NCBI GenBank assembly: GCA_963924565.1 | Contig: OZ004610.1 | Location: 9,424,001-9,488,000 of the forward strand | DNA length: 64,000 bases | Direction of reading: 5' to 3' | Source: Ascidiella aspersa | Taxonomy: Eukaryota | Shown: piece by piece, positions 1 through 64,000 of the stretch | Layout: the number at the start of each line of letters is the position of its first letter | How positions within the stretch are numbered: position 1 is the first letter of the stretch | Notes under the pieces: generated by a model | What the model saw: only the letters and a program-made list of their open reading frames with translations | Told to the model about the DNA's origin: nothing | Databases searched by the model: none | Translations under genes and position numbers: made by a program

Positions 1-295
1 GCTTATAGCGCCGTCTCGAATTTCCGTCCGAATTTTGGCGAACGGGCGAACGCGAAGCCGTCTTCTGCATGAACCCGCACCTGCTCGGATATCAGCGGCG
101 TGACTGCCGCATCCGAACGAATTTTTTGCCAGACCCGCTGCAGACGTATAGACTGGGCTACGTGATTCGTGCGCGCAGAGCACCAGCCTTGTCACCCTGT
201 GTTTGGAGCGGCCGTTCGATGGATGCCAGACTTTGCATGCCCGTACTGTAGCAGCATACGATTTGATCTATCAAACCGAATAGTCATCAACGCCA

Positions 296-465
296 ATACA
301 GAAGTAGGAATCATTTTGAACGTTTCGAATAACTCTTTATTCATTTTCAACGTTGAAAATCAATAAAAAGCCACATTCGAAACGTCCGAAATGATTCCTA
401 CTTCTGTATGGTCTTTTATACGTCTTACTACAACCTCCAACCATTATGCTCCAAAACCGAATAGT
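296..465. mobile_element. Palindromic MITE-like repeat family (other copies at ~13570-13635 and ~35100-35207)
   Basis: atacagaagtaggaatcattttgaacgtttcgaat ... attcgaaacgtccgaaatgattcctacttctgtat forms an inverted pair, and the same arm recurs twice elsewhere. Confidence 0.75.
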
Positions 466-2008
466 ATTATGGCGCCATGTTATCACCAGGACCGGCACTT
501 TTTCACATTACGATTTTAATGTGGCCATTCTTTGCCAGCACATGTTCATATAGGTTTCGAGTCGGCCGTTTTTTTCATGATTTGATTTAAACGGATTTAC
601 GTCTAGCTAGTGATAAAAGCGCGGTTGTTCATCTGACCCGCCTGTGGGATCAATAAACCTTGACTCATGGTGAGTTAATGCACCGTGTACACTGTCCCAG
701 GTACACGGTGATTTTTAGTTTGTTTTGCAGTTTGTGTTGCTCACTCGTCGTACGCGTGTTTGTTTGCGGAGTCAAGCGCGCGGTTTTGAGTAAAAATATT
801 GACGCGCACTCCCGCCGTAATCAACTTGCTGCAATTTATTACCGCACGAAATAGCCGGCGCCTGTTAAGCCGTACTGACAACAGTGTGTCGAGGAAATGG
901 GTTTAGCGCCAAAAGCAACTGCACTTGAAGCTCGTTTGCACTATAAATTGAGCTGGGCGTATCAAAGTGTAATTCCTATTAAGTAATATGATTTTCAAGG
1001 CGTACCCCGCTTTGCCATTTTCACGCCAAGCTTGTCTGGAAAATAACGTTGCTGTATTAAACTATACGCTCTAGTTAAACTAGATTTGCTCGGACTTGGC
1101 GCTAAGTTACAGTGCAAAGCGGTAAACTAAAAAGGCATGAAATTCTGTCACAATTTTGTTGTTACCTTGCGTTTAAGTATACTATCGGTAGATTATAAAC
1201 TTGTGTGCAATACTAGGGGGGCTGTTATATTATTTGCATGTCTTTCAAACATACTAGTTTGATTTTCGTCGCCCTTCCCCGTGGCTCACACTATTTATTG
1301 TGCCGTATTAAATTTAAAAATATATCTTAGGACAAAGTGTTATCACAAATTCAAAAGAGTGAACTCTTGGTATCCATAATATTTTTACTGATTGTGTCTT
1401 ACATGTTATACAAAAATGTTGGCAAATAGGTTTGACTAAATTATGGTTTCCCTTGAACAACTGCACGAAATTTTTCTGAACGTACTCAAATAAATTCCAG
1501 CCTCGCATTGAACGTTTAACGTATCTTCTGAATTGTTTTGTAAAAAAGTGCTATTTTCTCCGTGACCAAGTGGATTTCTCCGTTAGCAAGTGCACGCAAT
1601 TATTATAAAATAAATTGGAAGTAAACCCAACCCTTGTATTGAACATTGTTAAAATTGTTTTTGTAACAGTTTTTTCAATGTAGAAAATCTGTGCTCGTAT
1701 TTATATCAAAAAGCATTTTACCAAGGTTATTCTCGTGCAACGTTTCCACATATTTTATCATATATTATACTGTCAACTTGGCCATAGCGTATCATAGGAA
1801 CACGACGTACATCAGAGCAGCATCGTGACGAAACGACAAACGAACGACAGATTCGGGAATTTATGTGGCTTGAAAGTGACATTTCGACTTTATCACAAAG
1901 GGGGCCTGTAACTACTCTTATAAATTGTTGTAAAAAACAAAACGTTTAAGTCACAAAACCGCCAAACGCTTCAAGCCACGGTTATAACTAGTTGCTTTTT
2001 TTACCAAG

Positions 2009-5000
2009 ATGCGCCGAGGGACAACGGCGGCTCCGAGGTGGGACAGTACGTGATGGAGATGTCGCGCAAACGCAACGAACAGATGGATGTTGTGTACACC
2101 GGAGCCGAGCAGGAATGCTTGGTCGACGACCTGGAACCGGGTAAGAGATTTCGCTGCGCCTCACAGACTTTGCAGGCTTTTTTAGGAAGTGCAAGCGCAA
2201 TTGGACTGGGACACAGATTCTGTGTTTGGAGCGTATTTTTGAGTGGTGGCTTCTAATGGAAAAATCTCTACTCTTAGGAATAATTTTTTGCATTAACTGC
2301 AAATCCAATACTTTTGAGTTTTTTAACAGTTTTTTTTACTAGGGACGGATTAAAAAGTTAACCCGACGCATGTTTGTTACCATTTTATTATTATTTTTCC
2401 ATGAAAGGCCTTTGAAAGAGTGATTTAGCCATGTTGCCCCTCTCCGACTGTTTAAACACAGAGCAAGCATCAAACTATAGATTACGTGTAGATTGTCAAG
2501 CTACAATCTTGTGAATGTAGCCAGTAAGGGGTAGCCGCTCGCAGGTAATATTGGCTGATGAAAATCCTTGTGACAATCAAGTTAAGGAATCCCCTTGAAT
2601 ATGACAAATCTATAAAGTACAGCTGCGTTTGCTCGCAATCTATGCGCCAAACCTTCGCAAATTATTCACCTAAAAACAGGTTTAAATAAAAAAGAGCATT
2701 CGGAAGACTAACCAAAACCAATAGTTCTTCTAAAACAGAAAACCTTGCCGCTGAACTGCGCATCGTCGTTAATGCATTACAAGTGAAGGTTTCGTACAGG
2801 TTGAACTGTGCCCCACCAGAAAACCCTGCCGCTCAACTACGCATTGTCTTTAATGCACTAGGTATACTAGGAAAGGGCACCAAAGGTTTTCGTACAGGTT
2901 AAACTGTGCCGCGTGCATCGATTATGTCGCGTTGCGCGTGACGCGAGGGCTGGGCGCCGGCGCTGCCCGGAGAATGTCGCGCCGTCCTGTCTGTTTCGAA
3001 ATGTGAACGCTCGCCTCCGACGAAAGGTCGAGCAGCCCGCGACTGTGTCAAACTGTCGACGAATTTACCGGTCAGGGAATTCGCTTTTTGCTTGAAAATC
3101 GCGAACAAATTCTCCCCACTCGCAATACTGCGTCTTGATATTTGTATCGATTTAAATTCCTATCTTAAAAGTAAGCCTCAGATTCTAGTTCTATTGGCAA
3201 TGCGTCTTAATCTGTGCCTCGATTTAAATTCCCATCGTAAAATTACGCCTCGGATGCTAGTTATTTTCCTTTCGGTCGTACTTTCGCAAATTAAACATTG
3301 CCGGAACGCGTTGCCTTTCGTGGCGCCCCAAGAGACAGAGCCAATCCATAAACGCCTAAATTTTCGTCTAATCCGCGCCCGAGCGCAGCCAACGAGTTAT
3401 TTTTGCCCTCGCATCGCTCAAGTGCTGTGGCCAGCACCTTAACCGCGCAAAGCGTCAATAAAGCAGTCTAGCCTAGTTGGCTCGGCTTGCCTTCGCATAT
3501 TTAACACACGAAGCCCGCTTTCAGTCCTTTACACACCTTATTTCGACTTTTCGCAGGTCACACCTACAGGCTACGCGTCTTCTGTCAGACCAACGGCGGC
3601 ATCAGCGCGCCATCAGAGGTTGCCATGGTGACCACGCCACCGGTGATCCCAGGCGCATGCGCAGCGCCAATGCTCGCCCTTCGACCGAAGCCAAGCTGTC
3701 TCACCGTCAAGTGGGGTGAGCACTGAGAAATGTGTTGTGCTTTGTTCTGTAGCGGCATTTTCTCGTGTGCTTTTGAAGTGTTATTCTGGCCCCTTTGAGT
3801 TGTTTCTCGCACGATTTTGCTGGGGTTTAGGCGGTCTAGCTTGTTCTACCCCGCTGGTCTCGAAACACTACAAATTGTATGTAACCCGCGAAAGAGTATT
3901 GTGATTCGTATTGTAATATATGTAGTACCTAAATTAAAATATTCCCCGATTTTTAATTCGAAGCTTTTAGAATTTTAAATAGTGCAAGAAAAAGGAATTC
4001 TGTGTTGTTTTAGAAGTCAATCTTATATGATGCGCAAAACGGTTTTTGTCACGTTTCAAGCCTTTATGGTGTTATCACCTTTACTGGGATAAAGGGTTCC
4101 ATTAGGTTCGGTAACTCAAACGTCCCGAGCGGAGCCACGTCGTTGTTCATTTTTTAAATAACCTATATATATAAGTGCACTCAACTTTTACCTTTAAAAT
4201 GAGTCATTTCTCCCAATCCGTTCAGGACACGACCGGGTGCTCTGCTCTCTGGGGAAGAAGTTGACCTTTCATTGTAAAATGCACTGTACTAATTCCAATG
4301 GCGTTGCCCACCCGTAGGGCTAAAAATGTTCGGTGTCCTTGCTTGGCGTAGCAATGCAATTCGACGTGGTACATGGCCCGGCCAAGGAAACAGGAAGAGA
4401 CGGCTTAGTGTCGGATGGTTTGCCGGGTTTAGCTTATATTGGTTGTGTTCTCCGCGTGTTTATTTAATTTCAGTGGATTTTGCGTTGAATTGCACTTGGA
4501 ACAATATTATCGCGCAGCTGGAAGTTAATGTCTTTTTTTTTCGCGATACCGGTTCACGGAAGTGAGAAATATACCGCCTTCCACGCCTCAGAAAAAAATT
4601 CTAAAGTCGTCGTTTAATAAGAAACTTTCCAGCTTATCCCCAAAAAGTAACTATATATGGCCATTCTTCCGTGAAGTAAACGCCTCTGTACTGTAAAAGT
4701 TCAATGACGAAACCTCGCTTACAGTTGTATACGCATGCAGTCGCCTAACACATCGTTCAATAATGTAAACTGCGTCGTACGTCAAAAACGCGCCCTCCGT
4801 AGCGGCCACCCACATGCAAGTCTTATAAGCTGTGCTCTTAAACCAGGAGCAGCCCGCCCACAGCTGACATCGTCACTCGGTCAAAGTTCACGGCTAGTCA
4901 GGTGGAACCGCATCCTAAGTTCAGCGAGGAGAATCGCGTTAAACTTTCAAGGGTCGCTTTGCTTTGGCCTTATGCTTTTGTTGTGGCAAATCAAAATGCG

Positions 5001-8000
5001 TTTCCTTACATACACGAACACTACTAATCCTTAACCGGCCGTCCAGATCGCACCAGCAGCTTCCGAAATTACCTTCTCGTGCTTAATGAACTGCGTCTGC
5101 CGCGGCTCATTTAGGCGTGCGTGGAAGGCTGCGTTTGAAGGAACCCTTAAGCAGGTTTCCCACGAAATACTTGAGTCTCTCCGCTCGGGTCTGACGCATT
5201 TGCACGTTGACCCTGATACAGCTCGCTGAGCCCATCGCAGCACGCCTTGCTGCTTCCAGACCCACTTAAAGAGGCCTGTTGTTTTTGCGCTGGGTTCAAA
5301 GCCTGAATCCAGCATTGTCGTCTCGAATTTGCGCTAAGTGGGCCGACCATGGATGCCTTGCGCGTTTTGTGTATTTAACCTGGACGAATTAATGATGCGT
5401 GCACTGCACTGATATGAAATTTTGCGAGTTAATTGCTTAATTTGAAAGCCAATTAATTTGCCCAAAAATGTAATTAAAGTCGAAGTTATCCTAATCAATG
5501 CCACATGAACGTGGTGCCTACAAAATCAAGATATTTTATTTATATACTATATATCACAACCCAAACTTTACATAGCAACAGTAAATGTTGCAAATAACCT
5601 CTGATAAATAATTAACTGTAATCTATTCCATACATTTGAGTCGAAGCGGGGTCATTGCATCATAACTCATAGTATCAAGTCGCTCCGAAAAATTAATATA
5701 TATATATTTGTTATAGCAGTAGAAATAAATTCGTGTTTCATATTCACCCAAGTCACCAACCCCGAACTTTTAATCTGACCCTTTTTTCCATAGACCCCCC
5801 ACCGTACGAAGGTGGTTCCCCGGTGACCCACTACGAAGTAAGCTGTCACCCATCGGAGCCCGCAAGTGACCCCAGTCCCTTACACCAAGGCCCCGAACTG
5901 GACCACACGGCTGGGTCCCTCAAACCCGGCACCCGCTACACTTTCCACGTTCGACCGCTCAACAAAGTCGGGGTGAGTTGTTACTCTTATAAATTGTTAC
6001 TGAAAATGCTCTGTGCTGTTTTCGCTGCTGCTAATTATAAGGTTGAAAATGCAGTTGGCGTCTTTAATGTATGTTTCTGTTGTTAAGTTGTTTCTGTTGC
6101 TGTTGCTTTTAGTAAATTATCTCTGTTGCTGATAAAAGTTGTTGCTGTTAAAAGTTGTTGCTGTTGATAGCTTGTTTCGGTTTCTGTTGAATAATTATTG
6201 CTGTTGAGTGTTGATAGGTTGTCGCTGTTTCTGTTATAAGTCGTTGCGGTTGCTGTTAAAAATTGTTGCTGATTCTGTGAAACTAGTCGTGGCTGTTAAT
6301 GTTGCTTTGGATACGTTGTTGCTGTTTGTAGCGTGTTGCTGTTTCTTACAACTCATTAGCGTCGTTTTTATTCGCTTTCTTTGGACAGATTTCAACGAGC
6401 ATTAGTTTACAGAAGTGGGATAAGGAAGTTTAAAATAAGAAGGTGCCTTGCAATCTCCTGTGATTATCTTTTTAATCTGCTCTAGCCAAAGTTGGTCTAG
6501 CTGTAGGTCGTATCGGCACAACGCTACTTTATTCTCGTACAACCTTGACCAACCGCTATCATTTCCATGAAAATACGAATTGCTATTCAAAAGAAAGGCA
6601 CTCTTATCTGGCCACGTTTGCGGCTTACACAGTAAGCCGAAACGGAACATTGCTTGTCGCGACGTAGAAACCCACTCTTCAATATTTACCTTGCGTCTGG
6701 CGTGGCGGGCAAGTTCGCCGCCAGTCTTCTGCTTCTATTTACGTTTTGTTTGCTTGTCGGTCGAGTCCGACTGTCGCGATTCCGCAATTACGCCGGTGCC
6801 GGAGATATCATCTTTTTCGTGATCGACTAGGAACGTTCACGACAGCCCGGCTCCGTGCTGCCTCGCCTCGGCCCATTTTACCCTTTGTAGGTCCAAGTTT
6901 GTTTGATGGCGGCCCGTATTTTCGAGTTGTTATAGGCTCAGCAATGTCTGTTTTTGAATAGTTGGTCTATTTACACAAGTTTATAAAAAATTAAAATACT
7001 CCTTTAATCACATTCACCGCCAAGTCTATTTGTGTTTGCCGTGGGGCATATTCGGTTTATTTGTGCATACAGGGTTGATCAAAATCGTGGAATGCCTAAA
7101 TATCTTTGAATTGATTTGCGTATTAAAACTTCTTCAATAAAATCCTACATGAAATATTTGAATTTATAACTCATGTCGTGTGTTACGTTAGTGTCGTAAA
7201 AAATATTTTTAGCTAGTTGGGTATTGTGTTACCCATGTCGTTTATAGTTGTTTGATTTTCGAATTATATTTTATAAAAATGTGTAACATGGCTATACCCT
7301 CCAAAACTGCTATAGGGTTAAGTTTGGTGTCCTCGTGCTAACAAAGTTCACTGAACCGTCGATGTTGTAGAAGAATAAACTCCAATAACTTTACAAGTAT
7401 TATAATGTCGTGTCAATGATGATTTATCGTCGCTCTGTGTAATATCGCTCTCGAATGGAAAGTGAAGTATCACGAAGTTTTCGTGGCATTATAAACCAAA
7501 CGAATTTAGAACGGGTATTTACGCCAAACGACTCATTTGCCCAAATTAAAACCATTAGAGCATTTATTTTCAATATACCATGCTTGTTTGCAATGTGCTT
7601 CATCTGTTGTTTTTGCTTTGAAGCGTGATTTTTATCACTTATATTTAAATTGAGAAAAATTGCTAAAAGCAAATTTGAAACAAGCAGATTTTTTTAAATG
7701 TTTATTTTTTCCGATATACTGCCCTCCTAGAAACAACTCAAACCACAAGATTTGCTTTATTCTTTTATGGTAATGTTTCTTCTTGTATATAGGTCGCCGT
7801 TTGATTTGGTTGGGTCGCCGACTGAAGGTGTTTTATCTGTGATTTTTTAAATGGTCCTAAGCAAGATTTTTTCAACATTTAACGTAGTTTCGGAAAAAAT
7901 AAGAAGACATAGTTCATATTCATATTTTTTTCATGGTTTTATGCTATTGGTATTGTGCTTTGTTGACTTACAAACATCTCAGTAAAGAGTATTGCCATTT

Positions 8001-11000
8001 GGGTCACCAAAGCTTCACTGGTACACTAACGCTTTTTTGGGGTCGCCGCTATAAGAGGTTGACAAACAGTGACTTGAAAAAAATAAACCTTTTTAAACCA
8101 ATTAAACTTCAATTTGGTCTTTTCATTTGCAGATCGGCCCCTGGTCCGATCCGCTGGAGGTCGTGACGAGTGCGGGGACCCCGGATAAGGTGAATCCCCC
8201 GGATGCAACAGTCCTCAGCCCCACCTCTGTGCATCTACAGTGGCAGGTTCGTGCTTGGTAACTTTACCTAACCCGCCTCTTTCTCTACATAAAGTGTGTC
8301 ACTTGGCAATTCGTCTTGTGGGAAATGGGGTTGGTTATCGGGCCGTTTGATCTTTGATTTGTGAACGTCGTACATTTTACGACGAAAAGTTTCTATTCGT
8401 TTATCCTTGTGAAGTAGCGTGCTTCATGTCCCACTGAATTCCAATAGGTGCTTCGTCCTTTTTAACAAGTAGAGTATATGTTTGTGTTGAGATAAAAGCC
8501 TTATTTAAATCATTTGTCATTGTCGTTCGGTCGCTTTCTCCTCCAGGCCACTAGACCCGTAAGTGCTATCAGGAATTTATACTAGCTTCTGGCGTGCTGA
8601 AGTCCGAAACTGTATTCCCAACGTAGCGCTAAATGTAAGGCCGCTCTCGGGATTAACGCAGCACGATATCAGCATTATCTCGTTGTTGTATGCATAGAGT
8701 TAGCCAGGGACCTTTTTAAGTACACGTAATTTACTGTTTTAGCGGCTGGAATTGGTCATAAAATCTAACGGCGCCTTAATAAATAATTTTTACGGGGCCA
8801 ATACCAAACTAAACAAACTTGCCTGAGGTCACAAGAATTGGTTGTCGAATTTGCCCTAGATCAGTGGTTCTCAAAGGCAGCCACTTGGCCTCCTTTGGGA
8901 GGAATTTTTAAATTTTTTTTCAAATTTCTTTCAGGGAGGAATTGTTGAGCAAAAATGGTTCAAAAAAAGATGTTATTAAATCGTTAAAAGCCAATGTAAA
9001 CTTGTTTAATTGTAAGGCTTGGTATTGTAAAAAGTCTATCAGACCCATAATCTTATTCTATTGTTTTTTTTCACAGTTATACATCGAAGTAATAAATAAT
9101 AATAGGTAAAATACGTGTTTGGGCTTGTAGGGAAGGACAAAAATGGAGAACCACTGCCCTAGATCCTTTCCTATTGTGCGGAAGCGTGGTCGTTTGCCTT
9201 ACCCCGCCGCTGTTTTTTTTGTTTTAACACTCAGGCGCAATCTAACCTTACCAGCGCCGCAAAACCTACTCCCGCATACTTCCACAATGTGTTAACCGCA
9301 TCACGAAAAAAAAACGCGCCTATTCCAAATCCAAGCCCCGAACCCAATCAACCCGGCATCACAAAGGCCCCATCATCTATTGATCACTGGATTTCCGTAG
9401 CACCTGCGTCTGAACGCCTTATTGGTCGTGTTCGTTGGCAGATGCACCCGAGTATCTTCAACATTGCGCTTCTTGGCGTCGGCCTGGTGCGAAAGCGACG
9501 ACCGCGTCTAGACCGTGATCGACTGGGGCGTTGCGTCATTCGGACGGTCGTTTTTCGCTCATAATGGCCACTTTCTGACGTAGCCCGGCTTTTAAAAGTT
9601 TGTTTTTTCAAGTCGGTTCAATTCATGTTTTAGCCAAACAAACGCGGCCTGATACGATCAAAGTGTCAACACGTTTCTTGGACAAAGTGCATTCTTTAAT
9701 TTCCGGCAGCCGAAAGTTCCGCCAGGCAAAAATGTTTGCTACGATAAAACGAAAAAAGTCATGAATAGAGCTGCTTGAAACTCGTTTTGCTGCAAATTCA
9801 TCGCTTTGTGCTCCAGGTGACCTCACTGTTTTTAACCTTGACAACAGATTTACCCTAGCTATTTCATTTAGAAGAAATGGCACGTTCGTTTGGTCTGGAT
9901 TTTATGGAATTAGGTCCACACGTGTCCAAGTATATCCAGAAACCAATCTATGAGTTTTAAAACCGTCTCTCTTACAAATGACTAAACTGCATCCTTTGTT
10001 GCTATCAGCGCTTTCCAAAAAAGTACGACACACGTGGTAAAATTGGTTGTTTCCGAATTTCCTTCCATAAAAAATCCACCTAATTACCAAAACTGTTGGT
10101 AAAATTAACGCGACAGTTTCAAAATTTTGCAGTCATGCTTAGCCAACCATTACATGTCAGTTACCTTTAAACCTAAAGCGTGGCAGACTTTGTAAATAAG
10201 CACATTAAATGCGGTATTTAGATAAATTGACGCGCAACGACGATTGCGCAATCAAGCTATTTAATGGGCACCTGGCCAGTGTCAATCGATGAACCGTGCA
10301 GCTGGTGCGTCCTTGCAAGCAACGGCGTTGACCAAAGGCCACCTGACCAAACAAGCGTGTTAATTGACTGTCTGTACAGTTAGCGTGTTTGATTAAACCG
10401 CGCCAGATGCCCGGCGCTAAATTGACTTTCCGACGACGATGCGCAGACTCCATTTTTGCTAATCCCCAAAACCCGCCCATGTAATCGCCGAACGCCCTAT
10501 TAAGTCACGGGCATTCGAGAGAATTGTGTTTTATCGGTCTGCTTAAAGACAAAGAATTCACTTTTGCCAAGATGATGGTAGCCTTTGAATCCTGACTTAT
10601 TGTAGAACTATTTGATTTGACTCACTTTTTTATTTTTAATGCAATTGGAAATTTCAATTACATCTCATTTTTGTGTGTACTAACCAATCTTTATATACAG
10701 CTAAGTGTGTATGTTTTAAATTTGTCAGTTACTTTCCTTACTATGTGCCAATGTCGCGCCCCGGTCGACTCTTTGTGACTTACTAGACTGTTTAGGTTTG
10801 ACATCATCGCTTTCGGTATCGGCGGCATTCAACAAGGCCGAATCGAATCAGCAGCCAATCCCTTGCCGAGCGAAACTGGCTTACATTGTGCGAAACTACG
10901 CGGGGTTTCGTGTTGACTTCACTCTTTCAAAGTTGTTTACCACGATTTTGCCTTTTTTCACTCGCACTAGATATAGCATCTCAGTTTATATTTTGCTCCA

Positions 11001-14000
11001 ATTTTAATGTCATGACTAACTGACTGTTTTGTAATTTAATTTAATTTAACGCCTAAAAACAACAATTTTAAAAGTCCAATTCATAAAACGCAAAATTAGA
11101 TTTTTTTAATATTTGTTATTATTAAGGCCTAAAAAACACATTTCATTTCAAATTCTAATTTTCAGGAACCCCTGAACAACGGCGCAGAAATCACGAGCTA
11201 CCGGGTCAACTGGGGATGTCCCGGAAACGCGATGTCGGTTCACCCGGTGGGGCCGTCCCTCACTCACCAATTCCACGGACTGGCCCCCAACACCGCATAT
11301 CTCTTCACTGTACAGGTAGGCGACGTTATTTTTCGTTTCTCTCATAATGAAATCCGAGGGTTTGTGTTATTAGGATATGCTTTGTTAAATCTACTTCATA
11401 TCGCTGATGGTTTAGGACGCTATTTGAAGGACGGGATAGTATTTCAGATCAAACATTGCCATTTTGAAATTAAACATAGGCGTGAAGATTTGTGTTATTA
11501 AGATATTTGATAAAGTTACTTTACTTTGCTACTGGTTTTGGGCGCTACTTGAAGAATAGTATAGTATTTAAGTTTGCCATCTTGAAATCAGTGAACATTT
11601 AAGCGTGAAGAGATTTGTGTTAAAGATATATTTTAAATCACTTCGACCGGTTTTTGTCCGAAAACCGGCGAGTTCTTTCAAAATAAAACGCCGCCAGCCA
11701 GCTGAGAATGCGCTGGTCTGCGGTTGTTGCTGTTTCGCTCACCAAAACACTCTCGACGTTTATCTGGAAAAAGAGACGCCTGGGTTCCTTCCTAGCTCGC
11801 AGTGGAATAGTTTGGAAATTTTTCATTCGCAAGCTATGCGCGCGCGTCATGTGAATTACGTCATCGAATCGTGAAGGCAAACTGCCGAGACGCGTTTTTG
11901 CTGGATTTTGGAAGCGCGTCGCGCGACCTTTGGCTCGCCACTTCGATTTTCTTCTCGGCTTTGAGGCAGTGACGTCACTCACCCACGGTTTCGGTGCTTC
12001 AATTTTTCCAAAAAAGGCGAAATTGCAGCGTTTTTTTGCTTTCCGAATGACATGTAGTTATTTGCTGCGATGCGACGCAGCCCTAACGATGCAATCTCCA
12101 TCTTACACAATCAACTGAGAAGTTTTGCCTAGCGCCCTCTTATAATTAGGCAATAAAGAAGCAACACGAGACGTTCAAAACGAGTTAATTCCATATTGCG
12201 CAGCGAAATACCAAATGCTAACGGTTTAAGTGCGCTAGCACATGTATTTAATGCCAACGCGTGATAAAAAGCGCATGACCTTTTTGAAAACAAAACTTTT
12301 TGAAAACAAAACTGCGTAGTTCCATTCATTTTACGACCCACGTTGATACAGATCTTGAAAATAAAAAATCAACTCCATTGGCAGACTAAATTGGATTTGT
12401 TAAAACTGTAAGAATAAAGTAGCACTGCCTTGATATTGGGCTCTCAATTTCTCGTTACTTTAACAAAAGCAGAAATGTACTTTCCCAAAAGTAAGGGATG
12501 TAAGCATTTTTTTGGCTTATTGCATAATGCAAATTTTTATTGCACAATCCTTTGTGCTTGACCAAACAGTGTTTTAGCTATTGTATGTTACGCAATTTGT
12601 ATTTAATGTTTAACTTGAAACTTTAAAACTACATCGAAAGCCAATATTTCCAACGATACTTTCCTGAAGGGGGTCTTGAACAGGATTCCTTAAAGGTAGT
12701 ATCCTGCAATTTTTTGTTCTGGGTAACACCGGGTTTGGGGGATAGTAAATACCAAAATTGTCACTTACATTTACACTTATATTAACACTTACAGTCTCAC
12801 ACCATAAACAAAAAGGTAAAAACGTTAACTTTCTGCCGTTGCGCTGTTCAACTCTGGCCCTACCTCCAAGTGGCGACACCGTATCCTTATGAGAGAACGA
12901 TTGTCCTTAGAACAGGTTCTGAACAATTACTGACACTTCTGACATTCCCGGCCTCCTTTTTGGCCAATGGGAAGAAAAAGTAACTACACATTCACCACTT
13001 ATTTAACATTACGTTCTTTTAGTTAGTAAAAAAAAAAAAAAAAAATATTCCAACTTTTCGTTACGTTCTACAGGCCGTGAACGCGGTCGGCCAGGGCGCG
13101 GTGTCGGACGTGGGCACAGTCACCACGCCCCCTTCCCGCCCCGATCGGGTCACCAATCTCCGGCAGACGACTTCTGCGCGAGCCGATGTCGACGACGACG
13201 CCGTCCAAGACGTGCCGCCGCTCGTCACTACCGCTCGTTCCGCCGCCGTCGAGTGGGACGCTCCAAGCGACAACGGCTCCGATATCGTCGGCTACCGGAT
13301 CCACGTGGTCGAAAGGTCCTCCCGATCTCGCAAGAGGAAAGATGTCGAAGAACAAGTCGAGGAGGAAGAGCCTCAAGGAATCCAGAACACGTTGTTTGAG
13401 GTTGAGCCCGATGTGACACTTTACTGCATCGAGGATCTGCGGCCGGACACCAAGTATAGGTGAGTTGAGGTTGACTTGGTTTTATTTCCTTCCCATAAGG
13501 TTTCATAGAGAATTTGAAACATTTGTAAATGTTGACTTAAGCTAAAATACATTAACCAAAGCGGTAGAACGTAGTAAGAATATCAAATCCCATACAGAAG
13601 TAGGTAGCATTTTGAACGTTTCGAATAACTCATTGTTTATTTAAATATATATTTTTTTTAACGTTTTGAATACCTCCTTATTCATCACAAGTTAAAATAT
13701 TTAACAAATACCAAAAATATTTAACAAATAGTTCTTAACCTGTGGCACGTGAGCAGCCTTTGTATTTCGGAAAGAGTTGTATTCGGAAATTAACGTATAA
13801 AAAAATTTGAAGTGTAAAATGAATTTTACATTTCATCTTTTACATTTACACTAAATCGGCCTATAGTATAGCAGTGACAGTATAAAGCTATAACGTATTA
13901 CACGATCAGATTGGCTTAATACCACTGCTCTATCGAGTTGCCTAACCCGAATCGTGCGCTTTCATAAAATAACTACCGTAGCGCAAACAATGGTGAACCT

Positions 14001-17000
14001 GAGGCGTTTCAGTTTTCCAGTATTTGAATTTAAGTTGTTTTTTAACTTATAAGGACAGCTTTTGACGCATCCTTTGGCCACCCTACTCAAGTAGCCCAAT
14101 CAACTGCGCACCGTTTTGCATGTAGCTGCCAAATAAGTTAGGTATGACTCACCGACAAGGCGCACTTCCGCGCCACTCTGTTGTTTCGCGGCCATCGTCG
14201 ATGCAAAACCGCCATTACCGGAATACGATGTTGCGTTTTTGGCGCTGAATGAACTGCCCGCATTCAACCCTTTGATGTTACCTTGCTGTGTTTTTTAGGG
14301 AAGCGGCGGCTAATTAAACGCATCTACCTCTCTGATAAGTGTAAGTTTACACGTTGTTCAACCTTCGAACCAACACAAAACTGCGATATCTGTCATGAAA
14401 CCTTAAATGGACATCGCAGAGATGTATTTTCGTGCAGCACTAGGATGCTAATAAACAATTTTTTATCGCTAGACGAAAAGCTAGGCGTTTAGATTATTAT
14501 CGTCCCAGTTTAATCCTGTTGTTAGGGCAAGTTAAATCGTTGCGACAAATTAAATATATTCTAGGATGCATAAAACTCCATAAACATATCTATAAAAGTG
14601 CGTATCTTTATGGAATAGAAAACTATTGGTAGCCGGTTTCTGCTTGTCGATTACTGTTCCGCTGACCCGTATATAAACGAATAAAACTCAAAGTTTAAAA
14701 ACCTGAGTAAAAGCAATGAATCTTCATTCGAATTAAGAATCAAACATTTTGTTAAGGAATATTTATTTCGCCTGTACTGACATCGTCAGTTCCTTAATTC
14801 GAATGAAGATACATTGGTTTTACCCAGGTTTTTAAACTTGGTTTTACTCAGGTTTTTAAACAAGTGAATATAGACCGTTATGCTGCAGATATGCCAAAAC
14901 AGCAAAAACGTATTTACTTCGCGTTTCCACCTAAAAGTACAGAATTTAAAGGAATAGAAAGCGTTTTACCCACTCCAGCTGCAGTGTGGCACCTCTAAAT
15001 AACAGTTCATCCTTACTCTGACAATAATACCAAATTTCCCTTCTTCCTTTCTAGTGTCAAGGTGTGCGCGCTCAACCATATCGGCTGCGGCGAGTTCAGC
15101 GAGACAACCGAGATCCGCACGAGGGCGCTACCACCAGAGCCTCCTGTCCTTACTTGTGTCCAAGCCACTGCAAGCTCACTGAAGCTTAAGTGGAGCGACC
15201 TGGGCGACGTACGCTACCTGCTACAGATGCGTGACAAGAATGGAAGGTAAGGGTATTGTTTGTTTTTTTTGGCGCGTCTTTATTTAAGTTTTTCGTTTTG
15301 GGGTAACCTTGACAAAGAAACGAGATGGACAAAGCCTTTCAAATTGTTTGGATTTTGACTTTTGGTTGTAAATGTCACATTGTGTGATTGTTGTTTTGTC
15401 ATTAATTAATTGTGGGTTAAATTTGTCGGTTTTGAAAATGGTATTATTGAAATCCACGGGGTTCCTCAAAAGAGGCATCCCTAAAAAGTAAACTCCTGAA
15501 CTACGGAGTAGCATTGATTTCTAGGGATGGTTTGTTACTAACTTCGTGATAAATATATTTTTTACGCTAGTTGATTTTTGTAAGTATAGGTGCGTTTTAC
15601 CTCTTAATGTCTTTGGATTGTGTTCGAATGGTTTCTTATAAACGCCGGGTCCCCTGCACGAACCTCAACTCATATAAAACTGTATACTGGAAACACACTT
15701 CAAAATTCGCACTTGTCAAGCATATGGTCTCCGTATCAGTCCAATATCGTATAAACTCTTTGTCTTTTCTAGAGTCATTGCCTTGCTTCAATCCTTTTTG
15801 GGTAATCTTCCCTGACTCACCTTAAATGCCAATTTAACAAAGCGATCCAGTTGTAGTGAAATGGACTGGTGTATTAGTGTCTTGCTTGCCTCAACAAAAT
15901 TAACCTTGAGACAAAATAATCATTTCATTTCGACACGTAAGTGCTGGTTTAAACCCAATTTTAAGGATTGGTCCCGAAACGCCGCCGTCTGAGGCAAAGC
16001 CGCCATTCCGAAAGAGACAAGTTGCCACGTGAAAGCGCAAAAAAATCTCGTTATCCTTGTGCAATGTTGTGATTCTTCTAAACCGCGTATTCGCCTTTCG
16101 TCGAATTGCTAAGCTGCTTTGATCACGCTCGGCCGATTTAGGCCCGCAGTCTGGTTTCTACTTGCCCTCGGGCATGAAAACATATGGGTTCCGCTAGCCT
16201 GGAGGATAAAATACCAGTATTTCCGCATGGATATTTTAAATATTACACAGACTTCTCGGCTTTACTGTTCTTTTGTGCGGACCCGCTAAACGTGCGCCCG
16301 ACTTTAACCAACTCGCTGTGTTGAGCATAGAATGCTGTTGTGGGACAGTTCGTTTTTAAGAATAACTTTATTTAACTGATGCTGGTTTTGTAGATTAAGC
16401 AATACTGACTAGGCATGCCCAAAACTTAAAAAAACATGCAATGGTAATGTTTTTCAGGTTAATTGTTTGAAGTTCGCTTTTTCGTTTAGACTCTAAACTT
16501 TAGAGGCATATTTCTATGATTTTAATTATATAAAAACTTACCTTTTAATGTAGAAAAGTCTACGTAAACTTCAAACTAATCGTATATCGCAAATTAAATT
16601 GATATCGTATGGATATCAAAATCCCCCAAATATAAGTACCGATACTATCACTTGGTATCGAGTATCGAATATCGGCTTCGATCCGATAACTATCTAATAT
16701 CACTATTGCTGGCCCCTCAACCAACGCAAAACTCTTAAAGACACAAACAACGTGAGCATACAACAAAGCAATAGAAAAATATATAGAAAAAGCAATTCCG
16801 GTCGTGTAGCATCTTTTGAAAAACAACCCTTTGTTACGTCACAGATACAGCACGCCTTACCGCGGCTCGAGCTCGTCGCATCGCGTGCATCGCCTGGCCG
16901 AAGACTCCACCTACCGCTTCCGCATTAACGCAAGCAACAGCGCAGGCGAGGGCCACTTCTCCGCCGATTACTCTTTCTCCACCGTCAGACAGATGCCGCC

Positions 17001-19750
17001 CGTCATCGAAGGTCGGTATATTTCAGTGGATGTTAAACTTTCATTACTGCGGACCCCGAGAAATGTTTATTGCTTCGCGTATGCCAGGGTAGGCAAGAAT
17101 TTTTAGAGATGACGTCATAAATTGATGTTACATTGCAAATAGACGTCAGAAATCTGCTGTTGCCGGTCAAAAATTGTGAAAGTAAAACAGAGTATAAAAC
17201 ATTCAGTGCACTAACCTTATTAACGTGCATGAGTGAACAGTGAACACATCCGTGATTATCTTTCTCATATTGAATTTATTATGCGGCCTGAATTTTAATA
17301 GGCTACAAAGGCCTGCTTCAAAGTTTCATGGTATTTTTTAAAGCTTCAGGCCGTCTTTTCAAACATATTTAGTGCCATTTAACCCTTGTGTTTTATATGC
17401 CGCTTTATTTACCAACAGCACATGTAAAAAACGCAAAAAATATTTGGTTAAAAGTGATCCGCGATATTGCAAACCCACACGAGTCATTTTTTTCTAATTT
17501 TTAGCCCTTGTTCGACCTACGCAACCTTTGACAGGTTGCACAAAAAAAGCTCTTACTTGAATACCGAACACTTTAAAGTTAAGCGTGGAAATTTCCTAAT
17601 TGAAACACGACGTCATGTATGACATCACGGCGAAACCTGGTGCTTTTGACTGACCGCATTGGGTATTGTAGCATCGACGAATGGGTTCACACATACTTGA
17701 CAAAATCCAGTTCGCGAGTTGTGAGTTAGGAACAACGCGTATCTTTATCAATACTAGGCCCTAAATCACTCGTTGAACCATACTACAAAACGACCCGGTA
17801 TACAAGTTGCCCTTTGGTTCTCTTAAAATAACAAGGTTATCATCACTGGACCTCTTTGTATAGCAGAAAAACGATCATAGACGTGTGTGGGCGGTTACAC
17901 ATTGCCCACGTCTGCGGTTTGAAATTGGACTCCTGGCCAAAGGCCAAGCGCCGCGTGGTTTCTTGTGTATTTTTCTCAAAAGCCGGTTTCCGTAATCGAC
18001 CCGTTCCAGGCAATTCGCGGTTGCTTTCATCTACTTTTACAGATCACGCTCTTCCTAAACTGAACATTCGTTTTGATTACGCTCGTGTATAAGCTGCGTT
18101 GTGGAATGACGATCCCGCGCCGCAAACATCTTATCCTGGGTGGCCGTGTTTGGGAGTTTATTCCTATCTATTTTAGGCCGGTTTACATGGCCTTTACAAA
18201 ATAGGCTATAGTACCTTTTTCCGTTTTCCCGCTGCTAGCCAACCAAAAAAAATAGAAAAAGGTAAAGAGAAGATATTTTGAAGTTGAGACTGGCTGAAAA
18301 GTGAAAAAAATAAGTAGTAAAAAAGGCGAAAAACATCCAAAAATGAGCCTGGCGCTCCAAGATCGCCTGTATTTATTCTGCACTGACAGCTGAACTCCCA
18401 CTTGGCTCTGCCAAATACAAGTTCAACATTACCGGGTGGTCTTTTATTTAGTCTTGGCTTCATAAACGCTTTCGCAAATCCCGTATAGAAAAGCACGGTA
18501 AATGATAATCCGAGTTGTGCTCCAGCTGGGCTTAAGTTTAAGTTCATTGCGCCCAACATACAGCAATGTATAGGCTTTGTTGTGACTAGAAAACTTTTTC
18601 AAATGTATTTAGAGTTATTGTAGCAGTATATTTTAATAAGCCTTTGCAGAGATATTTACCGAATTGTTTTGGTCCCAAAAAACAACGTTGAAAAGCCACC
18701 ACCTGAATGTACAATACATATTGTCCGCTGTACTTACACTTTGCCTTGCTTCCCCACAGCTCCCGTTGCGAGTTCGATCGAGCCGAGTTCGTGTGAGGTC
18801 AGCTGGCAGAAGGTCGACCCAATTAAAGGCGATCCAATGCAGTACAGGCTGCTCTTGGAGAAGATCGACGACCCCTCATCCAGAACTGTAAGCCGAACTC
18901 TTTGTTTGTGTGTTGTGTGTGTGTGGTATGTGATAGTCTTAACGTAAAGCAAGAATGGATAGGCGCGATATGACGGATTGCTAGTAACCGCCGACCGTAA
19001 TACTGTATTAAAACAGGTTCGATAAAGATTATTTTAACCCATTTCGCATCTATAGTTTACTGTTAAAGGCTACCCGGTTGTCAGAGAAAAACAGTTATGG
19101 TCCCCCATTTTACGAGACAATTCAGTCACCCAATACCTATAAAGGTTGGGTTTACCAGTCATTTACGTCGGTGGGCGGCGCAGGCAAAGCGTTCTACACG
19201 GTTTATTAATAATAATAAACTATTTCAACCGATGCAGGAGCACACGTGCGTCGACACCAGCTACCACCTTGACCGACTCTCGCCCGGCACCAACTACAGG
19301 ATGCGCGTGGCCACAGTGCGCAGCTACCTAGCCCAGCACCACAACACGACCAGCAGTAACAGCAGTCGGAGTAGCAACAGCGGCGCCTCGGCGGCCGATG
19401 ACAGCAGCTCTACGTCGAGCGACGCCCCCGACGAGGGCGTCAGCTACCTGCAGTCGGATTTCAGCGCCTCATGCACCTTCGCAACACCTGAGAGCGACAT
19501 CGGCGCCGTCGAAAGCGACGAAATACCGCGTTTGACGCCCAAAGTTGCCCCGCCGCCTGCCGTCAAGGGCGACGCCCAGGCCATTGTCGGCGCTATCGAC
19601 AACGTCGCCGAGCACTCTTGTGAGGAGGCGTCGGCGCTGTACAGCCTCGAGTCGATTTCCGACAACAAGCTGTCGGCAATTTGGCTCGCCGTCTATCTCC
19701 TTAGTGCAATATTGATGGCCTTCGCCGCGCAGTCTTACTTCGTCAAGTAA
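2009..19750 (+). CDS. FNDC3: Fibronectin type III domain-containing protein 3 (FNDC3A/B-like), 3' portion; 5' exons lie upstream of the window
   Basis: Ten GT-AG exons join in one frame with consistent phases: 2009-2140, 3557-3715, 5794-5972, 8133-8246, 11166-11315, 13074-13459, 15055-15246, 16845-17011, 18760-18887, 19238-19750. They encode tandem FN3 repeats (W.aP.dnGgs.i..Y, L.PgT.Y.frV.a.N..G.g..S), then a linker and a C-terminal hydrophobic tail anchor (LSAIWLAVYLLSAILMAFAAQSYFVK*), the FNDC3 architecture. Confidence 0.9.
6075..6345. repeat. Degenerate (GTT/GCT)n low-complexity tract
   Basis: Repeated gttgctgtt units in an FNDC3 intron. Confidence 0.7.
8862..9156. mobile_element. Non-autonomous hAT MITE in FNDC3 intron
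   Basis: TIRs cagtggttctc / gagaaccactg with a perfect 8-bp TSD ccctagat. Confidence 0.9.
14690..14877. mobile_element. Inverted-repeat MITE-like element in FNDC3 intron
   Basis: gtttaaaaacctgagtaaaa...tcttcattcgaattaag is mirrored by cttaattcgaatgaaga...ttttactcaggtttttaaac. Confidence 0.65.
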
Positions 19751-21890
19751 ACAGGCCAACCAAGTTGTTGTCTTTTCCAAGTCTGCATTGCTGGGTCACG
19801 TTTTGTAGGGTTTAGCCTAAAGATATGTCCGCAGCCGGTTTGAGTCGCCCATTCGAAGTTTTATTGCTGTCCACATATACATAACACGGGAGGCAGCACC
19901 CTCAAAATCCAATAACCTAGTTCCCATCAACTAACTTACTTTCTTATTGTTATGTCCGAGCCGTTCATTTCCAAACGGAACCTGCCCCGTTTTATTTATC
20001 CGAAGATTTATTGTTGTTCGACGTAGACGTGCTTCAGAGTTTATTGTAAGCGGTTGGTTTTCCACAGATCTTTACATTTTTATCGTTTTAAAGCGTCGTT
20101 GTTGTGTTGCTGTTGGCTGGCCTGCGAGTGACTGCCAACTAATAGGTTTAAAGTCCACCAGTGAGTTTTTTTGTGTACATTGCTTCGCTCGGCCCGAAAA
20201 GTAACCGGGCTCTTTTTCCCCGCAAGTGTTTTCCCGAGGCCGCGCCACTTGTTTTTAACGTCCCCAACTGAACATCCTTCTGTTGCCTCAGCTGATCGGA
20301 CCAAAATTGCTTCCGTGCCGACAAGCCTATTTTTGCCGCCACACCTTCTGTATTGCATTCTCTTTGAGTTTTTAAGTGTGACTCGCCCTTCTCGTTTCTG
20401 TCAGATGTACGCCCCAAATATAACGACGAAACCAAAGCGACGAGCACGGCAACGCGACGTTCTATCTTTTCCCAATTTTGTTTCATTTTCGCCTTATCAG
20501 CATATATTCGCCACCCCTCCACTTGTACCAAAATCGTCGTTGTCGTCAAGATAGAAGAAAACAACTTGTTACATCACTGTAAGTAGATCCGGAGCAGCAG
20601 AGGTGCTATTTCTCTCACACACTCTCTTCTCTCGCGCCCGCCATTTTTTCTGTTGCCCTCTCTTTTTTCTCTCTCTTGCTTTGTCCATACGTGGCGTTCT
20701 TCGCCGCCGCTCTGGGTTTGGGCTCAATACACCGACAGTCCACGAGCTTTACGTTATAACATCCTCTGTACAACAAGCGCCATGTTTTATTTTATAACTT
20801 CTTGTTGAGTGACCGTGCGCTTTTTTCGCGCGCGTTTATCTATGTGTGATTGTTACGGATGATGTTTGTTTGAAAGTGAGAAATGTGACCAAAGGTGCTA
20901 CGCTTGTTCCCTTGTTGTTGTTTTTTTTGCTTTACCTTGCCTCGTCGCTTGCTGTCCGGTTTTAGCGTGCCCGATCCTTTACTCGTTAAAAATAGTATAT
21001 ATATAATTATCGACGATATTTAGGCGACTTCTTTGCAGCAAAACCTTTTTTGAATAGATTAACCCGTTTATCATTTGTCAAATTAGTTACGCGCAAATTT
21101 CCCCGACTGCAAACAATCTCTCGTGTTTTTATGCCTATTGTTGAGTTACGCAAAGTCTCCTTACCGACCCACGTAAATCTTTACATTCTTACATTACATC
21201 GCCTTAACACTTTTCCAAAGCGGGGCTTTTTTCGCAAGATTGAAGATGCCTTTTCTTGATTTTACTGACGTTAGTTATTTTCGCAGCGTACTGGTTCAAC
21301 CAGACTGCACCACAAAGTTTCCTAACTATATATTGTCACACATAGCCTTTATCACACGCAGTGTAGAGAGTAGAGATTTTAGGATAAAAATAACTATCTA
21401 TATCGTCTGGTTTTGTCTGTACATACAAAGTATATAATATTTAACGTAGACATACTCTACGATTTGTTTCCGTAGTACAAACCTGAGTGCAATAGTTTAG
21501 CTGGAACGCGCCATCAACAGAAACAACGACAAAAAACAACAACAAATCGTCACTGCGCTCATTTTCACAGCCAGTTCGCGATTGCGCACTTTAGCTTTTG
21601 AAATCACCGTTGCCAAATTTGGAGCCTTGAAGCGTGTTGGTTTTTCCGAGGCCAACTTCATTTCGCTGCGCTTTCGCTCGCTTTGTAAATTCCCACTCTC
21701 GCCTTTTGAGACTGCCCCATGTAGCTCGTTTCGTGCTTGAGTCGACGGCCGTGTCCCTCATCTTTTTCACGCATCGTTTTCCTCTTTTTTTGCCCCCCAC
21801 CGCTTCACCCAGCCCCCTTGTGCATTCTGCATTCTACAGTGTATTGCCATGTACTGATACCGTATCAATAAAACCATATAAATATATATA
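19751..21890 (+). other. Probable long 3' UTR of FNDC3 ending near AATAAA at 21867-21872
   Basis: Pyrimidine-rich tract after the stop with no obvious transposon insertions, ending at AATAAA followed by an AT-rich intergenic shift. The end point is inferred. Confidence 0.5.
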
Positions 21891-22935
21891 CACTGCCGCC
21901 TCGTGCTCTTTGACTAGCCTGGACGTTGGTAAAGTTTTTGTTATTAAGGAGCTACTATTTGTACTATAGTTTATAAGTTACGAGTTCCTTAAAATATAAA
22001 ATTTATTGGAAAAATTATTATAAATTTCCTGTTATGCTTGGGTTTTTACGCTTCATTCAGCTGAAAGCTGATAGTCAGTTTCGACAGTTTGTAAAACTCC
22101 TAAACCAGCGAGTAGTAGGGTTCAGGGCGGGTAATCTGCTTTCAAGCTTCAAGTCTTATCTTAATAAACGTGAGTGTGAAATATTTTGTAACCGTTAAAT
22201 GATTTCACAAGAAAGCTTACTTACTTCTGTGCTGTAAGCTTGCATTCAAATAGTTTAATTACAGTCCTAACACATAAATAAATCTATAGAAATTAATTTA
22301 TCGGCTGTTTTGTATAACACGGAAGAGGGCGTGTTTTGGGGGTTTGCATTTCACCCAGTTTCCACAGAGAAGATGGCAGCAAGTTCAATAAATTTATGTT
22401 TTGTTTGTTTATAGTTAAACGATTAAACGATACGCACAACAAGACGCATTTATTAAAATATGCTAACTTGTTTTGAACTATTTGATGGAAATGCGTAACG
22501 ATAGCCACATTATGATGTCATAAAATGAAAATAATATACTAGTACTGTTTTTGTAGTTTTTAGTTACTTTTACGACGTAGTCTCAAAATATATTGCAGTT
22601 CGGTTAGTGCAGTCTTACAACGAACTATTCCTTTTGGATAAAAAGTAAACAATATACTGAAAAAAGAAAACAAACCAGGAGTCGACTTTCAAAAAGATCG
22701 TTTTGGTAAATAAGTATAAAAAAATTACAGTTGCCTGAAAATAGATTTATTATTTTTTAATATAATATATATTCATTTATACTTTCTTTACTCATTTATA
22801 CTGTTCTTGTTTAGGTCATCAGTGTCCAGCGTATTTAACGTACAATAATAATACCATACCTACCAGAATTGCCGTTTGTTAGTGGTCGATCTATACAAAA
22901 CTTTTTAGACGAGCATAACAGTTGAAAACAATGCG

Positions 22936-25118
22936 ATGAGAAAGAATAACTTACCAAAGAAGGTATAGTTAGATGTTTAATATTTTCTGATACGGTACGG
23001 TATGTACATTTATAAAGGATCATTTATATTACAATTTTTTAGAAATTGTCACGCAAATATCTACACAAACCTGGGGGAAGCCAGACAAGGTCCCTTACCA
23101 CGATTCCGGATAAAGGTGAGTTGTTTGTATTATATCTCTAAGGATAATATAGGCTGTAAAACCAACTCTAAATTCTAGGACCATCTTTGATCTACAAAAC
23201 TCGATTTGACGTCGGCAGTGAGAAGTATCAAGAACGACAGGTTCACCGATCGGAAAACATGGCAAACGGTGAGCCGTAAAACTATATACTGTATTGTGAA
23301 AGTATAAGAAATAAAAATTTTATTACTACGTCCTATTTAAGCATTAAATCAGACCAGGCATAAATTGCAAGTTATGGCCTCTTGCTGGTAAAAAAAATTT
23401 AATTGCAGAACACTTAAACTTTGCTTTTTGTTACGAACTAGCACTTAACCTCACCTATTTGAGTTCATGTCTGCTGATATATTTTGTATTGCTGAATGCG
23501 TGTATTTTCAGGCGAAGCAGTGTCTTCGGCACGGAAACTACTGGATTACCAAAGCTATGCTTCGGAGAACCGAGCTACAAAGAGCGCGCCTGCGCTTTTC
23601 GACCACACTATTCCTAAAGCGGATTCAAAAATGGATTATGTTAATTCTACGATTGGATCTTTCAATCAGCAGTGGCTACCTATAAAACAACCCGAAGACT
23701 TAAGCACGCAGATTTCTCTTGTAACTGATGTTGTAAGAGAGGATACTAAGTTGAAAGAGTTGCGTCATGCATTGCTAAATGGGCCGAAGAAAAAAGCCAA
23801 GTTCAGTGCATTTCCAGTGTCAGATATTGATCGTTTGATTTCCAGCCGTTTTTTTGGTTTAACTGCTGATCAGCCCAGTTCACCAACAGATTTTATAGTC
23901 AACCCTAAATCTCCTCTGGGCCCTATAGTCGACCGGTCGTCTTGTTCTTCTTCTGTATCACAAATAGGTTTACTTAAAACGCCAGATCATAGTACAACGC
24001 TTAGCACTGACTTATCCTTAGAATACGAAAATTTTGACCAAATACCTTGCAATGCAAAAAACAATAATACAGCCATGCACGATTTAAATCACGCAATACG
24101 ATCTGGTCATGTAAGCGAGGATGTCTTGAACACAGTTGATGACGTGTTACCGCGAGCAGCAGTCTGCTCCGAAAGTACGATTCTGGCGGCTGAACTATCG
24201 AGCTCAGATGATATTGTAGACACTAATTCGAACAGAACAAGTCTCGACGATCTAAGTCACAGCAAAACCATGGAAGAAGTCGTTGTTTCTTGTTTGGAAA
24301 AGCCAGATGTCGAATCGCATACGACATACAAACGCAAAACTTCCTTACACGAGAAGCTTGAAGATGCTCATGGTAGCCCAACAGCGAAGTGTCTTGAGCG
24401 ACAGAATGCAGTGGATAGCAAAATACTGAAGGTTGTGAACAAGGGAACTTCTACAGATCGTGTTGAGGTTTCCGCAGCTGAAACACAAACTGAACAGATG
24501 GATGTATCCACCGTGGCCATCCAAACAGAGCCCCAAAACCAAGCAGTTTGGCATACGGAAGTCAATTGCCCTGCAAAAATTATCAAAACTCGTACCGTAT
24601 CAACTCAAACCGAGCCCATCGACTATCCGGATCACAAGTGTTTTTTAGGCAATGAGTATGAGATAGTCTTGCGAGATTATGGCAGGATTTTGTACCGAAG
24701 AATCACGACCGAGAAGGAGCTAGACTTTAGGGAAGTGTTGCACGCCAGTTTCAATATCTCGGGTCTATTTCCTACTCCCCCGAAAGGCGCCTCCCCCCGT
24801 AATGTATTACTTGATAACAAATCGACCAAACGTAGAGTTTCGGAGCAACCAAAAACGACCGTCGCGGCTTTGCCGGCGAAATCAATGCACCGCAAACCAA
24901 CCCGGCCGAAGCGAAGTAGTTTGAAGTTTAATGAACACAAGCCAAAAACCCAAAAACCCAAAACGAATACGGTCCGAGAAAGAAAGTCAGAAATGCCGCG
25001 GCGTGAAAAAGTGGAAGAAAATTCGGAGGATCACGACAAGTCTACGATTTTGGAGCAACTTCGTGCGCTTTTCGTTCGTATTCGAAGCAGACCGAAGAAG
25101 GATTTCGATTGTCTTTGA
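22936..25118 (+). CDS. Uncharacterised ~600 aa, probably disordered protein with clustered TQT/IQT motifs and a basic C-terminus
   Basis: Exons 22936-22962 (MRKNNLPKK), 23043-23115, 23179-23268 and 23512-25118 join in frame with phases 0,1,1 and canonical GT-AG. The last exon is the 540-aa ORF. S/T/D/E/K-rich, no domain recognised. Confidence 0.8.
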
Positions 25119-27311
25119 GTCATTTTAAAGTGACGTAAAAACTAAAGGATAAAAAGACGGTCGTACGATCAAATTGCATGTTCTGATTTGAGTAAATGCT
25201 TCAACAATATTCGTGTTTTGTACGCGTGTACATTGTTGACGTGTAGCCTATACAGTTTTTATTCAACTCAACATTTTCCCCACATTCTACATTGACGCAT
25301 TCAATATCTAACCTACATTATTTGTTATATTACAAAACTTTGCTGCTGGGTGGAACAAAACATTTTAATTTGTCAAGATAGGCAAACAATCTACTATAAT
25401 ATTTAGTTAGCTTGACAAATGGAAAGGCGCGACTGCTTTAAAGTTTAAGCCAGTGCTCCGCAACCTTTTTACAAAGCCTAATTTACGCAGTATACACATA
25501 GAAAAAAAAAGAAATACGCTATATGACAATTCACACATTTTATACATCTTTAGAATAAGGCAGCCTAGAGTAAAGAAGCGTTTTATGGTTAAAAGGCGGT
25601 TTGGGGTCAAAATTTTAATTTTTTTATATCAAATTTTGCAATATCCTGAAACATCACCCGTTTCTTAAAATCTGAGACTAACGGTGGTTCCCCGTATATA
25701 GCAGGTCAGGTTGGATTTAATAAAAATGAATTTTTAAAATTATGTGTTTCGCCGTGGTACACCTGTTGCGAAGCACATGTTAAAAATCAGTCATGTCTAA
25801 TAGACTATGTATTGATAGTATTGATATTACTACGTCTCAGTAATCCGCTTAAAATACTCAAAAGTTTAAACGTACTTCTACATACTTCTTCATGCAATGA
25901 ATTTATTCAGGCAATACATTTTTACAAGATTTTAACACGTAATCTTAGCAGTGGTCTGACAAAACACTTTTGCAATTTACATAAAAATATCTTCAAAAAT
26001 ATGACCTCTAAATTACCTTTAAAGGCGCATCCGACACAATATAGTTTTAGTGAATTAGTATAGGTAAGACACAGTTCGGATAGAGTGAAAAAAGTGCTTC
26101 GTTTAAGTGCAATCACATTACGTCATTATTCGGACACAATTTCGGCAGTATCTGATGAACACTGGGACACAATTCGAGTAAAATTTGACCTTGCAAAGGA
26201 TGCTTCTCAGTTCACAGTTACAGAAATAGGTAATTGAGCTTCTTTTGTTTGTAACTGGCGTTTATTGTTTGTTGCGTTCTGAAAAGTATAATAAAGATAT
26301 CAGATAAGTTACCAACAAAATAAAAAAATGTTTATGCAGCAGCAGCAATATTATTTCAAGAAGTAGTCACCAGCATAACGGCAAGCATAATACCACCTGA
26401 TGAAATAACAACACAGAAAAAAAAATTTTAAATAATTTTTAAAGTTGGCCAAATTGTATTGAGCGTTTACAAAATGAAATCTCGTTTAAACAGTTTTTTT
26501 GAAAACTTTGCTACATCACAAAACCAAAAAACATCAAACTACAAATTTTAAATCATCAAGTCATTTAAAAAGTCAGCAGTGGTTCTCAACCTGTGAATCG
26601 CGTATCACTAGTAGATTACGAAGCCCAGGTGCAATACGCGAGCAGCTTTTTAAACTTATAAGTAGGTTGCTAAACCTAGCGTGGATTTTAATATTATTGC
26701 GGCTGTCGTGAGGCATACCCTCTCTAGAATATTAAATCGATATATTCGAAAATTTGCGGCCAGCGCTTGGAGCAAAAGTTTTTTTTTAATTGATTATTTC
26801 GGTTTTGTATATAGGCATAAGTAAATAAAAAAACGGTTTTATTTGAAACCAGGTAATACACATCGAGAGTTCAAAATTATTAAGGAGCAAGGTTGTAAAT
26901 AAGTCATTTTGAAATGACTTAAGTCCCAGTCAAGTCATTTGTAAAAAAACTCAAATCCAAGTCAAGTCTTTTTGAATGAATAACTAGTCAATTCCAAGTC
27001 AAGTCCTTGTCATAAAAAATACACGTTTTCGACCGAACTATGAGCAATACCTCAACTAACACATACCAAAACCGCAATATACGGCAAGCAAGCTGTTGTA
27101 TATGAAAAAAATTAGAATAAATACAAAATTAAAAAAAGTGTTTATTGTTTTTAAAAAAAAAATGCTAAAACACTTTTCACCTAATTCATTTGTCTAGAAG
27201 ACTTAAAAGTCAAGTCAAGTTATTTTTCCCAAAAAGACTTAAGACAAGTCAAGCCATTTGAAACTAGCCCATGGAACAAAAAAGGCGGGTCAAACATCAC
27301 CTAAAAACCAA

Positions 27312-30300
27312 TCATACCTGGGCAGCGTTTTGGTTTGCATGCTTTAGGGAGAGGTTGGACGAGGCGGATTTCTTGATGGGTTTCTTCTTCGGCGGCTTCT
27401 CGCCGTACATCTGCTCTTCAAGCAGCGCCCTCATGCGGGATGCGCGAGCCAGTTTGGCGCTCAGGTAGTTGGGCAACCGCAGCTTGGCCAGTCGAGGCGA
27501 GTTGGGGAACTTGTTGGTGTACTGTATGCGCTCGATCAGGGACCTATATGAAAAAACGGCACGTGTATCGTGTGCTCGCGAAAAAAAAACGTTTTCAAAA
27601 ACGTTGGACCGTAAAATGTTGTTTACCAGGTACACCACAGGTTCAATAGCATTGGTCTTGGTATTTCGCCGAGTCGAGGAATTGCACAAATCACATCCAA
27701 GTATGAGCTAGTGTTGTGAACAAGTCACTTAAAAAATGACTTAAATACAAGGTAAGCTTTTTGCGGAATAAATTGTCCAAGCCGAGTCACTTTTCAACAA
27801 ATAGCAAGCCGATTCGCAATCCAAGTCATCATTTGGACAAGTCAAGCAACTAACAGTGTTAATTGCAGACTCATTATATTCCGAGCAATATTTTGAAATG
27901 GCGATACAAACACTAAACACAAAGCAGAAAAATTTTTCCCGTGAACGAATTTGTCCAAGCCAGGTAATTCATCCAAATAAATTTAGTCAAGTCAAGTTTT
28001 TTACCCCAAAGGCTAGATTGAAGTCATAACATTCTAGTGACCTAAGAGCACTTAACATTACAACACGATACCTTTTACTCGGCCAAGTCAATGATCTGCG
28101 GAAATTTCGCACTCCTACTCTCTACGTAAATTTAACCCTCGCAAAAATATAAAGTATGCGAAGCACACAATATGACAGATCATCAACTTACTGGACGTAT
28201 GCAACCTTTTCTTGCAGCACGACTGCGTCGATATCAAGTGGTTCAAGTTTGGGTAGAGCTTGCTTTAGCTGAAAAATATAAACATATATCAACAACATAA
28301 TTGGTTCTTATCAGTGCTGTTGGAAATCAACGGCTGGGCAGCTGCACCAAAGGGTAACCGGGACACTCGTTACTAGGTTATTATTTTTAAAGTGGTGGGA
28401 GGCTTGTTTTTTCAAGAGGATCGTAAACGCCAAAGAGCGGTGGCACTTGCGCAAGCAAAATTAACGTTGTTTTTCAATACGTTGGCTCACAATTTCGTCA
28501 ACAAATAAGTTTCTTGTTGGCCTTATAAACGCAGTTTGTTTCGTTACCAAAATACAAAATTATTTTACCTAAATTTGAACGCATGTGTCGCCGCACGCAA
28601 AGAGTAAACGAGTTCAGAATTTTGTTACTTGTTTTAAAAATGACTGGAGTCTCCACTTACGCGTAGCCGCGTTCCCACGTTGAAGCGCACGCTTCTCCTG
28701 CCGTCCGTGAAGGTGAGAAAAACGCTCTCCTGTCCCAGGATCCTCAGGCCCGATTGCTTGCTGATCCCGACTGTGATTGGTTGAAAGGGAGGGGCGTGGA
28801 CGTGCGTTTCGGTGTCTTTCCACCGCCACTTCTTAGTTCGCTCACCTTGCTCACTATATAAGATGGACTTCGTTAGGATTATCAGGTAAAAACAATGTTT
28901 AGCCGTGATAACATATCTAAGACAACAGTGTCACATTCGCTTTCTCTGCTTATTGAAATTTATATTCTTATATCGTTTTTATTTATGGCCTACTCCTTGT
29001 CGTGTTCTTTGATAGTAGGTGCGCAGTTTTAAATAAAATAAAGTTGTGTTTGTTTTAAAATTGTTTTTTTTGGGTATATTAACAAAGAAAATTCTTATGG
29101 AGCTTGTGTCAACAATTAATGTGAGTCATTGGAACCTGCGACAAAACCACAACTTTCAGACATGACCCATGCACGTAATTTTTTAATCTGATTAAGGTGA
29201 TTAAGGTATTCTGTCGTGGTTGTAACCTGCACGTATATATAAAATTAGACTTTCGAAGCAACAATATCCAAAGCAGAATGATATAAAATACCATAGTAAA
29301 AAGACCAACGACATAACAATGCCAAACAATAAGTTATAACAACGACAGAATAGGATGTAAAATCGTCTGAAAACCTATTCTTGTCTGAGTAAGTCTTACT
29401 GTACAGTGTATAATTGTACATTCACCGGGTTAAGGCCTCAAAGGACAAAATAACGCATAAAACTATAGAAAGAGGGTATCTGACGGTTGGGGGACGCCTG
29501 TTTGACATCGATTGCTTTTGTTTGAAATTTGGCCACCCTATATAGTCAACGCTGTTATGGCACCGCATTGGCTGTTTAAGGTAACGGGAGGGTAATGATT
29601 GGAATTATAACTGGGTTAGGGATAAGATTATGAGGGGAGTTAGTCATGTAGTCAGGGGCGGGGTTTAGGTTAGGTAAAATGTTGTATAGGCCTTATTCTG
29701 GCCATTCAGATCTTATTTCGACGGGTTTAGGTCTTTCCCCGGTTTAGATGTTAATACGAATAATATAGGTATTAGTCCTATTTTATTTCAGATTTGTGTT
29801 TCATTCCGACGTTCAGGTTGTTCTAATTTCGGTCTAACGGCTGGAGTCGCCTGCACTGTACGCATAAATAAATAAAAACAACTTTTATATAGTATTTTTC
29901 ATCCAACCTTATTAACTTATATGCTTTTAAAACTATATTTAGCAATAAACTAAAAAATTACGAGCCTGTTTACCGATCCAAATTCCTCTATATTGTCACA
30001 AAAAGCAACCTAACATGCAGGCAGTACGTATGGAGCATTGCTAGAAGGGTTAGTATTTTGTCTTTAGAAACTCCAAAAAAAAGGACGATCAAAAGTCACA
30101 CTTGAACGCCTTTTTGTCTCGCTATGTGTTATGTTATTATATTTAAACCTGCTGTATTAAGATATATGATAATCTTTCCAATGAAATTATTGCTTCTTAC
30201 AATTATTGGCAGGCAAAATCTTTACACTCTCACCTGAAATATTCTCCTCCGAAGGCAGAAAGGAGCACTCGTACGACACCTGACGGATAATAGCACACAC

Positions 30301-33300
30301 AGTTTCCGTTGGGTTGAAAAGTCGCTTGCACGCTGGGCAGTTCGTCCATATCCTTGTCCTGAATAAAGTTATTGGATATTACAGATATTAGCTGAAAAGC
30401 GATTAAACTACACAGTTTTTAAGATACGCAAGTCTAATGCTTTCAATACCAATCATTTTAATCACGAGATCTATAAAAACATACCGGAATAGCTCAAAAA
30501 AGGGTCAAGTTATCTTTGATATGCTTAGGCCTTGTATCAGTCGAGTAACGATATTATACTCTGAGATCAAGCATCAGCTTTAATCCTATATTATACAAGA
30601 CAACAAAATCAAATTTCTAAAACGTATATCACAAAAATTGCCAGCTTATAAACCGCACCAACTCTTTTCTACTCGCACTTTACAGGCAGATATAAGATAC
30701 CTCCTGCAGAATGTAAATCAGCTTTCCGCGTTTTTCGCTCGCCAGTATCGTGATGGCCACGTTACCGGAAGAATACCAGACCGAGCCTGTTCCGTCGGCG
30801 AAAACAGCCAGAAACTTTTTCCCGTTGTCGTAGTGTTTGTAGACGAACGTTTGGCGGTAACGCTATAAAACAGAATAACAGTCGACGTACAAAACACTTT
30901 TTGTGTGTTGAGATGGAAAGACTAAATGTACCTAAAATGTGCAATAGAAAAGAATTTGCACATAGCGATCTTCTGAGGTTTACGGCAGTAAAACGTAAAT
31001 AATCCATTCTAACAAATAGTCAAGAGTTACAAAAGACATCTTGACTGTTTCAAATGAGTACACCTTCCGATTTTTCTCAAAAGTCGCATCTAAGCATTGC
31101 TGTTGATTTACTACTGCATTTTCAATAAATTATTTCCCCCACACCAGCTATGCTAATCCATTTTTTGCATCCATGGCGTTGCTACCAACTGCGCTCGCTC
31201 ATTTTAACTTACGCTATGCATCAGTCAATATTACGTGTTATTCAGATCACAAAAACAAGCATAAATCCATTTCATATCTAACGGTTGGTTAGGGACTTTG
31301 GTTAGGCTTGGTTAGGGCCTGTCATACTCCAACCATCCTTGCCTAAGACCCCCCCCCCCCCCCCCCCCGATGGAGTCCTGCTATTTTGAAATATAGTTAA
31401 ACAAGAGTACCGCGTTGGGGCGAAAAATGTACACAGACAGCCATCTGATTACATTACACTAAGGTTCGGGGAGCTTTTTAGGACAACAATAAATACTAAA
31501 TACTTTTAGTTGTATTTTGATGAGCGCCATATAATATTGTTCAGCATCTAGTTTAGGTTGGTTTAAATATATTGATTTGAATAGGACTGTTTCTTTCATT
31601 CCTAAGTATAAGGCACAACGAAAATGGCAAGGTTTGCAAATCTTTAATTACGGTCTGCATTGATGCGAACAGGGCCTTTTAGATCATAAAATATTCCGTG
31701 AAACGACCACGTACAGACAAATAGGATTTACGCGAAGCGAGGAACAAACCGCTACTGTTTGTTTTAAATAAGTAAAATATATCTGCAGTTTGAAAGGGTT
31801 CATGGCACCGTGCAGTTTTATTCAAATCATGCTAGAATGATAGCTTAAATTTATCTGCGAACTACATTCCTTCATCAAAAGCTCTCCCGACCCCTGTCCT
31901 ACACGTTAATATAACATTTTGCACGAGCGTAAAATCACGAGCATACCTTTCCGCTGACAATGTCGTTGCCCAGATCCTGCACGAAAAACTCTTTGGCCGG
32001 ATCGGCAGGAGTTGGGGGTGTGACGGGCCGGATCGTCCAGCCTTCCTCCATGCACTTGTCGGACGACAATGAGTAGTTGACCGTCTTCAGTTGTCGCGCA
32101 ACTGTAAAAAAACAGTCTAACATTATATTCGAAATTCCAGCGTAAGACGTCGGATTTTGACAGTTTGTAAATCGGACTAAAAGGGGTGAAATTCTTTATC
32201 GGAAGGGGGTGAAATTCTCTATGTACCCGATCGCATTGCGAAACTTATTTCACAAAGCTGGTTAAACAGATACAGCGCCATCAGTCAACTTATTTCAAAC
32301 CAAAGGATTACTTTTGATTAATTGTTATTCATTGTATTAAAAATAAAACAAGTTTGATGTCAAAGAAAACTTGGTTTGGGCAGTTTACCAAAACATTGTG
32401 AAAATACCTACACTTTTGACAAACTGGTAAAAAGCCAATTCTCAAATTTAAAAACTCAAGATAGTTGCAATTAGCACAGTAGTTCCTAAGCTATTTTGTG
32501 TCGTCAAGAACTATACTGAGATTAATTTAACAACGCTCTTACATGCATAGAAGTTGGTTTGATTGGTCGCGACTGTTTGTTTCTGTCGCTCCACTTCGTG
32601 AACACGTATCTTTTCCGCTGCCTGCTCCTTGGCAAACTTCTTCTCCTGGAAAACAAGCGAACTTCACATGTCTGTTTTAATTAAGGTATCCTACATGTTA
32701 TAAGCCAGACCTCTCGCGGTTGAAAGTTTGGAGCAAATGTGGAATAAGTTCATTTTTTTGTGAAAGAGAATCAACCTACTGCAACGCCACTAAAATAAAA
32801 CGTTAAGTCGGTTTGTATTGAAATGTGCGCTTAATAGCTCTTTAACACTCGGAAAATAGTTTTGGAATGTTAGGATTTAAATGTTTGGATTCTAGTCAAA
32901 TTGTTTTTCGACGAAGCGGTAAGCATTTTTAACAGTCCTTTTTTCTTTCCATTTATGGTTTTTCAGTTGTGGATACCTATAGAGCTTTATTGGAGTGAAT
33001 TCTAAGTTCAAACTCCCTTACTTATGGTATTATCTGCGAATTAGACTGACAAACCAATTCCGATTTTTAAACCACGATTACTTACTAACCACAAATGTAA
33101 CAATGTAAAGGAACCTCGGCCAATAGCAATCACTTTCCTTTTTGACAAAATTTTGTCATAATCGTTAAGCGAGCACATTAAGAGTAATTGTACGATGTTA
33201 TAGGCCGAGTCAAAAACGGGAAAAATCCTCTCATGTTACACTCACAGCTTGTCAGTAAAGTAAATGCTAAAATACGTAAGTGCTTGAATCAAGCGCGCGT

Positions 33301-36300
33301 TAGGTATATGCCTTAAAAACGTTTTAAATGCACCTTCCCTTCGAACCTTAAAAAAGGCCTGACACCTTTTTTGCGCCAAAGAAGACATTCCTTCTTCATT
33401 CGCCTAAGAAAGTGTATTTAAGCTTTCCTTACAAGGGGAATTTTTACGTTAAATATGCGCTACACACAGCGGGACCAACAACGCAACGACGCGACATACA
33501 AGGTACTCCTGCAGTTTACCTGTTTTGTTCCGTATGCGGCATGCGGCTCAATGTTGATTTTCAGGTCCGCCTCTTTAGCCGACTCTTCCGCCTCTATGCG
33601 CTGCCTCTCCAACTCTTCCAGCAGCTGGCCGTAGTAGGCCTGGTCCTCTTCGCTTAAATTCGCCCAGTCGACGTCACTCGGAAAGCTTTTCTGTTGATCA
33701 TGTGAGCACACAAGTTTTAAACTCTCCGGCGAATTTCAATTGTTTTAAAGTACGAGTGATTTTTTAGGGGTAAAATTAACTGATATCGCCTACATCTGAA
33801 AACCGTAATTCGCTATGCTTATTATTTTTGTGTTTTGACCCTCCTTTAGCCAACGTAATTGACGGAAACTGTTAAGATTAAGGGATACCAAATCTAGTTA
33901 GGGTTCAGTTTTTTATTTTATCGATTGGACCTAGAATTCACGCAGAAAATTTACTACTTTAAGTGAGTAGAAATAAATTAGTAACTAAAAAGCAATTACA
34001 AACGTCCACAAGACCAAACTTTATCATTGGATTTATCATTGGATTTAATCAGTTTTTCACAGCATCTCGGCAAAACAATAGCTAACCGCAAATATAGCAA
34101 TAAAAAGCGCAAGAACTGAATGTATGGCGACTCACACTGTTAATTGTGGTTTACAGACGGGAATTACAATCACAATTTGTATATCTCGAAGTTAAAGTTC
34201 AACAAGTAGACACCGGTTCAATATAGTTGTCTTGATTCACCTCAATTTCTGCATAGTTGATAGGCATAGACTTGGACTCGGGCTTGTACTGCAAGATACG
34301 GGGAGGGCCAACGCTGCTGATTACGGTGGAAGTGCCGGTGGTGCGACTTGCTTTCTCCGACCCTTCTGATTCAGTGATCACCATCTGTAGGAAAGTTAAT
34401 AAATATCTAACGTTTCAAAGAACTTGTGGAGGTTTCGACGGAAATTGGTTTTCGTAAAAGTCGTGATAATTAAAGTTTAAGTTTAATCTTATGAGTTGGT
34501 CGGACTGAAAAACAAAGTTTAAGTTGTTATCACCGAAAGTGATTAAAGGCTGCCACTGTTTCTCTGTCGGTAGAGCGACGGTTCCGGTTTGACCGGAGAT
34601 CGTGAGTTCGAACCCGCGACAGACTAGTTGTTTTTCGCGACAGGCTAGTTTGTTTTTTTGCATTGCATTATTGATCAACAGATAACAAATGTGGTTATGT
34701 GTTTACAACCTTATGTTAACTCTGGACGCCCTATGTTTTTTAATTGTTATAATACATCTATGTACAAAAATTTAGGGCGAACGTAATTTTCAGGTGCTAG
34801 CCTACAGCTCGGACCAAATAAAATAATAGTTATTTTCCAGAAGGTTTGCGTTAAACCTCTAGGCAAATATAAAAATCTATAATGTCTTGACACAAAATAC
34901 CAACTTTGTAAAATGGCTGCCCAGGCTTTAGTACATTGATTAATGATAATTATATTGAGAAGACCAAAGCATAATCTACCAATTAAAATTCATGTTAAAC
35001 AAAACAATCCATTACAAAATGGGATGTTAGACTAAAACAAAAGTATTTAGTTTAAGCATGTATGAACATATTATTATTATTATAAATCAAACTCATTTAG
35101 AGCATAATGATTGGAGGTTGTAGTAAGACGTAATAAGAATATTAAAGCCCATACAGAAGTAGGCAGCATTTTGAACGTTTCGAATAACTATTTATTCATT
35201 TTCAACAAATGTTGTCAAACTCATTTCAGTTCTATAATTGGGCTTCTTTGAAAGACACATTACTAAGTTTGGTATCATGTTAGCATTTGGTAGTTACCTC
35301 TGTCACTGGATTGACATCATCATCATTATCATCATCTAACTCAGAGGTGGCTTCAGGGTGACTCCTAACTAAGGTTGAAGGCGTTGGGATATCTCTGTGA
35401 CTATAAAATCCATGTTTTGACTCTTGTATTCTTTTTTGTGGGTTGTAAAATATATTTTTATAAAAAAGGTTTATAAAGCAATACATTACTACTGGCTGTA
35501 AAAATATTACCTTTAGGTAAATTTAAATAATTAAAAAAATTACATTTAAGACGTTAACTGTTTTTCCTCGTCTTTATCCGAATAAATAAAATATATTAGT
35601 AGTGCAATTAACAACTGTGAATTTAGAGCAGTATATTGTTACCACAAATATATAGAGAAGTATATTGGTATATTGCTATTCCAGTTTCAAAGATTAAATT
35701 ACCTCGGAAATAGTAAACCTCCAGGTTGACCACCTTCCTCTTGTGAGTCAATCACCTCAGAAGTTGAAAGGTCAGAGGTGATGTGCACCTTTCTTCTTCT
35801 TTGAACCGGAGCGTATGAACTTGAGGTGTCTGTTGCAGCTACGGCAACGGATGGGGAAAATGACTTTGCAGCGCCGTCTTCTGTCGGTAAGTTTTAAAAT
35901 AGGTTGTTTAATGGAAAAAGTAAGTTTTTGCCATCAAATCAATTTTATGTTAACATACAGGGTAGTAATAAAATTTTCGTTTGAAGCAGTCTTATATTGT
36001 AAAACAAATCTGTCAATTCAAGAATGATAATACTTTACTGTTGAAAATCCAATGAAAAGATTTCATTTATAGGTACCAATAAAAAATAAAAAACACAGTT
36101 TTACCACTTCAAAAAATTTGCACTTTTAGGTATTTTTTTTAGTTTTACCTTGGGTCAACTGTTCTTTATATTGAAAGAGCCAGCTTTCATCAGTTTGTGC
36201 ATATATAGAAACAGCAGTATATTCTTCGCCGGTAAATTTGAGACCTCGGGTAATTTCTTTTACTGCAGGTGATTCATAACTGCTAACAAGCACACAAATT

Positions 36301-38360
36301 CTTTAAAATTGTTTTTTTTTTGCTGATTTTAAATATTAAATATTTTTATAAATTTTATTCATTATAAAATTTTTTTTTTTTTGTAGCTAGGATAGCCGGT
36401 ACTTTTGTAACTTGTAATCACTATCAATAAATTAAGAATGCAAGAGTGCCTGGCATACCTCATGTCATATGAATTAAATTCATTAAATAAATATAGTTTA
36501 CAAACCTTGATTGCTTTGGTTGGTCTGTTGATGTAGTACCTAAACACAAATTTTGTTGCAGGTTAGTAAAACACAAAAGAGTGATTTTAAAATTTTTCAT
36601 GTACTATTTATGAGTTTTAATTAATTAATGTTGCATTGAATATGTGAATAATAGAAATTACCTTGACCCTTGCAAGATAAATGTCGACCTTAATTCCTCA
36701 TCAGTAACAGCAAAATAATCTAGCAAAGCTAGCAATTCAGGTCATACACATTAACCAGATCTTAAAAGATATATATATATTTCGCCAACTAAGGCATCGT
36801 CAGTATATCTTAATTAAGATATACTGACAATGCCTTAGTTGGCGAAATATATATATATCTTTTAAGTTCTGATTAATTATTAATTATTGGACTAATATTC
36901 TTATTAAACCAGTTGCCCTTTATGTAACATACCAATTGGTGGCAAAGGCTTGTATTCTGAAAACTCATTAGCTTGGCTGACATGAGATTCATCTTCAACT
37001 TGATTGTTGTCTGTTATACACAAGCGTTACTTTTGTGCAATGATGACAAAATTTACTTGAAAAAAATTCTCACCAACTGGATCTTTAGCCATGAGCTCCC
37101 TGACATCAACAGGGTCAGTTTCTTCCTCATATTTTCTAACATTTTCTATTGTCAGTGCTGAAGGAACTCTTGGTTTCTGAATTCTGTAAATTTTTTTTCT
37201 TATAACATACTGGGATGGTGATAACAAAAATTTTATTTCAATTAGGCATAGCTGTTAATGTAAGTAAATCATGTTGTGAGAATACAATACTATAGAAAGA
37301 TTGTTCCGTTACTGCAGTTTGCATAAATTGTTTAAAGAAATAAGTTTCTGATTAATAGGTTTGTTGCAAGTTTGAGGCACAGGCCTTTTAAATTACCCTA
37401 TTCCCATTAGATAGGTTAATTCAGAGGTTGTTAATATAAGCGGTGATTCCCTCCAAGGGTAAAATTCTGAAGTTTCAAAGGAGGAATTTGGAATTTGTTA
37501 AAGAAATCATATTTTTTTATTCTCAGTGATTGTGTTATTGGTAACTGGCTAATTTTGGTGCCCAATAGGTTAAGTAACCTGTTGAATTAGTAAACCGAAA
37601 ATGTCCTGAAACATACAATGTACTTGGAAAATGTTTTGGTGCTTGCGATTTCCAGAGGTAGTTCATTAATAAGCAAGTTGTAACAGCTTACTTCAAAATC
37701 TAAACCAGTGGTTCTCAACCTTTTTTCTTTCGTGGCCCATTTTCGTTGCACAAAAATTCTGTGGCCCAATAAATGTTTGTGAAAAACAAACATCTATAAT
37801 ATAGCTATAGAACAAAAAACAGCAGAATATGTTTCAAAACAGATTATTTCTTGCATTAGTGAGATACTATTTGCTGAACAATAAATTTACATTCCTTCTC
37901 AATTCCTCCCCAAGCCATTATTCCTGTAAAATTAACTATAGTGACACAAATGAAACTAAATTCTTCAGTAAATCTAGCTTTTTAAATTAGTCTGTGGCCC
38001 ACTCAAAGTGTTCCTATGGCCCACCAGTGAGCCATGGCCCACTGGTTGAGAACCGCTGATCTAAACACTACAGTTTACAGGCATTTTTACAAGCAGGACA
38101 AAACTTATGACTTAAATGCACAGTTTCCTTATTATTACATCACACAGCACTATGAGTACGTTTTGCTGTTGTTAAACTACCAACATTTCACGATTGCTGT
38201 CGCCTGTTGCCGGCCTGGATGTGTCGTTTTCATTTTGAATGTGAGTGTTGGATTCTGATAAGTCAGCAGAATGTTGGGTTTCGGCATGTTCTTCTTCGCT
38301 TATCGGTAAATTTTCTTCAATTTCAGTTGCATTATTTTCTTCTGGGGTATCGGACTCCAT
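27312..38360 (-). CDS. ERICH6: Glutamate-rich protein 6-like (FAM194 domain)
   Basis: Phase-consistent exons (minus): 38360-~38181, 37183-37074, 37010-36933, [36719-36662 or 36539-36506], 36279-36149, 35880-35703, 35400-35298, 34384-~34214/34241, 33690-33520, 32645-32543, 32101-31947, 30862-30701, 30358-30234, 28853-28661, 28268-28192, 27543-27312. Acidic N-terminus, then FARQLKTVNYSLSSDKCMEEGWT, YDNGKKFLAVFADGTGSVWYSSGNVAI, FQPNGNCVCYYPSG, KKWRWKD and RFNVGTRL, which I recognise as FAM194/ERICH6-type. The first-exon junction is uncertain. Confidence 0.8.
29303..29850. mobile_element. ~550-bp dispersed element with degenerate inverted arms and a GGGTTAGG-rich centre (related copies at 59785-60268 and 59300-59465)
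   Basis: Shared blocks such as ggttaggtaaaa(t/c)gttgtata(g/t)gccttat, cgggtttagg and terminal gctggagtcg occur in both long copies. Confidence 0.7.
34558..34628 (+). mobile_element. tRNA-derived SINE-like head or tRNA pseudogene
   Basis: D-arm-like gtcggtagagcg, a hairpin ttccg-gtttgac-cggag and a B-box gagttcgaaccc. No convincing acceptor stem. Confidence 0.4.
36751..36876. repeat. Near-perfect 126-bp palindrome in an ERICH6 intron
   Basis: 63-bp arms centred on ttaattaa, about 3 mismatches, no loop. Confidence 0.92.
37706..38058. mobile_element. hAT MITE
   Basis: TIRs cagtggttctcaacc / ggttgagaaccgctg, perfect TSD atctaaac. Empty site in the duplicate at ~46352. Confidence 0.92.
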
Positions 38361-39552
38361 TGCAACTAGCGAAAGACATTCGGTAGCTGGGGCGTTAACT
38401 TGTACAGATCTTCAAAGTGCTAGATATCTCCAGCACTTCGTCCGCAGCTTATGTGTTGTCATGGCGAATTGTAAAAAATTAAATCCAGAACAGTACAATA
38501 CTAATAAAAGTAAAAGTCTTAGATTTCTATACATTTTGATATAAAGTAATAACATCATCCTAAATTTCCTACCGCTAATCTTTATTAAAATCCATCGTTC
38601 AGAGAATAAATAAGCCAAATATTTATTGACAAATGCAATTGTAATAATGATTTAAGTAACTTCGCTAAGTCCTGACACTTCAAGCTTGACAATAACAGCG
38701 CCAAACGGCGAAGCAAGCCTATGGTTACAAAACTAGCTATAGTTACTGCTAGCCATTTATAACCGTATCGACCGACCTACAGAATTACTGCTATAATGTC
38801 ACCCTGCTCAGTGGTTCTTAATGTTTTTCCATGCTGTAGGCCTACCCCATTCAAATCGCCAAATAATTTTTGCACGTGTAGCCTAACTCTTATAGAATTT
38901 CTTTACTATTGTAATTTTATTTTTACACAAGTAACTGAGAACATACAATAGTAGCACAATACCAAAATGTCAGTTAGTTTTACATTTAACTGAGAAAAGA
39001 AATAAATTACATTAATACATTTTCTGCGTCTGATTCAGCATACTTCGATTCACCATCCGCAACCGGTTTCTAAGAAACCCTGTCCTACAGCTGGTCAATA
39101 GTGGGATAACTCGCGGCGGTTAACGGAGACGTATTATTTCACCAAGCTATTACAGCATTAGTATAGAATAGACCAGGTACAAAAAGATTTGCATTAGCAA
39201 GAAAAATATAGGTTTAAATGAAAACACGTTTTTCAACCCTTAGTGAAAAACAGTCGTAGGTCTGTTACAAATGTGAACTTTAAACTAAGTTACAACAAAA
39301 TATACTTTTGCAAGTTTTGGTCTAAACCTAAAAACAACTGAATTGTCAATGTATATTTGATAAAACTTTTTGACCTAACGTTATATTTCCCTCAAATGTT
39401 TTGACATACCTAAACGTAGGTTATAAGTTTATTATTCTGTCAAGCGAGCACATACATGTAAAAGGGCAATGTTTAATCACACATAAAATTACTGATTTAA
39501 CTTTATTGTTTTACTAATATAGGCTACATGTATATTGTGTGTAGGTCTATGT

Positions 39553-40401
39553 CAGTGGTTTTCAACCTTTTGTGCTTCGTGGCCCCCTTTGAAAGGCTCT
39601 CAACCCTCGTGGCCCCCTGCTTGTAAAAATACCAAGTATTTTGTTTAACGTATTTTACTAGTTCACCTTAATAACAAATACAGCCACTAATCAACGAATA
39701 AATGCACTTACTAAAAATTGTACAAATAAGTCATTTTAATTTTAATTAACTTAGTTAGTCATTACAAATATTGTTTATCGACGCCGCCAAGGTATTTTTT
39801 ATATTCGACTCTGTTTTGTACTGAGCCAACCGATGTCACTACATTCGTCGATATGATTTCTCGATTTACGTTTTATTAATGCGTTACTATTAGCCTACTT
39901 GACAAATAAGCTGAGCATGAACCGCTGAATGTTGCCCTAAAAAAAACCTTGAATATTTTAATAACCCTGCAGCGTACTTTATGCGTTTTACGATGGAATA
40001 TTTTTTTTTTGCAACTTAACCTCCCTAAAGGAAATTGCAAAACCGTTGCACCTGGCACTGCGCACAAGTTGCTCGCCTAACAGCATTTCGGACACTTAAT
40101 GATTAGGCAAGGGTAGCAAGTAATAATTGGCCGCCCGAAAAAACGCTGACGCCGCACTGCATGCTACGTATGAAGCAGAACAGTAATTGTTTCGCCACAG
40201 CGAAAGGCGTTTAACCAAACTTGCCACTGCCGAACGATTAATTAGGAACAAAACAAATTAAAAAAAAAAAAAAAAAACACACAAAATTAAGTTAACTGGT
40301 AAATTTTGAAAATAGTGACGCTTTGGTTTTCGCAATATCTAGCTAGAGAATTATGCCCGTGGCCCCCTAGGGGGGCCGAGGGCCACGGTTGAGAAACCCT
40401 G
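39553..40401. mobile_element. hAT MITE (family shared with 46809-47706)
   Basis: TIRs cagtggttttcaacc / ggttgagaaaccctg, TSD gtctatgt/gtctacgt. Empty site in the duplicate at ~49365. Confidence 0.9.
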
Positions 40402-40500
40402 GTCTACGTGGTTTAGTTTAAATTATTTGCAAACTATTTACAACACAGAAAGCATCAATTCGGTGCACTGTTACAAATTCTTTCTCTTGCGTTTTCGTAA

Positions 40501-43500
40501 TTAGCATTTTAAATACTCCATCCTGAGACTTGCGTATCCATGGTAAGAAGCCACGTAAAGCCGAAAGTATCTTGCGGTTAAGGCTGGAATGAACGCGTTC
40601 ACCTTGTAGCTTTCACGATTGTTGTTCCCGACGAAAATCTACAATCATGTTTTGTGCGTATAGTTAGTTTACAGTTTACACCAATGATATTATTTATACA
40701 CGAAATTCAAGTTCCTAATTTTGCTCTGGAGACGTTAAATACGTATTATCATTACGTTTGGCTGCAACATAGTTATTAGAAGTTCGTAAACTCTTGTTAT
40801 TAAACAATATGCTGAAAACTGTATTTCAACAACAAAATTACAAATGAAAATTTATTGCGTCCCGCCGGGACGTTTTTAAGTTTGTCTTTCACCGGCAACT
40901 AAAAAAGGTTGTTATATCTAGATTAAGACTGTTTAACGTTTTTCAACGATATACCATGGTAGGTAATGCGACATCGGGCATAAGCTTCCCTCAAAGCTCA
41001 ACAAGATTTGACGGTCAAAGTTTAATAACAAAAAATACCTCTGAATACACCCCAGCTGTACGTCACCGGTTTACCTTGTCTGTTCCTTGTGCATTTTGCA
41101 CAAAGTTTAAGGAAGAAGAATCGTTGCCGTAGGATATCCGGAAAGAGGTGATCCACTGATCGTTGAGCCTTCTTCCTTGTGTTATTATTCCAGTAATTTT
41201 GGTTGGTGATCCCAAGTCCACCTGAATCCATTCGTTCACTTGACCTGTTTTGTGAAATATTCGACGGTATAATATTTTACGTGGAAATCATGTATTTCTC
41301 CGAATTGGCTTGTTTGATAAAACAAAGTTTTGCTTATGTACAGTGTGTATTTTATCAACAAAAAATTACAGACGCAATCAAGGATCGGCTTCGCTAAATA
41401 GAGAGATTAAAAAAACAATATTAAATTATACTACGTAATTCCGAAGATTTTGCTTCTCACTGTTTTATAAAACTACTTTTAGAATCGAATTTTATTACAA
41501 AATAAACCTAAAACAGATTCTAGTTTTTACATATCAATCTTAATCTGCTCATTTAGTTGACGTTAAACAGTTTCGTGATGATACTACGTAGTGCTCTGAC
41601 GCCATGCTCGCACGATTAAATGTTTACAATTCTTTGCTTTCATGCCGTACGAGCAAAACCATAAAATCAACACAAATAATTCAAAATACCATGTGTTAGT
41701 ATAAAAAAACAAAACTTGAAGGCTATACTTTACACTTAGAGCTCGTTTATAAGTACTCCACGAAGAGTGAAAGTTACCTTAACGAGTTGTTCACAAACTA
41801 CATGATGTAACGTATAATACCGTTGCCTGCCGCCCATATTCCTTTATCGCTCGGTGAATTGTTCGGGTTATCCAATCGGGCCAAATGAGGACCGTGGTCT
41901 GCATAACTGTTCCAATATGATGATGCTGAAAAAGCCGAATCCGAAAGCCCGCCACTTTTAATGCCGACAGAACACGTTTCTGGGAATACATTTAATGGAT
42001 TCTAGCTATGGTAATGACCAATGGTATGTAGTCCCCCACTTCATTTGAATTTAAGTACATGTATACGCACACACCTACGTATGATGCAGTTATACTTGTT
42101 TGGGGTATTGCCAATCCGGTTGTATGGTTTCTCAAAAAATCCTTATGTGCGGTTTAGTACTACAAGGTTAAAATAACTTAACTTAAACTTATTGTATAAT
42201 ATTTATTTGAAAAACAGGAGCCCAAGGCGGGAAACTAAAAAATGGAGTGTAACACAAAAAGGTTAACCTCCTGGTATAAAGTATAAACAAAAAAATTCAA
42301 CTTTACCCAACCTATTCAGATTAGTTTCACAAAAACGGCCTTTAAACTAAAATGTTATGGCTGTTGCATAGCTTTACGTATGGCAAGAAATATTGCAATA
42401 TATGTCATGTTATACCTCGGTTTTGACTGTACTCGAAGTAAATCTTGGATGGCATTAATTCGTTGTACAAATCTAAACACACAAAAAACAGTAATAATAA
42501 TAATGTTAATTGGTAACTTATTATGGTATGTTAAACTAATTTTACTGACCTTTATATTAACCATGAAAACACTCATATTAACTATCAAATATGATGTATA
42601 CCAGGTACAAATATTCTTAGCAAGTCCTTTAATTCACCTACAAGTTTATAAATATTTTGAGAAAAAACAATTTCTAAAATTTTTCCCTCGGTAAAGATTT
42701 TCTTTTTCTTTAAGCATAAAAGTGTTAAAGCAAAATGTACGTCACACCTCCAACACATGATTGTCACCAACCTTTCAAGCGATTTATTTCGTTTTGCTGC
42801 TCGTCTTGTCTTCTATCATTGCAAACGCAAGGGCCTGGAGGTCCTACGTCACCTTTAGGGCCCCTTTGACCCGTCGGTCCTCTCTTACCTATAACAACGG
42901 CATTAGGCTACTTGCGCCAAATAACAATGACCTACAGTTGTTTTATTAAATTATAAGAAACATTTATACTCGTATAGCGGTGTGTTTGGATGCCTGGTAT
43001 ACTTACTGTTTGTTTTCTCATAAGGGTAACAGAGGTTTTTCGGTAAAACCTAGCTTACGCTTGTCCGATCCCAGTTAAATTATGTCATTTTTATGGCCAA
43101 AAGTGTTTCTTTGTATTTCAGTGTATTATGTTTTTCAGCTAATTACGCCAAAATTTTGAGAAGTTAAGTTATCTTCGAGTTTTAAAGTAATACAAATGCA
43201 TTGATCGTTCGAGGTAGAAATCTCTTCGTTGGATAGCAACCCATTGCAAAAATGCATGAACTCAGTTAATTTGCCATAAATCACCCTAGTATGAGATAAG
43301 CATCGATGATAACACTCGGTTTTGGACATCGTCTTTGCTTCGAACCAATAGAACAGGGATGGCGAACCTTTTAAATGCGCTGGTTTGCCATCCCTGTAAT
43401 AAAACATCCCTAGCATCCCTGTAACAGAACAATAATAGCAACCCAATAAAACATCTCCAGCAACTATGTACAGCGAAGATAAGCAAAAGGCGGGGATGGA

Positions 43501-43707
43501 TTTAACAAGGTTTAAACCCGTTTATCAGCGCCATGACATGCTTTCTCGTTTACCAGGACGAAGTGTCGTAGCATTCCTCTTGGTATATTCTCGTTGTCGA
43601 ACAGAAACGCATACATCGAAATCGCCTTCGTCGTAAGCACAGTGGCAAATTGTGCAAGACAAATAAAGCGCCAAAATAAACAACACAAATTTCAAAGTAT
43701 GGGCCAT
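40501..43707 (-). CDS. Secreted collagen-neck-discoidin (F5/8 type C) protein, copy A, complete, 264 aa
   Basis: Exons 43707-43554 (signal peptide, DFDVCVSVRQR), 42888-42772 (GKRGPTGQRGPKGDVGPPGPCVC plus neck), 42472-42416, 41979-41821 (CSVGIKSGGLSDSAFSASS...ARL...IWAAG), 41244-41075 (EWIQVDLGSPTKITGIITQGR...WITSFRISY) and 40638-40501 (IFVGN...ARYFRLY...SLRMEYLKC*). Total 795 nt, open, canonical splice sites, textbook FA58C motifs. Confidence 0.9.
43354..43396. mobile_element. 43-bp minimal hAT MITE
   Basis: cagggatggcgaacc...ggtttgccatccctg flanked by caatagaa/taataaaa. Absent from the homologous position in copy B (~51613). Confidence 0.75.
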
Positions 43708-44116
43708 AGTTTTAGTTTTATTATTCTAAGAAACTGGTAAATAAAAAGCCACAAAATAGTTACATTCTTTCTGCGATTTTTGAAAGAAACAGTATCTGGA
43801 CTCTAATACAAGAGAGTTGGGTAACAATGAGCGAATGGTAAGGTGCCACGTGACCATGGCCCCCTACATTTTTTGCTAAAATTTTAACTATAGGTAAATG
43901 GAAAACTTTTTTCCGCTTCGCATAAACCGTGATTGTGATAATAATATATCTTAAACCATTTTAATAAACTTTTTTTTAGCTTAGTCATCGTGGGTCTCAT
44001 TGCACCATCGAAAATGAAAGTTTTGTCAACTTCAACAATATAAAGACGTTTAGCCTACGCTTTGCAGCATTTTTAAAATGTAGATTTTGTATTAAAAGTA
44101 AAACCCAATGTTGCAA

Positions 44117-44372
44117 TGACTTAAGTTAATAACAAGTGCGCTTAAGTCGCTGTTTTAAAATGACTTGACTTAAGTGTTTTGATAAAAAGGACCTGACTTG
44201 ACTTAAGGCTTTCGGGCAAATGGCTTGACTTGGACTTAAGTCATTGTGTCAAATAACTTGACTTGACTGGGACTTGACTTAGGCAACTGGTGACATGGTC
44301 TTGGCTGGTTACTTTAGCGGGACTTGACTTGAACCTAAGTTATTTCAAAATGACTTGTAAACAATACTGGCA
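44117..44372. repeat. GACTTGACTT / CAAGTCAAGTC minisatellite-bearing repeat (opposite-strand relatives at ~26900-27010, 27200-27260, 27710-28030)
   Basis: Dense degenerate gacttgactt units. Lies in a segment absent from duplicate copy 2. Confidence 0.7.
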
Positions 44373-45221
44373 ACACCTTTCCGAAAACTTAAAAATAAAC
44401 GAATTGGTGGAGTTCTTAAAGTAACTTCTTTAGGTCGTTACGTTTAAATGCACAAAAATATTCCCGAACAAAAATTCGGACCTGTGCTAAGTGGATACTA
44501 GTGAAACGTTTGTAAGGTACAATAAACAGCTTAATAGCTGTTTAGGCAAATTCTGGTTTATATATATCCTACAAAGATTTTCGGTAATAAACAATAATAA
44601 CCTATTATTTTTGCTTCGCTCAGACCGCGCTGGCCCGTGAGCCGTAGTTGGACGAGCCTTGCATTATAAAGGTGATCAATTGAATATATAATATTCTATA
44701 ACACAAAGCAAATATAGCTTCTTATTGTATTGATTACCATCGTCTGTATCTATCTTTCTTGCAAAAAAGCGCCTCTGTTTGGTACCGTTGTGTGCGATTT
44801 ACTGTAAACTAACAGACCTGCGGTATGCTGTTAAAAACTAAATCTAAACCTGCTCTTCGAACTAAATATATTAAAATAAATAGAAACCCTGACTCGAAGA
44901 AACAAAAATAATGCAGACCTGTACGCTGCTGTTGAAGCCTATTTTTGGTTGCAATGGTTATGTAGGGCTACTATAGTGAAAGGCTATACTAATGCTAATA
45001 GCAATTCTATACAACTCGTATATTTAAGTTCATTCTTGGTTGTTTTTACTGTAATTAATGAAGACAGCGATATCGAACAAATTAATTATACTCTTTTATT
45101 AAATGTTAGTGGCTGTATTTGAAAGTAACTTGAGTTTCGATAAATGTTTTAGTCTATACTACTACCTAGCAGCTGCTGATTTTAATCATCCACAAATCGT
45201 TAAGTTGACTACACTCTAAGT

Positions 45222-45855
45222 CAGGGATGGTGGACCTTTTCATCGCACAGGTCAAACCAACACGACCCCAAACTTTACAAGTGCACAAATGGCTCATATA
45301 TTTAATTATATGCTAGTTTATGCGAAACTTTGCTGCTGCTTCGTTTTGACTGTTATCGCCTGGGTTGGTAATCAAGGTTTTGTACGATTTTTCAATTCGG
45401 ATTCTCACAGATATTAAAACCTAAATAGTTAGGCCTAACAATGCTACATCAATTTTTATGGAATTACAGGAATTCAGCAGAAAGCTTTTCAGCATGGTTT
45501 AACCAGGATTTTCAGAACATTTTAGTCTACGAGCTCTGGGATCGCCACCCTTTACATATTACAGCGATCAACAAAATGCTTTTATATAGTTGTCTGCTTT
45601 TTGCACGCATTTGCTTATAAGCAGTTAACGTACACCTATACTCAAAAGTCTTAAAACAATTTTGCACGACTTACAGATGGGCAGCCCCGATTAAACAGTA
45701 CAGTGCTACCTAGCGAAGAATTTATTTTTACATTTATCATTTCCTGAAAATGATTGATAACTTTTCTATATTTCTAGAGAGACAATCTAAGTGGGTCATT
45801 AAAAATATGTGGTGGGTCACTTTGTGACCCACGGGTCAGTGGTTCGCCATCTCTG
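45222..45855. mobile_element. hAT MITE in the spacer between the duplicate copies
   Basis: Ends cagggatggtggacc / ggttcgccatctctg, with ctaagt repeated on both sides. Confidence 0.65.
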
Positions 45856-46465
45856 CTAAGTTGACAACAATAGTGAGTTTAACGAAAAAACTTACATCAT
45901 CTTGTTAATTGAGTTACATAAAAAAAGAATAATCCTCTTCGTAAAACAGTAGAATTGATATTTATTGACTTTTTATTTAAACTCTGGAAATTACGAACAT
46001 GATAGCGAAAAAAGCTTTAACATCAAAAGTACTGCTCGTGTTAGGAACGTATATTACAAAGCTTTTTTATTATATTTTTAGATAACCGTTTTTGAATAAC
46101 AAAAAATCAAATAGTATTAGTCCACCACACACTTACTTTTTAAATAACCGTTTTAGGAAATATTCAAACATACAATGTACCTGGAAAACGTTTTGGTGCT
46201 TGTAATTGTCAAAGGTAGTTCATTAATAATAAAAACACCAAGGCTTAGACATAGCTAGATTATAAATAGCAATTTAAACCATTTAAAACAATTTTAGTTG
46301 CGGGAGTGAAATTTGGTGATATTGAAGCAAGTTGTAAGAGCTTACTTCAAAATCTAAACAGTACCGTAAACAGTCATTTTTACAAGCAGAACAAAACCTA
46401 TGCACAGCTTCCTTATTATTACATCACACAGCACTATGAATACGTTTTGCTGTTGTTAAACTACC

Positions 46466-46643
46466 AACATTTCACGATTGCTGTCGGCTGTTGCCGGCCT
46501 GGATGTGTCGTTTTCATTTTGAATGTGAGTGTTGGATTCTGATAAGTCAGCAGAATGTTGGGTTTTGGCATGTTCTTCTTCGCTCATCGGTAAGCCTTCT
46601 TCAATTTCCGTTGCAGCATTTTCTTGGGGTATCGGGACTCCAT
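46466..46643 (-). pseudogene. Duplicated, frameshifted copy of ERICH6 exon 1
   Basis: Close match to 38181-38360, but ATGGAGTCCCGATACCCC has an extra C versus ATGGAGTCCGATACCCC, shifting the frame from the ATG to an early TGA. No downstream ERICH6 exons were duplicated. Confidence 0.8.
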
Positions 46644-46808
46644 TGCAACTAGCTAAAGACATCCGGTAGCTGGGGCGTTGACTTGTACAGATTTTTCAAG
46701 TATTATAGATATATCTCAAGCACTTCGAAATTATGAAAAAATTAAATCCAGATCACTACAGTAGGCCTACTAATAAAAAGCAAAGTCTCTATTGAGGTTT
46801 CTATAGGC

Positions 46809-47706
46809 CAGTGGTTCTCAACCTTTTATGCTTCGTGGCCCCCTTTGATAGGCTCTCGACCCTCGTGCACCCCTGCTTATAAAAATACCTAGCATTGCAT
46901 TTACTTGTTTTACTTCTCCACGTCAGTAACAAATACAGCCATTAAACCAGGGATTCCCAACCTTTTTTAGTTGACGACCCACTTTTAAAGCAAGTTTTAT
47001 TGTGCGACCCACAATGAAATATGACCAAATAAACAAAGTTACATAAAACCTACATCTTTTCCGCTGGCGAACGTACTGAAATAGTTAATGCAACACAACA
47101 CATCTAATTTTTACCTATCTGTGATTTGGTGCATAAATGTAACGTTGTTCCCGATCTAATAAAAAATTGTAACATTTAGAAATGCTTTCGCGACCCACAT
47201 TGGTATTATGTGACTGCTTCATTGCAGTCATAAATACGAAAGTACGCCTGACGTTTTCACGCCAATCAAAGGTTTGAACTTTTCCGCGATAAACTACCCA
47301 TAATATTTCTAGCAATAGTTCTAGAAAGTTTAACTGGTGAGTAGGGATCAGCAAAGTAAAAAACACAGGTATTCTACAACAATAGGTTTTGAATCTAGAG
47401 TAACGAATCCAGAATTGCGAATCCTAATCAGTTTTGAAATTATTTGACAGACACTTTTAAGGCGAGAGGTTATCGGCCAGTAATTGGCCGTCTGAAAAAT
47501 CTCTAACGCCACATATATGCCTGCGTTTGAAGCACCACGGTAATTGTTTCGCCACTGCGATACTCGGCGTTAATTCAAACTTTTTCGATAAAACGAATAA
47601 ATTATATCGGTTCTAATTATCTGGCATAAACGACAGAAGTTTTGTAATACCATGACCTAGCTTGAGAGTTATCAGGGGGGCCAAGGGCCACGGTTAAGAA
47701 ACCCTG
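46809..47706. mobile_element. hAT MITE with a nested second element starting cagggattcccaacc at ~46948
   Basis: TIRs cagtggttctcaacc / ggttaagaaaccctg, TSD ctataggc/ctatagac. Ends are homologous to 39553-40401. Empty site at ~38527. Confidence 0.88.
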
Positions 47707-48395
47707 CTATAGACTTTGATAAAAAGTAACAATATCATCCTAAATTTCCTACCGCTGATCTTTATTAAAATCCTTCGTTCAAAGAATAATAAGGACAAAT
47801 ATTTATTGATAAATGCAATTGTTATCATGACGTAACTTCGCAAAGTTCCTACTGTTTAGTACGATTTATGCATTTGGTACGATTTATGTAATCGTTTTGT
47901 TTACGATCAGCGACAGAACTAAACGTAAGTGAGTGCATAGGTGGAACAAGCTTTTGTTTCTTCTACATAAAAATGTGATGTAACTAACGTACCCCACTCT
48001 TTTTAATTTGTTATTGAAAAACTACGCCCGTTTTCAACCTACTGGCTTGGTGAAGCCTGATTCAGCGCAATGAGCACAATAATAAAAACGAAATATTATA
48101 CTGGCTTGGCATAGAACTTGACATATGCGGTTATGCTTATGCAAAGTGGAGCCGCGTTTGCAAAAACTGGTAGACACTATATGCAGGTGCAAACATCGCA
48201 CTGAATGCAATTCACTGCTAAAACAAAATTGAAGTTTTTGTGCTAGTTTGTTAAATTCAAATTTATATGCTAACTACAACTTCCTAAAGGCAATCATTTT
48301 GGTGCAATCTGTAGCCACCATTCTCTGGAATTGTGTATAAATTTCTCATATTCGATCGTGTTACTTTGTTCCAGCATTAATTGAAATATTTTTCG

Positions 48396-48622
48396 TATCT
48401 GACACAAAATGTGGTCGCAATGTACATTCTGATTTTATTTTATTCAAATTGGGCTATCTATTTTATTCAAATTGGGGTATCTGACACAAAATGGGGTCGC
48501 AATGTAAATTCTGATATTATTTTATTTAAATTGGGCTATCTATTTTATTCAAATTGGGGTATCTGACACAAAATGGGGTCTCAATATAAATCCTGATTTT
48601 ATTTTATTCAAATTGGGGTCGC
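48396..48622. repeat. ~82-bp tandem repeat near a hAT-like terminus
   Basis: tatctgacacaaaatg recurs at ~48396, 48478 and 48560, followed by ggttgaagaccacta. Confidence 0.8.
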
Positions 48623-49474
48623 TTGTTATAAAGGTTGAAGACCACTACTATAGCTGGTCAACAGTGGGCTAACTCATAGCGGTTAACGGAGACGTATTAT
48701 TTCACCAAGCTATTATAGCATTAGTATAGAATAGATCAGGTACGAAAAGACTTGCATTAACAAGAAAAATATAGGTTTAAATGAAAAAACTGTTTTCAAC
48801 CCTTAGTGAAAAACAGTCGTAAGTCTGTTACAAGTGTGAACTTTAAACTAAGTTACAACAAAATACTGCGTAAAGTTTCGGCCGATACATAAAAATACCT
48901 GAACTTTTAGTGTGTATTTGATAAAGTTACACTTTTTCACCTAACGTTCTAAACAACTTGAATTTTAAACAAGCATTTATAGAAAGTTTCGTAAATTTTC
49001 ATGTACTTTTCTAAGCTTGATCACAGTAGGCCTACAAATTTTGCTTCCCACGAGTCTACTCGGATTATTTGTTTTCTGCCCTTCTGTTTCCACTTTGGCA
49101 TTACAGTTATTTGGCGATTCATTACATTGTTCCTAACCAGAAATACCAGGAAAGTTTAACTGTAGTTCAAATTGCAACTTAATTTCTGTAGCCACTTTAT
49201 ACTTTCCTCAAATGTTTTGGTATACCTAAACGTGGGTTATAAGTTTATTATTCTATCAAGCGAGCACATACATGTAAAAGAGCAATGCTTTATCACATAT
49301 AAAATTGCTGATTTAACTTATTGTTTTACTAATAATAGGCTTCATGTATATTGTGTAAAGGCTTATGTGGTTTAGTTTAAATTATTTGCAAACACAGAAA
49401 GCAATTATATTTACAACACAGAAAACATCAATTCGGTGCACTGTTACAAATTCTTTGTCGTTTGTTTTTTGTAA

Positions 49475-51899
49475 TTAACATTTTAAATACTCCATCCTGA
49501 GACTTGCGTGTCCATGGTAAGAAGCCACGTAAAGCCGAAAGTATCTTGCGGTTAAGGCTGGAATGAACGCGTTCACCTTGTAGCTTTCACGATTGTTGTT
49601 CCCGACGAAAATCTAGAATAATGTTTTTGTGCGTATAGTTTACTTTACACCATTGATATTATTTATATACGATCTTCAGGTACATGTTTCTAATTTAAAA
49701 AAAATTCATTGCGTCCCGCCGAGACGATTTTAAGTTTGTCTTTGACCCGCAACTCAAAAAGGTTGCCGATCTTATATATAGATTAAGACTGTTTAACATT
49801 TTTCAACGATATACCATGGTAGATAATGCGACATCGGGCATAAGACTCCCTCAGAGCTCACTAAAATATGACGGTCAAAGTTTAGTAACAAAAATGCCTC
49901 TGAATACACCCAGCTGTACGTCACCGGTTTACCTTGTCTGTTTCTTGTGCATTTTTCACAAAGTTTAAGGAAGAAGAATCGTTGCCGTAGGATATTCGGA
50001 AAGAGGTGATCCACCGATCGTTGAGCCTTCTTCCTTGTGTTATTATTCCAGTAATTTTGGTTGGTGATCCCAAGTCCACCTGAATCCATTCGTTCACTTG
50101 ACCTGTTTTGCGAAATATTCGACGTTATAATGTTTTACGTGGAAATCATGTATTTCTCCGAATTGGCTTGTTTGATAAAACAAAGTTTTGCTTATGTACA
50201 GTGTGTATTTTATCAACCAAAAATTACAGACGCAATCAAGGATCGGCTTCGCTAAATAGAGAGATTAATAAAACAATGCTAAATTACCGGACGTAATGCC
50301 GAGGATTTTTCTCACTGTTTTATAAAAACTACTTTTAGAATCGAATTTTATTACAAAATACACATAAAACAGGTTCTACTTAATACATATCAATCTGACG
50401 TTAAACAGTTTCGTGATGATACTACGTAGTGCTCTGACGCCATGCTCGCACGATTAAAGGTTTACAATTCTTTGCTTTTATGCCGTACGAGCAAAACCAT
50501 AAAATCAACACAAGGAATTCAAAATACAATGTGTTAGTATAAAAAACCCAAACTTAAAGGCTATACTTTACAATTAGAGCTCGTTCATAATTACCCCCAA
50601 AAGTGAAAGTTACCTTAACGAGTTGTTCACAAACTACATGATGTAACCTGTAATACCGTTGCCTGCCGCCCATATTCCACGATCGCTCGGTGAATCGTTC
50701 GGGTTATCCAATCGGGCCAAATGAGGACCGTGGTCTGCACTTCTCCAGGATGATGATGCTGAAAAAGCCGAATCCGAAAGCCTGCCACTTTTAATGCCGA
50801 CAGAACATCTTTCTGCGAATACATTTAATCGATGCTATGGTAATGACCAATGGTATATGCAGAAAACTACCCGTCTTCATTTTAATTAAAATATATGTAT
50901 ATGCACACACACATACGTATGATGCAGTTATACCTTAATACGTTCGAGGTATTTACAATGCTGTGATATGCTTTCTCGAGAAATCCTCATGTGCGGTTAT
51001 ACAAAAAGGTCACTAAAATAATTGTATAATATTTATTTGGAAATAAGAATTCTCAGGCGGGTCACTGAAAATGTGTATAATACAAAAACGTTAACCTCCT
51101 AGTGTAAAACGTAGATAACAAAAATTCAACTTTACCAAAATTATTCAGATTTGTTACATAAAAACTGTCTTTATTAGGCTAATCTATGGAGGTTGAACAG
51201 CTTTACCTACAGTGGCTAGAAATATTGCAACATATGTCACGTCCTACCTTGGTTTTGACTGTACTCGAAAAAGATCTTCGATGGCATCAATTCGTTGTAC
51301 AAATCTAAATGCAAAAAACACGGAAATAAGAAAAATGTTAGTTCATTGTTATGGCCCAAAATTGTTCGAATTGTTTTCCAGTTTATTATACTTTCCAGGT
51401 TATAAAGCCAAAATTTGCTAAATCTTATAGAAGTACAGTTGTCTTCGGGTTTTAAAGTAATGCAAATGCAATTATCTTTCGAGCTAGACATTTTGGATAG
51501 AGACCCATCGCAAAAATGCGGGTAATAATCAGTTAATTAGCCATAAATCACCCTAGTATCGGACGAGTATGGATGATAACACTCGATTTTGGGTATTGTC
51601 TTAGTTTCGAATTAATAGAACATTCCTAGTAACTTGTAACTATACATTTACTGTCTACAGCGCAGATATGCAGCAGTCGGGGAAGGATTTAACACGGTGA
51701 AACCCGTTTATCATCGCAATGACATGCTTTCTCGTTTACCAGGACCATTTTCAGGTGTCGTAGCATTCCCCTTTGTATGTTCTCGTTGTCGAACAGAAAC
51801 GCATATATCGAAATTGCCTTTGTCGTAAACACAGTAGCAAATTGTGCAAGACAAAAAAAGCGCCCAAATAAACAACAAAAATTTCAAAGTATGCGGGAT
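49475..51899 (-). pseudogene. Collagen-discoidin copy B: intact linker and discoidin exons, ATG changed to ATC, collagen exon deleted (pseudogene, or the 3' half of a gene started by copy C)
   Basis: Exon 1 homologue 51899-51740 begins ATC CCG CAT ACT TTG versus ATG GCC CAT ACT TTG in A, with an in-frame TAA just upstream. About 575 bp including the collagen exon is missing at ~51340. Exons 51304-51248, 50812-50657, 50102-49933 and 49612-49475 are open with intact splice sites. Confidence 0.75.
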
Positions 51900-53754
51900 A
51901 CTTCTTGTTTGATAAGTTTAAGAAACTGTTAAATAAAAAAAACACAAAATAGTTACATGTTTTCTGCGATTTTGTTATGCCAGGGTGAATAAACCCCCAA
52001 CGCAAGAATGTTGCTTGAGAAACAGTATCTCGACTTCAATACAAGAGAGTTGGGTAACAAGGGGCGAATAATAAGGGGGCCACGTGACCATGCTCCCCCA
52101 CGAAATAAACGAATTTGTGGTGTTCTTAAAGCAACTTATTTTTGCCTTTACGTTTTGATGTACAAAAAATAAAAATCCCCCCGAAACAAAACTCCTGGAC
52201 CTGTGCTTAGCGGGTACTAGTCAAATGTTTGTAAGGTGCAATCTTGTTTATGTTAAGCAATAGATCACCGTCACCAATTTATTTTACAAGAGGTGGATAG
52301 CTATACGGCCTGACGGTATAAAAATTGCGTGTCGAACCTTATTGACTTGATTTTACTTATTAAACGAAGGGAATACAACATAATGTTAAACAAAATATAC
52401 AGCTTAGGCTACTTGTCGTTTAGAAATTCGGTTCACATTTGAAACCTACAAATATTTTCGTTATTAAGCAAGAATAACCGTATTTTAGCTTCGCTTATGC
52501 TCCCCTGGTTATATCTGGCACGTCAGCCGTAGTTGGATGAGCCTTGCATTAAAAAAATTATTATACACTATATCGCGAAGCAAACACAGTAAATACAGCT
52601 TCTTATTAGATTGATTCCCATCGTCTGTACTTCTCTTTCTCACAAAAACGCCTCTATTTGGAAGCTTACCGTTGTTTGCGGTTTACGGTTAAAATAACTG
52701 ACCTGCGATCTGCTGTTGAAAACTAAGTTTAAAAATGCCCTTCAAAATAAATATCAAAATAGAAACCGTGGCTCAAAGTGAGACAAAAAACGTGTAGACC
52801 TATGTTGCTGTTGCAGCCTACTTTTTGGTTGTGTAGGGCTAGCCTACTGTGGAATGCTACACACCCCTTTTTGTCCAGAATTTTACAGTAAAACTATAAT
52901 TCGGAGAGATTCAAGTATCCAAAACCGATGGAAGCTTATATGTAGATAACGTTTTAAGTGTTTAGAAGTCTATTTACCTAGGGGTGTTCAGCTGGGGGTA
53001 CAAATTGCAAACAAAATATGACGTCATCGTAAAATTGATTTTAACTCTGTACTCCTACCTAGCGGTAGCAATATTTCCTAAAACGGATATGGTCAATCGA
53101 CACCGGTTATACAGACTGTCTCGCGGGCACTATACGGGCACTGTTAAAGCAGCGAAACAGATTCCGCCAAAGGAGTACATTCTGCTTTGGAACGCCAGAC
53201 ACAAGTATGTTAATACTTACGGCCGAAACCTAAACATCTTCCCTGCCATCGGCTGTTATATGCAATTTTGAAAACTGTCCAATATGTTTTTACAAGCCTT
53301 TAGATTTGTGTATTTCTATTTTTATTATTAATTCATAATTATTTCTTTGAAATGTATCATATCACTCTGAAAAACACGTACTACGGCATGTAGCGGCTAC
53401 AGGATGTTATGGATTCTAAACTAAAAGCTAACATTCTATAACCTTGTAGCCCTAGTATGGTTTAGCTCGTTTTAAGAGAATCGTTGCTCAATTCTATAAG
53501 ATTTACAAAATTCCACATTGTATCTCATGCGACCCTTTGTAACAAATTGCCCATTCTGGGTTAAATGTTCAAAAAAGTATTTTCAAATGTAAAATCATTT
53601 TTTTCAATTGTAATATCAATACAATATGTCAATTGCAGTCTTGGAATTTTAGGAAAATCATTTTTGAAATAAAAATACAACTTATCGGCGTCTTTCATCC
53701 ATTATGTCACAGTTGTGCGCACAAATGTTGGGCGTAGATATCGCAGCTGCAGTC

Positions 53755-54622
53755 TGGGGGAGTTTCTACTGCTCTGTAGTGAAATGTGCGCAAAAATGTG
53801 CGCACATTTTAAAATAACTTCAAAATGTGTGCAGTTTTTTTTCACAATGTGCGCACATTTAGAACTGCCTTCAAAAATGTGCGTGCTTTTTTCAACAATG
53901 TGCGCACATTTAAAACTGGCTTCAAAAAAGTGCGCACTTTTGACAATGTGCGCACATTTAGAACTGGCTTCAAAAATGTGCGTGCTTTTTTCAACAATGT
54001 GGGCACATTTTAAAATATCTTCAAAATGTGTGCAGTTTTTTTTCACAATGTGCGCACATTTAAAACTGGCTTCAAAAATGTGCGCACATTTAAAACTGGC
54101 TTCAAAAATGTGCGTGCTTTTTTCAACAATGTGCGCACATTTAAAACTGGCTTCAAAAAAGTGCGCACTTTTGACAATGTGCGCACATTTAGAACTGCCT
54201 TCAAAAATGTGCGTGCTTTTTTCAACAATGTGCGCACATTTTAAAATATCTTCAAAATGTGTGCAGTTTTTTTTCACAATGTGCGCACATTTAAAACTGG
54301 CTTCAAAAATGTGCGCACATTTAAAACTGGCTTCGAAGAGGTGCGCACTTTTTTAACAATGTGCGCACATTTTGAACTGCCTTCAGAATCTCCGCACATT
54401 TTTAGGTTAGAGTCATCGTTAGGGTTAGACTTAGAGTACAGAGTTTATCTAACTCTAACTCTAACTCCCAAAACTCTTACTCTAACTCTAACTTGAAAAT
54501 GTGCGCACATATTTAGGGCATTTTAATATGTGTGTACATGATGAAAAAAAGGCAGTTCAAAATGTGGGCACATTTTTTGCACATTTTTGCGCACATTGTG
54601 CAAAATAACGCCACCGTCCCCT
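53755..54622. mobile_element. Foldback-like element built from an internal minisatellite (AATGTGCGCACATT core)
   Basis: Long left array of AATGTGCGCACATTT(T)AAAACTGGCTTCAAA-type units, a TTAGGG/TTAGAG...CTCTAA centre and a short inverted right arm. A partial second copy lies at 60960-61118. Confidence 0.75.
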
Positions 54623-55296
54623 GTTGCAGGGGTGGCGAACCTTATTATAGAATGGGTCACAAATTATACTACATCTCCAAAAAAAGAAACACAAGTGAAA
54701 TTACATATAACCTGTAATGAACTTGGCGCCGTATCTTCTACACAAATAATATTATCCATGTCTGGTAATTCATGAATTTATTTGGATTATTCCGTGTGAT
54801 TGACTTTATCAAATTATTTTGCAAACACCAGGATTTGAACGAATTTTGAAATCAAAGAAAGTTAAAAGGATACAACAAATTCAATCATGGTGTCAATCGA
54901 ATTTTCTAGAAAGCTTTACGCTATGAGGATATGTTTTCACCATGAATTAAATAATACTTAACAATATTTTTTTACAAAGGTTTAATAAAACATTTATTCT
55001 TTAAAAATATATTTGATTATATTTGATTTTTTGAAAAGCAAATTTGGCCCCTGATAACTTAAGTTGCCAAGCGTCGTTATTTGTTTTGTTATGGGGTCGG
55101 AAAAACAAACCACTGCCACAAAAAAACTCTTTAGAATTATCACATTGAAAGCCAAGTATAGGCCTATATTTAACTATATCGAGTATTTTAAATTAAATAT
55201 TACCTACCGTATTAAAAAACACCTAATGTTTTCTCAGGATGACAGTATAGTTTGAAAAGGAACGAGTAGAAAAAGTGGTAGGCCTACATTAATAAA

Positions 55297-55298
55297 TG

Positions 55299-55338
<40 letters not shown>

Positions 55339-55508
55339 TGTAGTTGTGCTTGTATGAGACCGTACGTGTTAATGTGCGTGTTGTGTGTATGTGTGCGTGT
55401 TGTGTGCATGTGTGCATGCGTGCGTGCGTATATGTGTGCTTGTATGTGACTGTACGTGTTAATGTGCGTGTTGTGTGTGAGTGTGTGTGTCTTTGTGCAT
55501 GTGCACGT
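55297..55508. repeat. (GTGC)n/(GT)n microsatellite
   Basis: Perfect GTGC run followed by degenerate GT repeats with an internal duplicated ~45-bp block. Confidence 0.92.
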
Positions 55509-55606
55509 AGACTTAATAACGAGTGCTTAATTTTTATAATATCAAACCCTGTCTTAAATTTAAGATATTGAGCGACATTATAAATTTTATTACAAACGCA
55601 ACCAAC

Positions 55607-56112
55607 CTTTCGAGCGATCTATCTCGCTTTGCATTTCATCAAGTCTCTGCTGGTCGCAAACGCATTCTCCTGGAGGTCCAACGTCGCCCTTGAAGCCCCT
55701 GGGACCCCTTGGCCCCACTTTACCTGCAAGAATTTACTTATTTATCACGAAAACGACGACTGGAATAAATATAATACTTTTAATGTCAAAATCAAAGACC
55801 AAAAGCCAAGTAAAAAGTCAAACACATGATTAGACGCTTTTCGAAGGAAATTAAAAGTATTATTCAGGCAGATGTTGTATTTGTATTGAATTAATCACTA
55901 ACATGGTAACACCCAACGCATACACATATACTTCACTTACCAGGACGATTTTCTTGCGAGGTATCATTAATTTTATTTACCCTTGGCGAATCTCGTTGGC
56001 GCACTGAAACACAAACATCGAAATCGCCTTGATCGCCAGTAGAGCAAAGACATACGGTAGATGAGAGAAATACAGTCAAAATTACCGACAACGCGATCAC
56101 AACATTGGACAT
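55607..56112 (-). CDS. Collagen-discoidin family copy C: signal/Cys exon plus collagen-neck exon, no discoidin exons of its own found
   Basis: Exon 56112-55941 MSNVVIALSVILTVFLSSTVCLCSTGDQGDFDVCVSVRQR...RP(G) with donor gtaagt. Exon 55723-55607 GKVGPRGPRGFKGDVGPPGECVCDQQRLDEMQSEIDRSK has the same 117-nt length, phase and gttggt donor as in copy A. Confidence 0.8.
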
Positions 56113-57963
56113 GATGGCCTTTTTTATATTTATTAAATGGTGTTTTCGATTAGCGCCTAAAAATACAACTGTATAACAATCTGTAAAATGGGCACGGTTA
56201 GTTAGACCGACAACTAATTGACAAAACAACATATCTCTGAACAAACTAACAGCAGCATAGCGTTATAGTGGTTAGAAACACCAGGAGAAGGTTTTTATTG
56301 CATAACTTTATTTTGAGCAAGATAACATTTTTAAGTACACTCAGTTCTATACTTTAAATTTATTTGCCTCTAACTTTACAAGAAAAGAAGCTGAATATGA
56401 CTATTATTAAGCCAATGACAAGATCTATTTGTTTCAAACGGCTAGACTTGTTTAAGTTATTTTGCAAATCACTCTATTGCGACTCAAATCATTTGTAACT
56501 ACCACTACTATGCACGTAGTTAAACATTGGACACTTTATTACATTGAAGTGAAAAAACAAGGGTCTCTGTTCTTATGATACTGCACGAACTGCAATATTT
56601 AGCATAGTAAAAGTCTGTGCGAATGTTGCATTTAGGCGCATACTCAAGCCTTATATACCGAATCAACGTGTTCTCCACACAAAAGAAAATTCAAAGCTTC
56701 AGTTTGTTGAAAGAACATGATTCGAAATGAGAGGTTTCGTCGAGTCAGCTGTCTCCAAACAAGAGTCACTTTTCTTGTAAAACTGCACCAACTGCAATAT
56801 TTAGCAAAGTAAATGCCAGTGCGATTTTCTTCACAAAGGCAAATTCAAAGCTTCAGTTTGTTAAAGGGCCATAAGTCGAAAAGACAAACCACAAAATCTC
56901 CCTGCACAGCTATACTTGCGGTGATGTTCAAACAGTGCTGTATCTTGATTTCAAGTTAGTTGACAAGGTAATTAATTTAAATTTCTCTTGGATAAAAGCT
57001 CCGCGAAGTGGAAGGTCGCGGGATACTGTACATTGCGATTAGATTGTTTTCAGACTTTACGGCGTCACATCTAAAGACTATATACAGGTCGCAAATAAAA
57101 TCCCGCACACCAAAGTAAATCTGATCATCCTTTGTGGCTCCTTAATGTTTCTGCAATGTCTTTGTTCAAACGTTTCAGGTGCACCACATAATAAGCTTAA
57201 AAGGCATCTAAGATAGTTCTCAATATTTTGCGACAGTAATAATTTATTAGTTTCTAGTTGTGCAATGCACACTGAAAAGTTACCGAAACAACATAAACGA
57301 TTTTCGGGAGATTTTGAAAGAACACATTCAGAGCTTCTTCTTTTCAACTGTCATGTGAGAAATAGGAATTGACTTTCTAACAAATATCATTCTAAATAAA
57401 CATCGATGTATTTATTTGCTTTTGTAGTGCAAATGAAAAGCATTGCAAGATATTTTCAAAGCACGACACAGCTATTTTTAAGTAGGCTATATAAACAACG
57501 TTGATTCTGTCAAAGTCTTACAAAACGCCTGTTTTTTCAAACGGCACAGATACCTCCATTGTTGCACGGAATATCGAAGCACGATGATGGGACAGTTTAT
57601 TACAGAATTAGCATGGCTCTATATTGCGTTTAATGCTATGGGTTAAGTCCCAAGTGCTGTAAGCAAGTCATTTACCAACTTACTTTGTTTAGTCCTGGTC
57701 AAGTCAAAAAACATACAAGCAAAAAAAGGCTCAAGCTACTTTAAAAAGACAAGCGTGTATCAGGTTATACCAGGTTCCTAAGTATGGCTTTACAAATCCT
57801 AGTCAAGCAAAGTGTTAGCACTTCATGTTAAATGGCGATTTGAATTTAAGGTGCAATAATATCAAATTTTCTTTTCAGAGGCACACCAGCAGCACGTTTC
57901 TGTTTCTTGCATTTCCCAGTCGAAGTGCTCGGATCAAAGAAGGCAACAGCCGTGAAGCGATCT

Positions 57964-58420
57964 GAAACGTTTAAACAAGTCTTGACTAGGGACGTACGAT
58001 ACCAGGAACTTTCCAGTTTACTTACTTCCCGCAATTGCCTTTGTTATATTCCTTCGCTGAAGGTCGGTACCCTTTCAACACGGATCCATGAAACGTTTAA
58101 AAGAAGTCTTGACTAGGGATGTCCGATTCCAGGAACTTAACAGTTTACTTGCTTCACGCAATTGCCTTTGTCATATTCCTTCGCTGGAGGTCGGTACCCT
58201 TTCAACAAGATTCCATGAAACGTTTAAAAGAAGTCTTGACTAGGGATGTCCGATTCCAGGAACTTTCCAGTTTACTTACTTCCCGCAACTGCGTTAATCA
58301 TATTCCTTCGCTGGAGGTCGGTACCCTTTCAACAAGATTCCATGAAACGTTTAAAAGAAGTCTTGAATAGGGATGTCCGATTCCAGGAAATTTCCAGTTT
58401 ACTTACTTCCCGCAACTGCC
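57964..58420. repeat. ~127-bp tandem repeat, ~3.6 copies
   Basis: Unit starts gaaacgttta at 57964, 58090, 58217 and 58344. High identity between units. Confidence 0.92.
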
Positions 58421-59784
58421 TCTATCACAGTGGTTCTTAACCTTTGACAACCTGTCGAACCCGCAAGTCATTCTGCAAGCTTTCGTCGAACCCCAAATAT
58501 TCGTTCAGTATTCCTTTCTTCCTCCTAGGCCATGTTTGTTAACAAATTGGCTGGATCTAGGATTTTTGTTTCGGGGGAACATGAAAGTTGTCATGGATAA
58601 CTCAAACATGACGTCATAAAACATTTCTTCTTTAAACACCTGTTGTTCTGTAGCCGACCCGTGCGCTAATATGGAACTAAAACTGGGCTTAATAAAATGG
58701 TTTCTGTTATGTTTAATTTATTCCCTGTAATGTATTATTTTTGCTATTTTGTCAACCGACAATGGAATCAATTTTTTTGTAGTTAATATCGTATAGAAAT
58801 TTTAAACCTGGTTTTGTTCTTTAGTTTTGTCCTAGCATTTTGCGGTGAATTTGTAACTTTACAATTAAAAGCACTGTATTTATAACCTGTTTGTTTAACA
58901 AAAATGTTCTTATTAGGGGTAGAATAAAAATGACAGTCGCCGATTTTCACAATTCTTCGAGACGGTAAGAGTTGTCGCAGAATTACTTAATACTAGTATT
59001 CTTTTGGGTTATACAGAATCAAAATTTTTAGAAGGCCTGTGAAAACCTTATATAGTTGCCTTTGAGAAGTGGATAATTTTATTATATGTAACTAAATATG
59101 CTAACCCAGCGCTTCTCAACCGATGCGCCATGGAAGGCTGCCAGGTGGTCGCACACAAAACGAAATAATTAAGATATTTAACATATATATATTCTTTATT
59201 TTTCCATTAAGTTAGCTCATTGATTTCACAGTACTTCCAAGTAAAAAACATAATAAGATCTACAAAGCACCAATATCTCAATCAAATAATCTAAAGACCA
59301 CCGACATAATAACGCAAAATTCGCAGTAATAACCACAACAGAATAAGATCTAAAATAGTCTAGATAAGACCTAAACCCGTCGAAATAAGTCCAAAATTAT
59401 TCTGAATAAGACTTAAATAGACAACATAACGTCTAAGACTGTAGTGAAAGGGTATGGGATGATTGGGGGCCACATGTCTCAAAGACTGGAGATCCTTTAA
59501 AGATTTGCAACTATAAAGCCTATATAATGAAAAATTGCAAGCAATTTAAACAAATACTGGTACACTTAAAAAAGTTTGCGCTCGCTTCCCTTGCAAGGTG
59601 CGCCGCCACGTTTTTTTTCATACCATTTGTCTGTTTTATCTTACCATCATTTCTATATTCATTCGATAAGCGTTTTCCAAATGTCATGTCCGACCCTACT
59701 CTTTTTATTTTAAACGGGAACACACAATAAAAACTAAACAGCAAGATTTAAAGCAGAAAAGTCTATAGTACCATAGTATGATGA

Positions 59785-60268
59785 CCAGCGACATCATATA
59801 GTCAAATACGCAGTAATATCCACGCCAGAATTAAAAAGGTCATCGTCTGAGAAGACATAAAACTAGTCGGAACAAGTCCTAAATTAGCTGGAATATGCCA
59901 AAATAACGTGTGAAACTGTAGGTAGAGGGTGTGGGACGATCGGAGCCATGGGTCTGGCATCGGCCGTTTTGTTGTCGACGTTTGAGGCCACGAGGAGTTT
60001 TTGGTGGGTAATGGGTGTGGTTAGCAAAATGGGTTAGGGTTGACACTACTATGGGGTGGTAGTGATGTACTTAAGGTTGGGTTAGGGGTTAGGTAAAACG
60101 TTGTATATGCCTTATCTGGTCATTTTGGTTTTGTTCCGTCGGGTTTAGGACTTACTCCGATTTAGACTGTATTGCCAATATTCGATATTTAGTCCTACTT
60201 CTTCCGAACGTTGTTTCATAACGAAGTTGATGTTGTTCTTTTTATAATATTATAGCTGGAGTCGGCTT
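59785..60268. mobile_element. Second copy of the 29303-29850 element
   Basis: Colinear similarity to 29303-29850. Confidence 0.7.
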
Positions 60269-60959
60269 AAACATAAATTTTCTTATAGTAACCTCTTTTT
60301 TTATGGTATTTGTCTACATTTTATAGTTTTGGTTCGGTGTCCTTTTGCCTCCCTCCCGGTAATTTCAATATGCGATTATTAGTATTATTTATAATTGTAA
60401 TATGTATTACTTATGAAGTTTAAAATATTATACATTTTCCATTGCCCCCAGTGGCGTATCCAGGGGGCGCGAGTTCTTACCCCCTTTTTGTAAGTGATAT
60501 TATCGTTTTTCGTTCGTTGTCATCGTAACAAACTGTTCGAAGCGGCGTGCTTTTTAAGTAATTGGGTTACGCGTCTTAATCTAAGGCGAAACCAAAATCG
60601 AGCGCAAAACGCCGCTTTTCGTCTTTTTTTGGTCGACCGTAAACGCTGGAAGTTTTTCTCTTTCGTTATTTGTTTAGGTTGACTGATTAGCAAGTGTGTA
60701 TTCGACAATTAACAACGCTAAGTCAAACCTCCTTTTTTGTCGCTAAAAACGTCGAGTTATACGCAGTATGTTCCTCGCTATTCGGTTTCTGCGCTAATAT
60801 CCGATGTTGGTGTAAAATCGACATTTGTTTAACTGAAGCAGATTCTTAAAGATACGTATAATGGTGACTGTAGTTCGCGTTTTAAAGTCTCCATTTTTTA
60901 GTATGATGGTTAACGCACAATTATGCTCTTTAAGCCTACTCTAAAACCACATGCTAAGT

Positions 60960-61118
60960 GTTTACTTTTCTTTAACAATGTGCGCACATTTAGAACTGCC
61001 TTCAAAAATGTGAGCACTTTTTTCCGCAATGTGTGCATATTTTAAACTGCCTTCAAAAAAGTGCGCACTTTTCTGTAACAATGTGCGTTATAATCAGGGT
61101 TAGACTTAGAGTACAGAG
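60960..61118. repeat. Partial copy of the AATGTGCGCACATT foldback element
   Basis: Same units followed by gggttagacttagagtacagag, as at 54422-54442. Confidence 0.8.
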
Positions 61119-61766
61119 TTCGCGCTTTGTGCGAATCTTTAATGCCTATTTGTATGTTTACCCGAATAGGTTTAAATGTGCCGTGAATAGGCCTGCCATT
61201 AAGCACACTCTAATGTCCGACTAATTGACTAAGATCAACGCGTTATATGTTTTTTGTACTTAGCGCAAACTTGTACGATGTTATTGGTGAAACCATGCAG
61301 CTGTTGGAGTAAATGGCTTACAACTATAGTTTGGCAAAACATCCTAGATACGCTCCTCACGAGAAGAGGCTTTGGTGGCAAATTTAACTTAGTTTGATGT
61401 TTTTTTATAAATTTGGGGTAGATTTGAAAAAGGTTGGGAACCACTGCAAAAAATAAAACACCAACCGTCAGACAAAATCAGCACAAAACCGTGTTATAAT
61501 GTTTCGATTCGGGTTCGATTTAACCCCCTGTTTTGAAGTAGTTTGTTTTGCAACTTACAGATCCCACGTTCTGTGACAAACTACGCCTTCGAAAATCAAC
61601 GTGTGAAAGTTTGGTTCGATTGTGATTTACAATGAGCATACTAGAGACTTTGAAAAATTATTGCAATATGTCATGAATTTAATAGCCTATCGTTTTTTGC
61701 CAGATTAAACCCGTACTCCCCAACATATTTCAACCAAGCGAGGCATGCTTACAAAAGGTTTGTTCC

Positions 61767-63360
61767 CAGTGCCGGATTAACTAAAGTGCGGGGCCTGTGG
61801 CAGATTGATCTGATGTACCAAAATAATCACCGGGAGTAATTAAATATTTTATGAATTTAATCTACATTCTACAACAAAAAAGTCCAATGTAATGTTTTAT
61901 TTACAAGAAATATAAAACTTCAACAATATTATTTTAATGTCTTTGCGACGCATTTTGATTTCTGCAAATTTGGCAATTATTTCGGATGAGTTTAGTGACT
62001 TTAGAACGTCATTTTCAATATTCAAAAGAGTTAAATAGCGTAGCCGCTCTTCCCCCATTGTGTTTCGCAGATCGTTTTTAATTAACTTCAATTTTAAAAA
62101 CGATCTCTCTCCAGTACAATTAGTTACCAGTCTTACCATCATCTAGAGAAATACGTAACAAATTTTCAATGTTAGGAAGCGTGGTGTTAATATTGTTTTC
62201 TTTGATCAAAGTGAAATAGTTGAGTTCTGGACAGGAGCAATCAATAGCAATGTGCTTTACGAATTCTGAAAACTGAGGTAGTTCTTCTTTTAATCCGTCT
62301 TCCTAATCCTGGGGATATGCTTCTAAAAGGCTGTCAGCACTTTCTTGGATCTGCGCAGGTGTTAAGGTCATGTGTATTTCGCAAAAAACTAAACCCGTTT
62401 CTCCAGCGCAGATAACAGGCTGTCCAATACAGCAAGAAAAGCTTCTACCCGAAATCTGTCTTCAGGTGATCGATTTTATCCATTGCATCTGGAACTAAAC
62501 GGCCACTGCCTACATCCTCGTCATCGCGTCTTCGATTTCGGACAATTCTTCTTGTTCTTGTTGTTCGATAATCTGGCACTTGAGCCAGCTTCTGCGTCTC
62601 TGACTCAAACTTAGCGAATTGTTCTCTAAAAGTCTGTAGGGATTATGCCAAAGAGGCACACAATGCTGAAGCAATGTTGAGGTTTTGCTGCTTTGATTGA
62701 AGAAAAGCTTGAATTGCCTGAAAGCGCTCAAGTACGCTATTCCGAAAAAACAATAAAATTGCAGTTTTGAGCAACTCCATTTTACCGAGGAGTCCATTTG
62801 CCTGCTGTCGACATTCTGGCTTTTGCTCTTGGTTTTTCGCAAGTTTCTCCAATGCCTCCTTTATAAAAGGTAAACGTTCTTTAATAACCTTAATGGCATC
62901 ATCTCTTGCGGACCATCGTGTTGCAGAGAGTCTCTCTGGCACTTCACCGAAGTGAAAAACTGAACTGTTTCTGGACACGATTGTGCAGCGCATACATCAA
63001 CTAAATTCAACGAATGAGCATAGCATGGGACATATTCTGCGACATCACTAAATTTTTTTGACAAGTGCCTGTACTCCGTTATATTTCCTGCTCATGTTGG
63101 ACGCATTGTCATAACTCTGTCCACGGCAATTGGCAAGATTGATACCCTTCTCACTGGTGTACAGCACCAGGCTGTCGAAAATCTGCTGAACAGTATGGCC
63201 CTCCATTGGCAGAAATGCAAGAAACCTTCCACAGGCCCTGTTGGCTTGACATATCTTACTGAGAAACCAAGCGTGTCCGTTTGAGCAATGTCCGGGGTTG
63301 AATCTAGTGATATGGAAAAGTATTTAGCTTCTTTCAGTTCCCTGACGATTCGATGTAAGA
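61767..63360 (-). mobile_element. Decayed hAT DNA transposon (ZMYM1-like/Tip100-type transposase pseudogene)
   Basis: Minus-strand fragments across frameshifts and stops: KYFSISLDSTPD (first D), CRGQSYDNASNM (second D), YVPCYAHSLNLV (CxxH), LSATRWSAR, and VTNCTGERSFLKLKLIKNDLRNTM (catalytic E, dimerisation domain). Probable terminus cagtgccggatt at 61767. The N-terminal part is not found. Confidence 0.9.
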
Positions 63361-64000
63361 ATAATGCGAGCTAACATGAGTGTTTTTTGTGCGATTAAGA
63401 AACCAAGCTCAAAGCGAAACTAATAGTTAACACTTCTGGGTATACAGGCTGAAATGTGTCGAAGTATTTTCAAAGTAGCGGCCACATTATTGTGTTCGTG
63501 ACCTAAAAAACTACCCAAAAAATCTAGTTTCAACCTGGGATGAAAGTTTTAATTTGACTTTTATGGCGAATATTAATATTGAATATTAATATTTTTTTAA
63601 ATAATAATTTTTTTTTCAAAAGTTTAAAAATATGGATCATCAGTCCTAAGACGGTGGTAACAGTTTTTTGGAAAAAAAATCTACGTAAATAAGTTTATTT
63701 TGGCGTTGAAATAATCTGCCAGAAATTATATGCGGACTAGCTTATGATCGAATAAGCCTATATACTTTTGAAAAACGTTGGTTTTAACAACGTGAAAATG
63801 GATAATCTTATTTTTGAACTATATGCTCTCTATATATTTTTGCCTTCTGTAGTTACATTTGTGCGATGGTCCGGTGAGCGATGCAATGCAGTGTGAAGCG
63901 GAGCTTTAGACGGAGATGTTGACAGCAGCAGTATATAATATTGAATAACATATACCGGTATCCAAACAAGCAGAGCTAATTAAATTACAATTCTGACCTT

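Follow-up and report, generated by a model that had tools for sequence, protein, structure and literature searches.

Collagen-stalked discoidin genes in Ascidiella aspersa, a candidate family of soluble recognition proteins

On balance, we favour reading gene A, which lies in a 64,000-nucleotide stretch of the Ascidiella aspersa genome (hereafter the window), as one of the intact genes in a tunicate multigene family for secreted, collagen-stalked discoidin proteins with a soluble recognition role. The family comprises about two dozen genes in this genome (~23 paralogous loci). Its chains are about 255–270 residues long and carry one conserved Cys within a D-[FY]-D-V-C-V-S-V-R-Q-R consensus, a stalk fixed at seven Gly-X-Y triplets, with P-G-K-x-G-P at its start and a G-x-C-x-C cystine motif closing it, some 2.5 heptads of coiled-coil neck and, after the neck, one discoidin domain. 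The collectin- or ficolin-like body plan proposed in an initial annotation of the window is backed by the gene model, the paralogous loci, purifying selection on the stalk, a trimer model and the likeness of the stalk to that of collectins.

In the mechanism we propose, the neck and the Cys knot would bring three chains into register as a short triple helix presenting three discoidin heads, and such trimers may in turn be joined by the N-terminal Cys to give larger bundles. Multivalent binding of a glycan, lipid or matrix ligand would fall to the variable loops (‘spikes’) of the heads, and the proteins would serve as soluble recognition, agglutinin or opsonin molecules, like collectins and ficolins. 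Ligand binding by the heads is probable, and an immune or complement role is suggested by analogy with the defence collagens.

Gene A and its encoded parts

All introns of gene A are GT-AG, in phases 1, 1, 1, 1 and 0, and its exons (Table 1) total 792 nt or 264 codons, so that the 264-residue spliced model put forward earlier was recovered with canonical splice sites. The signal peptide, Cys motif, seven triplets with a CxC end, neck and single discoidin domain ascribed to this copy could each be read at its place. Exon 1 encodes the ATG, the signal peptide, the DFDVCVSVRQR motif and a NAT glycosylation sequon (read from the sequence), and ends in ..RPG with the Gly codon split in phase 1; no Pfam match to this exon was found. 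The protein is probably secreted. The stalk runs G-K-R, G-P-T, G-Q-R, G-P-K, G-D-V, G-P-P, G-P-C and then V-C, giving a PGKRGP start and a G-P-C-V-C end, and is followed by a short heptad neck, created where the exon 2/exon 2b splice joins DEQQNEINRLK to DLYNEL. Read from the spliced exons, the order of N-terminal Cys segment, collagen stalk and coiled-coil neck is that of a collectin.

The discoidin domain is bounded by the Cys pair typical of the intradomain disulfide: exon 3 begins with E-T-C-S-V-G and exon 5 finishes with ..Y-L-K-C-stop, and all aligned paralogues keep both Cys. Searched exon by exon against Pfam, exon 4 matched F5_F8_type_C (PF00754) with an E-value of 2.6e-13 and 50.6 bits against a cut-off of 28.2, and exon 5 added profile positions 86–126 of the same domain (E 1.2e-4). 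Exon 2 matched Collagen (PF01391) with an E-value of 7e-4 and 19.7 bits, under the cut-off of 27.2 because it holds only seven triplets. The expectation that Pfam would return both domains was thus borne out above cut-off for the discoidin head, while the collagen match fell below it. The stalks of the genome's own C-type collectins also score below this cut-off (21–22.7 bits), and the shortfall of gene A is therefore one of length, not of sequence. The exon set is not a chance arrangement, because at least 17 other loci repeat the same exons with the Gly, Cys and splice phases kept, and, judged from its conservation, the collagen exon is probably included in the gene A mRNA.

Table 1. Coordinates of gene A, its partial copies and a tandem repeat array in the window.
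Feature	Position	Strand	Description
Gene A	40501-43707	-	Intact six-exon gene
Gene A exon 1 (e1)	43707-43554	-	ATG at 43707; donor CCTG/gtaaac
Gene A exon 2 (e2)	42888-42772	-	117 nt, phase 1-1; Gly-X-Y stalk and first neck half
Gene A exon 2b (e2b)	42472-42416	-	57 nt, phase 1-1; second neck half (DLYNEL) and linker to head
Gene A exon 3 (e3)	41979-41821	-	Discoidin start (first Cys); two hypervariable loops
Gene A exon 4 (e4)	41244-41075	-	Discoidin core (WIQVDLG...TQGR); third variable loop
Gene A exon 5 (e5)	40638-40504, stop 40503-40501	-	Discoidin end (LRMEYLKC)
Copy B exon 1 remnant	51740-51899	-	ATC instead of ATG; Cys motif NFDICVSVRQR
Copy B exon 2b	51248-51304	-	Splice sites intact
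Copy B exon 3	50657-50812	-	Splice sites intact
Copy B exon 4	49933-50102	-	Splice sites intact
Copy B exon 5	49475-49612	-	Splice sites intact
Fragment C exon 1	55941-56112	-	ATG, signal peptide, DFDVCVSVRQRD motif; ends ..NRPG (phase 1)
Fragment C exon 2	55607-55723	-	7 Gly-X-Y triplets, PGKVGP start, G-E-C-V-C end, neck
Tandem repeat array	53791-54404	.	Repeat periods of 30–231 bp, core AATGTGCGCACATTT; separates fragment C from copy B

The stalk exon, modelled in three copies, scored 0.40 compared with 0.03 for the best control. Among proteins of solved structure, 21 of 30 same-chain pairs and none of 23 single chains reached the mark applied to this score, a calibration that used two copies rather than three, and the stalk may have passed because the model has memorised collagen. 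The runs agreed in at least 94% of contacts with a partner pLDDT of at least 78, and the contacts are unbroken over residues 1–23 and show heptad spacing over residues 26–38. The model suggests that family chains may form trimers. Counting against our favoured reading, seven triplets are very short for a stable triple helix and stay below the Pfam Collagen cut-off.

Copies B and C in the window

The initial annotation described a locally duplicating cluster. Further copies are indeed present, with DFDVCVSVRQR identical in A and C and NFDICVSVRQR in B, but gene A is the window's single intact gene: copy B lacks both the ATG and the collagen exon, and copy C consists of exons 1 and 2, with no discoidin exons of its own downstream. 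Relative to gene A, copy B carries a 574-bp deletion with its junction near 51343. Its sister B′ is a collagen-less form that keeps the ATG and an open frame, which also speaks against our favoured reading. The two copies differ by 22 nonsynonymous and 2 synonymous changes, a ratio indicating that copy B evolves without constraint. Both B and C′, the intact counterpart of C, also match F5_F8_type_C in Pfam. Copies B (a collagen-less duplicate of A) and C (a 5′ fragment) are most likely decaying.

We think it unlikely, though with a real chance of being right, that fragment C and copy B together make one working gene, which would start at 56112, take its collagen from C exon 2 and splice over ~4.3 kb to B exon 2b, leaving the dead B exon 1 merely intronic within an intact, chimeric 269-codon reading frame. 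The phases fit, as C exon 2 ends and B exon 2b begins in phase 1; every splice site needed is intact, C exons 1 and 2 are free of defects, and the comparison of C with C′ gives a pN/pS of 0.36–0.40. However, C″, the 5′ fragment equivalent to C in the sister block, has lost the Cys motif and acquired a Gly-to-Cys change in the helix, which together with the 22:2 ratio between B and B′ means that neither half looks constrained. The intron would also be several times longer than the 0.3–2.2 kb found at this position in intact models.

The family across the genome and its pattern of selection

The window's contig carries four clusters with at least 17 loci between them, and 14 of the 19 loci modelled locally are intact six-exon open reading frames of 253–267 residues with all splice sites kept. 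Exon 1 has 17 genomic matches and exon 2 has 18 strong ones, paired with exons 4 and 5 in these four clusters. Sixteen copies have a collagen exon of 117 nt, which lies between an AG acceptor and a GT donor and opens with a G-N that completes a Gly codon, and all exon-1 donors read ..PG/gtaa... All seven triplets keep every Gly in these 16 copies, the exception being the decaying C″. Six distant loci (on contigs C5 and C7 and at 1.29 Mb on the window's contig, C4) encode a signal peptide, the Cys motif, 4–8 Gly-X-Y triplets, G-x-C-x-C, a coiled coil and a discoidin domain, one of them (L020) having a single Cys, in G-I-C, instead of G-x-C-x-C. The Gly and Cys positions are conserved across distant subfamilies. 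P-G-K-[RMV]-G-P stands at the very first triplet in A, C, most paralogues, L020 and the genome's collectins, and P-G-K-x-G-P is missing in L003 and L007.

Pooled dN/dS, at a family synonymous divergence of about 0.5–0.9, was lowest in the Gly-X-Y part (0.14), followed by the discoidin core (0.19) and the neck (0.26), and highest in the loops (0.47), values which indicate that the collagen part is under purifying selection. Sequence entropy peaks in four loop segments of the discoidin domain. Across seven independent close pairs, pN/pS was 1.46 in the loops versus 0.34 in the core (Fisher p 1.6e-4); the loop value is not significantly above 1 (p 0.17), and relaxed constraint is therefore inseparable from diversifying selection. 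In these sequence comparisons the pattern fits a fixed stalk with a variable head, and variation focused on the discoidin loops would suit a recognition head.

Searches that left out the joined 264-residue model recovered no orthologue of the family in other species. The earlier remark that no characterised protein was known to have this architecture agrees with our finding none with a collagen stalk and discoidin head in open-access literature text. Among the best 150 database matches, Collagen and F5_F8_type_C occur together in only one protein, P0063 (1109 residues), from short metagenome contigs. This protein combines collagen repeats in long runs with five discoidin domains, where the family has one head, and lacks the Cys motif, G-x-C-x-C and the neck; its identity is 37%, and it is therefore not of the same family as gene A.

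Relation to defence collagens and discoidin proteins

Mannose-binding lectin (MBL) is built from a signal peptide, an N-terminal Cys segment, a Gly-X-Y stalk, an alpha-helical neck and one C-terminal globular head (PMC10855846). Collectins (MBL, SP-A/D, CL-11) share this part order, with one head per chain, with the family chains, but their head is a C-type lectin domain whereas that of the family is discoidin (F5/8 type C). The genome's own C-type collectins (L024 and L025, on contig C6) have Lectin_C heads and exactly seven triplets, as the family does, starting RPGKQGP compared with RPGK[RMV]GP. They lack the G-x-C-x-C that closes the family helix, and, unlike in them, the collagen of the C4 family occupies a separate 117-nt exon. 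Lectin_C was found only in these separate genes and gene A has an F5_F8_type_C head, which upholds the annotated claim of a head other than CTLD.

Ficolins and C1q likewise set trimeric globular recognition heads on a collagen stalk, although these heads are fibrinogen-like or gC1q rather than discoidin. Their stalks are much longer, at 11–27 triplets. C-type lectin, fibrinogen-like and gC1q domains are the three classical head types of defence collagens; discoidin would join them if carried by a large and conserved family on the stalk of the animal's own collectins. In defence collagens, a Lys-containing stalk motif, Hyp-Gly-Lys-Xaa-Gly-Pro, docks the MASP or C1r/C1s proteases. Ascidians possess MBL-like collectins, ficolins and classical MASPs (PMC11312191). 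That discoidin-headed defence collagens form a further lectin-pathway class, docking tunicate MASPs through the conserved P-G-K-[MV]-G-P of their seven-triplet stalk and triggering C3 deposition, with their expanded and diversifying heads as a specificity set, is a bolder proposal to which we assign a low probability.

The best matches to gene A's discoidin domain among solved structures are lactadherin C2, factor V/VIII C1/C2 and neuropilin b1/b2 (E 1e-9 to 1e-7), its closest solved relatives being neuropilin b1, lactadherin C2, factor V/VIII C and retinoschisin (RS1). The lactadherin, factor V/VIII and neuropilin domains share with the family the terminal Cys pair and the W-x-Q-V-D-L, T-Q-G and L-R-x-E motifs, but sit within multidomain proteins without collagen, unlike the family; their phosphatidylserine or C-end-rule peptide ligands cannot be transferred to it. 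RS1 (core E 1.5e-6) is likewise small and secreted, with an N-terminal Cys-bearing oligomerisation segment and a single discoidin domain, but has no collagen or coiled coil. It oligomerises through its RS1 domain into disulfide-linked octamer rings. We rejected retinoschisin family membership for gene A, whose upstream part consists of Cys motif, collagen and neck, not an RS1 domain.

These relatives bear on what the heads might bind. An improbable alternative to soluble recognition is that the proteins are structural or adhesive components of extracellular matrix (tunic, basement membrane, adhesive papillae or clot). There the head would attach to collagen or a different matrix polymer, as discoidin domain receptors do, and the short collagen and Cys motifs would provide covalent cross-links instead of serving immune recognition. 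In other proteins discoidin domains do bind collagen or matrix, and the G-x-C-x-C knot beside the triple helix resembles the Cys knots adjoining the helix in fibrillar and FACIT collagens. However, a tandem family of at least 20 with variation in the head loops is commoner among recognition molecules than among matrix building blocks, the stalk length and first motif match those of the genome's soluble collectins, and the proteins are small with a single head.

We give little credence to the idea that they instead bind lipids as opsonins or clotting factors like lactadherin or factor V/VIII C2 rather than reading microbial glycans, with trimeric heads pushing hydrophobic spikes into phosphatidylserine-exposing membranes (apoptotic or damaged cells, sperm, egg surfaces). 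Lactadherin C2 and the factor V/VIII C domains are among the closest solved relatives by sequence, and the first variable loop of gene A has aromatic residues (Y-W..Y), but other paralogues lack aromatics there, so that one shared lipid ligand does not explain the diversification, and neuropilin b1, a peptide binder, scores equally or better. That the whole family is unexpressed or decaying, its architecture an exon-shuffling accident without function, is very improbable: some copies are clearly broken (B, C″ and L017), but complete reading frames with all splice sites at 14 of 19 loci, the low dN/dS of the stalk and head core at the divergence given above, and the Gly and Cys positions kept across distant subfamilies all argue against it.

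Such a family would mark the stalk as a reusable oligomerisation and effector cassette in tunicates, the sister group of vertebrates, and would provide ready-made trimeric discoidin domains whose binding loops have diversified. Two questions become testable: the minimum length of a collagen helix held together by a cystine knot and a coiled coil, and whether lectin-pathway recognition was broader before vertebrates. As a separate observation marking it as a tunicate's, the genome carries a GT2 domain with a GH6 domain 2.8 kb downstream, the fused GT2/GH6 cellulose synthase of tunicates.

Gene A and the two incomplete copies

The DNA of the window is eukaryotic (~36% G+C), and its genes lie on the minus strand. 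Minus-strand translation and reading of the sequence resolved copy A, the complete discoidin-headed collagen gene, into six exons (coordinates of all features are listed in the table below). All of its introns are GT-AG, with phases 1, 1, 1, 1 and 0, and the coding sequence, spliced by local assembly for a check of frame and length, sums to 792 nt or 264 codons, an exact match to the 264-residue model of the initial annotation. A bacterial or contaminant source was rejected, given the GT-AG introns and the 35-Mb contig on which the gene lies.

Coordinates of the features described. Positions are those of the window unless a contig is named
Feature	Position	Strand	Remark
Copy A	40501-43707	-	complete gene
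Copy A, exon 1	43707-43554	-	ATG at 43707
Copy A, exon 2	42888-42772	-	117 nt
Copy A, exon 2b	42472-42416	-	57 nt
Copy A, exon 3	41979-41821	-
Copy A, exon 4	41244-41075	-
Copy A, exon 5	40638-40504	-	stop at 40503-40501
Stretch of A without counterpart in B	42511-43085		includes collagen exon
Copy B	49475-51899	-
Fragment C, exon 1	56112-55941	-	intact
Fragment C, exon 2	55723-55607	-	intact
Microsatellite and 90-bp repeat	55297-55503
Complex tandem array	53791-54404
Longest open frame of the window	23496-25118	+	540 codons
Short dispersed repeat	44161-44364		upstream of gene A
Inverted match of dispersed repeat	26893-27260
Family clusters, contig C4	7.73-7.76, 8.43-8.57, 9.46-9.52, 26.86-26.92 Mb
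L003	G000:C4:8435000-8441000
L007	G000:C4:8521900-8526500
L010	G000:C4:9502700-9509000		sister block of B and C
L024	G000:C6:23302500-23309500	+	collectin gene
L025	G000:C6:23312000-23319000	-	collectin gene
GT2 domain	C5:19610502-19611038
GT2 and GH6 pair	G000:C5:19610502-19614090	+

The copy A product opens with a hydrophobic, signal-like N-terminus, followed by an E-G-D-F-D-V-C-V-S-V-R-Q-R segment and an N-A-T sequon. The stalk comprises seven Gly-X-Y triplets (GKR GPT GQR GPK GDV GPP GPC) and then V-C, while the neck is a polar-to-hydrophobic heptad stretch that spans the junction of exons 2 and 2b, is terminated by a proline, and is succeeded by a linker. The discoidin domain has a cysteine as its first residue and another as its last, directly before the stop. 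Pfam and database searches were run exon by exon, and of the domains anticipated in the initial annotation, F5_F8_type_C was recovered above the curated cut-off in exon 4 (E 2.6e-13; exon 5, E 1.2e-4), whereas Collagen in exon 2 (E 7e-4) stayed below it, because there are only seven triplets. By sequence, the solved domains nearest to the head are neuropilin b1, lactadherin C2, factor V/VIII C and retinoschisin. An F-type lectin identity was rejected, as the head scores better with PF00754 than with PF22633 and shows the classical FA58C motifs.

The window had been described as holding a cluster, but it contains a single intact gene, A, next to a collagen-less copy without a start codon (B) and a 5' fragment (C). 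Copy B is a duplicate of A and, counting the introns, ~86% identical to it at the DNA level; it lacks the stretch of A that carries the collagen exon and has ATC in place of the start codon, while the splice sites and reading frames of exons 2b-5 are preserved. Fragment C has only exons 1 and 2, with microsatellite and tandem-repeat DNA downstream and then copy B. The GTGC/TGTGCG-type microsatellite and 90-bp repeat lie directly downstream of its exon 2, in the expected place of the missing 3' exons. The complex tandem array, with periods of 30, 51, 99 and 231 bp and a palindromic core AATGTGCGCACATTT, gives long spurious open reading frames on both strands. Elsewhere in the window, the longest open frame is rich in Ser, Thr and Lys, and the short dispersed repeat upstream of gene A has its inverted match ~17 kb away, at 76-85% identity.

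A second block, A'-B'-C'', lies just beyond the window, with C', an intact C-type gene, ahead of it. The collagen-exon deletion is common to B and B', and the truncation to C and C'', which indicates that the C fragment, B and A were duplicated together as one block. In L010, which holds the sister copies of B and C, B' retains an ATG and has an open frame of ~225 codons that lacks the collagen part, and C'' has lost the DVCVSVRQR motif in frame and bears a Gly-to-Cys substitution in its helix. A chimeric transcript running from C into B is possible, with compatible phases and splice sites, but the sister block gives it no support. The B-type copies and 5' fragments are probably decaying, because B and B' differ by 22 nonsynonymous to 2 synonymous changes (A versus A', 0.45) and because of the two changes in C''.

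A discoidin-headed collagen family across the genome

In the 308.6-Mb assembly that contains the window, exon 1 matched 17 places and exon 2 matched 18 places strongly, and these matches pair with matches to exons 4 and 5 in four clusters on contig C4. Seventeen loci were fetched and the exons mapped in each. The collagen exon measures 117 nt in 16 copies, where AG precedes it, its opening G-N completes a Gly codon, and GT follows; the exon-1 donors all read ..PG/gtaa.. (slash at the splice site). Intact six-exon open reading frames of 253-267 aa were found at 14 of 19 loci using local spliced models, in some of which an alternative donor 6 nt upstream was picked automatically, leaving frame and intactness unaffected.

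Six more distant loci, on contigs C5 and C7 and at 1.29 Mb on C4, have one exon that runs from a signal peptide through a Cys motif (such as C-D-D-N-I-F-M-T-I-E or E-I-C-L-S-I-R-Q) and 4-8 Gly-X-Y triplets to the closing G-x-C-x-C and a heptad stretch, and discoidin exons come after it. One of the loci, L020, closes its stalk with a single Cys (G-I-C) instead of G-x-C-x-C. The presence of the plan at these six loci indicates that it is older than the C4 family. The discoidin-headed collagen architecture is real, conserved and expanded. Contig C5 also carries a GT2 domain and, 2.8 kb further downstream in the same orientation, a GH6 domain. The pair is the fused cellulose synthase, which among animals is known from tunicates only, and places this genome in that group.

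Exon 4 searched against 1.84 billion protein representatives gave 1952 matches, of which the best 150 were mostly multi-discoidin proteins; any single-domain orthologue scoring less than ~65 bits would fall outside these 150, which therefore say little on other tunicates. Among these best 150 of 1952, none was more than 56% identical to exon 4, and collagen and discoidin occurred together only in the metagenomic protein P0063, which has five discoidin domains. In word-indexed searches with a length filter, in which a blank carries little information, the exon-4 frame of locus L006 matched a single protein, P0160 (225 aa, mispredicted), and neither the stalk exon of L022 nor the collectin frame of L025 drew any match. 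A protein atlas searched with exon 4 returned generic discoidin clusters only. Searches of open-access full texts found no protein described as carrying a discoidin head on a collagen stalk. The family represents a new form of the defence-collagen plan and falls outside the collectins, since it lacks the C-type lectin head by which these are defined. We infer its function solely from anatomy and evolutionary pattern.

Pooled Nei-Gojobori estimates of dN/dS across 13 genes were 0.14 for the Gly-X-Y part, 0.26 for the neck, 0.19 for the discoidin core and 0.47 for the four loop segments in which column entropy peaks. Across seven independent close pairs, pN/pS was 1.46 in the loops and 0.34 in the core (Fisher p 1.6e-4), with the excess of the loop value over 1 not significant in these pairs (p 0.17). 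Together, these values show a conserved stalk and variable presumptive binding loops, the pattern expected of a fixed scaffold bearing a variable recognition surface.

The stalk and the collectins of the same genome

Two genes on contig C6, L024 and L025, came to light through weak matches to exon 2. The first exon of each codes for a signal peptide and a Cys segment, then a stalk of seven triplets (A-R-P-G-K-Q-G-P-K-G-E-R-G-S-D-G-L-R-G-P-I-G-P-S) and a neck, and later exons encode C-type lectin domains with an E-P-N motif; these are ordinary collectins. MBL-like collectins, collagen-bearing ficolins and MASPs of classical architecture have been reported in ascidians (PMC11312191). The L024 and L025 stalks equal those of the discoidin family in length, share their R-P-G-K-x-G-P start and score as low against Pfam Collagen, and, of all the evidence, this likeness argues most strongly that the discoidin proteins may work in a collectin-like way. 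The two collectins show that seven triplets are normal for the lineage, with very short stalks the rule in this genome; rotifer C1q-like proteins, whose short collagen regions have nine Gly, offer a precedent (PMC8878817).

Three copies of the 38-residue exon-2 peptide were modelled as a trimer, giving a complex score of 0.40 against 0.03 for the best control. Of the proteins solved as one-chain pairs, 21 of 30 reach the score mark, as do 0 of 23 solved as single chains; this calibration is based on two copies, and a pass can stem from the model's memory of solved collagen. Contact agreement between runs was at least 94% and partner pLDDT at least 78. Contacts run continuously through residues 1-23, with closest pairs offset by 0 to 3 residues, which is compatible with a staggered triple helix, while those of residues 26-38 are spaced by 3-4 residues, as in a coiled coil. 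The model supports binding without demonstrating it.

The P-G-K-x-G-P of the family stalk equals the motif by which MBL, ficolins and C1q dock their proteases. Its place is the very first triplet, and most paralogues retain it (L003 and L007 being the exceptions); it is a lead towards possible MASP docking, not evidence for it. L003 and L007 are otherwise intact and are without the Lys (G-I-M and G-T-V), making them natural variants of use for testing any role of this residue; L003 also has six triplets instead of seven.

Follow-up and report, generated by a model that had tools for sequence, protein, structure and literature searches.

In a window of 64,000 nucleotides of Ascidiella aspersa DNA (contig OZ004610.1), two broken neighbouring paralogues on the minus strand were found to carry complementary halves of one gene layout. 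Copy C is reduced to its ATG with the signal and collagen exons, and copy B, with ATC for ATG and its collagen exon lost, keeps four head exons that are open. A join of C exon 2 (55607) to B exon 3 (51304) would be in frame across an intron of 4,302 nt, and the summed exon lengths gave a product of 810 nt, or 269 aa; the first-pass annotation had proposed the same phase-compatible donor and acceptor with an intron of about 4.3 kb. Judged from the sequence, there is a serious prospect, if slightly less than an even one, that the promoter and the signal and collagen exons of C are spliced onto B exons 3-6, giving a predicted secreted protein of 269 aa. The features of the locus are listed below.

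40501-43707, minus strand: copy A, complete six-exon gene of 264 aa, layout reference
49475-49612, minus strand: B exon 6, closing part of the discoidin domain with a terminal Cys and the stop
49933-50102, minus strand: B exon 5, discoidin core
50657-50812, minus strand: B exon 4, where the discoidin (F5/8 type C) domain begins
51248-51304, minus strand: B exon 3, linker of 57 nt, phase 1 on both sides
51342-51343, minus strand: junction of the deletion that took the collagen exon of B, relative to copy A
51740-51899, minus strand: old exon 1 of B, an otherwise open signal-like frame with an intact GT donor in phase 1
51899-51897, minus strand: start site of B, ATC in place of ATG
51926-52864, minus strand: upstream region of B, with homology to the ~1.3 kb upstream of A
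52865-54630, no strand: repeat-rich segment between the end of C/F homology and the start of the B upstream region
55181-55182, minus strand: junction of the ~446-bp deletion that took C's own exon 3, from alignment with F, R8c and R8e
55607-55723, minus strand: C exon 2, about 7 Gly-X-Y triplets, CxC and neck, phase 1 to 1
55941-56112, minus strand: C exon 1, with the ATG, a hydrophobic stretch resembling a signal, the conserved DFDVCVSVRQ motif and a GT donor in phase 1
56650-56657, minus strand: TATA-like motif 545 bp upstream of the C ATG, from a pattern scan (consensus match only)

The family to which these copies belong, with a signal exon, a short collagen and a discoidin head, has at least 22 copies in the genome. 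Fifteen of the 22 copies examined were complete and seven partial; R26c, R26e and R26g were scored complete on matches to exons 1, 2, 4, 5 and 6. The collagen exon was present in all 15 complete copies. No mention of a family of this composition was met among the entries listed by a literature search.

Re-mapping of B bore out the earlier description of a copy lacking its ATG and collagen exon, with four downstream exons open and their splice sites intact: exons 3-6 were all open with AG/GT ends. The ATG to ATC change was the only disabling lesion found in B, and an in-frame stop lies just upstream of the ATC. Exon 3 is read in phase 1, since in several paralogues stops interrupt the other frame; the phase-2 reading was rejected. 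Within this exon, position 51294 distinguishes B from B'. The discoidin domain is divided among three exons. Exon 5 scored 46.6 bits against PF00754 (cut-off 28.2), which places it in the F5/8 type C family; exon 6 matched with an E-value of 7e-5, alone below the cut-off, and exon 4 alone gave no match to PF00754. A search of exon 5 against the protein database returned 4 candidates, none at E <=1e-8. Exon 4 carries a 3-nt in-frame deletion in common with A', and the primer in this exon that had been proposed as B-specific had two matches, the second being paralogue A'. The old exon 1 of B, if placed behind C exon 2, would bring in a stop two codons in, which counts against the join. A candidate acceptor before it at 51925 scored 2.5, compared to 3.7 for exon 3, on a small splice-site matrix built from 32 acceptors. 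The acceptor before the ATG in eight paralogues scored a median of 5.3, compared to 3.2 for random (90th percentile 6.7), with a matrix too small for this to serve as proof. The exon would also splice in frame to exon 3; this point, and the ATG kept by a sister copy, are absent from the first-pass annotation.

The ATG, signal exon and collagen exon of C were likewise intact as described, in exons at 56112-55941 and 55723-55607. The exon-2 donor scored 7.8, the same as that of copy A, and exon 2 matched Pfam Collagen (PF01391) with an E-value of 0.009, under the curated cut-off. The last base of C exon 2 differs from that in C' and F, and the predicted C-B junction follows a lysine. The whole C-B-A unit is duplicated outside the window as C'-B'-A', about 95% identical, and both C and C' keep the ATG, the frame and the splice sites. 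In C', the conserved motif of 16 aa has been lost and the collagen carries a Gly-to-Cys change; a Leu-to-Ser change in the neck is common to C and C'. The TATA-like motif was found also upstream of C'. It was not found in the ~1.1-1.25 kb upstream of B or B', or upstream of the intact gene F within the range scanned. F has derived sites in common with the upstream region and exon 1 of C, so the good state of the 5' part of C may be due to recent recombination.

The report of no discoidin exons from C to B held on closer inspection. Neither discoidin exons nor an exon 3 were found between C exon 2 and B exon 3, where the best ungapped exon-3 match was 28 of 57 bases, and tblastn and blastn searches of 55290-51305 gave a best E-value of 0.03 with the top matches on the wrong strand. 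The homology of C to the complete gene F stops about 110 bp short of the exon-4 acceptor of F. Six AATAAA signals and at least 10 higher-scoring AGs were present in the scanned interval, which also counts against the join. In two DNA-like runs the contig depth over 52975-53700 was high. Upstream of B, about 960 bp of A-like sequence is kept, and this region may hold B's own promoter or an outron.

C and B are collinear, on the same strand, and in frame with intact splice sites, and trees showed that the two halves come from different parental genes. With exons 1 and 2 (14 rows), C grouped with F, R8a and R8e with support of 100/98; with exons 5 and 6 (14 rows), B grouped with A with support of 100/100, and the heads of F formed a separate clade. 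A hybrid would thus join an F-subfamily stalk to an A-subfamily discoidin head. No retrocopy or second locus fusing C's exons to a B-type head was found among 21 and 48 genome matches.

Each of the three lesions (C exon 3, B exon 2 and the B ATG) lies in a part that is redundant under the join, and none lies in the six exons that it needs. By hand count, 7 of the 36 possible pairs of lost exons leave a hybrid path. The deletion of C exon 3 is common to C and C', and that of the B collagen exon to B and B'. B' keeps its ATG and a complete stalk-less frame of 227 aa; the loss of the ATG from B is therefore recent, younger than the B/B' split. A possible course of events would start from an array of complete genes, in which a repeat-associated deletion removed exons 4-6 of C and by the same event brought C next to the upstream region of B. 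Read-through would then have made C exon 3 and B exons 1 and 2 spare. Of these, C exon 3 and B exon 2 would have been deleted before the C-B-A unit was duplicated, and the ATG of B lost afterwards, with its old exon 1 presumably skipped in splicing and the hybrid translated and under selection. The two units being falsely duplicated haplotypes is less likely, as A' and C are mosaics of different neighbours.

Coincidence was considered as an explanation for the complementarity of the halves, on the view that all four copies (C, B, C' and B') are young pseudogenes in an array with fast birth and death. Every one of introns 1-4 is phase 1, so any half fits any other and the phase match says little. 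Seven of the 22 copies are partial, and R8c (1.6% from R8e) is missing its ATG with exons 2-6 open and no partner found. The pN/pS ratio was 0.98 for C vs C' and 1.9 for B vs B', near or above 1, and sequence exchange with A and A' was visible in exons 4-6. In simulations, B exons 3-6 stayed intact by chance in 14-37% of runs, and C exons 1 and 2 in 10-60% on one branch. The pairs are harder to account for in this way: 2% of neutral simulations left exons 3-6 intact in B and also in B', and C and C' were both intact, without selection on both branches, with a probability of 0.13 at the B/B' rate and 0.01 at the local C/C' rate. Together with the avoidance of the needed exons by lesions, this makes a purely coincidental origin unlikely.

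B could also be a stand-alone, collagen-less paralogue read from exon 1 to exon 3, by its own upstream transcription or by spliced-leader trans-splicing, which lost its ATG recently, perhaps as a null allele, with C an unrelated dead 5' fragment. The ATG and full frame of B' show that B had a stand-alone stalk-less reading frame and that B-type copies could be read alone, and the A-like upstream sequence kept by B would fit such use. Fixed A/B differences were fewer in exon 1 (10/154) than in intron 1 (67/387), which points to constraint on exon 1 during some of its past. A Ciona-type leader plus donor occurs 354 times in exact form in the genome (control 0), so that downstream genes could be resolved by trans-splicing (PMC7986045). 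Of the 9 listed places checked in a DNA-like run, 7 showed the ancestral letter, and many of the changes private to B are therefore polymorphisms. In two contig runs the B start codon position 51897 was absent among 40 of 88 differences listed, which is not decisive.

The distribution of changes argues the other way. Changes private to B numbered 3/521 in exons 3-6, 4/154 in exon 1 and 33/1642 in introns; the difference between exons 3-6 and introns had a Fisher p-value of 0.029 (post hoc; 0.010 vs introns 3-5) and that between exon 1 and exons 3-6 a p-value of 0.051. In B', which has the ATG, no drop was observed (11/521 in exons 3-6 vs 30/1642 in introns), so that B without an ATG is more conserved than B' drifting at intron rate, contrary to the prediction for a stand-alone B. 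Between B and B', exon 1 differs by 8 non-synonymous and 0 synonymous changes (5.0% vs 4.5% in introns). These counts provide modest evidence that the head exons of B may be under a constraint that exon 1 lacks; the signal is on one of four branches, the complete genes A and A' show no drop, and the three private changes of B in exons 3-6 are all non-synonymous. A stand-alone B would also be the exception to the collagen exon of the 15 complete copies, and would leave to chance that C and C' are both in frame. It is a possible explanation, albeit a doubtful one.

A locus with two 5' ends would provide a stalked form via C and a stalk-less form via exon 1 of B, sharing the B head, with weak ATC initiation in B. 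Both routes are in frame with both donors intact in B and B', and there is an A at -3 of the ATC. ATC is a poor start codon, and neither route was seen in the RNA reads on 49300-53700, making such a dual arrangement very unlikely. These reads came from about 6% of one raw run with the same species label, placed on 49300-53700 (the B side). Eight fell on B, none of them on exons 1, 3 or 4 and none 99% alike, and no C-B junction reads were among the eight. Intron 5 (49612/49933) was spanned by four reads that cannot be assigned to B. All four reads over 50015 carried the letter of A, A' and B' and are thus not assignable to B.

The chimera proposed in the first-pass annotation was supported in part, by the in-frame join, by losses more complementary than described (C has also lost exon 3) and by the modest constraint on the B head. 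The supporting argument from the intactness of the B exons is weak alone: the ATG loss is young, chance leaves the exons intact in a fair share of simulations, and R8c is equally intact. The fullest version, a young and selected hybrid in which an F-subfamily promoter and stalk are spliced to an A-subfamily head, with redundant exons shed stepwise and C'-B' as an earlier state still with its ATG, is put forward tentatively and is rather improbable as a whole. If the junction exists, the locus would be a clean example of two broken paralogues giving rise to a gene, and C'-B' next door would be the intermediate state. It would combine an F-type promoter and stalk with an A-type head, and would mean that 'pseudogenes' in a tandem array can jointly encode one gene. 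The array would then show likely secreted recognition proteins swapping stalks and heads by splicing over a dead exon and by crossing-over. The splicing of parts of neighbouring paralogues into a hybrid is an already known way for new genes to arise, so what is gained is an example and not a principle.

B exon 5 matched 41 distinct PDB sequences (best E-value 9e-10) and resembles neuropilin-1 (the neuropilin b domains), lactadherin, factors V and VIII (the C domains) and retinoschisin. Unlike these F5/8 type C proteins, the C-B product would have just one such domain, preceded by a signal, a short collagen stalk and a neck. The layout of defence collagens (collectins, ficolins, C1q) comprises a signal, an N-terminal Cys region, a Gly-X-Y stalk, a neck and a globular head. 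C-B would be similar in layout, although its candidate Gly-X-Y stalk behind a Cys-containing N-terminus has only about 7 visible triplets, and it would have a discoidin head in place of a CTLD, fibrinogen or C1q head; the head exons match PF00754 only and so fall outside the defence-collagen heads. Tandem duplication forms chimeric genes in Drosophila yakuba (PMC5460883), and there, as is proposed here, a gene's 5' part comes to drive the 3' part of its neighbour after local duplication. The C and B halves differ from those chimeras in being paralogues of one family and in their putative join by splicing over the partner's dead first exon, after separate deletions. 'Tinkering loci' (bioRxiv 10.64898/2026.08.09.743762) are similar in that gene fragments beside transposon sequence are re-transcribed into composites, but collect their fragments genome-wide, whereas C-B belongs to a local tandem array of one family.

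The coordinates, phases and splice sites assigned by the first-pass annotation to three minus-strand paralogs, A, B and C, all agreed with a re-examination of the sequence. Exon 1 encodes the signal, exon 2 the collagen stalk, exon 3 the linker and exons 4-6 the discoidin head.

43707-40501, minus strand: A, complete six-exon gene, 264 aa
51899-49475, minus strand: B, ATC replacing ATG, collagen exon absent, rest open
56112-55607, minus strand: C, exons 1 and 2 only

The A protein consists of a signal-like N-terminus, a Cys motif, about 7 Gly-X-Y triplets, a neck, a linker (57-nt exon) and a single F5/8 type C domain. The head is identified as discoidin by Pfam and PDB matches. The sole RNA joint seen, 49612/49933, matched the predicted fifth intron.

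Copies were searched for using matches in the 309-Mb assembly and 400 kb of its sequence. On the contig holding the window (C4), 22 family copies were found in four clusters, 15 complete and seven partial (B, B', C, C', R8c, R26b and R26d). More distant exon-5 matches on other loci (C4:1258673-1302338, C5:17976403-17985322 and C7:23864740-31210272), possibly further clusters of the same or related families, lie outside this count. The array extends to the right of the window, with the order F (a complete C-type gene), C', B', A', C, B, A along transcription; the C-B-A unit is thus present twice, with about 95% identity between units.

G000:C4:9490341-9493838: A', complete gene, right of the window
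G000:C4:9503225-9508542: C'-B', sister unit of C-B
G000:C4:8478744-8482316: R8c, without ATG and upstream region, exons 2-6 open, 1.6% from the copy R8e
G000:C4:26879968-26881436 and 26891600-26893696: two more partial copies, one reduced to exons 4-6, the other to exons 1, 2 and 6

A duplicated 390-bp segment (window 38059-38440 and 46352-46727, 89% identical) lies downstream of A and of B. A tandem repeat of about 127-bp units (window 57963-58427) is present upstream of C' and F too.

Compared with F, an identical deletion of about 446 bp took exon 3 from C and C', and in both the match to F ends about 110 bp before F exon 4, at a repeat. The collagen-exon deletion is common to B and B'. In B' the ATG is present and the stalk-less frame, of 227 aa, is complete; a second, out-of-frame ATG lies 14 nt upstream of its start, where B has ATC. 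Since the lesions are shared by both units and B' kept its ATG, the three deletions are older than the duplication and the ATG loss is younger. C has derived sites in common with F up to and including intron 1; from the last part of exon 2 onward it has them in common with C'. A' is a mosaic: its 5' end resembles A, exon 4 and the sequence beyond it resemble B, and the flank downstream of B is shared at 95% across 1.85 kb. These patterns indicate that recombination is ongoing in the array and that A' is a hybrid from crossing-over or conversion.

The first-pass annotation had proposed that C and B are spliced into one chimeric gene. Loss of exon 3 from C and of exon 2 and the start from B leaves exactly one usable copy of each exon, on the proposed path C1-C2-B3-B4-B5-B6; by hand count, a hybrid path is possible for just 7 of the 36 exon-loss pairs. 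In trees of 14 rows each (R8c, R26b-e and R26g excluded), the B head grouped with A and the C half with F, R8a and R8e; the spliced protein would thus combine two subfamilies. Private changes, polarised with A and A', numbered 3/521 in exons 3-6 of B, 4/154 in exon 1 and 33/1,642 in introns (p=0.029 for exons 3-6 against introns and p=0.051 for exons 3-6 against exon 1), in a post hoc test significant on one of four branches and based on three non-synonymous changes. The same test on the intact genes A and A' gave no signal. In B', 11/521 sites in exons 3-6 and 30/1,642 in introns had changed, making the ATG-less copy the better conserved one. This would not be predicted if B were a stand-alone, stalk-less gene with a recently nulled start and C were dead, a reading considered possible but doubtful.

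A neutral simulation at intron rates (20,000 runs) left exons 3-6 intact in B and B' together in 2% of runs, and exons 1-2 in C and C' together in 1-13%, which speaks for the chimera. For the B branch alone, chance kept exons 3-6 intact in 14% of runs, and the figure was 37% with the ATG lost halfway; this speaks against it. pN/pS was 0.98 for C/C' and 1.9 for exons 3-6 of B/B'; one contig run carried the ancestral letter at 7 of 9 checked places, so the B/B' distance is partly polymorphism. That all copies concerned are drifting pseudogenes was considered improbable. Counted against the chimera were also R8c, open in exons 2-6 despite its lost ATG and with no upstream half among the genome matches, and C', which has a 48-nt in-frame deletion, has lost a conserved 16-residue motif and has a Gly-to-Cys change in its collagen. 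Every intron before exon 5 is in phase 1, a property that lets each 5' half be joined in frame to each 3' half. About 6% of the data of an RNA run, compared with the B side alone (49300-53700), gave eight reads; exons 1, 3 and 4 of B had none, and no read showed the C-B join.

B's old exon 1 sits inside the proposed intron, with an intact donor and a plausible candidate acceptor at 51925; in both units, C exon 2 spliced to it runs into a stop after two codons. Use of both 5' ends was regarded as very unlikely. The four readings were weighted by judgement, not by computation. The C-B chimera was ranked first, being the sole reading to predict both the sites of all three lesions and the better conserved of the two sister copies. 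Its probability was put at somewhat under even, since transcription from C would have to read through repeats into B and splicing to skip B's old exon 1 as a poison exon. The C-B pair is a real and well-defined candidate.

The Ciona-type spliced leader (sequence from PMC7986045) followed by GT had 354 exact genome copies, where the reversed control had 0, and many of these lie in tandem arrays of 584-bp period; the source is therefore most likely an ascidian that uses leader trans-splicing. Spliced-leader RNA gene arrays of this period lie at G000:C3:5218799-5448695 and elsewhere. Other features of the window were the following.

5697-19750, plus strand: fibronectin type III repeat gene exons, PF00041 matched by 4 of 20 frames scanned
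23496-25118, plus strand: open frame, 540 aa, no Pfam match
62510-63370, minus strand: broken frames weakly matching DUF4371 (E 0.01), a probable remnant of a transposase

The overall layout of the family is presumably like that of the defence collagens; by head type it falls outside them, the head being a discoidin domain. No description of a collagen-discoidin family was found in the ascidian literature covered, largely outside subscription papers and including the accessible text of PMC12817120. Chimeric structures through tandem duplication are documented (PMC5460883), as are transcribed gene-fragment composites near transposons (10.64898/2026.08.09.743762).
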